Notes under the pieces: generated by a model
What the model was told of the DNA's origin: nothing
Database searches by the model: none
Seen by the model: the letters and a program-made list of their open reading frames with translations, nothing else
Shown here: positions 1 through 64,000 of the stretch, piece by piece
Layout: every line of letters begins with the position of its first letter
How positions within the stretch are numbered: position 1 is the first letter of the stretch
Origin: an uncultured Eubacteriales bacterium
Lineage (GTDB): Bacteria; Acidobacteriota; Aminicenantia; Aminicenantales; Aminicenantaceae
DNA length: 64,000 nt
Reading direction: 5' to 3'
Assembly: GCA_964406575.1 (NCBI GenBank)
Contig: CAYOSH010000004.1
Location: 68,189 to 132,188 of the forward strand
Made by a program: the position numbers and the translations under genes

Positions 1-1017
1 AGGTGCTGATGCTAGATAGATCACCGCCTCGGCGAGTGCCAGATCCCCCTCCGGTGAACCGATAAAATCGTACGCCTCTCTTGCATCCAATGCGATAGAG
101 AGGGCTTGGGGGTCTGCCAGTCCGATATCCTCCGAAGCGAACCTGATCAACCTCCTGACGATATAAAGAGGGTCTTCACCGGCAGTCAACATTCTGGCGA
201 GCCAGTAGAGGGAGGCATCCACATCGCTGTTCCTGAGGCTCTTGTGAAGGGCAGAGATGAGGTTGAAATGCTCCTCCCCTTTTTTGTCATAGAGGAGTAT
301 GCGTTTCTGTAAGGCTTCCTTCACTTCTGTTTTTGAAATCCGGCTTTCTTTGGCTAAATACGCAGATATCTCCAGCGTATTCAGTGCTCGTCTGGCGTCC
401 CCGTTGGCATAATCGATGATCATCTTCAAGGCAGTTTTTTCGATCTTCAGGCTCAGTGCTCCCAATCCTCGGTCTTTATCCGAAATCGCCTCCTGAATGA
501 TCTTGATGAGTGTCTCTTCCGATAAAGGATTCAGGACGAGAACTCGAGTCCTAGAGAGAAGAGGAGCAATAACCTCGAAGGAGGGATTTTCTGTGGTGGA
601 TCCAAAAAGTATGATATCACCTCTTTCCACATATGGAAGGAAGGCCGCCTGCTGGGCCTTGTTGAACCTGTGGATCTCATCGATAAAAAGAACTGTGGGC
701 TGGCCATAGAGATTCCTATGGCTTTCCGCCTGGGCCATGACTGTTTTTACATCTTTGATTCCAGAGAGAACAGCGCTGAAAAACAAACAGGGGAAATTGA
801 AGGCATTCGCAAGGATGTAACCCAGAGTTGTTTTCCCCGAACCGGGCGGGCCCCAGAAAATGATCGATACCAGTTGATCGGATTTGATAAGCTGGGAGAG
901 GATCTTTCCCTCACCGATCAAATGTTCCTGCCCATAGAACTGGCTCAGATTTCCAGGCCGCATCCTCTCAGCGAGTGGAGTATGAGTCTTTTCCCCAGTC
1001 TTCATGTTTGTATTCAT
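1..1017 (-). CDS. rarA: Replication-associated recombination protein A (RarA/MgsA AAA+ ATPase), 3' end truncated by window edge
   Basis: Reverse-strand translation from ATG at 1017 gives MNTNMKTGEKTHTPLAERMRPGNLSQFYGQEHL...GPPGSGKTTL (Walker A)...LFIDEIHRFNKAQQ (Walker B/sensor). This is typical RarA. The ORF is open to position 1, so it was absent from the ORF track. Confidence 0.85.
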   Translation of the reverse strand, partial: MNTNMKTGEKTHTPLAERMRPGNLSQFYGQEHLIGEGKILSQLIKSDQLVSIIFWGPPGSGKTTLGYILANAFNFPCLFFSAVLSGIKDVKTVMAQAESHRNLYGQPTVLFIDEIHRFNKAQQAAFLPYVERGDIILFGSTTENPSFEVIAPLLSRTRVLVLNPLSEETLIKIIQEAISDKDRGLGALSLKIEKTALKMIIDYANGDARRALNTLEISAYLAKESRISKTEVKEALQKRILLYDKKGEEHFNLISALHKSLRNSDVDASLYWLARMLTAGEDPLYIVRRLIRFASEDIGLADPQALSIALDAREAYDFIGSPEGDLALAEAVIYLASAP

Positions 1018-1303
1018 CCGAATTATACCAGATTCTCTTCTTTATTTCCGTACCGATGAAGAGAGTATCTGCGTCCGTGCCCATGGTCTGGGGGCTTCAG
1101 CTAGGACAGATTGGGCTCACTCAAGGGATTTCATCGATCAACAATCCCAATCATAGAACTGAAGATGCACTCAATTGCAACTTGACGGCGAAAGGTTACC
1201 GTGCTAATGTAATGATTGATTTTACAGAGAGTTCCATCATGAACGGGTTTCAAAACAAAGGTTGTCCTGTTCATACCTTGATGCTGCGTTGGAAAGATTG
1301 CGG

Positions 1304-1654
1304 ATGAAAAGCAAGACAGAATCTGATAAGTTTGCCTACAAATTGGACGATGTGGCCCGCATTGCTCATCTGGACAAAAAAACCATCGAGTCTTGGGAGA
1401 AAGATTTCTACTTTATACAATCCGGCCAGACCCGTTCCGGACATAAGATCTTCAGAAAAAAAGACTTATCGATCATCCTCAGGCTCAAAGAACTCCTGGA
1501 GAACGAAGGACTCACTCTAGCCGGAGCCAAAAGACAGCTCGAAGAAGAATTAGGGATCAAGAAAACAACAGCTATCCATCCCGATCGGATGAAAAAAGTC
1601 CTCTATAATGTTCGTGAACGGCTGAGGGATATTGCGTCCACCCTAGACGAATAA
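1304..1654 (+). CDS. MerR-family transcriptional regulator (HTH)
   Basis: YKLDDVARIAHLDKKTIESWEKDF...GHKIFRKKDLSIILRLKELLENEGLTLAGAKRQL resembles a MerR HTH plus dimerisation helix. The ORF opens at 1262. The Met at 1304 is an alternative start. Confidence 0.65.
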   Translation: MKSKTESDKFAYKLDDVARIAHLDKKTIESWEKDFYFIQSGQTRSGHKIFRKKDLSIILRLKELLENEGLTLAGAKRQLEEELGIKKTTAIHPDRMKKVLYNVRERLRDIASTLDE

Positions 1655-1718
1655 CCTCACCCTACAAAATTCAAATTCTTCCCTTTCGATCTCATTTATT
1701 TAAAAATGAAGACACTTT

Positions 1719-1727
1719 TGTTATAAT
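1719..1727 (+). promoter_or_regulatory. Putative extended -10 promoter (TGtTATAAT) for tRNA-Pro
   Basis: TGTTATAAT lies about 16 nt upstream of the tRNA 5' end. No clear -35 element. Confidence 0.35.
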
Positions 1728-1742
1728 AGACAGCCTTTAAGT

Positions 1743-1816
1743 CGGGACGTGGCGCAGCCTGGTAGCGCACACGCTTGGGGTGCGTGGGGTCGGCGGTTCA
1801 AATCCGCCCGTCCCGA
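1743..1816 (+). tRNA. tRNA-Pro (anticodon GGG)
   Basis: Hand-folded cloverleaf: acceptor CGGGACG/CGTCCCG, D stem GCGC/GCGC, anticodon stem CACGC/GCGTG with loop TTGGGGT (anticodon GGG), T stem GGCGG/CCGCC with loop TTCAAAT, discriminator A. No CCA is encoded. Confidence 0.9.
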
Positions 1817-1854
1817 TTCTCTCCAATCATTAATAATCCAAAGAGGAGGAAAGT

Positions 1855-2175
1855 GTGGAAGAATTACTGGGGAGAACAATAAAACTCACAGGGCTCGTCA
1901 GTTATCAGAAAGGTTCTGTGATCAGCCGAGAGATTATTGCAAAAAAAACTGGAACCGTGACACTTTTTGCTTTCGATGAGGGCCAAGGCCTATCCGAACA
2001 TACAGCTCCATTTGACGCAACTGTCCTCTGCTTGGAAGGAGAGGTCGATGTCACCATATCCGGGAGATCGATTCGCGTTAGAAAAGATGAAATGATCATC
2101 ATGCCTGCTCATCAACCGCATTCCCTCAAAGCCAGATCGAAATTTAAGATGCTGCTCATCATGATCAGGGCTTAA
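1855..2175 (+). CDS. Cupin-domain protein (cupin_2-like)
   Basis: GTG start 8 nt after an AGGAGGAAAG RBS. A small beta-barrel sequence with the characteristic late-strand motif ([11 protein letters not shown]). Confidence 0.65.
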
Positions 2176-2230
2176 TCCAAGCTCTTCATTAAAAAGCTTA
2201 ACAACATTCAAATCAAAAAGGAACGTCCTA

Positions 2231-4324
2231 TTGAGTAAAAACCGCTTGATTCACGAGAAGAGCCCTTATTTGCTCCAGCATGCCTCGAACCCTGTGGATT
2301 GGTATCCCTGGGGAGAAGAAGCTTTTAAGAGAGCGGAAAAGGAGGATCGCCCCATCTTTCTCTCGATAGGATACTCCACGTGTCATTGGTGTCATGTTAT
2401 GGAAAAGGAATCTTTCGAGGATGGAGAGGTGTCTAAGCTGATGAACAAATTCTTCGTCTCTATCAAAGTAGACCGTGAAGAACGACCGGACATCGACAAC
2501 GTGTACATGAAAATTTGCCAGATGATCACAGGCAGAGGGGGATGGCCTTTGACCATCATTATGACACCTGATAAAAAGCCTTTTTTTGCAGGCACATATC
2601 TGCCCAAACAGAGCCGGTTCAACCAAGTCGGGATGATGGATCTTGTTCCGCGTATCGGAGAGCTATGGGCCAAACAGAGGCGTGATTTGCTGGCATCAGC
2701 GGAAAAGGTCACTCTTGCACTCAGCCAGCAATCTTTTACCTCCAGCGGACACAACCTGGATGAGTCGACCTTGAATTTAGCCTTTCAACATTTGGTTCAA
2801 AGCTTCGACGCCCATTATGGGGGATTCAGTCAAGCTCCCAAATTTCCCACACCCCACAACATCGCATTCTTGCTCCGCTTCTGGAAGCGCACCGGGAATG
2901 AGTCCGCACTTCATATGGTTGAGAAAACCCTCCAGGCCATGAGGTGGGGAGGGATTTTTGACCACCTCGGTTACGGATTTCACCGATACTCGACGGATGC
3001 ACGATGGCTCCTCCCCCACTTTGAAAAGATGCTTTACGATCAAGCACTCTTGGCAATGGCCTACACCGAAACATACCAAGCGACACAAAAGGATCTTTAT
3101 AAGGAAACATCCGAAGAGATCCTCACCTATGTCCTGAGCGACATGAAATCTCCGGAAGGCGCTTTCTACTCTGCTGAAGATGCTGATAGTGAAGGTCAAG
3201 AGGGGAAATTTTACACGTGGCAATGGAGAGAACTGCAGAGATATCTCACTAAAGAGCAATTCAAGTGCGCAGCCACCGTGTTCAACCTTCGAGAGGATGG
3301 GAATTTTTCCGAAGAAGTGACCGGTAAAAAGACCGGAGTGAATATTCTCCATATGACGAGCTCAATGGCAGACTCAGCGGAAAAACTGAAGATGAGCGTA
3401 AAAGATTTACAGACCGGATTGGAGGACATCAGGAAAACATTGTTGGAACAGAGAGAAAAGCGGGAACGTCCCCTCAGAGACGATAAAATACTGACAGACT
3501 GGAACGGCCTGATGATCGCGGCTCTTGCTTCGGCGGCGCAGGCCTTCGGCGCCCAGAAATACACAGAGGCTGCAGAAAAGGCTTCCGATTTTGTATTCCG
3601 TCATCTCAGACAAAAAGATGGCTGCCTCTTGCATCGATACAGGAAGGGAGAATCGGGGATCAGCGCTTATGCCGATGATTATGCGTTTATGATCTCTGGA
3701 CAGATCGAACTCTACAGAGCATCATTCGATGAGAAACACTTGAAGAGAGCACTGGATCTGAACGATTATTTTACCAGACATTTTTGGGACGAAAAAAAGG
3801 GGGCTTTTTTCTTCACTCCTGACACCAGCGACACTCTTTTTATCCGGCAGAAAGAGAGCACAGACGGGGCGATCCCTTCGAGCAACTCTGTGGCTATGAT
3901 GAACTTGCTTCGTCTCAGCAGGATGACAGGGCGCTTAGAATTTGAGGACAAAGCGGCTCGAATATCCGATTGTATTTCAGGGAATGTCTCGTTGCATCCA
4001 TCGGCATACACCCAGATGCTGTGTGCGATCGATTTTGCTCTCGGACCGTCTCATGAAATCGTCATCGCCGGACAACCAGGAGCTGAAGATACTCAACGAT
4101 TGATCAGGACACTCCGGGAGAAATTCATCCCCAATGCGGTCACTCTCTTTGTGCCAGCGGATAGGGATAATCCAGAGATTTACAGGCTGGCTCCCTTCGC
4201 ATCGCAACACCCTCGCGCCAAGGAAAAAGCCACAGCTTATGTCTGTTCTCACTTCACCTGCAAGCAGTCCACATCTGACCCTGCTCTTATGCTTGAATAC
4301 TTAGGCTTCAAATCCAAGATCTGA
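2231..4324 (+). CDS. yyaL: Thioredoxin-domain protein YyaL (DUF255 N-terminus plus six-hairpin glycosidase-like C-domain)
   Basis: N-terminus [22 protein letters not shown]...[23 protein letters not shown] has the YyaL/SSP411 signature with a CxxC motif. Length 697 aa. Confidence 0.85.
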
Positions 4325-4496
4325 GTTTCATGATGGAAACACGATCAGGCTATTGCCATATCAAGAGTCCCCGCTGAATCGCTCACAAAGATTCGGAGAG
4401 GCTTAAGAGAGGAATAAATGTATTCCATTATCACTGATGGAGTGCTAAAATGCATTTTCACGATTTTGGAGAGGCTTTCGATAGACCAACATAATA

Positions 4497-5279
4497 ATGA
4501 CGCCCCATAAACCCCTGATACTCCTGACTAACGATGACGGCTTCTTTTCCGAAGGATTGGAGAGCCTTGCAGCGTCTCTGCAAGACCTGGCTCAGACTTT
4601 TATTGTTGCTCCCGACAGAGAGAGGAGTGCCACCTCGCTTGCGCTGAGCCTCCACCGGCCATTAAGAATAAAAAAAATTCGAAAGAATATTTACGCTATA
4701 GATGGAACGCCAGCAGATTGTGTGTACATGGCTGTCCAAAAATTGCTGCCGTACAAACCTGATCTGCTGATCTCCGGTCCCAATCCCGGCCCAAACCTCG
4801 GGCAACAAGATACTTCCTATTCAGGAACGGTTGCTGGAGCACTCCAGGGAACTTTTTTACAGATCCCCAGTGTAGCCATCTCATTCCTCCATGATGCAGA
4901 GAGAAATTTTCACACCCAACACGCAGTCAAAGTCTCCCTGGTTTTGGTCAAAAGAATCCTCCAAAACCCTCCCGAGGACGGCATTACACTAAACATCAAC
5001 ATTCCCCCTCCTCCTATCAAGGGAATCAAGGTCGTCAAGCTCGGACAGAAGAGATACAACCCCGAAATCATCGAAAAAAAGGATCCGAGAAATCGCACCT
5101 ACTACTGGATAGGAACAGGACAGCCCAAAGCCATCGGAGATCAGGATAGTGATGTCATGGTTATCAAAAAAGGTTATGTCACCATAACTCCACTTCACAA
5201 AGATATGACAGATTACTCGACAATCGAGAAAAAAGACTTCCAGGATATTTATGATTCAATACAAGATGAAATTTCTTAG
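4497..5279 (+). CDS. surE: 5'/3'-nucleotidase SurE
   Basis: ILLTNDDGFFSEGLESL...IVAPDRERSATSLALSLHRPLR...IDGTPADCV are canonical SurE motifs. Confidence 0.9.
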   Translation: MTPHKPLILLTNDDGFFSEGLESLAASLQDLAQTFIVAPDRERSATSLALSLHRPLRIKKIRKNIYAIDGTPADCVYMAVQKLLPYKPDLLISGPNPGPNLGQQDTSYSGTVAGALQGTFLQIPSVAISFLHDAERNFHTQHAVKVSLVLVKRILQNPPEDGITLNINIPPPPIKGIKVVKLGQKRYNPEIIEKKDPRNRTYYWIGTGQPKAIGDQDSDVMVIKKGYVTITPLHKDMTDYSTIEKKDFQDIYDSIQDEIS

Positions 5280-5292
5280 GCTAGCTACCCGA

Positions 5293-5877
5293 TTAAAAAA
5301 GCAAGGTCAAAACGCTGACCACAATTCCTGCAATTGTCACACCTAAAAGGATAGCAGGAAAAGCATAACGAGATTTGATGTCAAATATTACAGCTGCAAC
5401 AGAGCCCGTCCAAGCTCCCGTGACAGGCAAAGGAATTGCCACAAACAATGTCAGACCAATCGCACCCAATTTCATCACTTTTTTGCTTCTCTTGTATGTT
5501 CGTGCATAAAACCAAGAAAAAAAATTATTAAATATTTTTATGCGAGACAAAGCTCGTCTTATGGGCTCTATAAAGTAGATTATCGGAAGAATAGGAATCA
5601 TATTCCCGAGCCAAGATATGATAAAAGCTTTTACTATTGGCATCTTAAAATGCAGAACGGCCAGGGGAATAGCCCCTCTCAGCTCAAAAATCGGGGTCAT
5701 GCTGACTAAAAAGGTTATAAGTTCCTTATTTAATTGAAGACTCTTCAAGAATTCAACAAAATCATTTAGCATAGCACTTACTATATTGAATAAAAAAATA
5801 TTGTCAATGTTTGGGCAGATTATGTAAAACCGTAAAGATGAGGAATATCTTCCAGGAATAAAATGGTATACTAACAT
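5293..5877 (-). CDS. Small polytopic membrane protein, COG2426 / small multidrug-export-like family (tentative)
   Basis: Four or five hydrophobic segments. An ELRGAIPLAV-type motif, recalled from small multidrug-export-like proteins, is present. Divergent from the PflX-like gene. Confidence 0.45.
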   Translation of the reverse strand: MLVYHFIPGRYSSSLRFYIICPNIDNIFLFNIVSAMLNDFVEFLKSLQLNKELITFLVSMTPIFELRGAIPLAVLHFKMPIVKAFIISWLGNMIPILPIIYFIEPIRRALSRIKIFNNFFSWFYARTYKRSKKVMKLGAIGLTLFVAIPLPVTGAWTGSVAAVIFDIKSRYAFPAILLGVTIAGIVVSVLTLLF

Positions 5878-5903
5878 GATATATTGCCATTGAAGACCGG
5901 AAA

Positions 5904-6899
5904 ATGAACATTGAGGAAAAATTGGTTTGTCTCGACCGTGCGTTAAAAAACCTTTTAGAAAATGAACAAAGCTGTAGACTATGCCCCAGAGAATGTGGTG
6001 TTAACAGAGAAAAAGGAGAACGAGGATTTTGTAAAACCGGTATCCAGGCTTCCTTATCCCATGCTCTGCTCCATTACGGCGAAGAACCTGTTCTGAGCGG
6101 TATTGCCAACTGTCGCGATAAAAGTGCTTCAGGGCAAGCATGCGGATCCGGAACTGTCTTTTTTTCAGGTTGTCACCTCAAGTGCGTATTCTGTCAGAAC
6201 TATCAGCTGAGCTGGGAGCACAGAGGAGAGTGCGTGTCTGAGGAAGATCTCGCCCAAATGATGTTGCGGCTTCAAGCGAACGGTGCTCTCAATATCAACT
6301 TGGTCTCTCCCACTCATTTGATCCTGCCAATCCTCAAAGCTCTCAGGATTGCTATCCGCAGAGGTCTTGACTTACCGGTCGTCTACAACTCGAATGGCTA
6401 CGAAAAAGCCGACATCCTCAGAAATCTAGAGGGGATCGTTGATATTTATCTGCCGGATATCAAGTTTTTTTCCGACGATCTTGCAAAACACCTTTCGGGT
6501 GTCTCTGATTATTTCTTTTTTGCACACACCGCTGTTTGCGAGATGTACATGCAAAAACCAGCTCTGATTCTAGATAAGAGGGGAACAGCGAAGGAGGGAC
6601 TTATCATCCGGCATTTGATCCTTCCTGACCAAACCGAGGATTCCCTGCACATACTGGATTGGATCGCCCATAATCTTTCTACCTCCATATGCCTGAGTCT
6701 CATGAGCCAGTATCAGCCCTGTTTCAAAGCTCCCCCTGAGTTCCAAAAACCGATCTCGTCCGAAGAATTTTTCATGGTACTGGATAGAGCTCAAAACCTC
6801 GGATTCCAGAGGATCTTCTCCCAGGCCGAACTGTTCACGTCCGAGGAGCCATTGACCCCAGATTTTAGCCGTAAAAAACCTTTCCACTGGAAAGGCTAA
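5904..6899 (+). CDS. Radical SAM protein, PflX-like (pyruvate-formate-lyase-activating-enzyme homolog, COG1313)
   Basis: CxxxCxxC radical SAM cluster motif GCHLKCVFCQNYQ. Overall architecture resembles PflX/YjjW-type activases. Confidence 0.7.
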   Translation: MNIEEKLVCLDRALKNLLENEQSCRLCPRECGVNREKGERGFCKTGIQASLSHALLHYGEEPVLSGIANCRDKSASGQACGSGTVFFSGCHLKCVFCQNYQLSWEHRGECVSEEDLAQMMLRLQANGALNINLVSPTHLILPILKALRIAIRRGLDLPVVYNSNGYEKADILRNLEGIVDIYLPDIKFFSDDLAKHLSGVSDYFFFAHTAVCEMYMQKPALILDKRGTAKEGLIIRHLILPDQTEDSLHILDWIAHNLSTSICLSLMSQYQPCFKAPPEFQKPISSEEFFMVLDRAQNLGFQRIFSQAELFTSEEPLTPDFSRKKPFHWKG

Positions 6900-6969
6900 A
6901 ATCCTGTAATACACATAGATTATTCACAGGTTCAGTTATTATTTTTCCAAGCATGAAAGAGGTGCTTAA

Positions 6970-7773
6970 ATGAAACGAATTGGGTTTGTAGTTTTGTTCC
7001 TTGTTTTTCTGACTCCGGCCTTCGCCGATCAAAAAAGACCTTCTGTGAATATCGAAGACCTCACCTGGATAGAGGCGGAAAAGGTTTTAAAGACTTACGA
7101 CGTGGTTCTCATTGCACTCGGTGCGAGGTCAAAAGAGCATGGCCCCCACCTCCTTTTGAAAAACGATTTCCTCATGGCTGAATACCTCAAAAACCGGGTC
7201 ATTCAAGAAGTTCCTGTGGTCGTTCTCCCCACCCTTCAGTATGGCTATTATCCCGCTTTCCTCGAATACCCTGGCTCGGTCTCACTGAGTGCAGAGACAT
7301 TTAAAAACGTTGTCGTTGAAATCTGTATGTCGATGAGCGGATACGGCATTCGGAAGTTTTATATACTCAACACAGGTGTTTCCACACTCCGTCCCCTTCA
7401 GAGTGCAGCAGCAGAGCTCAAGAAAAAAGGCGTAATTCTCCGCTATTTTGATATCCTGGAGGCTGACTCAAAAATTCCATCAGGATACTTGAAACAAGAA
7501 GGGGGAACGCATGCTGATGAGGGAGAAACATCCATGATGCTCTACATCTCGCCGGAATCTGTCGATATGAGCAAAACCGTCAAGGATTATGACGCGAGGC
7601 CCAACAGAAAAGGGCTGACGAGAGACCCTGATGGCCCGGGCCACTACAGCCCTACGGGAATATGGGGAGACCCGACTCTAGCAACTCGGGAAAAAGGAAA
7701 GATCATCGTGGAGACCACAGTGAAGGAGATCGTCAAGGAGGTCCGGGAGCTCATCAACCTAAAACTCGATTAA
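6970..7773 (+). CDS. Creatininase-family amidohydrolase with N-terminal signal peptide
   Basis: Signal peptide MKRIGFVVLFLVFLTPAFA. LIALGARSKEHGPHLLL...LPTLQYGYYPAFLEYPGS...GGTHADEGETS matches creatinine amidohydrolase family motifs. Confidence 0.7.
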   Translation: MKRIGFVVLFLVFLTPAFADQKRPSVNIEDLTWIEAEKVLKTYDVVLIALGARSKEHGPHLLLKNDFLMAEYLKNRVIQEVPVVVLPTLQYGYYPAFLEYPGSVSLSAETFKNVVVEICMSMSGYGIRKFYILNTGVSTLRPLQSAAAELKKKGVILRYFDILEADSKIPSGYLKQEGGTHADEGETSMMLYISPESVDMSKTVKDYDARPNRKGLTRDPDGPGHYSPTGIWGDPTLATREKGKIIVETTVKEIVKEVRELINLKLD

Positions 7774-7941
7774 ACTTCCATACCAACTGGGGAAGGATCC
7801 ATTTTTCGATTTCAAAGCTCACTGTTCATCTGGGAGCATCTCGGAAATAAGGATGTTTGCTTCATTTTAAAAAATAGACAAACGCCGCTCAAAAATGATA
7901 TGTACAAGGATTGAATTGAGGATGGTTATTGAGCGCATAAA

Positions 7942-9162
7942 ATGAAAATCCTCCTGACGTGCAAAGAATTTCCTCACTCCAAAGTGATCGGCGGGCCGAT
8001 CATCATCTACAATCGTCTGAAGCACCTCTCCAAGAACCATCTGGTCTCGCTGGCCGCTTTTTCTAGAGAAGAAGATAAAGCATTCATCCCCACGGTTGAA
8101 GGTTACTGCCATGACCTAAAACTCATCCCCCTTCCCCCAAAGCGATCCCGGTTTGAAGCAACGAAAGACTTTTTGTTCTCCCCGATCCCCCATTATTTTC
8201 TCCGAGTCCACGATTCTCCTGAGATGTCCAATGCGATCGCCGAGATGGTCGCCAAGGACCACTATGATTTTGTCATTGCGGAATACTCGGTGATGGGCCA
8301 GTTTATCCATAGGAATCCACTTCTGCCGCCAGTTCGCCGAGTCATCTCGGTCCATGAATGCTATTATCAGGCTCGCCTCAAAGACTTCCGCTATTATAAT
8401 TTGGGCTGGAAAAAGCTCAAAGAGCTCATCAACCTCAAAGGACTGAAGCGCTACGAATTCGAGATGTATGCCCAAGCCGACAAGGTGCTCACTCTCACCG
8501 TTCAGGGGAAAGAAGAGCTCCTGAAGATCCGGCCGGACCTGGATATCGATGTCGTTCCCCACGGAGTCGACGTGGAACACTTCGCTTATTCGAACCCGGA
8601 GGATACGGAACAGAATGTCGTTTTTGTAGGGAATTACCTTCACTACCCAAATGTGAACGCTGTTCTCTATTTTTATCAAGAGATTTGGCCAAAGGTGAAA
8701 GCGCTGCTTCCCGAATTGAAATTCACCATCGTGGGACAAGCTCCCCCTCCTGAAATACAAAACCTGTCCCAGGACAACTCCATAGTCGTCACAGGAAGAG
8801 TGGACGATGTGACTCCCTATTTGCGCAAAGGACATATTTTTATCTGTCCGGTCCGATTGGGAGGAGGTTTTAGGGGAAAGATACTGGAAGCCATGGCAGT
8901 GGGAAGGCCGATCGTCTCCACATCACTCGGAGCCGAGGGCATCCCCAGCGCAAACGGGAAGAACATCATCATCGCAGACAGTCCGGAGGACTTTGCCGCT
9001 GGGATAGAAAAACTCATGAAAGACAAGGTTCTCTACCAAAATATCAGACAAGAGGCAAGAAAACTCGTTGAGGAGAAATATGCCTGGGCCAAGGGCGTTG
9101 AGGTTTTGGAAAACATTCTTGAAGAGATGATGAAAAAACCACCATCCAAACAATGCGAGTGA
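7942..9162 (+). CDS. Glycosyltransferase family 4 (GT-B, retaining)
   Basis: C-terminal FICPVRLGGGFRGKILEAMAVGRPIVSTSLGAEGI resembles the GT4/GT1 E-x7-E nucleotide-sugar binding region. Confidence 0.85.
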   Translation: MKILLTCKEFPHSKVIGGPIIIYNRLKHLSKNHLVSLAAFSREEDKAFIPTVEGYCHDLKLIPLPPKRSRFEATKDFLFSPIPHYFLRVHDSPEMSNAIAEMVAKDHYDFVIAEYSVMGQFIHRNPLLPPVRRVISVHECYYQARLKDFRYYNLGWKKLKELINLKGLKRYEFEMYAQADKVLTLTVQGKEELLKIRPDLDIDVVPHGVDVEHFAYSNPEDTEQNVVFVGNYLHYPNVNAVLYFYQEIWPKVKALLPELKFTIVGQAPPPEIQNLSQDNSIVVTGRVDDVTPYLRKGHIFICPVRLGGGFRGKILEAMAVGRPIVSTSLGAEGIPSANGKNIIIADSPEDFAAGIEKLMKDKVLYQNIRQEARKLVEEKYAWAKGVEVLENILEEMMKKPPSKQCE

Positions 9163-9178
9163 ACAAGAGGAAAAAAGC

Positions 9179-10405
9179 ATGAAAACGACGATGGTTATTC
9201 CCAGCTACTGGGGAAGGAAGAGGAAAGAGGGATGGAAAAGCACAGATTCGGTGTACGATCATCCCACGCCTCTGGATGAAGACGGAACCCTCCGTCGCGC
9301 TCTAGACAGTCTTGCTGTTCTCGAAAATAAAGACTTCGACCTGATCATACTCGGTGTCGCGACAGCAGAGGACATCGAGGAAGAAGTGGAACAACGATTG
9401 GCGGCAATTATCCAGGAAACGAATCCAGCTGTCCGTACGCACCTCTTTTCCTACAGCCAATTGAAACAGGTTCATGTCTATCTCAAACAAAACGGCCATG
9501 ACGATCTCATCCCTCTCCTTCAGCTGGATGGGTACTCGAACGTGAGAAACCTGTGTGTGTTCGTGCCCCATCTTTTAGGCTCCGAGATATCAGTCCTTAT
9601 AGACGACGATGAAATATTCGAGGACACACAATTCATGGAGAAAGCGCGAGAATACATCGGCCGTACCTTCGCTGACGAACGCGTGTTAGCCGTGGCCGGA
9701 TACTACCTAAATCCTGACGACGATTTTTTCCTCCATAAAGAATTCCATCCTTGGATGACCTACTGGGACAAATTTGATTGTATGAACCGCGCGTTTGATG
9801 AGATTATTGCCCGAGAGGCACGTCTAAAAGTGACACCTTTTGCTTTTGGTGGAAACATGGTCATCCATCGCGATCTCTTCACTCTCGTCCCCTTTGACCC
9901 CTCTATTCCTCGGGGAGAAGACATCGATTTCCTCATCAACGCCAGGATGTTCGGGTTTAAAACTTATCTGGACAACACACTCTCTATCAAACATAAACCT
10001 CCTCCAAAAACCTATCCGACATGGCGGAGGGTGCGCGAAGATATCCTCAGATTTGTCTTCGAAAAAAACAAGCTCGAAGCACAGGAAGCCCTCCCAGAAA
10101 TGTTCAGGATCTCAGCTGAGGACCTGGACCCTTATCCTGGAGAATTCTTGAAAGAAGATCTGGAAGAAAAGGTGTTTTGGTCCAACCAGATGCTCGCCAT
10201 CGACTATCTCAGGCAAGGTGATGGCGCGGCGGCTGAAGAGTGTATGGAAAACATCTCTATGACCCACAAAAGCCTGAAATCAGCAAAAAATTCCTTCAAA
10301 GCGCTTCTCCATTTCCAGAAAAAATGGGAGGACCTTATGGATATCTTTTCTCCGGATAAGGTGGCTCAGGAGGTGTGCAACCTCATCGAACTCCCTAGGA
10401 GCTAA
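9179..10405 (+). CDS. Glycosyltransferase, GT2-like GT-A fold (divergent)
   Basis: Starts MVIPSYW with an early acidic stretch DEDG. Has a DxD-like LIDDDEIFED and a late motif AFGGNMVIHRDLF...GEDIDFLINARMFGFK. The late motif resembles the GT2 G-x-RR-x-F ... GED-x-D-L-x-R signature. Immediately follows the GT4 gene. Confidence 0.5.
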   Translation: MKTTMVIPSYWGRKRKEGWKSTDSVYDHPTPLDEDGTLRRALDSLAVLENKDFDLIILGVATAEDIEEEVEQRLAAIIQETNPAVRTHLFSYSQLKQVHVYLKQNGHDDLIPLLQLDGYSNVRNLCVFVPHLLGSEISVLIDDDEIFEDTQFMEKAREYIGRTFADERVLAVAGYYLNPDDDFFLHKEFHPWMTYWDKFDCMNRAFDEIIAREARLKVTPFAFGGNMVIHRDLFTLVPFDPSIPRGEDIDFLINARMFGFKTYLDNTLSIKHKPPPKTYPTWRRVREDILRFVFEKNKLEAQEALPEMFRISAEDLDPYPGEFLKEDLEEKVFWSNQMLAIDYLRQGDGAAAEECMENISMTHKSLKSAKNSFKALLHFQKKWEDLMDIFSPDKVAQEVCNLIELPRS

Positions 10406-10497
10406 CGCGTTTGCCGATCTTTGATTTTGAAAGGAGAAGTTGAACTGGATTATTCACGCATCGAGTTTGCCGTAGAGCTGAGGCGCAAAGGATGCAG

Positions 10498-24855: not shown

Positions 24856-25267
24856 GTCTTACACCTTTCAGATCTAGATAACATGATCGCGCTAGCTTGA
24901 TTTTAATGTCATCATCGTACCCTTCCAAAAATCAAGTCCCCCCACTCTGCACTTAAAAATATTTCTGAAAAACACTTTAATTTTTTAAAGATCCACATCC
25001 TGCACATAAAGGAATTAAGAGGCAGCAATATGGCTGTATAGTGGGCTTTTTGTTCCTGCCTTCTTCATAAAGGGAATTATCATAAATCATCGATCTTATC
25101 AAGATTTCAGTCATGCGGCTTCATCCGTGTGTTGAATTACTGCTTTTGTCGCGCAAATCATTCTCTACGCCCTTTTTTTTAAGCGAAACCGAGTGAACGA
25201 GATACCCTGGACATGTGTATGGAAATTACGGATGAGTGGGATTCAGGTCACACAGACAGAGCACAGA

Positions 25268-25726
25268 TTATCGGGTATAAGTCCCCATCAAGTTCGACTG
25301 TGAGAGAACATGTCCCTCCATGGCAATCATGAGTTGGGACTTTGATGATCCCGCGGGCAGATCGAGTTTAGTGTCCAGGGCATAGATCTTGAAAAAATAT
25401 CGATGCGTCCCTGATGGCGGACAAGGACCTCCATAGCCGATCTTATGAAAATCGTTCATTCCCTGGTGCGCACCATTTTCCAATTCTCTCTCGGGCGGCA
25501 CATTCTCCGTGAGGCGAGTCACACTTCCCGGAATGTTGAAAATTACCCAGTGAACCCATGTTTTCATGGGCGCATCCGGATCATCACAAATAATCGCAAT
25601 GCTTTGTGTGTCTTCAGGCACATTCACCCATTCAATTGGTGGAGATACATCAAGATCATCGCACGTGAATCTCTCTGGAATCGCTTCCCCATCCTTAAAA
25701 ACCGGACTCGTAATCTGAATATCCAT
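25268..25726 (-). CDS. YbhB/YbcL-family PEBP (Raf kinase inhibitor-like) protein
   Basis: DPDAP...HWV...GYGGPCPPSGTHRY matches PEBP motifs. Confidence 0.85.
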   Translation of the reverse strand: MDIQITSPVFKDGEAIPERFTCDDLDVSPPIEWVNVPEDTQSIAIICDDPDAPMKTWVHWVIFNIPGSVTRLTENVPPERELENGAHQGMNDFHKIGYGGPCPPSGTHRYFFKIYALDTKLDLPAGSSKSQLMIAMEGHVLSQSNLMGTYTR

Positions 25727-25762
25727 GGCAAATCCTCCTTTGCCTGGAGTTTTGCGTGTGTT

Positions 25763-25969
25763 CTATTCTTTGAACTTAAAGGAGACCTTTACCTTCGCGC
25801 GAAAGGATACCACCTTCCCCTCTTCCACCCTCATATCAAATTCTGATACTTCGGCAATCCTGATGTCTTTAAGGCTTCTCGCAGCCATTTCTACGGCATT
25901 CCGCGCTGCTTCTTCAAAGGAATTCGGACTAGTCCCAATAAGCTCAATGACTTTGTATACACTTTCCAT
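25763..25969 (-). CDS. Dodecin-family flavin-binding protein
   Basis: 68 aa. VYKVIELIGTSPNSFEEAARNAVEMAARSLKDIRIAEV...KVKVSFKF aligns with the dodecin consensus. Confidence 0.8.
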   Translation of the reverse strand: MESVYKVIELIGTSPNSFEEAARNAVEMAARSLKDIRIAEVSEFDMRVEEGKVVSFRAKVKVSFKFKE

Positions 25970-26065
25970 TTTTTTCCCCTTAGATCAAGTTTGTTTCAAA
26001 GCGACAAAAAAAATGTAAAACTTTCCACTCCTATTGTCAATCTTTTTCATCTTTTTCACGCGTGA

Positions 26066-26135
26066 GTTAAGATTTCTAAATCCATGATCGTATGAACACA
26101 AGTTGGTTATTGAGTGTCCCGATTGGGTGGTGGAG
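26066..26135 (-). repeat. Intergenic repeat, type 1 (copy C, reverse orientation, with AACTTGTGTT insertion)
   Basis: Reverse complement CCACCACCCAATCGGGACACTCAATAACCAACTTGTGTTCATACGATCATGGATTTAGAAATC. Nearly colinear with copy D. Confidence 0.65.
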
Positions 26136-26293
26136 AAAAACGTGAGCGAGTCTGGCTCGGACGTCATTCATCACCGATTAGAAATGCTAACCATGCATGA
26201 TGAAATTTTGATATTTTTGCAACTTAAAATATGGTATAAGGTTTTTAAATGGGTACGATTTCAGGTTTGGTTGCGATAGGGAGATTGTGAAAA

Positions 26294-27811
26294 ATGGATG
26301 TTTTTGCTACAAATTTCAAGACTATTGACTGGGTCATCGTAACGATCTACATCTTCATCCCTGTTATTATCGGCGTTCTTGTCAGGAAATATGTCCGTCA
26401 GCTCAGCGACTTTATCGTCGCGGGCCGCTCTCTCCGCCTGTTCATCGCCATCGCAACCTTAACCGGGACAGAGTTGGGTTTAGTGACAGTCATGTATAAC
26501 GCCGAGTTGGGTTTTTTACACGGTTTCTCAGCTTTCCACATCGGTATCATTGAGACGGTCTGCATCTTAGCCATCGGTATCACAGGATTCATCGTATACA
26601 AATTGCGCGAATTACGAGTGATGACAATTCCAGAGTTCTATGAGATGCGTTTTGGTAGAAATGTCCGCATCATCGGGGGAATCCTCCTTGCCCTCGGCGG
26701 CATCCTCAACATGGGCCTCTTCCTCCAGGCAGGAGCGAGATTCATGATGGGAGTCACAGGTTACAGCAATCCCGCCGGTCTCAAACTTTTCATGTCCGCC
26801 ATGTTGATCTTGGTCCTCATCTATACAGTCCTTGGAGGCATGGTCTCTGTCGTCTTGAACGACTTCTTGCAGTTCGTTGTCCTGTCTATCGGGATGATCA
26901 TCGGATCCTTTTTTGCCATTCGAAGCATCGGCTGGGACAACCTTTTTACGGCCCCCGCGACTGCAAATAACTCATCATGGTTTAATCCCGTAGCTGAAGG
27001 CTCTGGATTTGGCATGCTCTATGTCTTCTTTATGGTGGTTTTGACCTTCTCTGCTGGAGCATTGTGGCAATCAGGGACCCTGCGCGCTCTCTCAGCAAAA
27101 ACTCCCAAAGTGGCCAAACAACTCTTTGCGTGGAGTTCTGTTTCCTACCTTGCCAGGCGTGTCATCCCCATGCTCTGGGGAATTTGTGCCTTTGTCTTCG
27201 TATCCCGGTCATCCAAACTTCTGTCTGCATTCCAGGGGCCGGAGGCGCTCAATAGCCAGTTTGGCATGCCTCTTTTCATCGCCAAGATTTTGCCTTCGGG
27301 ATTCTTGGGGCTGATCACTGCAGGCATGGTCGCCGCCTTTATGTCCACCCACGACAGCTATCTTTTGAGTTGGAGCTCAGTCATCACCCAAGATATTATC
27401 GCACCGTTAAAAAAGGGAAAGCTCTCAGATAAAAAGCGCCTCCTAACTACACGTATCTCAATCGTCACTATCGGGCTTTTCCTTCTCATCTGGGGTCTTT
27501 GGTTTGAAGCCCCTGTCTCTTTGTGGAATTACATGGCGGTGACAGGAACCATCTATCTTGCCGGCGCCTTTACAGTCGTTGCAGCCGGATTGTACTGGAA
27601 AAAAGCCAGTAAAACCGGAGCCACAATCGCCCTCTTCGCTGGTCTTTTGGCCATCCTCGGCATCGGCCCTTGGACACAGGGCGAGAATGTCCCTTTTTAT
27701 CTAAGCGATAAATTTATCGGTCTCATGACTTTTGTTATCGCTTTTCTCGGCATGATTTTTGGCTCTCTGCTCTTTCCTGACAAAAGTTCCCGACAGGAGG
27801 ATTCAGGATGA
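26294..27811 (+). CDS. Sodium:solute symporter family (SSS) transporter
   Basis: About 13 TM segments. SSS-type N-terminus FIVAGRSL and a conserved mid-region. Confidence 0.9.
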   Translation: MDVFATNFKTIDWVIVTIYIFIPVIIGVLVRKYVRQLSDFIVAGRSLRLFIAIATLTGTELGLVTVMYNAELGFLHGFSAFHIGIIETVCILAIGITGFIVYKLRELRVMTIPEFYEMRFGRNVRIIGGILLALGGILNMGLFLQAGARFMMGVTGYSNPAGLKLFMSAMLILVLIYTVLGGMVSVVLNDFLQFVVLSIGMIIGSFFAIRSIGWDNLFTAPATANNSSWFNPVAEGSGFGMLYVFFMVVLTFSAGALWQSGTLRALSAKTPKVAKQLFAWSSVSYLARRVIPMLWGICAFVFVSRSSKLLSAFQGPEALNSQFGMPLFIAKILPSGFLGLITAGMVAAFMSTHDSYLLSWSSVITQDIIAPLKKGKLSDKKRLLTTRISIVTIGLFLLIWGLWFEAPVSLWNYMAVTGTIYLAGAFTVVAAGLYWKKASKTGATIALFAGLLAILGIGPWTQGENVPFYLSDKFIGLMTFVIAFLGMIFGSLLFPDKSSRQEDSG

Positions 27812-27951
27812 ATTGGACTCTTTTGTGGAAGGTCGTCCTCATTTTTACGATTTCCGCTTACTCATTGCTCGTGATCATCGTCATCATCGGCGGTTCAAAA
27901 AATATCGTCGAAATGCTCAAAGAATTAGGCGCCCCCAGAGAAGAACAATAG
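27808..27951 (+). CDS. Small hydrophobic peptide (47 aa), translationally coupled to the SSS transporter
   Basis: ATG overlaps the transporter stop (ATGA). MNWTLLWKVVLIFTISAYSLLVIIVIIGGSKNIVEMLKELGAPREEQ. Absent from the ORF track because it is under 60 aa. Confidence 0.35.
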   Translation: MNWTLLWKVVLIFTISAYSLLVIIVIIGGSKNIVEMLKELGAPREEQ

Positions 27952-28007
27952 GAGATTGCCCCAGCATCCCGGGCAAAACGCATAGACTTTCAAAGGATTT
28001 TGATATT

Positions 28008-28901
28008 TTGAGGTCCTTCACCTTTATCCTCAGTCTTATTGTGCTGGGAGGCTTATTCTCGCCCATCATTCATTTTTCTGGGCTGTGTGCCGGGCCTCAT
28101 TCTCAGACCCAAGAATACAATTCCTCATTCAATCCGTCGATTGACCTTAATTTGAGAAATACCCCAGAAGTAAATGTTCCCCCGTCCTCTCAAAAATGCA
28201 TCCGTGATCAGCAAGCGATCATACGCGGTGCTGCGGGGGAAAAAAAACTTGCCCTCATTTTCACAGGCGGTGATTTTTCTGATGGAGGATGTGTTATCAG
28301 AAAAACCTTGAAGGAGGAAAGGATCCCCGGGTCCTTTTTTTTTACGGGAGATTTCTACAGAAATCCCTCCAACTCAAATCTCATATCCGGGTTGATCTCT
28401 GACGAGCATTATCTGGGCCCGCATTCAGATAAACACCTGCTCTACTGTTCCTGGAAAAAAAGGGAGAAAACTCTGATCACAAAACAAGATTTTGTTAAAG
28501 ATATCCAGGACAACTATGCGGCCATGGCGCGTTTCGGGATTGAGGAGGAAAAGACCACCTACTTTGTTCCACCCTTTGAATGGTACAACACAACAATTTC
28601 CCATTGGGCGAGAGAGCTTGGACTCACTCTCATCAATTTCACACCAGGAACATTATCCACTTCAGATTACACAACTCCTGAGATGGCCAACTACAAAACG
28701 TCGGACCTGATTTATGACAGCATCATCAATTATGAGAACAAAACTCCGTCCGGTCTGAATGGCTTTATTCTGTTGCTGCACATAGGCACTCACCCAAATC
28801 GAGAAGACAAGTTTTATACCCGGCTTGCACAATTGATCCATTATCTCAAACAGAGTGGGTACACATTCCTCAGGGTAGATCACCTACTAAAAGATTGTTA
28901 G
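28008..28901 (+). CDS. Polysaccharide deacetylase family protein (CE4/NodB-like), secreted
   Basis: LALIFTGGDFSDGGCVIRKTL...FFFTGDFY...LLLHIG resembles the NodB homology region. The first in-frame Met is far downstream, so a TTG start at 28008 is inferred, followed by hydrophobic LRSFTFILSLIVLGGLF. The long upstream Arg-rich extension of the ORF (27759) was rejected. Confidence 0.6.
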   Translation: MRSFTFILSLIVLGGLFSPIIHFSGLCAGPHSQTQEYNSSFNPSIDLNLRNTPEVNVPPSSQKCIRDQQAIIRGAAGEKKLALIFTGGDFSDGGCVIRKTLKEERIPGSFFFTGDFYRNPSNSNLISGLISDEHYLGPHSDKHLLYCSWKKREKTLITKQDFVKDIQDNYAAMARFGIEEEKTTYFVPPFEWYNTTISHWARELGLTLINFTPGTLSTSDYTTPEMANYKTSDLIYDSIINYENKTPSGLNGFILLLHIGTHPNREDKFYTRLAQLIHYLKQSGYTFLRVDHLLKDC

Positions 28902-28993
28902 CAGAGATAGGACCTGTATTGGAGCGATCCATTGCCGTGTGTCTCTTTTGAAAAAAAAGGTGAATAAATTCTTAAAAATTTGCGAGAGGGAAA

Positions 28994-30046
28994 ATGGAAC
29001 GACGAAAATTCCTGAAAAACGGAGTGCTGTACAGCGCTGCAACAGGGGCATCGCTCTTTGCTAGGGAAAAAAATTTCCCTCAAAAAGCAGCTTTGAGTGA
29101 AAAAATCGAAAAAGTAAAAAGAGCCATGCTCGCTATGCAGCGGTATGCATGGGAGCAAGGTGTGGCAGCCCAGGCTATGCTGGAGTCTGGGGAGACCGAA
29201 TGGGTGATCCTGATGGCCAAGGATGCTGTCCTTCGCCAGCTCGATGACGGAAGGCTGGCTGTTGTCAGCTCTAATCAGGGGGTGACTGACCCTGCTGCGA
29301 ACGGGGAACCTGTCCTCCATGCCGCTAAAATCACTGGGGATCCAAAGCTAAAAGCCGGATCAGAAAAGATGCTCGATTATTTGCTGAACAAGGCTCCAAA
29401 AACCAAAGATGGTACGCTCTATCACATCGCCCATAAACCACAGGTCTGGATCGATTCTATGTACATGGCTCCCCCCTTTCTCGCAGTTGCCGGTCGGCCG
29501 GACGAGGCTGTACAACAGATAGAAGGATTCCGGAAATTGCTCTGGAATCCGGAGAAAGAACTCTTTTCCCAAATCTGGGACGATGAGCTGAACGATTATT
29601 ACAGGAAGGATTTTTGGGGTGTGGGAAATGGATGGGCAGCCGCAGGAATGACAAGGGTCATTAAGGCTCTGCCTCAAAAAATGACCTCAGAGAAGAAACG
29701 GCTGGTGACATATGTCCGAGAGGTTATCGATGGATGCCTCTTGTATCAGCGTGCAGATGGGCTTTTCCACGATGTCGTCGATAAACCCGAGACATTCATC
29801 GAGACAAATCTCGCCCAGATGCTCGCCTATACCATTTACCGAGGAATTCAAGGACGATGGCTGGATGGTTCATACAGGAAATACGCAGACCACATGCGTA
29901 GCGTCGCCCACCAGAAAGTGGATGAATACGGCCTTGTCCAGGACGTGTGCGGAGCTCCCAATTTCGAATCCGCCGGGACTGCCGCAGAAGGCCAGGCTTT
30001 CTTTCTGCTGATGGAAGTTGCGGCCTCAGAATGTTCATCCTCATAA
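28994..30046 (+). CDS. GH88/GH105-family unsaturated glycuronyl hydrolase-like protein with TAT signal
   Basis: Twin-arginine motif MERRKFLKNG. WEQGVAAQAMLESGE...DSMYMAPPFLAV...WDDE is characteristic of the YteR/UGL (alpha/alpha)6 hydrolases. Confidence 0.7.
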   Translation: MERRKFLKNGVLYSAATGASLFAREKNFPQKAALSEKIEKVKRAMLAMQRYAWEQGVAAQAMLESGETEWVILMAKDAVLRQLDDGRLAVVSSNQGVTDPAANGEPVLHAAKITGDPKLKAGSEKMLDYLLNKAPKTKDGTLYHIAHKPQVWIDSMYMAPPFLAVAGRPDEAVQQIEGFRKLLWNPEKELFSQIWDDELNDYYRKDFWGVGNGWAAAGMTRVIKALPQKMTSEKKRLVTYVREVIDGCLLYQRADGLFHDVVDKPETFIETNLAQMLAYTIYRGIQGRWLDGSYRKYADHMRSVAHQKVDEYGLVQDVCGAPNFESAGTAAEGQAFFLLMEVAASECSSS

Positions 30047-30060
30047 AATAATGAACGCGA

Positions 30061-30125
30061 TTTCGAAATCACCAATTGGGACACTCGGATCTCACTTATC
30101 ACGGATTTAAGCATGCATCACATTC
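30061..30125 (+). repeat. Intergenic repeat, type 1 (copy A). Core AATCACCAATTGGGACACTCGGATCTCA...ATCACGGATTTAAGCATG.
   Basis: About 75% identical to copy B (42801-42855). Related to reverse copies at 26066-26135 and 56327-56400. Lies between the GH88/105 stop and the phosphohexomutase operon start. Confidence 0.7.
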
Positions 30126-30209
30126 TCATGTTACCTTACGGAATCTAGACAATTGTTTTCATCTCATGATTTTTTTATATATAATAAAACTGACACACAC
30201 ACTGAAAAA

Positions 30210-31556
30210 ATGAAGCTCCTGAAAATTGGCATCTCGGGCGTCAGAGGAATCGTGGGAGACACTCTCACGCCCGAGCTGATCATGGATTTCGCCAGCGCAT
30301 TCGGGACCTATCTGAATTCAAAAAAAGTCCTTCTCGGCAGAGACACCCGCATCTCCGGGCCGATGCTCCATTCAGCCACAACATCCGCACTGCTGGCTGC
30401 AGGCTGTGATGTGATCGATCTGGGAATCTGTCCTGCACCGATCTTGCAGTATATGGTCATAAGGCTCAAAGCTGAGGGCGCTATTTCCATTTCTGCCGGG
30501 CACAATGATGGCGACTGGAACGCTCTGACCTTCATAAATCAGGAAGGAACATACCTGAATTCCTATCAGGGCGAAGAGGTCCTTGACATCTATCACCTGG
30601 AGAAATTCAAGAAAATGTCCACGGACAAATTGGGCAAGGTGACTCCTCACCCAGATTATCTAGATACCTACTTTGATAAACTCACCCAGTTCCTGGATAG
30701 CAGGGCGATCAAAAAAGCGGCCTTTAAAGTGGTTATCGACGCCTGCAATGGCGGGGGTGCACAAATAGTCGATGCCTTCTGCAAACATCTCGGCTGTGAG
30801 CTGATTCCTGTCAACAACGAGCCGACAGGATACTTCCCCCACGACCCCGAACCCCGGCCGCGTAATGCTTCAGAGGTGGCTTCCATCACCAAAATCATGA
30901 AGGCGGACGTGGGTTTTTTGCTCAACAGTGATGTCAGCCGTATCTCTATCGTTGCCGAAGATGGAGAAACGCTATCTGAAGAATACGCCCTCCCTCTGAT
31001 CGCAGGATATTATTTGCGAAAACAGCATGGAGCGGTCATCACCAATTATTCCACATCCCGGATGATCGAAGATGTCTCTCAATGCTATGGGTGCCAGGTT
31101 ATCAAAGCCAAGGTCGGTCAATCCGACTGTATCCAGAAAATGATCGAAGAGGATGGAGTGATGGCGGGAGAAGGGAGCGGAAGTGTCGCCATCAAAGAAT
31201 TCCAGCCGGCCTTCGATGGTTTTTTGGCAATGGGAATGATATTGGAGATGATGGCGGTGAAATCTAAGAAAATTGCAGGGATGGTCAAAGAACTTCCCAA
31301 ATACCATATCGTGAAAGAGAAGATATACTGCCCGCCTGTCAAAGCCCATTCGATCGTCAGTGACATTAAAAAACTTTATCCATCCCATCAAATATCCTCT
31401 GCGGATGGGATAAAGATCGAATGGAAGGATGGCTGGATCCACATCCGTGCCTCTGCTACAGAGCCCATGATAAGGATCATTGCAGAGAGTCGTTCAAAGG
31501 AAAAGGCACAAGAGAGATTGGAGAAGGCGACCAACTTCATCTCTCAGCTCATGTAA
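30210..31556 (+). CDS. Phosphohexomutase-superfamily paralog (PMM/PGM/GlmM-like) lacking catalytic phospho-Ser and Mg-binding loop. Probable pseudoenzyme.
   Basis: The N-terminus MKLLKIGISGVRGIVGDTLTP is conserved. The active-site loop is SAGHND instead of (T/S)ASHNP. The metal loop is NSDVSR instead of DGDGDR. The sugar loop GEGSGS and phosphate loop RASATEP are retained. The frame is intact and full-length. Confidence 0.8.
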   Translation: MKLLKIGISGVRGIVGDTLTPELIMDFASAFGTYLNSKKVLLGRDTRISGPMLHSATTSALLAAGCDVIDLGICPAPILQYMVIRLKAEGAISISAGHNDGDWNALTFINQEGTYLNSYQGEEVLDIYHLEKFKKMSTDKLGKVTPHPDYLDTYFDKLTQFLDSRAIKKAAFKVVIDACNGGGAQIVDAFCKHLGCELIPVNNEPTGYFPHDPEPRPRNASEVASITKIMKADVGFLLNSDVSRISIVAEDGETLSEEYALPLIAGYYLRKQHGAVITNYSTSRMIEDVSQCYGCQVIKAKVGQSDCIQKMIEEDGVMAGEGSGSVAIKEFQPAFDGFLAMGMILEMMAVKSKKIAGMVKELPKYHIVKEKIYCPPVKAHSIVSDIKKLYPSHQISSADGIKIEWKDGWIHIRASATEPMIRIIAESRSKEKAQERLEKATNFISQLM

Positions 31557-31557
31557 C

Positions 31558-32913
31558 ATGAAAAAAAGACTCCCGCTCAAGATCAGCATTTCTGGTGTGC
31601 GGGGAGTTGTCGGCGATAGCCTGACGCCCCAGCTCGTTGCCCGCTTTGCCCAGGCATTCGGGTCTTATCTTGGCCGAGGAAAAATCCTTGTCGGCCAGGA
31701 CGCTCGAGCTTCAGGAAACATGATCAAAAATGCAGTTTTTTCCGGTCTTCTCTCGGTCGGCTGCCAGCCTGTCGATGTTGGCATTTGCCCGATCCCCTCC
31801 TTCCTGGTTATGACTAAAGAAAACAGTGCCATCGGAGGAATAGCTGTAACCGCCAGTCACAATCCCAAGGATTGGAACGGGCTCAAGTTCATCAGCGGAG
31901 AAGGGTTGTACCTAAATCCATCACAAACACAAGAATTTTTGGATATCTACCACCAAGGCGAATTCTCTCTTGTTCCTGCGGACAAGCACAAAAATATTCT
32001 CCTTGAAAAAAATCCCACAGGCCCTCATCTCCAAAAATTACTGAACACTCTGGACGTGGAAGGAATCCGCAGGAAAAAATTCAAAGTCGTGATGGACTGC
32101 TGCAACGGAGCAGGCGCGATTCTTGCCCCTCGATTCCTGGAGGCACTGGGCTGTGAAACGATTCTGCTGAATTTCACTCCGGATGGAGCACTCGCCCACC
32201 ATCCTGATCCCGTACCAGAAAACCTCAACACGCTTTGCCGGACTGTTGAAGAGAGCGGTGCGGATGTTGGATTCATACAGGATGCGGATGCGGATCGACT
32301 GGCTATCGTGGATGAAAAAGGCGCGCCTTTAGGGGAAGAATTGACTCTAGTATTAGCCGTCAAGTATGTGCTTGGCAAAAACTCGGGATCCGTCGTCATA
32401 AACCTGTCCACGTCGCGGGCCATAGAGGACCTGGCGCATGATTTCAATGTCCCCCTCATCAGGACAAAGATCGGAGAGGTCAACGTCGTGGATGAGATCC
32501 TCAACACAAAAGCTGTGATCGGAGGAGAGGGAAACGGAGGTGTGATCCTCCCGGCTGTTCATCCGTGTAGAGACAGCTTTACCGCCATGGGATTAACTCT
32601 CGAATATATGGCTAATACAGGGAAAACTATATCTCAACTCATAGAACAAATTCCTCATTATTTTATGCTCAAGGATCAGATTCCCGGTTCACCGGAGGAC
32701 GCCTACCGGATCATAAGAAAATTGAAGAAAAAACACACAAAGGCAGAAAACATATCCACACTGGATGGCCTCAAGCTCAACTTTGTGGATTACTGGGTTC
32801 ATATCAGGCCATCCAATACAGAGCCCATAATCAGAATCTTGATTGAAGCCAGGAGTCAAAAAAAGGCTGAAAAGATTATGAGCCATTTTAAAAACGAAAT
32901 TTCAGGACTGTAA
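31558..32913 (+). CDS. Phosphohexomutase (phosphoglucosamine/phosphomanno/phosphoglucomutase family), catalytically complete
   Basis: Starts 2 nt after the upstream paralog's stop. VTASHNPKDWNG (phospho-Ser), DADADRLAIVD (metal loop), GGEGNGG, RPSNTEP are all present. Confidence 0.85.
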   Translation: MKKRLPLKISISGVRGVVGDSLTPQLVARFAQAFGSYLGRGKILVGQDARASGNMIKNAVFSGLLSVGCQPVDVGICPIPSFLVMTKENSAIGGIAVTASHNPKDWNGLKFISGEGLYLNPSQTQEFLDIYHQGEFSLVPADKHKNILLEKNPTGPHLQKLLNTLDVEGIRRKKFKVVMDCCNGAGAILAPRFLEALGCETILLNFTPDGALAHHPDPVPENLNTLCRTVEESGADVGFIQDADADRLAIVDEKGAPLGEELTLVLAVKYVLGKNSGSVVINLSTSRAIEDLAHDFNVPLIRTKIGEVNVVDEILNTKAVIGGEGNGGVILPAVHPCRDSFTAMGLTLEYMANTGKTISQLIEQIPHYFMLKDQIPGSPEDAYRIIRKLKKKHTKAENISTLDGLKLNFVDYWVHIRPSNTEPIIRILIEARSQKKAEKIMSHFKNEISGL

Positions 32914-32915
32914 AA

Positions 32916-33716
32916 ATGGAAGTGATTATCAAAAAAGACTACAGTGAGATTTGTGAGGAAGCTGTTAACGTGATTCATCGATCGTGGCACAAGAAAAGAA
33001 ATCTTGTTCTGGGTTTAGCCACGGGAAAAACACCTTTGGGTGTATATGAGGGTCTTATCCGGTTGTATAGTGAGCGAAAAATGGATTTTTCTGATGTTTC
33101 CGCCTTCAGCCTGGATGAATACTTGGGCCTTCCGGAGGATCATCCCCAGAGCTTTGCTTTCTATATGCAACATAATTTCTTTCGACACATCAACATTCCA
33201 AGGGATAACATTTTTCGTCTTGACGCTCTTCCCGGGGACATCGAAACTCACTGTCGCGAGTACGAAAAGAAAATTCAGAGTGCCGGAGGGATCGATATCC
33301 AAATTTTGGGCATAGGTAAGAACGGCCACATTGGCTTTAACGAGCCCAGCTCATCTCTCTCATCAAGGACAAGAGTCAAAACTCTCACTCAGGAGACAAT
33401 CGAAGCAAACGCACATTTTTTTCGCGACAGAGAGGATATCCCCAGATATTGTCTGACTATGGGGATCGGAACCATCATGGAATCCAGAAAAATTCTCCTC
33501 CTCGCCTCGGGCAAGGAAAAGGCCGAGGCCATCCGACAAAGCATCGAAGGATCCATCACGGCCTCAATCCCGGCCTCCATTCTCCAGCTCCATCCCCAAG
33601 CAAAATTCATCATCGATGCGGAAGCAGCATCCCAACTGACACAGAGAAAATACTACGAATGGGTGTATGACCATAAGGACAAGGTTGACGCCTTTCTCGC
33701 GAATAAAAAGAAGTAA
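32916..33716 (+). CDS. nagB: Glucosamine-6-phosphate deaminase
   Basis: LGLATGKTP...FSLDEY...ILGIGKNGHIGFNEP are canonical NagB motifs. Length 266 aa. Confidence 0.9.
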   Translation: MEVIIKKDYSEICEEAVNVIHRSWHKKRNLVLGLATGKTPLGVYEGLIRLYSERKMDFSDVSAFSLDEYLGLPEDHPQSFAFYMQHNFFRHINIPRDNIFRLDALPGDIETHCREYEKKIQSAGGIDIQILGIGKNGHIGFNEPSSSLSSRTRVKTLTQETIEANAHFFRDREDIPRYCLTMGIGTIMESRKILLLASGKEKAEAIRQSIEGSITASIPASILQLHPQAKFIIDAEAASQLTQRKYYEWVYDHKDKVDAFLANKKK

Positions 33717-33797
33717 TCCACAGTGCTCAACGGAATATTCAGGGCAGTCAAGGATTTGGAGTCACAACCAATTGTTCCATAGGAAGAAAATTCTAGA

Positions 33798-34790
33798 CTA
33801 TGCCGGCACGCCATCCGAATAACCCGGCTGCAACCAAGCCAGATTTTTCCCCGAAAAGAAAGGTGATAAGACCTTGCCCAGACGTGCCATCTCCTGCTGA
33901 GACATCGGTTTAAAATATTTCACCAATTCGATGTTTTTTTTCAGTACATCGAGACTATCCGTACCGATGGCAGCAGCATTCACATGGGGCAGGCTTAACG
34001 CATAGCGAATCAATTCACCAGGCTTGACTCCTTCTATTGTTTCTTGAGGACGGATGACCTTCATAGCCAGGATACCCATCCCTTTTTGAGCAGCTGTCGG
34101 GATCGCCTGTTTCTCGAAATCCCCTATCCGTTCCTCATAATGATTCAGTGCAATAAGCATCGTGTCAAAATCGTACCGTTCCGCCATCGCTGCCATCGAT
34201 TCCGCAGAGAGGTGGCCGGAATAGCCGACGAAACGGGTTACTTTTTCTGCCTTCATCTTGTGGAGCGCTTTAAGCACACCGTCCTCGGAACCGATCTTCT
34301 CCACATCGTCAAGCTGTTGAACATTATGGATCTGAAGAAGATCGAGGCGATCGGTTTGTAACCGATTCAGGCTTTCTTCGATATCTTTCATGGCTTCATC
34401 GTAGGTCCTTCTCTGGACTTTTGTTGCGAGAAAGATCTCATCCCGCCGGTCTCTCACGACAAGCCCGTATCGCTCCTCGCTGACAACACCCTCGAACTCA
34501 TAATCATGAGCCGTATCCAAGTAATATAACCCATGATCCAGGGCAAAATTCAAGATCTCGATGCTCATTTCGGGTTCCTTGATCGTACAAAATCGACTTC
34601 CTCCTCCAATTACAATGAGCGGAACAGCCACACCTGTTTTCCCCAGAATCCGCGTCGGCAAGCCCTTTGAATCGTATTTCTCTTTCTCCTCCCTGGCAAA
34701 AAGCTTACGATAAGAAAAAGCGCCCAGAGCTGCGGTTGAGGCCATGCATTTTTTGAGAAAATCTCTGCGATTTATGGATCTCTTACCCAT
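33798..34790 (-). CDS. Aldo/keto reductase with twin-arginine (TAT) signal peptide
   Basis: MGKRSINRRDFLKKCMASTAALGAFS then the AKR fold (LDTAHDYEFE...). Start set at MGKRS. The ORF is open further upstream. Confidence 0.8.
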   Translation of the reverse strand: MGKRSINRRDFLKKCMASTAALGAFSYRKLFAREEKEKYDSKGLPTRILGKTGVAVPLIVIGGGSRFCTIKEPEMSIEILNFALDHGLYYLDTAHDYEFEGVVSEERYGLVVRDRRDEIFLATKVQRRTYDEAMKDIEESLNRLQTDRLDLLQIHNVQQLDDVEKIGSEDGVLKALHKMKAEKVTRFVGYSGHLSAESMAAMAERYDFDTMLIALNHYEERIGDFEKQAIPTAAQKGMGILAMKVIRPQETIEGVKPGELIRYALSLPHVNAAAIGTDSLDVLKKNIELVKYFKPMSQQEMARLGKVLSPFFSGKNLAWLQPGYSDGVPA

Positions 34791-34815
34791 TTTCCCCTCC
34801 TTCACTTTGAATAGC

Positions 34816-37512
34816 CTATGGAATTTTTTTTCCCCAGAGTCTGATATTGTCAAAACATCCTGTATCGTCAAAAGAACCGATACCCACAAGTCCATGGGTA
34901 AATGTCCTGTCCACTGCGGTCATGATGGGTGTAGTCAGGTCATCCATGTAGACGAGAACTTTTCCGGTTTTCCCTTCATAGGTGACGATGAAATCGTGGA
35001 ATTTGTCATCGATAAGCCGCGGGATGGTTTTTCCCGCCGGTTCGTTGTTGATCTTGACCCGATCCTTTCCATTCACCAGCCCGATAATATTGTGCTTATC
35101 ATCGCTGCTTGCGGAAAAATGAACATAATTGAAATGAGTAGGGTCTTGAAAATGAAAAACAACAACCATATCCCGATGCGGATTTTTTGAATCAGCTTTG
35201 CACTTCACCTGGCCCGTCAAAACAAAGCTTTCGACATCAAAGCCTTTCAAAACGGCCCATGATGTGGGGGCAACGATGGAACCCATTTCTCCAGGTGCTA
35301 AAAGATGAAAAGCCAGAGAACCTTCTTCATCGGACACTCTCCAGTTCTGAGGAAGATTCGGCCTCCATGCTCTTGCGTCACCGCTCTCAAAATCATCAAG
35401 GAACAGAAACGGGAGATTCGTTCCCGGCTGTTTTTTTTCATTCATGATCCTGGCCGTCTCAACCATCTTGCGGATAGCCGGGACAATCATGATCTTCAGT
35501 TCGCTTTCAGGTTTTTTCGGACGTTCCAACAAAGGACGGACGTGCTCATACCACTCCGCGGGTGGTTCCTGGCCCTGTTCAAGGTATTTCAAAGCCCATA
35601 GCCCTGCCTCGGCCAACATTTTCACGTCCTCTGAGAGGGGCAAAATCTCTCTCAAAAGAAATGAAGCCTCGAGAATGGGAAACAATCGGACATGGTTATC
35701 TCGCCATTCTTTGAGCAAGGTTTCTATAAGATATCGATTTTTATCATAGCGGGGAGCACTCTGCAGCATCTCATCAACCAACTGCCTGAATTCCCGAGCC
35801 TTAAGACTTTCCGGTCTGGCGGCATCCACCAGACGATTCAGGGGTGTCATCTGGGTGTATTCTTTTGTGTCGGGACGTGCATAATATTTGACAGGTTCGA
35901 CGATGTCAGTGAGCACCTTGAGTGATTCAATGGGAAACTCACCCGCAAGCCGCTGAAGCATTTTTGAATAGTTCATATGGTGGGTTAAACCCAGCCAATC
36001 CAGCTTGGTATCCAGAATCTGCAAACGCCGGTACATGTCATCCGCATCCCTCACGCTGGTTTGAGACCAAAGCCTTTCGGCTATCGCAGCCACTCTCGGC
36101 CAAATCCGAGAATCAACGGTTTCGGGATTGACAAATTCCGCCCACATGCAGGCTTCTCCCCCGAGAATGAAAGCCCGTTCATCAGAGCTTAAGGCCGTTG
36201 CATCTCCCCCCAATGGATCTACGCTATAGTGGTCTTCTGCGGAGAGTTGATGGTCCAGATAATAACCATTGGATAGGATCCCCATGTGCCCCTTTTTGGC
36301 GATTTCGGCCAGAGCCTCGGGCCCGCGCCAGCTCTGCACCACGACATCGGCGGGGAGTTCCGGATGGAAGATCTCATCCCATCCCACCATTTTTTTTCCA
36401 TGTTTTTTCACGATAATCTGGATTCGTTTATTGAAGTAAGCTTGCAGGTCATCATTATCCTTAATTCCATACTTTTTTTTGAAGAAACTGATATCCGGAC
36501 TGGCGCTCCAATGTTTACCGTTGACCTCATCTCCGCCGATATGGAAGTATTCATCAGAGAAGAGCCCGGACATCTCACCGATAAAAACATCCAGGAATTC
36601 ATAGAGTTCTTCCTTTGTTGGATCCATGCAGGGATCGAAAACACCCCATTGCCGTTCGATCTCATATAGACCGGGAGCGCTGGCCAGCTCCGGGTATCCC
36701 ACTAGCCAGGATGTGGTGTGGCCGGGCATATCGAATTCAGGAATCACACGGATTCCCCGGTCTCGCGCATACTGCACGATTTCACGAATTTGCTCATGGG
36801 TGTAGTAGTTCCCGTCAGAACCCATCTCATGGAGCTTGGGAAAGCTTTTGCACTCGACTCTGAAACCCTGGTCCTCCGATAAATGCCAGTGAAGAACATT
36901 GAGCTTCACAGCCGCCATTCCATCCAGATTGCGCTTGATCACATCGACCGGCATCCAGTGCCGACAGACATCGATCAGGAGTCCCCTCCATGGGAATCGT
37001 GGCTCATCCTCAATGCGAACAACTGGCACATAAAAGCATTCTGTGCCCAATTGAATGAGCTGCAAGAAAGTCTCTATTCCGTGAAGGGCCCCTAATGGCG
37101 TGGGTGCCTTCAGCAGAGCCCGGGCGGACGTCACTTCTAGAGTGTAGGCCTCGACCTCCTTTACCGACTGATTCTTTTCTCCCGGACCTGTGCACTGAAT
37201 CTCCAAAACGGCCTTGGAGGCATCCTTTTCCAATCCCAAGATGAGCGGTATTCCCGTCTGTATCGCCAATCGTTCGATAAGCCTGTACGCGGCTCTCTCC
37301 AGCCTTGGCTCTGTGTAGCCTGTCAACGCCACACGAAATCCGAAGTCAATGCCCAACCACCCCTGTCCGAGAGAAATCTTTTTCGGAACAGGCATGAGAT
37401 CAAGAGCCTGATTTTGAAATGCAGGATTGATTGCGTTCGATCCCAACGAAAGAAAGGCCAATAAAACAGCCATCACGATAAATCTAAACATCGAATGTCT
37501 CAAAGCTACCAT
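34816..37512 (-). CDS. Beta-N-acetylhexosaminidase, GH20, with about 300-aa C-terminal accessory domain. Secreted.
   Basis: Signal peptide. Catalytic motif EYFHIGGDEVNGKHW (the GH20 H-x-GGDE motif). N-terminal GH20b-like domain. Confidence 0.9.
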   Translation of the reverse strand: MVALRHSMFRFIVMAVLLAFLSLGSNAINPAFQNQALDLMPVPKKISLGQGWLGIDFGFRVALTGYTEPRLERAAYRLIERLAIQTGIPLILGLEKDASKAVLEIQCTGPGEKNQSVKEVEAYTLEVTSARALLKAPTPLGALHGIETFLQLIQLGTECFYVPVVRIEDEPRFPWRGLLIDVCRHWMPVDVIKRNLDGMAAVKLNVLHWHLSEDQGFRVECKSFPKLHEMGSDGNYYTHEQIREIVQYARDRGIRVIPEFDMPGHTTSWLVGYPELASAPGLYEIERQWGVFDPCMDPTKEELYEFLDVFIGEMSGLFSDEYFHIGGDEVNGKHWSASPDISFFKKKYGIKDNDDLQAYFNKRIQIIVKKHGKKMVGWDEIFHPELPADVVVQSWRGPEALAEIAKKGHMGILSNGYYLDHQLSAEDHYSVDPLGGDATALSSDERAFILGGEACMWAEFVNPETVDSRIWPRVAAIAERLWSQTSVRDADDMYRRLQILDTKLDWLGLTHHMNYSKMLQRLAGEFPIESLKVLTDIVEPVKYYARPDTKEYTQMTPLNRLVDAARPESLKAREFRQLVDEMLQSAPRYDKNRYLIETLLKEWRDNHVRLFPILEASFLLREILPLSEDVKMLAEAGLWALKYLEQGQEPPAEWYEHVRPLLERPKKPESELKIMIVPAIRKMVETARIMNEKKQPGTNLPFLFLDDFESGDARAWRPNLPQNWRVSDEEGSLAFHLLAPGEMGSIVAPTSWAVLKGFDVESFVLTGQVKCKADSKNPHRDMVVVFHFQDPTHFNYVHFSASSDDKHNIIGLVNGKDRVKINNEPAGKTIPRLIDDKFHDFIVTYEGKTGKVLVYMDDLTTPIMTAVDRTFTHGLVGIGSFDDTGCFDNIRLWGKKIP

Positions 37513-37752
37513 CTAGACTCCTCTTCACCAAGATTCGAACAATATGAAAAATAAAGGATTTTCCATTTTTTCCAAAGCTATCGCCGGGAGAGAGAAAAGT
37601 CAAGACCAGGAGAATGATCAGGCCTTTCATTTGAAGACATCCAAAGCAGTTGGATACTTTTTCTATTCCACATTCCTGTTCAGATCAAAATCTTTTAATT
37701 TACTTTGGGTGGTCGGCCTTGTGAGTCCGCACAAACACAGCTTATTGAAAGA

Positions 37753-37842
37753 TTACATTTTTTTCGCAAAGTGGCGGTAGAGCAATAAGGTTAAAACGAA
37801 TGAAAGAAGGAACACAGCCAGAGGGATGAAGATGCCGACCAT
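37753..37842 (-). CDS. Very small hydrophobic peptide (29 aa), translationally coupled
   Basis: MVGIFIPLAVFLLSFVLTLLLYRHFAKKM. GGAGG lies 7 nt upstream. The start overlaps the stop of the preceding 38-aa peptide. Confidence 0.3.
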   Translation of the reverse strand: MVGIFIPLAVFLLSFVLTLLLYRHFAKKM

Positions 37843-37844
37843 CG

Positions 37845-37961
37845 TCAATCCTCCTTATCCTTGTGCTTTTTCTTGTAGGAAAAATAGGCCAGAAGAAGCC
37901 CCAGAAAAGAAAACAAATAGGCAATAGACATCCCGATGACGACAGCAAATCCTTGATTCAT
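37845..37961 (-). CDS. Very small hydrophobic peptide (38 aa), translationally coupled
   Basis: MNQGFAVVIGMSIAYLFSFLGLLLAYFSYKKKHKDKED. GGGAGGAATAAG precedes the ATG. It starts 1 nt after the TAA of the 96-aa membrane protein. Confidence 0.35.
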   Translation of the reverse strand: MNQGFAVVIGMSIAYLFSFLGLLLAYFSYKKKHKDKED

Positions 37962-37962
37962 C

Positions 37963-38253
37963 TTATTCCTCCCACCTGGCAATTTTTTCCAGATCTTCGA
38001 GATACTGTTTTTGTTTGGATTCGTAGTCCTCTGAGATCGCTTTCAGCTTGGGATCAATGATCTTGATCATGACAATCAGTAAAACCGCACTCATACCGAG
38101 AATGACAAAACCATACCATTTAAGAAGCAAAGAAAAGGTCACTCCGATCGCCAATAAAAAATAGATCAAAGGAGAGATGATAAAGGTGACATGATCTTCC
38201 TTTGTCCAGCGATCCGCCTGTTCGGCTGTCCAATGTGTTTTTATTCCTCGCAT
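37963..38253 (-). CDS. Small 2-TM membrane protein, probable symporter-associated subunit
   Basis: 96 aa with two hydrophobic helices. Its start overlaps the stop of the upstream SSS transporter. Confidence 0.5.
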   Translation of the reverse strand: MRGIKTHWTAEQADRWTKEDHVTFIISPLIYFLLAIGVTFSLLLKWYGFVILGMSAVLLIVMIKIIDPKLKAISEDYESKQKQYLEDLEKIARWEE

Positions 38254-38254
38254 T

Positions 38255-39853
38255 TTAGTTCTCTCCTTCTACGGCCGCGTCTTCCGGTTTCAACAGTCCT
38301 CTCCTCACGGCCTCTTCCCTCACTGGTTTCCACCAACCCAGCGGCCGAGACATGACATAGTATTTGACGAGGCGGTCCATATCTTCGGGTTTAGTCAGGA
38401 ATGTGATGGGGATGTAAATCAGCGCACCCAAAACCATCATACTCCAAAACTGAAGATAATCCGGGAGGACCGGAATGACTTTAAACTCCGGGAGAATCCA
38501 GACGACCAACCAGCTGAATCCGAGGTTGGCGATCCAGGAAGAAAGGTATCCCCAGGCATTAAATCGCCACCAGACCACTTGCAAGATATTAGGAAGCCAA
38601 ATCCCTGCAGCCATGATCCAGAGGGCAAAAATGAGCCACTGGGTGATCTCCTGCATCATCAGGCCATAGAGAAAAGAGCCCAGAAGGAGGATTAGAGTGG
38701 AAATTCTTCCCACCCAAACCAGTTCTTTTTCGCTAGCTTTTGGATTGAAGTAATGATGATAGAGATCCCGGGTAGCGTAAGAGGCTCCCAGATTGAGATG
38801 GGTAGAGATGGTCGAAAGATGGATGGCTACGATGGCAGCGAAGAAAAATCCCACAAGTCCAACAGGTAAAAACTCAAAGCCTAACCGGTACCAAGCCATC
38901 TCGGATTCGGCTGTAGATGGGATGTGGGGATACAAGGAAAAAAAAGCAAGGATCGCAACGGCCCAGAGCGAATTCCGGATTACGATCAAGGCAGAGCCCG
39001 ACCAGATGCTGTAGCTGGCATCGCGGACGGTTTTGGCAGATTGAATGCGCTGGGCTTCAGGATACCAGTCGATAGCCGTTCCCATGCCGAAGCCGCCGAT
39101 CACCGCGATGACCAGCATGGTCAAGAACCAGACTAGGGGGAAATCCCCGGATGTAACTCCCGAGAATGCAAAGGGATTCAGCCGCCAGCTCTCTCCCAAC
39201 GCATCGAGTTTGGCGATGATGGTGTTGGGCCCACCGGCGGCAACGATCCCCCAAATAGATACGATAACAATGACCGAGAGAGCGATGACGCCCTGCTGAA
39301 AATCGGCCATGACGACACCCCAGTAGCCGGCAGCCAGGACGTAAATGGCACACACAGAGGAAAAGAGGATGAGGCCGATCCATTCGGGCCACCCGAAGAG
39401 TAATCTGCAGAGTTTGCCCATGGCTATCCCAACCCAACCTAGGACGAACATGTTCATAAAAACCTGCCAGCCTGCGATCCAGCCACGCAGAAGCTCGGCC
39501 CCTAGGCCTGAAAAACGGAGAGTTTGCCATTCGGCCTGGGTATAAGCTAGAGAACGTCGAAAGATGCGGGTTGAGGCAAAAGCGGAGATGGCGCACCAGG
39601 CCGAGAAAAAAGTATACCAGATGCCGCGCAGTCCATATTTATAGATGACTCCACTGACCCAAATCGGAGTATCTGTGGCCGTATGGGTGGCATATACAGA
39701 AGCGGCAGGAAGCCACCAGGGCAGGCCCCGTCCGGCCAGGAAAAAATCCGCCATAGATCTCTTTCCAAGCCTGTAGAAGAGCACCCCACAGAACAGCATG
39801 AGAATAATGAAAGCAAACAGCCAAAACCAGTCTAAGAAGGCGAAATTGACCAT
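38255..39853 (-). CDS. Sodium:solute symporter family (SSS) transporter
   Basis: FFLAGRGLPWW is typical of the SSS N-terminus. About 13 TM segments. Confidence 0.85.
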   Translation of the reverse strand: MVNFAFLDWFWLFAFIILMLFCGVLFYRLGKRSMADFFLAGRGLPWWLPAASVYATHTATDTPIWVSGVIYKYGLRGIWYTFFSAWCAISAFASTRIFRRSLAYTQAEWQTLRFSGLGAELLRGWIAGWQVFMNMFVLGWVGIAMGKLCRLLFGWPEWIGLILFSSVCAIYVLAAGYWGVVMADFQQGVIALSVIVIVSIWGIVAAGGPNTIIAKLDALGESWRLNPFAFSGVTSGDFPLVWFLTMLVIAVIGGFGMGTAIDWYPEAQRIQSAKTVRDASYSIWSGSALIVIRNSLWAVAILAFFSLYPHIPSTAESEMAWYRLGFEFLPVGLVGFFFAAIVAIHLSTISTHLNLGASYATRDLYHHYFNPKASEKELVWVGRISTLILLLGSFLYGLMMQEITQWLIFALWIMAAGIWLPNILQVVWWRFNAWGYLSSWIANLGFSWLVVWILPEFKVIPVLPDYLQFWSMMVLGALIYIPITFLTKPEDMDRLVKYYVMSRPLGWWKPVREEAVRRGLLKPEDAAVEGEN

Positions 39854-39866
39854 GTAGACTTCCCTT

Positions 39867-41096
39867 CTAAATCACTGGTTTTCCATAAACGTATGTCTGC
39901 TTGATCTGTAATTCTTTATCATACACAGTCAAGTTAGCATATTTCCCTTTTTCAATGCTTCCCATAACTTTATCCAAACCGAGTACACGGGCAGGATTGA
40001 GAGATGCCATCAACACGGCCTCACTAAGAGAAAGATCCGTCCAATCGAGAACATTTTTTACGGCTTTGTTCAGAGTCAACACACTTCCCGCCAAAGAACC
40101 GCCGTCCTTAAGACGTGTTTCATCACCCTTAACCGTAATGTTGAGTTTGCCCAGGATATAGTCCCCATCTCCCAAGCCAGCCGCAAGTATCGAATCTGTT
40201 ATCAGGCAAACGTTTTCCAGGCCTTTCCGATCGAGAACAAGCCTCACAAAAGCAGGATGAACGTGAATGCCATCACAGATGAGCTCGACACTGACCTTCT
40301 CCGATTCGAGGACTGCCCCTACAACACCGGGTTCCCGATGACGGAATTCAGGTATCGCATTGAAAAAATGAGTCGCATGCGATATTCCAGCCTTGATGCC
40401 TTCGAGAGCTTGTTCGTAGGTCGCACCCGAATGCCCGATGGAAACAACAATCCCATTCTCCCTGAGTGTTTGGATAAAGTGCATATTGTCTTTGACTTCG
40501 GGAGCTATTGTAACGATCACCTTGAGTCCTCGGGTAGCTTCGATCAGAAGTTGTATCTCTTCTTCTGTGATTTCCTTGATATAATCAGCATTCTGCGCTC
40601 CGCACTGCTCCACATTGAGAAAGGGGCCTTCGACATGGACGCCTAGAGGCTTGGACACAAGGGGAAATCCAGGAGACTTTTTGACTGTCTCAACAACTTT
40701 GAGAATCGATGCGAACGGGGCCGAAAGCGTTGTCGCAAGAAAAGCAGTGACTCCTGTCCGGGCCAAGTGGCCGCCGATGATGTTGAAGCTCTCCATATCC
40801 GCGTCCATGAAATCCCTCCCCAGAGCCCCATGGACATGAAGATCGATAAAACCCGGTGAGATGTAGTGATTGCTGTGATCCAGAAAATAGCTCCTGCCGT
40901 CCCAGGTGCGCTCACTCTGCTCATAGATATCTGTAATCCTCTCGCCCTCGATCTCGATGACTGCTTTGGCGAGAACCCTATCTGGAAGGATGACATCTCC
41001 CTTGAGGATCGTTTTCTGAGCCGTTGGATTTTCGCCCTTCATTTGATTCCTCTTTTTATTATTTCTAAATATATCCATCAACTCCTCATTTTTCAA
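39867..41096 (-). CDS. nagA: N-acetylglucosamine-6-phosphate deacetylase
   Basis: PGFIDLHVHGALGRDFMD (HxH metal site), plus the amidohydrolase beta-sandwich and TIM barrel. About 400 aa. Confidence 0.9.
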   Translation of the reverse strand: MKNEELMDIFRNNKKRNQMKGENPTAQKTILKGDVILPDRVLAKAVIEIEGERITDIYEQSERTWDGRSYFLDHSNHYISPGFIDLHVHGALGRDFMDADMESFNIIGGHLARTGVTAFLATTLSAPFASILKVVETVKKSPGFPLVSKPLGVHVEGPFLNVEQCGAQNADYIKEITEEEIQLLIEATRGLKVIVTIAPEVKDNMHFIQTLRENGIVVSIGHSGATYEQALEGIKAGISHATHFFNAIPEFRHREPGVVGAVLESEKVSVELICDGIHVHPAFVRLVLDRKGLENVCLITDSILAAGLGDGDYILGKLNITVKGDETRLKDGGSLAGSVLTLNKAVKNVLDWTDLSLSEAVLMASLNPARVLGLDKVMGSIEKGKYANLTVYDKELQIKQTYVYGKPVI

Positions 41097-41140
41097 TGTA
41101 AAAATGGAGATTGTTTCATTTTATGCAAAAACCGTGTCCT

Positions 41141-41205
41141 GATCGGTCTGTTCGGGGAACGGACCCTACACATAAAACTTATTTAGGGAATAGTCCCTAC
41201 ACAGA
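41141..41205 (+). repeat. Intergenic hairpin repeat, type 2 (copy F)
   Basis: GGTCTGTTC-GGG-GAACGGACC hairpin (9 bp with one G-U), followed by CCTACACA and a second GTCCCTACACAG. Confidence 0.7.
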
Positions 41206-41298
41206 AAATGAGGTCTGACATTTCATTTCCTTTCCGTTAGACGGCGTCACACCCATAAAGTATAATACAGGTGATCCCAGGCGTATCACGGAGGAAAG

Positions 41299-42711
41299 AT
41301 GGCATCACCTCGAAAGTGGCTTTTATGTGTGTGTATAATCTTTTCTATCATCATTATCCTGCCCTTATCGGATTCATTTTCTTTCACAGGGTATGCTCAA
41401 TCAGAAAATCTACGGTATCTTGAAACCGCCAAACAGATTTTCCGCAAAGGGATGAGCGAACAGCATGCTTTCGAATACCTCAAAACGATCACAAGTGTGG
41501 GCCCCCGGCTTACAGGGTCATCCCAGGCTGAAGCAGCCGTGGAGCTCACGCGAAAGCTTATGGAAGAAATGGGATTAGACAATGTTCACCTGGAAGCCAC
41601 AGAAGTTCCGCATTGGGTGCGCGGGGAGGCTGAAGAAGGATGGATCACCTCATCCGGATCTGGAACGATCTCTGTGCCCGTTGCCGCCATTGGAGGGAGT
41701 ATCGCAACTTTCTCTGAAGGAATATCCTCGCAAGTTGTCGAGGTTAAGTCTTTCATCGAGCTCAATAAACTCGGTGATCGGGCAAAAGGAAAGATCATCT
41801 TCTATAACAAGCCCATGGATCCGAAGCTCCTCAACACATTTCAAGCTTATGCCGGAGCTGTCGCATACAGAGTTCGAGGGGCTACAGAAGCGGCCAAGCA
41901 TGGTGCTGTCGGTGCACTCGTGCGGTCTCTAACGCTCCGGTCCGACGACTATCCTCATACTGGTCTCATGCAGTATGACCCCGGCGTCAAAAAAATTCCT
42001 GCGGCTTGCATCAGCACCAGAGGGGCAGACCTCCTGTCTGATCTTCTCAAAAAGGATCCTGAACTAACATTCGGCATGAAACTCTCGTGCGCAGACCTCG
42101 ACCCGGAGATCTCCCACAACGTCGTTGGCGAGATCGAGGGTAGTGAAAAACCAGAAGAGATCATCCTCATGGGAGGACATCTGGACAGCTGGGATTTGAG
42201 TCCCGGAGCTCACGACGACGGCGCCGGATGTGCGCATTCTCTGGAGGCGATACGTCTGATCAAAGAATCGGGCCTCAAGCCGAAGAGGACGATCAGGGCA
42301 GTGATGTTCATGAATGAGGAATTTGGCGGCTCCGGTGGCCGGGATTATGTTGCCTCGGAGAAAAGACAAAGAGAAATCCATCTGGCCGCCATCGAATCCG
42401 ACCGAGGGGGTTTTCTACCTCTTGGATTCGCAGTTGGCGATGCCCAGACAGCTGAAAAATTCAAGAAATGGGAACACTTTTTCCAGTCCATCGGCATGTT
42501 CTGGATCCGTCCGGGTGGTGGAGGCGTGGATATCGCCCCACTCGGTCAACAGGGAACTCTCTTGATCGGGCTTGTGCCTGATTCCCAGCGCTATTTTGAC
42601 GTCCATCACTCGGGGAAGGACGTCATCGACACAGTGAATCCCAGAGAGCTGGAGCTAGGCGCGATCGCCATGGCTGTGCTCGCTTATATCCTCGCTGAAG
42701 AGGGCGTCTAA
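41299..42711 (+). CDS. M28-family Zn aminopeptidase with PA domain, secreted
   Basis: Signal peptide after a GGAGG RBS. GGHLDSWDLSPGAHDDGAGCAHSLEAIRL and NEEFGGSGGR are M28 metal and catalytic motifs. Confidence 0.85.
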   Translation: MASPRKWLLCVCIIFSIIIILPLSDSFSFTGYAQSENLRYLETAKQIFRKGMSEQHAFEYLKTITSVGPRLTGSSQAEAAVELTRKLMEEMGLDNVHLEATEVPHWVRGEAEEGWITSSGSGTISVPVAAIGGSIATFSEGISSQVVEVKSFIELNKLGDRAKGKIIFYNKPMDPKLLNTFQAYAGAVAYRVRGATEAAKHGAVGALVRSLTLRSDDYPHTGLMQYDPGVKKIPAACISTRGADLLSDLLKKDPELTFGMKLSCADLDPEISHNVVGEIEGSEKPEEIILMGGHLDSWDLSPGAHDDGAGCAHSLEAIRLIKESGLKPKRTIRAVMFMNEEFGGSGGRDYVASEKRQREIHLAAIESDRGGFLPLGFAVGDAQTAEKFKKWEHFFQSIGMFWIRPGGGGVDIAPLGQQGTLLIGLVPDSQRYFDVHHSGKDVIDTVNPRELELGAIAMAVLAYILAEEGV

Positions 42712-42723
42712 CAGAAAAAAGGC

Positions 42724-42770
42724 CAGTCCCCCAATAGGTCGATGTAGGATCAGTTCCCCGAACTGACTGA
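42724..42770 (-). repeat. Intergenic hairpin repeat, type 2 (copy G, reverse orientation)
   Basis: Reverse complement TCAGTCAGTTCGGGGAACTGATCCTACATCGACCTATTGGGGGAC. About 90% identical to copy E. Lies directly adjacent to type-1 copy B. Confidence 0.7.
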
Positions 42771-42800
42771 AAGAGTAAGAATCGTTCCCCTGTTGTCTGA

Positions 42801-42855
42801 TTTCACAATCACCAATTGAGACACACAGACACTATTCATCACAGATTTAAGGATG
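42801..42855 (+). repeat. Intergenic repeat, type 1 (copy B)
   Basis: TTTCACAATCACCAATTGAGACACACAGACACTATTCATCACAGATTTAAGGATG, aligned by eye to copy A. Confidence 0.7.
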
Positions 42856-42910
42856 TTTCCGAGAAAATATCTGGCCTTAAGCTTCAGGCGATAAACTCTG
42901 AGCGAGTGCT

Positions 42911-43648
42911 TTATCTCCGTTGCATGTCCTCAAAAGTGAACTTGTCCTGCTTTGTGTAACCCTCGGGGACTGAGTATGTGCCCGCTGGAGCAGCTTTTTC
43001 GGCGATCTCCACGACCTCTTGCACGGTCTTCATATCGGCGCCCATCATGTTCATGCTCATCTCAGACCGCATCTGCCATCCTTTAATCTGCTTGAAGGCA
43101 TTTAGAGCCTCTTCGCCTAAGGGCATGGTCGGCGAGAACATCTGGATCATCTTGTCTTGAAACTTCTTCCAGTCGAAGGGCACGTCTTCCGTCGCCCACA
43201 CTTTCATCTTCATTTCCATCGTCATCATCATCATGATGGTCATGGTCACATCGTACTTTTCACATTCTTTCCCCGCAATGGTCTCTTTCTCACCCATTGG
43301 CTGCACGGCCACGCTGATGTTCATGTTGGCCATCATCTCCGACGCCTGTTCGGGAAGATATTTTGAAATATCCAGGGGCAAGTCCATTTCGATATAGGTT
43401 TTTTTCTGACTGTTCATCCAGAAGACCTTATTCTTCTCCAAGTCGATGATAAAAGACTGATCCTCGCTCAGGCTTGCCATCTTATTATCAGCCAGCCACA
43501 TATGATTTATGACATCTTTAGCAGGTTGAGACTGCCCCATCACTTGGAACGCATCCGTGTGTGTTTTCTGCTGGATGTAGACATCCGCATGCACAAATAC
43601 AGTCGAGAAGAGAAAAAAAACGATCAAAACCGATGCATATTTTTTCAT
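42911..43648 (-). CDS. Secreted Met-rich hypothetical protein
   Basis: Signal peptide MKKYASVLIVFFLFSTVFVHA. Internal Met clusters MTIMMMMTMEMKMK and SEMSMNMMGADMK. No catalytic motif. Confidence 0.55.
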   Translation of the reverse strand: MKKYASVLIVFFLFSTVFVHADVYIQQKTHTDAFQVMGQSQPAKDVINHMWLADNKMASLSEDQSFIIDLEKNKVFWMNSQKKTYIEMDLPLDISKYLPEQASEMMANMNISVAVQPMGEKETIAGKECEKYDVTMTIMMMMTMEMKMKVWATEDVPFDWKKFQDKMIQMFSPTMPLGEEALNAFKQIKGWQMRSEMSMNMMGADMKTVQEVVEIAEKAAPAGTYSVPEGYTKQDKFTFEDMQRR

Positions 43649-43831
43649 TAGGCCTCCTTTTCTTGTCGGGACACATCCAAAAATCGAACCAAATTCATCC
43701 GACTTTTTTGACCTGAATTCCGTTTGTATCATAGGCAGAGGGGGAAGTCAATCATAACCGATTGACTTCGATACCGTATTGTGCAATATTGATATATTCT
43801 ATAGATTTTCAGAGAATACGAGGAGGTTCCG

Positions 43832-44443
43832 ATGAATAAGGCAGCGAGATTCTTCACCATAACCGCATGCCTGCTTCTTATATCGGCTTATGGATTTTCC
43901 TATGGCGCTGGGAACACCTTCTTTTTTAACGCGGCTGGATATTTCCCTACGGAGAGTCAGATCAAAACCGGATATGGGTCTGGGCTTGGAACGACATTGA
44001 TGCTGACACAAAATGTCGTGTTCTCCCTCGAATTCAAATACGCGAGGTTCTCCGTTGATCCAGAGGAAGGGAAGTTTTTGGCCGGGAACCTCACCTTAAC
44101 TCCGATCATCGCGAACTTTCAGTATTATTTTAATCCCAATGCATCCTTCTCGCCCTATGTCTTCGGTGGAGTCAGTTTCGTATTTGCACGCTTTAACGCC
44201 GAAGCACGTCAGATCGGCGAAGAAGCTTTAATAACAAAGCAAGATCCAAAAAATGGCTTGGGATTTCAAGGCGGCCTGGGAGCCACATTCAGTGTCTCAG
44301 AAAGAGTGGCCATTTTTTTTGAAGGGTATTATCTGTACAGGCAAGCAGTGGTCGAGACGTCCTTTTTAACGGGAGCCCAGGGACAGTTCGACACGAACTT
44401 GAGTCATCTCGGTGTTCTTGTGGGCCTGAAATACTACTACTAA
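43832..44443 (+). CDS. Outer-membrane beta-barrel protein (OmpW/OmpA-like small porin family)
   Basis: Signal peptide. Alternating amphipathic beta-strand pattern. C-terminal GLKYYY aromatic terminus typical of OMPs. Confidence 0.65.
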   Translation: MNKAARFFTITACLLLISAYGFSYGAGNTFFFNAAGYFPTESQIKTGYGSGLGTTLMLTQNVVFSLEFKYARFSVDPEEGKFLAGNLTLTPIIANFQYYFNPNASFSPYVFGGVSFVFARFNAEARQIGEEALITKQDPKNGLGFQGGLGATFSVSERVAIFFEGYYLYRQAVVETSFLTGAQGQFDTNLSHLGVLVGLKYYY

Positions 44444-44518
44444 GCGATAACATTTAGAAAACACTCCAGTCGCTAACGCGACACCCAAAACCCCTTCACA
44501 GAAAAGGCCTACTCACTT

Positions 44519-45595
44519 TCAATAGACACATGTTTTCGCCTCTTCAGCATATGCTTCGAGGAGTTCGATGTCTGCCTCGAAAAAATGATCCGACGTAGAC
44601 AGAATATAACCGCCCCCTTCGCCTGCTTCCTCAAAACACCTTCGCACAGCCGCGCGCGTCTCAGCAGGACGGCATCCCTTAAAGTGATGGAATTGGTCAA
44701 AACCTCCGATCAGGCACACACGATGTCCGATCTGCTTTTTTGCCCTTGCAAGGTCAGCGTCCCCACCAAGAGAAGACGGCGTGAACGTTTCCATCGCGTC
44801 TGGTTTCATACCAGCGATCATATCTAGAAGTGGCATCATCCCCCCGCATGTGTGGTAGACCACGCGCTGTCCGGCATTGTGGGCGGCGTCGATAAGTTCT
44901 GCATCATAAGGGGCTCCTTTCATGGATTGGATGAAGCGGACTTTCCTTGCCTTTAAGATGGCCAGAAATTCATGCACCCACACAGGATCATCGTACGTGG
45001 CCATGATGAGGTCTCCGATGCCGTAAAGAACAGCCGCATCCTGCCAACAGCCGGGTTGGCCGTAGATGTCGAACCCGGGAATTGTCCCTCGGACCAATCC
45101 GCGTTCGCCAAAGGCCTCTGCTTCACGAGCCACGACATTGGCATCGCACAAGGGCACTGGAGCATATTTGGCAAAGATATCGATCTCCGACTTGTCTTTG
45201 ATGAGGCGCTCCGTCACCCATGTTGTCTGCTCATCGCTCTGTAAAGCCATCGTGAGAGTCCTCTTCGGAGTGACACAACGGTAGCGCACAGATCTATATT
45301 TTGGATCGGAAATATAGTCCTTTTGGATGATCCAGTTGTTCGTTAAGATGTACCTGGGCTGCAGAGAATTCTCCCTCTGTTGAAAAGGATCAAAGTAATC
45401 CCCTTTAGATGGATCTGGCCTCTGAGCGACCACCCAATGGATTGGATCCAATCCAAAATGATCGAAAAACTCCTGGACAGAGATTCCGTCCATTGTGTGC
45501 TCGAGAAAATAGGGCATAACGTGGTGGGTTGTCACAGGAAGCCGGTCCGTTTTCTTCCGTTCCAGTGCCGTCAAGAGCCTCTGTTTCGAATCCAT
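44519..45595 (-). CDS. Uroporphyrinogen-decarboxylase (URO-D) superfamily protein (MtaA/CmuA-like methyltransferase fold)
   Basis: Start set at MDSKQRLLTALERKKTDRLPV, a typical URO-D-like N-terminus. (beta/alpha)8 pattern. The ORF is open further upstream to 45685. Confidence 0.65.
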   Translation of the reverse strand: MDSKQRLLTALERKKTDRLPVTTHHVMPYFLEHTMDGISVQEFFDHFGLDPIHWVVAQRPDPSKGDYFDPFQQRENSLQPRYILTNNWIIQKDYISDPKYRSVRYRCVTPKRTLTMALQSDEQTTWVTERLIKDKSEIDIFAKYAPVPLCDANVVAREAEAFGERGLVRGTIPGFDIYGQPGCWQDAAVLYGIGDLIMATYDDPVWVHEFLAILKARKVRFIQSMKGAPYDAELIDAAHNAGQRVVYHTCGGMMPLLDMIAGMKPDAMETFTPSSLGGDADLARAKKQIGHRVCLIGGFDQFHHFKGCRPAETRAAVRRCFEEAGEGGGYILSTSDHFFEADIELLEAYAEEAKTCVY

Positions 45596-45685
45596 CCCAC
45601 CCAATCTACCACCTCCCGAATAATTTTTAAATATTTTTACAAAAATCCCTTGACATATATGTATAAACTGTGCATATATATGCAT

Positions 45686-45883
45686 ATGAGAACAACACTC
45701 AACATCGATGACAGGCTCCTCGGTAAAGCCGCTGAACTGACGGGAATCACAGAAAAAACATCTTTGGTCAGGCGAGGCTTAGAGGCCCTCATCGCCCTCG
45801 AAAGCAGCAAAAGATTGGCCCGGCTGGAAGGTACGGAGAAATTTCTTCGAGTGAAAGACAGAAGGAGTATTCGTAAAAATTAA
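45686..45883 (+). CDS. vapB: VapB-family type II antitoxin
   Basis: MRTTLNIDDRLLGKAAELTGITEKTSLVRRGLEALIA resembles Rv0623-like/VapB antitoxins. It ends 2 nt before the PIN gene. Confidence 0.75.
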   Translation: MRTTLNIDDRLLGKAAELTGITEKTSLVRRGLEALIALESSKRLARLEGTEKFLRVKDRRSIRKN

Positions 45884-45885
45884 AT

Positions 45886-46251
45886 ATGGTTCTAGCCGAC
45901 ACCTCCATTTGGGTCTCACATTTGCGAGACAAAAATCCCCCGCATAAATCCCTGTTGATGAAAGGGCTTGTCGTTTGCCATCCCTCAATCATAGGCGACC
46001 TGGCATGCGGCAATCTGAAGAATCGAGACGAGATCCTATCACTCCTTGAAGCCCTTCCAGCGGCGACTCCAGCCACCCATGATGAAGTCCTTCACTTTAT
46101 CGATACGAATCAACTCATGGGAATCGATCTCAATTATTCAGATGTTCATCTTCTCGCTTCTGCGCTTCTCTCCACTGCCCTCATATGGACCAAGGATAAA
46201 AATCTTCAGGAAGCTGCCGACCAACTGAGGATCGCTTATCATCCGAAATAG
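45886..46251 (+). CDS. vapC: VapC PIN-domain ribonuclease toxin
   Basis: MVLADTSIWVSHL has the first PIN acidic residue. Conserved D/E/D positions. Length 121 aa. Confidence 0.85.
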   Translation: MVLADTSIWVSHLRDKNPPHKSLLMKGLVVCHPSIIGDLACGNLKNRDEILSLLEALPAATPATHDEVLHFIDTNQLMGIDLNYSDVHLLASALLSTALIWTKDKNLQEAADQLRIAYHPK

Positions 46252-46419
46252 GTTTTCATACGAACACAAATATTTTTAGAGCGTTCTTTTTTCTTTTTTT
46301 CTCGAAAAAAACATGAGGGACAATGAAAGATTTTCGAAAATTTATAAAGATCTGGTCCAATTGCTGGATTGATTTTTTTTGAAACCTAGCGCGTATTTCG
46401 AAAACGGAATCGGTTCTTT

Positions 46420-47478
46420 TTATTGATCGGTAACGGTGAGGCCGGATGGAGAAAGGATAAAGCGGAGGGATTTGATGCCTTTGCCGAGGGAGTTGATCTC
46501 CTGGAGCATGTGTTCGCGCTCATGGCTTCTGGAGCTGCCCAGGATAGTTAGTGATCCTCCTTTTCCGCCTGCGCCATTGACCTTCCATCCTGCGGCGTTA
46601 TATTTTTTTGCGATTGCGATGACAGTATCGGCCTCAGCAGGTATAAGGCCTGAATGAAGTGCTCGCTGACATTCGTTATTTTGAATCATCATTTTCCCAT
46701 AATTCTTCAAATCTCCTGTTTTGAGATAATCTCTCGCCCGCTCAGCCAGGATTCTCATTTTTATGATCTCTTTGGACTGCGGTCCTCCTGTCTCGAGAGT
46801 GGAAATGACATCATCATGGATCTCTGAAGAACGATGGGACTTTCCCAGGTAGATCAAGCTTAGCCTCTGCTTCAACTCATCTCTTAAGCTCAAAGGCAAG
46901 AATAAATTTGTAACCTTGGCTTCTGGGTAGTTATACATGTGGATAAAACAAATCCCTCCGTAGGCGGCACATATCTGATCCTGGACTCCGCTTTGGAGAC
47001 CGAGTTTTTCTGTTTCCACACGGTGCGCCAGGGACACGATTTCGTCTGTAGAGCGGGTTTGAGGTGAAAGCGCGGCGATCGCCCCGATGAGAGCTACACA
47101 CACCGAAGCGGATGTCCCGATGGCGCTTCCGGCCGGAACATGGGCTGAAACACTGACTTCAAGTTCGTGTTTTATCGGAATCCGCAGAGAATTGAGAGCC
47201 CCCTGGAGATAGGGATGGACATCGTAAGCAGGCTCGTCCGGGTCCATCCAAAAGGAGTCTCTGTAATCTTTGGCTTTGACAAGGACTCTTTTTTCCCTTC
47301 TTCTTTTGTTGGGAAAGACCTTGATCTCCACTTCGACCGGAGGGGAGATAGCCAGGTTCAAAACCTTGCCTTCACCCGAGAACCAGGTGTCTGTCCAGCC
47401 GCCTATATCGTTGATGCGCAAAGGCGCTGTGGCATGTATAACTCGAGAAGGAGTTCTTGCAACCATAGCCCTAACCAA
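46420..47478 (-). CDS. GHMP-family sugar kinase (HddA/fucokinase-like)
   Basis: APLRINDIGGWTD and HVPAGSAIGTSASVCVALIGAI are the GHMP ATP-binding motifs. Confidence 0.8.
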   Translation of the reverse strand: MVRAMVARTPSRVIHATAPLRINDIGGWTDTWFSGEGKVLNLAISPPVEVEIKVFPNKRRREKRVLVKAKDYRDSFWMDPDEPAYDVHPYLQGALNSLRIPIKHELEVSVSAHVPAGSAIGTSASVCVALIGAIAALSPQTRSTDEIVSLAHRVETEKLGLQSGVQDQICAAYGGICFIHMYNYPEAKVTNLFLPLSLRDELKQRLSLIYLGKSHRSSEIHDDVISTLETGGPQSKEIIKMRILAERARDYLKTGDLKNYGKMMIQNNECQRALHSGLIPAEADTVIAIAKKYNAAGWKVNGAGGKGGSLTILGSSRSHEREHMLQEINSLGKGIKSLRFILSPSGLTVTDQ

Positions 47479-47605
47479 AAATATTCATCGGCTGTCAATC
47501 CCGCGTCACTGACCTCACTCCACCTCTAGAGATCGTATTATAAGCAAAATCCAACAAAAAAGGGAGAACATCAGAGGCAACCCCTCCAAATTCAAATATG
47601 CAGAC

Positions 47606-50383
47606 TTATGGTGACTTGGTGGATATTTCAAAGGCGCCGAGCTTGATGGTGCGGTGGAATTGGCCGGGAGGTAAAGGCCGAGGAGGCATCGGGCTCAGAG
47701 GCGGCAAATCTTGCTTAAGCTTTAAAAACACCTCCTTTGCATCCGGCTCCAGAGTCAAAACGAGCCATGCGGAAGCTGTTCCTGCCCAGCTTGTCCGTCC
47801 TTCTGGGGGGTATATCTGGACGCGCATCAGGTGGCTTCCGATAGGCACATCCCGTTTATACCACGTCCAGCGACCCTTTTGGCTTTCTGTCTTCATCCCA
47901 ACCTGTTCGCCATTCAAGCTCACGACAACAGTTGGGTCCTCTCGATCCACAGAAGCTCCTGATGGTTCGAGCAGAAAGCAGAATGTGCATTTTTTTGTAG
48001 GCTCATGGAGCCTGAAGCGGATATCACTCCAGAATTGTCCCTCTCCGGAATATTTCTGGACAAAGACCCGGCTTACAGGCTCTTGAATCTCAACGACCGG
48101 TATCACAGAATCAGGCGGATCGATCCTCGTCCCATCATAGACCATGGAACTGACCTTATGCGGGTTTAAAAGGCGGGGCTGACCGCCACTATTCAAGACT
48201 CTCAGTCTGTACTCACTCTGGCCTGCATGAACCCGTTCGAATGTCACTCCCGCGAAAAGCGGTTCAGATGCTTCTTCCAAGGGATAGATCTCATAAATGG
48301 ATGTTTCATACCCTTCTAAAGGAATTTCGAGATTGGCGCCCGCAGGGATAAGATCGGGCGAGATGTGACGGACTGGATACACCCTATCAAAAACCAGGTG
48401 AGTTGCCGAAGGATCAAGATCCATAGATGGCGAGAGTTCGATCTTTAGGATCTTCGGCTCCACAAAGGGATTCCGCGCTGCAATAATCCCGTGATTTCCC
48501 TCAAAATGGACATACCCATAGGGATTCCGGCCCTCGGGATTCCCCCCGACCATCTCTGCAGAATCCAGAACAGGAAACCGATCCTTCGCCCAACGAACAG
48601 AATCGGCCAACGCATCCCACTCAGCATCCGTGAGCAGATCAGGAGAGATATAAAGCTCACCCATAGATATGCCACGCGCAAAATAGAGCAGAGCGTTATC
48701 GGTGAATTTATCAAGAGGCTCGGTTTCCCCTCCCAACATCTGAAGATGTCCTTTGATAATGCCGTGGGTCATAAGGTTGGCGATGGGGAACCAGAACTTC
48801 TTTTCCAGCAAGTCATCATAAAGGATTGTATCCCGATAAGTCATGGCCCGGTCCCGCTGACTGATCGAAGGGACATCGGCATAGCCGTAGTCCGACCCCT
48901 GCATCCATATGGTATTGGCGTATTTCAACCACCACGGACTTAACCACGTTCCGGAAGTGATATTCAAAAAGACGTCAGGACTTTCTGCGCGAGCTGTACG
49001 GCAGAGGTCGATCACAGACTCCATGACAGCCCGTCTTGAATAGACATCAGGAAGATGGCCGTGGTCGGGCTCACTGCAAGAGAACTGGATGCCATCCCAC
49101 TTAAAATAGCGAATGCCGTGATTCCGCACGAGGTCGATAACACGTTCTTTGAGGAGGGCATGATATTTTTCTCCGGCTACACACATCTGATCGCCGACAA
49201 CTTCGTATCCGTTGGCTCTCATCCATCCGATCCGCCAATCCCTGTGGGAGTAGCCCCCCGTCGGGCCGATCCATATCCCTAACCGGCTCCCCATTGGCTG
49301 CAAAGCCGCAGCCACTGGCGCCAGCCCGTTTGGAAATTGTTCGACATTCAACACCCAGTCGCTTTGGTAGACATCCCATCCATCATCCAGGACAAAAGCG
49401 TCCAGTTTGACCCCCCGTTGCTCCACCATCCGGCGACGAAAGGATGCGACTGTCCGCAGGATATTCTCTTCCGTGAGGGATCGGGAAGGATCTTTGACCA
49501 TAACCGGAGCCCTCAAATCATACCAGCTGTTGTAAAGGAGATAGGGTTTCAAAGGGGCCACACGCATTTGATCCAAATACTTCCAGAACCACTGTTTCAC
49601 CTCGACGTTAGGGGAGAGCCCTTCGACGACGCTTTCGCTTTCAACCCAGGAAGTGCCGATCTTCTCTCCTAAAACCTGTCCACACTTCAGCTCTAAATGT
49701 CCAATGGCTGAGTGCTGGAGGAGATTATCCGATGTGGGATACTCCAATCCAAAAAATGCGCCGCCGCCTCCCTGAAGCAGTGCTACAGGCTGGCCGAATC
49801 CACCACTCTTCAAGAGTGATGGGATTCCTTGTATGGAGCCCCTTCGAGGCCAGATCCAACGCAGGAAGTGAAAACCGAATTCCTCATCCCGAACGGCCAA
49901 TTGACGATGGATAAAAAATGTGCCGGGCTCGACACGATAAGTCAAACGGATCTCCATCGGCATTCCCTCGCCTTTAAAATAAAGCTCAAGATTAACAGTC
50001 CCATCGGGAGATTTCTTGAAGATATATTGCACTACACTGAAATCTTTTTTACTCAACAAGACAGGGTTTTCTGCGTTGTTCACCTTGCCGGGCGCCTTCC
50101 ACTTCGACCACATCACATCCAGGGCAAAGTCCGCATCCGTTTTCACTTCGAAAGGCTGTGTTCCATACCTTGAAAGCCATCCGGAAAGCGCTAAGAGCTC
50201 GTCCCCTTTGAGCATCCCGTTCTCGACAAAAACCGCACAACGAATCTGATCATTGCTCAACCAGAAGACCTGGATCCCATTAACTTTTTGCTGGCCCGAG
50301 CGAACAGAGTCGGCCAGCACTAATGGGACCTGCATCAATGAAACGATGACAAGCAATAGCAAAATGACACGGGATGATCTCAT
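47606..50383 (-). CDS. Large secreted glycoside hydrolase, GH36-like (alpha-galactosidase / alpha-N-acetylgalactosaminidase clan GH-D) with C-terminal accessory domains
   Basis: Signal peptide. FVLDDGW and RYFKWDGIQ resemble GH36 FVLDDGW and KWDMN (nucleophile Asp). Length 925 aa. Confidence 0.65.
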   Translation of the reverse strand: MRSSRVILLLLVIVSLMQVPLVLADSVRSGQQKVNGIQVFWLSNDQIRCAVFVENGMLKGDELLALSGWLSRYGTQPFEVKTDADFALDVMWSKWKAPGKVNNAENPVLLSKKDFSVVQYIFKKSPDGTVNLELYFKGEGMPMEIRLTYRVEPGTFFIHRQLAVRDEEFGFHFLRWIWPRRGSIQGIPSLLKSGGFGQPVALLQGGGGAFFGLEYPTSDNLLQHSAIGHLELKCGQVLGEKIGTSWVESESVVEGLSPNVEVKQWFWKYLDQMRVAPLKPYLLYNSWYDLRAPVMVKDPSRSLTEENILRTVASFRRRMVEQRGVKLDAFVLDDGWDVYQSDWVLNVEQFPNGLAPVAAALQPMGSRLGIWIGPTGGYSHRDWRIGWMRANGYEVVGDQMCVAGEKYHALLKERVIDLVRNHGIRYFKWDGIQFSCSEPDHGHLPDVYSRRAVMESVIDLCRTARAESPDVFLNITSGTWLSPWWLKYANTIWMQGSDYGYADVPSISQRDRAMTYRDTILYDDLLEKKFWFPIANLMTHGIIKGHLQMLGGETEPLDKFTDNALLYFARGISMGELYISPDLLTDAEWDALADSVRWAKDRFPVLDSAEMVGGNPEGRNPYGYVHFEGNHGIIAARNPFVEPKILKIELSPSMDLDPSATHLVFDRVYPVRHISPDLIPAGANLEIPLEGYETSIYEIYPLEEASEPLFAGVTFERVHAGQSEYRLRVLNSGGQPRLLNPHKVSSMVYDGTRIDPPDSVIPVVEIQEPVSRVFVQKYSGEGQFWSDIRFRLHEPTKKCTFCFLLEPSGASVDREDPTVVVSLNGEQVGMKTESQKGRWTWYKRDVPIGSHLMRVQIYPPEGRTSWAGTASAWLVLTLEPDAKEVFLKLKQDLPPLSPMPPRPLPPGQFHRTIKLGAFEISTKSP

Positions 50384-50493
50384 CCTTGCCTCCCAGACTT
50401 ATATTTATCGTAAAATGTCTGTTTCCTCAGGAATAATTCCTTACATCCCCGCGCTTGTTTATCCTGGAGATGAGAATGTCCTATGAAATGGTT

Positions 50494-51384
50494 TCAGACG
50501 AATTCGCCCTTAGCGATTTTAAAGACTTTGCCACCGACAAGAACGTCAATGGCACCTGAGTTATCCTCAGCCTTGAGATAGAGGAGAGATGGCCTTCCGA
50601 TCTCGTATCCCTGTTCCACGCGCACATTGATGCGCGGCTCTCCAAAGTAGCGGTGTTTCACCAGGTAGCCAGCAAGACATCCATTGGCACTGCCTGTAGC
50701 TGGATCCTCCGGAATATTGTAATAATCCACAAACACACGACAGTTCAAATCATTCTTTGGACTGTAGGTCTCCGAGCAAAAGATGAGTGGAGCTTTGGCA
50801 TCAGTGTGGGCGATCAAATCAAAAAACACATCTCTGTTAACCCTAGCCTTTTTCACCACATCCAGTGTCTTCAGGGGGACAATCAAAAAGGGAAGCCCTG
50901 TGGAGACTTCCTCTACAGGAAACCTGTCATCGATATCTGCCTCATCAAGATTCAGAGACCTGGCGATCGTCGCCTTATCAAACGTACGCCCAAATTCGGG
51001 GTGTTGCTGTTCCATCCACAAATCATCCGCCTCGCCCTTGCTGAAACTCAACGCAACTGGAATCTGTCCAATCCTCAAATTGAGGATCACTTTTTCGATG
51101 GGCTTTCGAATAATTTCCTGCTGGATGATAAAGGCTGTACCGAGAGTGGGATGTCCGGCAAAGGGAATCTCCTCAGCTGGCGTAAAAATACGGACATCGT
51201 AACCACCTTTCCGCTGTTTTTCTGAAAGAATGAATGTGGTTTCCGAATAATTCATCTCTTTTGCGTAAAGCTGCATCTCTTCATCAGAAAGGTCAGCCGC
51301 ATCCAAAAAAACCGCCAATTGATTGCCTGCGTATTTTGTTTCTGCGAACACATCCACGATCGCAAAGGTGTGCGTTCTCATCAT
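50494..51384 (-). CDS. PhzF-family isomerase (YddE-like)
   Basis: FAIVDVFAETKYAGNQLAVF...GHPTLGTAFII matches PhzF motifs. Confidence 0.85.
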   Translation of the reverse strand: MMRTHTFAIVDVFAETKYAGNQLAVFLDAADLSDEEMQLYAKEMNYSETTFILSEKQRKGGYDVRIFTPAEEIPFAGHPTLGTAFIIQQEIIRKPIEKVILNLRIGQIPVALSFSKGEADDLWMEQQHPEFGRTFDKATIARSLNLDEADIDDRFPVEEVSTGLPFLIVPLKTLDVVKKARVNRDVFFDLIAHTDAKAPLIFCSETYSPKNDLNCRVFVDYYNIPEDPATGSANGCLAGYLVKHRYFGEPRINVRVEQGYEIGRPSLLYLKAEDNSGAIDVLVGGKVFKIAKGEFV

Positions 51385-52856
51385 TCGCCTCTTTTTTTCT
51401 CTGGAAAAAAAATGATGAATTCAGTTCCGTGTTCCCTGTTTAGTTCGATGGTTCCCTCGAGCTGGTCGACCAACATCGTCACCAGCTGCATCCCCAGAGA
51501 TTTTGTTTTTCTGAAGTCCAATTTTTTAGGAAAGCCGTTGCCGGAGTCCTTGACGATCAATGTGTATCTGCCATCTCCCGCTGGAAGCAGAGACACTTCG
51601 ACCTCACCGCTTTTGCCTTTAGGCAAGGCATGTTTGAATACATTAGAGACCAGTTCATTGATGATCAATCCACAGGGTATGCCCACTTGGGCATCCAAGA
51701 ACACATTCTTGACGTCGATCCTGAGCTGGACAACATCTAAATCCACATTGTAGGAGTGAAACAAATATTTTGTGAGCGTTTTAATGTATTCCTCGAAGTT
51801 TATGTTTCCAAGGTCACTAGCCCTGTAGAGATTCTCATGGATAAGAGCCATGGAGCTGACACGGTCTCTGGTTTCGTTAAAAATTTCGCGCGCCTCTTTA
51901 TCATCCAGTTGCTGAGATTGAAGTTCGATAAGCCCGGAGATCACCTGCATGTTGTTTTTCACACGATGGTGCAGTTCCTGGAGGAGTATTTCTTTTTCTT
52001 TGAGTGCCGCCTTGATTTTCTCCGTGGCCTTTTTCCGGTCAGTGATATCCATCATCATTCCTATGATTTCATTACCTGCAAGTGTGGCACTGATAAGAAC
52101 GTTTTTGCTTTCGCCTGACTTCGTCAATAACTCGATCTCATAATAATTCAACCGCTCCTTTTCTTTGAGCTCTTGAACAAACGCTTCGCGGTCCTCATGA
52201 TTCTTGTACCTGGCTACGACACCCTCTTTGATCATTTCTTCCGGTGCGGAGAATCCCAGCATCCTGAAGAGTGCCTCATTGACAAAAAGGTAATCCCCCG
52301 TGAGATTTGTCCGATACACACCCACCAGAGCATTATCCACAAGGTCTCTGTATTTTTGTTCGGATATTCTAAGGGTGGCTTCCACATGCTTGCGTTCGGT
52401 AATGTTGCGGAGCGCTCCTTCGATACCGACAGGGATGTTATTATCGTCTAAAACAATCCGGGCACTGACCGATGTATCAATCAGCCTTCCATCTTTGCTT
52501 TTAAGTTTCAGCTCGTAATCATTGATCCATCCTGTTTCTTTGATCTTTTGGACAAAAACATCACGAGCAGCAGGTTCGACAAAAAAAACAGTGACCGGGC
52601 GGCCGATGACCTCATTTGGCTGATATCCGGCTTGAGTGTAGATGGATGGACTGATATCTATGATCTTCCCATCCCGGTCTGTACGATAGCATACATCGTA
52701 GAAGGATTCAAAAATGGTCCGGTACTTCTCCTCGGATCGGCGGAGCATTTTTTCCTTTTTTTGACTTGTGACCAGAGCATTTTCGAGCTCTACGACTCTT
52801 TTGCGAAGAGCGATCAATTCTTCCAGATCCTGTTCTTTGGGCCTTTGTTTATCCAT
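51381..52856 (-). CDS. Cytoplasmic PAS-domain sensor histidine kinase (HisKA_2/HWE-type)
   Basis: Coiled-coil, then three PAS-like segments, then ELHHRVKNNMQVISGLIELQ (HisKA_2 H-box) and a HATPase_c domain. Its stop overlaps the PhzF start by 4 nt. Confidence 0.85.
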   Translation of the reverse strand: MDKQRPKEQDLEELIALRKRVVELENALVTSQKKEKMLRRSEEKYRTIFESFYDVCYRTDRDGKIIDISPSIYTQAGYQPNEVIGRPVTVFFVEPAARDVFVQKIKETGWINDYELKLKSKDGRLIDTSVSARIVLDDNNIPVGIEGALRNITERKHVEATLRISEQKYRDLVDNALVGVYRTNLTGDYLFVNEALFRMLGFSAPEEMIKEGVVARYKNHEDREAFVQELKEKERLNYYEIELLTKSGESKNVLISATLAGNEIIGMMMDITDRKKATEKIKAALKEKEILLQELHHRVKNNMQVISGLIELQSQQLDDKEAREIFNETRDRVSSMALIHENLYRASDLGNINFEEYIKTLTKYLFHSYNVDLDVVQLRIDVKNVFLDAQVGIPCGLIINELVSNVFKHALPKGKSGEVEVSLLPAGDGRYTLIVKDSGNGFPKKLDFRKTKSLGMQLVTMLVDQLEGTIELNREHGTEFIIFFPEKKRGE

Positions 52857-53021
52857 CAGTAACCGCTCTTGCCGATGCTAAAGACGCTAGGCCAAAATCA
52901 TCCCCACAAGCTTCATAGCATGCGTACATAGCTATCTATTGACTTTTTATATCAACATTGAAAGAAAAGTGCAATCACCCTTAGGGATGAATTTTGAGGT
53001 GATTTGGGAGTGAAGCGAGTC

Positions 53022-53876
53022 TTAAGATTTTTTATGCGCAATGGCGAGGAGGTGCTGACTTGTCCCCAGAAGCGACGGCTCATCTTCCACCCAACTCAAC
53101 GCTTCGAGGAGTTGATTGCGTTTTCTCAGATCCTCCCATCGCGTCTCGAAATCCGGCAAGAATCCACCCAATCCTTCGACGGGAAGGACCTTTTCGCATT
53201 GAAATCCCGCGTCTTCGATCTCCGCCTTCAAATCCTTGGGGTGGTGGAAGAATCCTGTGGTGAAATAAAACGGATGATCCGTGGGATTTCTATGCTGGCC
53301 GTCTCTCAAATCCTGTTTGACGATTTTTTCAAACTGCGGATCATCCAGGAATCCGGAAAACAATCCGTCCAAGATAGATGCGAAACGGGATATGGCTGCA
53401 ACGAATAAAATGCCGCCTGTCTTCAGGATGCGGTTGGCCTCCTGCAGGGCACAAAGCCGTTCTGTTCGCTCATTCAGATGATACATGGGCCCAAAAAAAA
53501 GGACAAAGTCAGCACTCAAATCGGGGAAATCCAGGTGACGGGCATCCCCCACGCGACAGCTTTTGATGGGAACATGAGGCTGCCTCTGGGATGCACGAAT
53601 CGCTTTTTCCACATGGGAAGGGACCGGGTCGACAAGGTGTACTTCATACCCTAATCCGGCTAGCCAACAGGAGTAGACTCCCGCCGCACCCCCCACATCA
53701 TAGATAACCGCAGGAGGAGGAGTCAGATAGCGCTGGATGATCTCCTGTGTGCGCGCCAATTCAAGTTTACTCGTCCCCTTGAAAAGGCGACTCTCTTCGT
53801 CGAAACTCTGGTAGTAGTGATCAAGCTCATGGTCAGATGTTTTTTTTGATGATGAAGATTTTTTCACGGTTTTCAC
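53022..53876 (-). CDS. Class I SAM-dependent methyltransferase
   Basis: VIYDVGGAAGVYSCWLAGLGYEVHLVD is the motif I glycine loop. An acidic residue follows the next beta-strand. Confidence 0.8.
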   Translation of the reverse strand: MKTVKKSSSSKKTSDHELDHYYQSFDEESRLFKGTSKLELARTQEIIQRYLTPPPAVIYDVGGAAGVYSCWLAGLGYEVHLVDPVPSHVEKAIRASQRQPHVPIKSCRVGDARHLDFPDLSADFVLFFGPMYHLNERTERLCALQEANRILKTGGILFVAAISRFASILDGLFSGFLDDPQFEKIVKQDLRDGQHRNPTDHPFYFTTGFFHHPKDLKAEIEDAGFQCEKVLPVEGLGGFLPDFETRWEDLRKRNQLLEALSWVEDEPSLLGTSQHLLAIAHKKS

Positions 53877-53907
53877 TTTAATGTGCTTCCTGAGCCTAAA
53901 CCCCTAT

Positions 53908-63894: not shown

Positions 63895-64000
63895 TTGTTT
63901 TCCTCTAAATTAGTCTATAGATGTCTAAACTCTTTTCTGATCTTCTCTTTATATATTGTACGTTATTTTGGCGATTTTTATTCGCTATACCCTGCAGCTT

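Follow-up and report, generated by a model that had tools for sequence, protein, structure and literature searches.

A tandem pair of phosphohexomutase paralogs, one probably noncatalytic, encoded upstream of nagB in an uncultured Aminicenantes bacterium

Phosphohexomutases supply cell-wall, glycogen, and amino-sugar metabolism. In the 64,000-nt window that we analyzed (the whole stretch of DNA of which the locus described here is a part), two paralogous members of this superfamily are encoded in tandem, and the upstream one appears to have lost its catalytic residues. Why should a full-length but apparently inactive copy be kept directly in front of an intact one? In the literature searched, we found no description of an inactive-paralog, pseudoenzyme, or heterodimer phosphohexomutase; the enzymes reported there are either monomers or homo-oligomers with catalytic activity in all subunits. 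A conserved dead paralog locked to an active one would, if true, constitute a new mode of mutase regulation or assembly and the first heteromeric, pseudoenzyme-regulated member of the superfamily.

Organization of the locus

The upstream gene, referred to here as UP (30210–31556, + strand; ATG start at 30210, TAA stop at 31554–31556), encodes a phosphohexomutase paralog of 448 residues, the probable noncatalytic subunit. The downstream gene, DN (31558–32913, + strand; ATG start at 31558, stop at 32911–32913), encodes a canonical phosphohexomutase of the Arch_GlmM type with 451 residues, the presumed catalytic subunit. The two are separated by a single C (TAA-C-ATG, 31554–31560, + strand), a gap that is consistent with translational coupling. 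A third gene on the same strand, nagB for glucosamine-6-phosphate deaminase (32916–33716), begins 2 nt past DN; its product scores 308 bits with TIGR00502, for which the NagB cut-off is 237 bits, and by this measure it is a true NagB. The first-pass annotation, which placed the tandem full-length paralogs 1 nt from each other and nagB 2 nt beyond them, was exact in its coordinates and spacing.

Upstream of UP lies an intergenic region of 163 nt (30047–30209) containing one promoter-like match on the + strand (30156–30185), and matches to promoter consensus sequences are no more numerous in this region than in shuffled sequence. A UP-DN-nagB transcription unit beginning here is possible, if weakly indicated. 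Directly upstream of the intergenic region is a gene for a GH88 unsaturated glucuronyl hydrolase (28994–30046), preceded by genes for a CE4-type polysaccharide deacetylase (27759–28901, true start uncertain) and a Na+/solute symporter (26294–27811), all on the + strand. The order symporter, deacetylase, GH88 is repeated in three related loci (L002, L003, and L006).

Residues lost and retained in UP

UP and DN align end to end with 42% identity (E = 2e-128), so their likeness reflects homology, not chance. Both proteins match all four PGM_PMM domains, in UP with PF02878, PF02879, PF02880, and PF00408 each above its cut-off, in agreement with the initial description of two proteins of the same length and fold. 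An AlphaFold model of UP (pLDDT 89, pTM 0.91) predicts that the four-domain fold is intact. Its best structural match is the Thermococcus kodakarensis enzyme PGMTk (9du5; TM 0.91). Across the three archaeal structures used for comparison (Pyrococcus horikoshii PH0923, 1wqa; PGMTk, 9du5; Sulfolobus tokodaii, 2f7l), E values range from 1.8e-84 to 9.2e-81 and TM scores from 0.89 to 0.91; 7olh, 7ojs, and 9g69 are also among the structural matches of UP.

DN carries all four phosphohexomutase signatures originally assigned to it: TASHNP (residues 98–103), DADADR (242–247), GGEGNGG (322–328), and RPSNTEP (417–423). The two catalytic loops of UP read, as first noted, SAGHND (residues 95–100; 30492–30509, + strand) and NSDVSR (residues 239–244; 30924–30941, + strand). 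In the former, Gly97 takes the place of the phosphoserine, aligning with the Ser of TASHN in DN, 1wqa, and 9du5, at a position that is Ser in 139 of 139 canonical relatives; His98 is retained. In the latter, which replaces DxDxDR, the first Asp has become Asn and the third Ser, leaving the middle Asp and the Arg alone. UP is thus left with a single Mg2+ ligand out of three and no phosphoserine. Three further losses, Lys107 to Thr, Glu304 to Gln, and Arg335 to Phe, affect positions that are each at least 93% conserved in the 139 canonical relatives. Position 107 (Thr107 in UP; 30528–30530, + strand) is Lys in 99% of canonical relatives and Ile, Thr, Met, Val, or Leu in the UP clade; we take the canonical Lys107 to be the counterpart of the catalytic Lys118 of Pseudomonas aeruginosa PMM/PGM.

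A shifted Ser was considered as a nucleophile for UP and rejected. The Ser at position −2 of ISISAG aligns with the ordinary Thr/Ser at −2 of TASHN, and the loss of the nucleophile claimed at the outset therefore stands. In a related Lentisphaerota-type group the loop reads IG[AG]GH[HQ]; position −2 is Gly there, and neither it nor position 0 carries a hydroxyl group.

The sugar- and phosphate-binding loops, which the first-pass annotation regarded as kept, are indeed present in UP but are not identical to the canonical ones. In the sugar-binding loop, EGSGS (residues 321–325; 31170–31184, + strand) rather than EGNGG, the alignment indicates that Glu321 and the glycines are kept and that the subfamily-conserved Asn323 and Gly325 are both Ser. 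The domain-4 phosphate-binding loop, RASATEP (residues 413–419; 31446–31466, + strand), has Ala for Asn and still fits R-x-S-x-T-E-P, with Arg413, Ser415, Thr417, and Glu418 conserved across the clade. The residues that would hold a sugar phosphate are retained: the sugar-loop Glu, the Arg/Ser/Thr loop of domain 4, Arg12, Arg47, His98, and Arg244. UP is predicted to be incapable of phosphoryl transfer, since the phosphoserine is missing, only one of the three metal ligands remains, and there is no catalytic Lys.

The replacements in UP are themselves conserved (Asn239, Ser240, Ser243, Gln304, Ser323, and Tyr154). Strong conservation of these positions, bar Ser323, and of Ser256 is what neofunctionalization would give if UP were still an enzyme that employed an alternative nucleophile (e.g., His98 or Ser243) or catalyzed a different, metal-independent reaction on sugar phosphates; His98, Asp241, and Arg244 are, in addition, invariant. 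This explanation has to contend with losses that coincide (phosphoserine and catalytic Lys, two metal ligands out of three, and an Arg that 97% of canonical relatives conserve), with the Lentisphaerota-type loop devoid of a hydroxyl group at either position, and with the substitution of Ser243 by Val or Asn in two relatives (L013 and P0167). We know of no precedent in the phosphohexomutase superfamily for an alternative nucleophile or a metal-independent enzyme, and we consider continued catalysis by UP quite improbable.

UP scores 447.9 bits and DN 506 bits with the TIGR03990 Arch_GlmM model, whose equivalog cut-off is 439 bits, and it is because UP passes this cut-off that pipelines name it phosphoglucosamine mutase. 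Despite the pass, functional equivalence to the enzymes of the TIGR03990 seed is very unlikely, as the needed catalytic residues are absent. More diverged members of the UP clade score 297 to 394 bits, under the cut-off. UP and some relatives that do pass are being annotated in this way, which inflates counts of GlmM in metabolic reconstructions of uncultured phyla.

Selection on UP and pairing across lineages

None of the loci examined has a disrupted UP reading frame. All 120 of the closest UP homolog clusters are full length (430–480 residues) and contain AGHN, and 114 of them contain NSDxSR, with near variants in the remainder; the 120 close homolog clusters of DN all have [TS]ASHN and DxDxDR. 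The median dN/dS is 0.073 for UP, 0.094 for DN, and 0.117 for NagB, and dN is lower for UP than for DN in each of 28 locus pairs. Over long evolutionary distances, UP is the faster-evolving of the two, with a mean column identity of 0.37 versus 0.45 for DN. UP is under strong purifying selection. The absence of several catalytic residues might have marked UP as a duplicate in the course of pseudogenization, a reading that the first-pass annotation had already disfavored. It is refuted by the intact frames at all loci, by full-length orthologs that share the degenerate motifs, by a dN/dS of approximately 0.07 that lies below that of the active paralog, and by the spread of the UP clade over several phyla; we assign it next to no probability. 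Judged by its residues, UP is a pseudoenzyme, that is, an enzyme homolog without essential catalytic residues that is held by selection.

The canonical copy lies directly downstream of UP in all eight Aminicenantes loci (the window, L001–L006, and L009). Of 11 distant members representing the noncanonical clade, 10 likewise have it immediately downstream (P0125, P0121, P0124, P0128, P0146, P0164, P0151, P0189, P0122, and P0152; in the last two the contig ends and the partner is seen by its N-terminus only). These distant lineages are Lentisphaerota-like, Armatimonadota, Chlamydiota-labeled, and others. The pair is conserved together far outside the immediate relatives (18 of the 19 lineages examined), with the degenerate copy always first and the canonical copy second; in 15 of 18 loci the spacing lies between −11 and +3 nt. 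The one lineage in which the Ser-less gene has no adjacent partner is that of P0171 (Victivallaceae; L014 and L015). Other neighbors vary and include genes for a HAD hydrolase, an epimerase, GH94, flagellar proteins, and a tRNA synthetase; across these unrelated contexts, the canonical paralog is the only constant neighbor of the UP-type gene. A scan of genome contigs for relatives returned only close Aminicenantes and one unrelated Clostridia mutase. Pairing of UP and DN is ancient, order-conserved, and tightly spaced across phyla.

In a phylogenetic tree, UPs of the NSDxSR type form one clade (bootstrap 92) and their partners a separate canonical clade (bootstrap 79). The branching of the two clades is parallel, each mirroring the other, which shows that the UP and DN clades co-diversified. 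Degeneration is graded within the clade of upstream partners: the least degenerate members (P0122 and P0152) keep both Ser and Lys, intermediate ones (L016 and L023) have lost Ser only, and in those of the window type Ser, Lys, and two Asp are all missing. This gradation suggests that pairing is older than catalytic loss. With its Ser-keeping and Ser-only-loss intermediates in other lineages, the UP clade would offer a natural series leading from a duplicated homomer to an enzyme/pseudoenzyme heteromer.

Candidate roles of the pair and its substrate

PGMTk, the closest solved homolog of UP, is an archaeal PGM that forms a D2 homotetramer (PMC11940775). A heteromer would consequently be only a short evolutionary step from a duplicated homomer, and for the same reason an alpha2-beta2 complex of UP and DN, derived from the D2 arrangement, is plausible. 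We mapped the PGMTk interface contacts (Asn15, Glu16, Glu21, Met56, Ser63, Ser67, Arg139–Lys141, and Tyr192–Pro213) by hand onto UP and DN. The interface segments have no deletions and Met52 is conserved; the polar contacts and salt bridges are not clearly kept, and the Arg139 position is Leu in DN.

We favor, at somewhat better than an even chance, the interpretation that UP is a ligand-binding, noncatalytic subunit of a heteromeric mutase with DN. UP would be cotranslated with DN, an active mutase, and the two would most likely assemble as a hetero-oligomer in which UP acts as a structural or an allosteric, ligand-sensing subunit. We infer the association, its stoichiometry, ligand binding by UP, and a regulatory role. 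For an allosteric UP, an end-product of the pathway or the activating 1,6-bisphosphate would be possible ligands.

Conserved adjacency can alternatively reflect a shared pathway instead of a complex. UP would then be a stand-alone sugar-phosphate binder, a sensor or buffer resembling yeast Gal3, with DN cotranscribed for the common pathway and no stable complex formed. Loss of catalytic residues with retention of binding residues would fit such a role, as would the lineage whose UP-type gene has no adjacent partner and the interface polar contacts that are not clearly conserved. A binder acting alone is harder to reconcile with a canonical paralog that is the sole constant neighbor, invariably downstream and in most cases overlapping or no more than 3 nt away, or with the parallel diversification of the two clades. 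The only domains of UP are, moreover, the four PGM_PMM domains; no DNA-binding or signaling domain was found in it. We regard this alternative as unlikely, although it merits more weight than residual catalysis by UP.

The closest analogy for the proposed heteromer of UP and DN is GlgC/GlgD, the ADP-glucose pyrophosphorylase of Firmicutes, in which adjacent paralogs encode a catalytic and a noncatalytic subunit; the plant enzyme, built of small and large subunits, is similar. GlgC/GlgD is a heterotetramer that arose from a homotetrameric ancestor, and its dead subunit modulates activity or regulation. Fold and reaction are unrelated to those of phosphohexomutases, and for UP and DN both the complex and the modulation are proposed by analogy. 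Gal3, when compared with Gal1, is, like UP, a paralog of a sugar enzyme that has kept ligand binding and lost catalysis. Gal3 is a sensor whose target is a transcriptional repressor, not its active paralog, whereas for UP no signaling partner is evident.

Within the superfamily, the archaeal-type PGM/PMM and phosphoglucosamine mutases (PH0923, PGMTk, and 2f7l) share the subfamily and the four-domain fold with UP and DN. Those enzymes assemble from identical subunits that are all catalytic, whereas one of the two co-encoded paralogs described here is degenerate. In the GlmM–CdaA complex of Firmicutes, to which the structural matches 7olh, 7ojs, and 9g69 relate, a phosphoglucosamine mutase dimer serves as a protein–protein regulator; in contrast to UP and DN, the GlmM of this complex retains full catalytic ability and binds a cyclase to which it is unrelated. 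Vertebrate PGM5 (aciculin) is, like UP, a superfamily member kept for a noncatalytic role. PGM5, however, retains the TASH phosphoserine motif and other active-site motifs (PMC5570346) and is a cytoskeletal adaptor with no known active-paralog partner, whereas UP has lost its motifs and is tied to DN by gene order.

More tentatively, and with less than even confidence, we propose that the Ser-less proteins belong to a class of alpha-D-phosphohexomutases that is widespread and obligately heteromeric, in which a dead paralog with an intact sugar-phosphate pocket would be the allosteric subunit of the active mutase. This class would range over Aminicenantes and other Acidobacteriota, Lentisphaerota including Victivallis vadensis, Armatimonadota, and Chlamydiota-labeled MAGs. 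Since the UP family is present in V. vadensis, which is cultured, the hypothesis is open to experiment.

We also infer an amino-sugar substrate for the pair, which would interconvert hexosamine 1-phosphate and 6-phosphate beside NagB, in what may be a locus for amino-sugar and glycan utilization. In the literature searched, no experimentally established substrate was found for this bacterial subfamily. Outside Aminicenantes, the contexts of the pair have no amino-sugar connection. Among the Aminicenantes loci, nagB follows the pair wherever the contig continues past DN (L001–L006, by tblastn; partial in L004), and in L009 a 79-residue ORF alone lies between DN and the contig end. No anomeric kinase gene was found adjoining the UP-DN operon. 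A GHMP sugar-kinase-like gene is located 13 kb away, and its product is weakly similar to the kinase half of a fusion protein encoded at another locus (L019).

Loss and retention at the active site of the upstream paralogue

Two phosphohexomutase genes lie in tandem on the forward strand (ORF table): an upstream paralogue lacking the phosphoserine (UP, 30210-31556, 448 aa) and a canonical downstream paralogue (DN, 31558-32913, 451 aa), joined by TAA-C-ATG. The nagB gene (32916-33716, forward strand) follows directly after DN across the junction TAA-AA-ATG. UP starts at the ATG at 30210, the start used in all orthologues, with the N-terminus MKLLKIGISG. All four PGM_PMM Pfam domains are present in both proteins, which are 42% identical across their full length (E = 2e-128). 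DN carries the motifs TASHNP, DADADR, GGEGNGG, and RPSNTEP; at the aligned positions UP reads SAGHND, NSDVSR, (A)GEGSGS, and RASATEP, in a register unchanged by alignment to the solved Pyrococcus horikoshii and Thermococcus kodakarensis enzymes. ORFs, domains, and alignments thus confirm the tandem arrangement described in the first-pass annotation, with four signatures in DN and degenerate SAGHND and NSDVSR loops in UP, and the feature is real and well supported.

Comparison of 139 canonical relatives with 13 UP-clade lineages located the changes. In UP, the phosphoserine is replaced by Gly97, metal-binding Asp 1 and 3 by Asn239 and Ser243, Glu304 by Gln, Arg335 by Phe, and both Asn323 and Gly325 of the sugar loop by Ser. 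Also lost is Lys107, at a position that we take to be the equivalent of catalytic Lys118 in Pseudomonas aeruginosa PMM/PGM numbering; it is Lys in 99% of canonical sequences and Thr, Ile, Met, Val, or Leu across the UP clade. UP retains Arg12, Asp45, Arg47, His98, Asn104, Asp177, Glu214, Pro215, Asp241, Arg244, Glu257, Glu321, Asp336, Lys369, Arg413, Ser415, Thr417, Glu418, and Arg422. Replacement residues are themselves conserved across the clade (Asn239, Ser240, Ser243, Gln304, and Tyr154), as is an EPRPR segment whose canonical counterpart is EPxPE. Judged from these alignments, the UP pocket would have lost the phosphoryl-transfer machinery while keeping, in partly remodeled form, its sugar-phosphate-binding residues.

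UP is a superfamily member by fold that fails two of the four defining active-site features, and it should therefore not be classified among the phosphoglucosamine mutases. Both UP (447.9 bits) and DN (506.1 bits) exceed the cutoff of 439 for NCBIfam TIGR03990 (Arch_GlmM), as does the Armatimonadota homologue P0128 (470 bits). Public databases carry the window protein and P0128 under the name "phosphoglucosamine mutase," an annotation trap; more diverged clade members (P0125 and P0486 among the entries considered) score 297-394 bits, below the cutoff, and are named "hypothetical protein."

A profile search returned 111 clusters with the loop IG[AG]GH[HQ] and a metal loop that is mostly NSDMSR; most come from unnamed sources, and those named are Lentisphaerota/Victivallales. 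At positions 0 and -2 none has a side chain with a hydroxyl group, and the shifted-serine nucleophile that the first-pass annotation had raised is therefore ruled out. A neofunctionalized enzyme, or one using some alternative nucleophile, is improbable.

Selection and descent

Among the 120 best UP homologue clusters (61-97% identical to UP, mostly from Aminicenantes metagenome-assembled genomes [MAGs]), lengths are 430-480 aa, and 110 clusters have 448 or 449 aa. AGHN occurs in all 120 and exact NSDxSR in 114, with [TS]ASHN or DxDxDR in none; both canonical motifs are retained in 120 of the 120 best DN homologue clusters. Across eight Aminicenantes loci, median dN/dS (Nei-Gojobori) was 0.073 for UP, 0.094 for DN, and 0.117 for NagB; because dS is saturated in many locus pairs, the more robust figure is dN, which is lower for UP than for DN in 28 of 28 pairs. 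UP gave a confident AlphaFold2 model (mean pLDDT 89.1, pTM 0.91), poor only at residues 1-17, which superposes on T. kodakarensis phosphoglucomutase (PGMTk, 9du5) with TM 0.91 and on P. horikoshii PH0923 (1wqa) with TM 0.89. Full-length proteins with degenerate motifs in every cluster, together with the low dN/dS, uphold the earlier view that UP is no decaying duplicate, an origin that we now consider next to inconceivable.

In a neighbor-joining tree (100 bootstraps), upstream proteins of the NSDxSR type form a clade (support 92), and downstream partners form a separate clade within the canonical group (support 79). Branching is parallel in both, for example in grouping locus L008 with L025, which fits one putative ancient duplication followed by co-inheritance. 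Loss is graded within the wider upstream-partner clade: P0152 and P0122 keep Ser, Lys, and three Asp or have lost the first Asp alone; at L016 and L023 the losses are Ser alone, plus a change of the third Asp to Glu; and in the window type Ser, Lys, and two Asp are gone. Arg335 is lost throughout. Since Ser-retaining members are already upstream partners, pairing appears to be older than catalytic death. Across deep divergence UP is the faster-evolving paralogue (mean column identity 0.37, versus 0.45 for DN); within Aminicenantes UP is the more conserved (0.76 versus 0.72).

By source name, clade members come from Aminicenantes and Terriglobia (Acidobacteriota), Armatimonadota, Chlamydiota-labeled MAGs, and one Bacteroidota-labeled MAG. 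Lentisphaerota/Victivallales have abundant members, among them the cultured species Victivallis vadensis and two genomes that are named and have contigs of 3.2-3.7 Mb. Two representatives labeled Heimdallarchaeota and Helarchaeota (P0002 and P0314) are 70-90% identical to Aminicenantes UP and DN proteins, so close that they look like binning artifacts, probably on contigs assigned to the wrong bin, and not like genes of archaea.

Conservation of the pair and a possible heteromeric mutase

The order UP, DN, nagB is kept in six Aminicenantes contigs (L001-L006; L004 ends after NagB residue 150), several of which also retain the symporter, CE4, GH88, aldo/keto reductase, and GH20 neighbors. At L009 (61% identity) the same pair is followed only by a 79-residue ORF of no assigned identity and the contig end. 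Two of these contigs, L001 and L004, belong to one Aminicenantaceae MAG (MFD12937_ilm_asm_bin5) with two diverged copies of the operon; their UP proteins share 89% and 79% identity with that of the window, and the intergenic gap is 1 nt in the first copy and 21 nt in the second. As a rough proxy for further co-located pairs, 25 clusters of the UP and DN types in the respective lists of homologues could be matched by eye through a longest contig of the same size.

Among the best 150 matches of a HMMER search against 1.84 billion representatives, 23 lack the serine and 25 have an EGS rather than EGN sugar loop. We inspected the genomic context of eleven representatives with either trait, 35-44% identical to UP. 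In ten, a canonical four-domain paralogue lies immediately downstream: P0125 (L008), P0121 (L010-12), P0124 (L013), P0128 (L016-18), P0146 (L019-20), P0164 (L021-22), P0151 (L023-24), P0189 (L025-26), and, where contigs end, P0122 (L027) and P0152 (L028), whose downstream ORF opens with the typical LKISISGVRGVVG...TPQL N-terminus. These partners are canonical at every motif, and the two genes overlap or lie ≤3 nt apart in 15 of 18 loci. Other neighbors differ by lineage (HAD hydrolase, NAD-epimerase, GH94 phosphorylase, flagellar genes, tRNA synthetases, and a NagB-GHMP kinase fusion); the sole constant one is the canonical paralogue, always downstream. The pair is thus jointly conserved in L001-L006, L009, and ten of eleven distant representatives. 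A HAD-family hydrolase gene (~220 aa) lies directly 3′ of the pair in two distant lineages (L008:8766-9434 and L025:7745-8401, the latter overlapping the canonical mutase gene) and may encode a sugar-phosphate phosphatase or β-PGM-like enzyme linked to the pair.

The one solitary representative is P0171 of Victivallaceae, whose Ser-less gene (GGHQ/NSDLSR; L014:3133-4509 and L015:23-1399) is flanked by yajC and cbiM/cbiQ and has no mutase gene in its vicinity; its partner gene may be located elsewhere, or the protein may work by itself. That UP serves as a stand-alone binder or sensor is unlikely.

We lean instead toward a heteromer. A well-known way for enzyme/pseudoenzyme heteromers to arise is duplication of a homomer, with the paralogues still co-assembling before one of them degenerates; the closest parallel is the GlgC/GlgD ADP-glucose pyrophosphorylase. 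UP and DN would co-assemble as a heteromeric mutase, with UP as its non-catalytic, ligand-binding subunit. Fixed gene order, overlapping or near-abutting frames, parallel phylogeny, strong constraint on a protein probably unable to carry out the family reaction, and retention of ligand-binding residues favor this arrangement, in which we infer the complex, its stoichiometry, and any allosteric role alike. PGMTk, the closest solved homologue, assembles as a homotetramer of D2 symmetry, in which domain 1 and a strand of domain 2 build up a dimer of dimers (PMC11940775). The initial interpretation of UP as a non-decaying pseudoenzyme partnered with an active mutase holds and extends well beyond the window genome, its mechanism being the part that we infer.

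Full-text literature searches for pseudoenzyme, heterodimer, or inactive-paralogue phosphohexomutases, phosphoglucosamine mutases, or phosphoglucomutases found nothing relevant. The only non-enzymatic superfamily member that we found described is vertebrate PGM5/aciculin, a cytoskeletal adaptor that keeps TASH and the other motifs (PMC5570346). In a 2022 paper, the CDD groups PGM-like 1 and PGM-like 4 are still given as functionally uncharacterized (PMC9426568). Pseudoenzyme paralogues partnered with active enzymes are known elsewhere; none is described for this superfamily in the literature searched.

Pathway context

The region is a locus for glycan and amino-sugar utilization, comprising genes for GH2, an HGSNAT-like acyltransferase, GH113, a SASA esterase, a symporter (26294-27811), CE4, and GH88, then UP, DN, and nagB. 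On the opposite strand are genes for an aldo/keto reductase, GH20, a second Na+/solute symporter (38255-39853, 25% identical to the first), and, adjoining it, NagA (39867-41096; TIGR00221, 353 bits). NagA, ~6 kb away, and NagB complete the deacetylase and deaminase steps.

The window ORFs scanned include no ROK or NagK-type kinase. A GHMP-family sugar-kinase-like gene (46420-47478, reverse strand) adjoins a GH36 (melibiase)-like gene (47606-50383, reverse strand, 925 aa); its best matches, all sub-threshold, are the anomeric kinases HddA, fucokinase, and galactokinase, and it could be the source of a sugar 1-phosphate for the mutase. At L019, a NagB-GHMP kinase fusion (7710-9557, forward strand, 615 aa; TIGR00502, 284 bits; kinase half GalK-like) lies directly 3′ of a Ser-less/canonical mutase pair, with DegT aminotransferase and GFO/IDH oxidoreductase genes upstream. 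The fusion hints, purely as a hypothesis, at an amino-sugar route of anomeric kinase, mutase, and deaminase, in which a sugar would pass through its 1-phosphate and 6-phosphate to fructose 6-phosphate; such a route would account for a mutase inside a nagB operon. The window kinase gene lies 13 kb from the pair and is weakly similar to the kinase half of the fusion. Outside Aminicenantes the pair occurs in housekeeping contexts and is thus not specific to amino sugars.

The aldo/keto reductase ORF (33798-34895, reverse strand) shares 80 nt with the end of the GH20 gene (34816-37512, reverse strand). An internal start, MGKRSINRRDFLKK..., is likelier to be the true one and resembles a twin-arginine signal; with it, the reductase would be a putative exported enzyme in a glycan locus. 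The HGSNAT (heparan-α-glucosaminide N-acetyltransferase) catalytic-domain homologue (20149-21252, reverse strand), which overlaps the start of the GH2 β-galactosidase gene, is unusual alongside GH88, GH20, and CE4 genes, and its presence would fit glycosaminoglycan or host-glycan processing.

Follow-up and report, generated by a model that had tools for sequence, protein, structure and literature searches.

The 64,000-nt stretch analysed here (the 64-kb window) belongs to the genome of an uncultured Aminicenantes bacterium, and homologues of its M28 gene are labelled Candidatus Aminicenantes. Three copies of a hairpin of the form GTTCGGGGAAC-N-GA-N-CCTACA are found in it, at 41150-41170 on the plus strand, 42743-42763 on the minus strand and 61046-61066 on the plus strand. 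An earlier note made from the letters alone had placed three hairpin copies there, and the sequences are present: a search with the pattern GTTCGGGGAACNGANCCTACA, allowing up to two mismatches, returned exactly these three matches in the window and none in 100 dinucleotide-preserving shuffles of it. The first copy (c1) lies between an amidohydrolase gene and the M28 gene, the second (c2) begins 32 nt past the M28 stop codon, and the third (c3) is located 58 nt past the stop of an ORF at 61124-61522 on the minus strand. Read on the opposite strand, each copy has a GTAG head that is unpaired and, behind it, a 9-bp stem closed by a 3-nt CCC loop, the general form being TGTAGG(G) + NNN + GTTC + CCC + GAAC + NNN + CC; all three copies begin with TGTAGG(G/A). 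Elsewhere in the window, Rfam at the gathering threshold recognized only a tRNA gene (1743-1816), which has 72% G+C compared with 47% for the window, and the segment 45659-46251 (L001 14361-14953) carries a gene for a VapB antitoxin and, after it, an ORF of 121 aa that corresponds to a PIN-like one in the syntenic locus L133. Judged by sequence, the two genes appear to form a toxin-antitoxin pair conserved in L133.

A covariance model was built from 68 distinct family units and run unfiltered over the window, where it found four real units (c1, c2, c3 and 61104-61130), all other scores having E >= 0.4. Unit c1 (41145-41170, minus strand; model match 41144-41170) reads TGTAGGG TCC GTTC CCC GAAC AGA CC; behind its GTAG head, the 9-bp stem contains one C.A mismatch (T.G on the plus strand), and the unit differs by one mismatch from family unit B (45 bits, E 1.7e-9). 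Unit c2 (42743-42768, plus strand; model match 42743-42769), TGTAGGA TCA GTTC CCC GAAC TGA CT, scores 38.4 bits (E 8e-8). Unit c3 (61041-61066, minus strand; model match 61040-61066), TGTAGGG TCA GTTC CCC GAAC TGA CC, has a perfect 9-bp stem, no mismatch to the family unit and a score of 44.9 bits, and folds as a DNA hairpin of -8.5 kcal/mol (z -4.6). The hairpin energies of the window copies as DNA range from -4.2 to -8.5 kcal/mol, and c2 and c3 are 90% identical over 48 nt. A 27-nt GTAG-strand sequence of the family is TGTAGGGTCCGTTCCCCGAACGGACCG.

Several units had been missed in the earlier note. The fourth model match, at 61104-61130 on the plus strand (TGTAGGTACCGTTTCCCAAACTATTCC), is a remnant of an A-type unit with four mismatches to unit A (32.1 bits, E 3.3e-6); its GTAG head faces that of c3 at a distance of 37 nt, and its 3' arm has been lost into the stop codon of ORF 61124-61522. 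Next to c1, at 41123-41149 on the plus strand, lies a decayed A-type partner (ATGCAAAAACCGTGTCCTGATCGGTCT versus ATGTAGGGACCGTTTCCCAAACGGTCC, 18/27 in a by-eye count against the canonical doublet). The span 41141-41205, which had been cited for the first copy, also includes a mini or degenerate unit at 41186-41201 on the minus strand (TGTAGGGACTATTCCC), composed of a GTAG head and a short GGGA/TCCC hairpin, with a weak model score (E 1.9). This mini-hairpin variant, TGTAGGGA-N3/4-TCC(C/G), has a GTAG head that contributes its G's to a stem of 4 bp; it occurs twice in the window, at 41186-41201 and at 54248-54262, and the mini motif GGGAATAGTCCCTACA was also seen after a unit in L096 (~5970), from a Syntrophaceae MAG. 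About 6 kb beyond the window end, the same genome contains three more units (L134 380-500), including an intact doublet at L134 454-500.

The family is far from limited to three copies. An exact-pattern scan of one genome per species gave at least 115 loci, most of those listed lying in MAGs labelled Aminicenantes, and five related MAGs of Aminicenantes type carry at least 33, 26, 16, 11 and 10 exact copies. Many family matches lie near contig ends. The units are extragenic: 197 of 209 (94%) fall outside ORFs of at least 150 aa, though such ORFs cover 83% of the bases. Gaps that hold a unit lie between tandem genes in 47 cases, divergent genes in 19 and convergent genes in 10, compared with 168, 50 and 39 among all gaps, and by this comparison a preference for gene 3' ends is absent. 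In the relatives the dominant form is a 47-nt doublet, TGTAGGGACCGTTTCCCAAACGGTCCGTTCGGGGAACGGACCCTACA, of which 49 copies were counted; it consists of TGTAGGGACCGTTTCCCAAACGGTCC|GTTCGGGGAACGGACCCTACA, with unit A forward, unit B reverse-complemented, the 5 nt GGTCC common to both and the GTAG heads pointing outward. The doublet folds as one long DNA hairpin (-16.8 kcal/mol, z -4.4) and presumably replicates as a unit. Inverted units that form a single long hairpin, as in REPINs, are a feature of the relatives and are present intact once in the same genome (L134 454-500); the window retains decayed doublets only. At the sequence level, the window elements agree with the definition of GTAG-tagged repetitive extragenic palindromes (REPs; PMC3733652, PMC3116915 and PMC3337134 as reference).

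Other arrangements were also observed. Direct head-to-tail REP arrays with a period of 28-30 nt were seen at L020 4165-4285 and L098 760-860 and also in L012, L034, L049 and L069; arrays of this type with a 30-nt period are present in a Desulfobacteraceae MAG, and at one contig end, GTTCGGGGAACGGACCCTACAGCTCGGTCC is repeated four times in a row. Interspersed with the main type is a further one (GGTCAGCTCGGGGAGCTGACCCTACA) whose apex is GCTC/GAGC, and this apex also occurs in the window's own genome (L134 454-480). Two MAGs labelled 'uncultured Eubacteriales' (CAZXJE and CAZIMJ; L007, L009, L011 and others) carry REP copies of the Aminicenantes type. In CAZXJE the doublet is present too, and 75-77% nucleotide identity with the window extends over 3.7 kb (L071 250-5104 versus window 12191-16864); the label of these two MAGs is probably wrong.

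Two further repeats accompany the REPs. The first is a dispersed repeat of about 100 nt with the core CCATGCCCGTCCAGCCCTTCTCACGGTTTTCTCCACCACACAATTGGGACAC...ATCACGGATTTGGAAATGC, which in relatives often lies directly downstream of a REP doublet. It was seen in the window at 56327-56441, 26074-26168, 30058-30116, 42799-42855 and 10438-10497, and elsewhere for instance at L027 2286-2388; within the window it adjoins c2 and takes up entire gaps where genes converge. It was considered as a structured RNA, a reading that was rejected when the consensus fold on one strand proved essentially empty. The other, an inverted repeat GGGGACAGGCTA...TAGCCTGTCCCC with runs of A and T on its flanks, is found in relatives, often just after a REP doublet (L009 3707-3755, L015 369-417, L041 2488-2536, L052 166-214, L087 4169-4217, L102 2121-2169 and L104 5067-5115), and is not in the 64-kb window. 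Its arm fits the GGGGWSAS motif in the TIRs of acidobacterial TIR-associated tyrosine transposases (PMC3733652).

The GTAG tag and the stem were analyzed across the wider family. When units were anchored by the apex only, 236 of 253 carried GTAG at -9..-6, on one side only and with no complementary 3' tag; about half of these 253 units come from loci fetched with a pattern that required CCTACA. A metagenome scan that made no use of the tag found CTAC in six of the seven distinct units beside a RAYT gene (REP-associated tyrosine transposase; see below). With the apex fixed and the base left free, the basal stem triplets were nearly always paired, as TCC/GGA (88), ACC/GGT (61), TCA/TGA (8), TCT/AGA (6), CTC/GAG (4), CCT/AGG (3) and TGC/GCA (2), and the apex pair was GTTC/GAAC in 139 units, GTTT/AAAC in 69 and mixed in one. 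At least eight different paired stem variants occur. Among the 68 distinct sequences 93.6% of cells are paired, and four stem pairs have changes on both sides. Double-change cells number 66 against 19 expected, a count that overstates the events, as copies of one master sequence are not independent; the observed score was reached by none of 500 shuffles, and the signal is gone when the partner column is slid by one to three positions.

This wider covariation bears out the structural constraint for which the earlier note had argued, beyond the single position that it had used as its example. The bases cited there are correct, 61045/61057 being A/T and 41149/41161 being T/G, and the description of a compensatory change between the first and third copies holds for c3, where A-T is a true double change from the family-majority C-G, and fails for c1, which carries only a single change. 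Similarly, the stem said to be preserved at this pair is, in c1, a T.G wobble when read on the plus strand and a mismatch (C.A) on the strand with the GTAG, which is not full compensation. As c1 departs from the majority by one change that leaves a wobble or a mismatch, the comparison of this pair alone is weak evidence.

The history of two of the copies was followed by aligning the window with three syntenic loci (L131, L132 and L133; M28 identity 76-82%). In two of these loci, L132 and L133, a 4-nt overlap joins the genes for M28 and DUF4412. In the window they are separated by a 199-nt spacer, lacking in these relatives, that is made up of c2 and the ~100-nt dispersed repeat, and in L131 the spacer consists of the ~100-nt repeat and a REP stump only. 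By this alignment the spacer downstream of M28 is a filled site, empty in L132 and L133, and not a conserved regulatory element; c2 belongs to an insertion that is specific to the lineage and lies between two genes that converge. In the amidohydrolase/M28 spacer, a doublet lies at the same place in all four lineages and its state of decay differs in each. These doublets range from nearly intact in L132 downwards, with model scores falling from 42.6 to 15.6 bits, and c1 is what survives of the B half in the window, where the A half matches at 18/27. From the orthologous spacers, and in particular the near-intact doublet of L132, c1 and its partner at 41123-41149 read as the remains of the 47-nt inverted doublet, c1 being the surviving half of an old and decaying one. 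The window copies are relics of REP insertion events, and c3 together with the facing remnant is a GTAG-inside dimer.

A doublet that has stayed in place upstream of M28 in four lineages could have some use to the host. A conserved promoter-like site, TAGACG-17-TATAAT (41238-41266), lies downstream of c1, and on its other side the divergent gene has a promoter-like site of its own; c1, between the two divergent sites, is probably not in either transcript.

The earlier note had offered a terminator or attenuator and a small structured RNA as possibilities beside a REP-like element. That the hairpins are mainly RNA elements, namely terminators, attenuators or 3'-end stabilizers selected for their effect on neighbouring genes, is an explanation that we consider improbable. 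The positions of c2 and c3 just past stop codons, where both would be transcribed into stable hairpins, speak for it, as do the G.U-compatible pairs present in the family and the RNA side roles described for REPs in general (PMC3733652). However, no T-run follows any of the three hairpins on either strand and a terminator scan picked none of them, c1 lies between divergent promoter-like sites and upstream of TAGACG-17-TATAAT, the gaps that hold a REP show no preference for gene 3' ends, and the orientation of the units relative to transcription is inconsistent. Moreover, no Rfam family matched the three copy regions even at E<=1, apart from a chance lncRNA match (E 0.26), which leaves the small structured RNA unsupported as well, and contexts of 90-115 nt, folded on both strands, gave RNA z values of only -0.8 to -1.5 and no larger structure. 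The reading also leaves the one-sided GTAG head and the association with RAYT genes unexplained. The elements might nonetheless have secondary effects on the host through neighbouring transcripts, for example if c2 or c3 forms a hairpin at the 3' end of an mRNA.

The RAYT association was found outside the window. Locus L003 encodes, at 4172-4662, a 160-aa protein with a match to the Pfam family Y1_Tnp (4e-11); among proteins of solved structure its best relative is E. coli TnpArep (4ER8, 4e-8), IS200/IS605 transposases following at ~0.05, and its homologues bear source names such as 'REP element-mobilizing transposase RayT' and 'REP-associated tyrosine transposase'. REP arrays lie on both sides of this gene and include an exact B unit. 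Eleven further RAYT loci show the same REP architecture adjoining the gene. In L118, L120 and L121, which were fetched by protein identity, units of the form GTAGGG-NNN-GTTC-CCC-GAAC-NNN-CC lie within 200 nt of the RAYT gene, and a metagenome scan for a REP within 100 nt of a RAYT C-terminus (L122-L130) gave such units at eight of nine loci. Several RAYT loci carry the identical B unit, and the unit of the window family is identical over 26 nt to RAYT-flanking units. The contigs that combine RAYT and REP are of Desulfobacterota type, with flanking units that are identical or near-identical to the family. Together with the GTAG head, the extragenic location at high copy number and the inverted doublets, the RAYT genes flanked by the same units support the REP-like option.

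Two side observations concern the RAYT genes themselves. A conserved order of nitroreductase, RAYT, small ORF and MaoC dehydratase genes is present on three different metagenome contigs (L118, L120 and L121, ~2000-4500), and this synteny is consistent with a resident single-copy gene in that RAYT subclade rather than a hopping element. Furthermore, a subclade of 169-aa RAYTs contains a REP-like sequence, GGTGCGTTCGGGGAGCGCACCCTACAG, that is in frame and translates as GAFGERTLQ, at a spot where nothing but ...K-TLQ (CCCTACAG) stands in the RAYTs of 160 aa; the insert is found in L118 (3256-3290, within the RAYT gene 3001-3510), L119 and L120, and in some 20 proteins besides P0043 and P0069. The RAYTs of L122, L127 and L130 have a different insert, RSSPNGPNE, likewise in frame but elsewhere in the gene. 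RAYT genes themselves thus hold their own target-like hairpin.

No RAYT or other Y1 transposase gene was found in the 64-kb window, in the ~6 kb beyond one end or in roughly 530 kb of Aminicenantes-type loci; the other contig reached from the window ends begins within the window itself. A phmmer search of the window and loci with the L003 RAYT and with E. coli YafM, the latter serving only as a probe, matched only L003, and protein-database searches for RAYT homologues gave no match labelled Aminicenantes. The labels among the homologues were Deltaproteobacteria, Smithella, Omnitrophota, Thermodesulfobacteriota and Brocadiaceae, and many of the matches came from contigs of 1-2 kb. REP-like repeats without RAYT mobilization, that is, repeats moved by another enzyme such as the TIR-associated Y1 transposases or left as an orphan and immobile population, would agree with this negative result, and with the TIRYT genes reported for Acidobacteria that are flanked by TIRs with the GGGGWSAS motif (Di Nocera et al., PMC3733652) and inverted repeats GGGGACAG...CTGTCCCC that adjoin REPs in the relatives. 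We nevertheless regard this as very improbable: over 26 nt the unit does not differ from those beside bona fide RAYT genes, and amplification seems to have been recent, given that a MAG holds dozens of copies without any difference between them. As the repeat-flanked RAYTs tend to sit on short, unbinned contigs and the genome scan, with at least 115 loci, is a lower bound, the absence of RAYT from Aminicenantes MAG fragments is weak evidence.

It is hardly credible that the palindrome GGTCNGTTC-GGG-GAACNGACC is the operator of a dimeric DNA-binding regulator of adjacent genes: a near-perfect 21-bp palindrome, the place of c1 in a divergent promoter region and the persistence of a doublet there in four lineages would suit one, but the copies have unrelated genes as neighbours, lie in gaps of every orientation class, convergent ones included, number tens per genome across several phylum labels, show compensatory stem changes instead of symmetric half-site conservation and, at the orthologous site upstream of M28, decay differently in each lineage. 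Among other candidates, a CRISPR array or remnant was rejected, the window copies being 1.6 and 18 kb apart and in both orientations and the L020 array having a 30-nt period without spacers; an integron attC was rejected because GTT and AAC lie at the apex and not at the outer ends, and ECF-sigma -35 elements (GGAAC) and preQ1-like aptamers were discarded on anatomy.

We conclude that the hairpins of the window are, with high probability, GTAG-tagged REPs of an ordinary kind: short, parasitic and non-autonomous DNA elements, presumably spread by a RAYT, that then decayed. In the proposed mechanism, head and hairpin would be bound as single-stranded DNA by the RAYT (TnpArep), a HUH/Y1 tyrosine transposase usually encoded once per genome, which would cut and rejoin the strand and so disperse the units into intergenic DNA, mostly as inverted doublets (REPINs). 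The covariation of the stem would follow from the need of the enzyme for a hairpin, and unselected copies would subsequently decay. E. coli TnpArep neither binds nor cleaves without the GTAG 5' of the hairpin, and its cut falls at a CT dinucleotide (PMC3479197); REPtrons, the GTAG REP superfamily and the types of dimer within it have been described (PMC3733652). By analogy with these systems, a RAYT would mobilize the REPs in this Aminicenantes lineage. The window itself holds only three to four units, one of them with a stem mismatch and one truncated, which counts against the reading, and any activity in this genome is putative.

Several of these properties are shared with the GTAG REPs and BIMEs of Enterobacteria and their TnpArep (RayT/YafM; PDB 4ER8), namely a short imperfect hairpin that carries GTAG 5' at its foot and on one side only, the extragenic location at tens or more copies per genome and, as in a REPtron, the inverted and alternating unit types around a Y1/HUH transposase gene, as at L003. 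In contrast to the enterobacterial elements, the head here is extended to GTAGGG, with the last two G's paired in the stem, the loop is fixed as CCC, and within the doublet there is no spacer but an overlap of 5 nt (GGTCC) between the units; no sequence relation exists to the Y and Z REPs of E. coli, the host is an Aminicenantes bacterium, and the cognate RAYT was not found in the Aminicenantes-type DNA searched. As in the REPINs of Pseudomonas fluorescens SBW25 (Bertels and Rainey 2011, PMC3116915), two inverted REPs make up one long hairpin, the doublet is the predominant and best conserved form, singlets look like decayed doublets, and the associated RAYT is single-copy, here with the nitroreductase-RAYT-MaoC synteny; unlike those REPINs, no spacer lies between the REPs, and direct tandem arrays with a 28-30 nt period (L020, L098) are found as well. 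The subterminal hairpins of IS200/IS605 elements (IS608, ISDra2) likewise combine a hairpin and a guide tetranucleotide on single-stranded DNA with a Y1 HUH transposase (PMC3479197), whereas the present units are not the two ends of a transposase-carrying element and are dispersed alone or as doublets. Intrinsic (Rho-independent) terminators resemble them as G+C-rich intergenic hairpins that sometimes lie just past a stop codon, and differ in that the units here have no T-run, carry an unpaired GTAG tag, also occur in divergent gaps and are near-identical in sequence at many loci.

The family is previously undescribed, and a search of the Di Nocera 2013 supplements for its consensus gave no match. 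As the 2013 survey lists GTAG REPs in Proteobacteria, Cyanobacteria, Chloroflexi and the PVC group (PMC3733652), the host class Aminicenantes is new for these elements. The 26-nt unit was found under the labels Aminicenantes, Desulfobacterota, Syntrophaceae, Nitrospinota and Bacillota, a distribution of MAG labels and bins that is not reliable enough to build on. The same REP unit, abundant in Aminicenantes MAGs and flanking RAYT genes in Desulfobacterota-type contigs, with no RAYT found in the Aminicenantes DNA searched, might indicate a transfer of REP and RAYT across phyla, or a large REPIN population that Aminicenantes keep without a cognate RAYT, by means of a non-cognate enzyme; we think either of these rather unlikely, if worth bearing in mind. 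REPIN-RAYT systems are described as mostly vertically inherited (RAREFAN), which differs from a 26-nt unit under several phylum labels.

For genome annotation, these findings imply that the hairpins are best masked as REPs, and that terminator, riboswitch or small-RNA calls on them should be avoided; the REPs also account for contig breaks in Aminicenantes MAGs. The empty, filled and decaying sites around a single gene provide a comparative series for dating REP dynamics. If a REP unit is truly common to several phylum labels, it would bear on the horizontal movement of REP-RAYT systems, and a transfer across phyla, if real, would contradict the view that REPIN-RAYT systems are inherited strictly vertically. 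With this family, an uncultured acidobacterial class joins the hosts of GTAG-type REPs and REPIN-like doublets.
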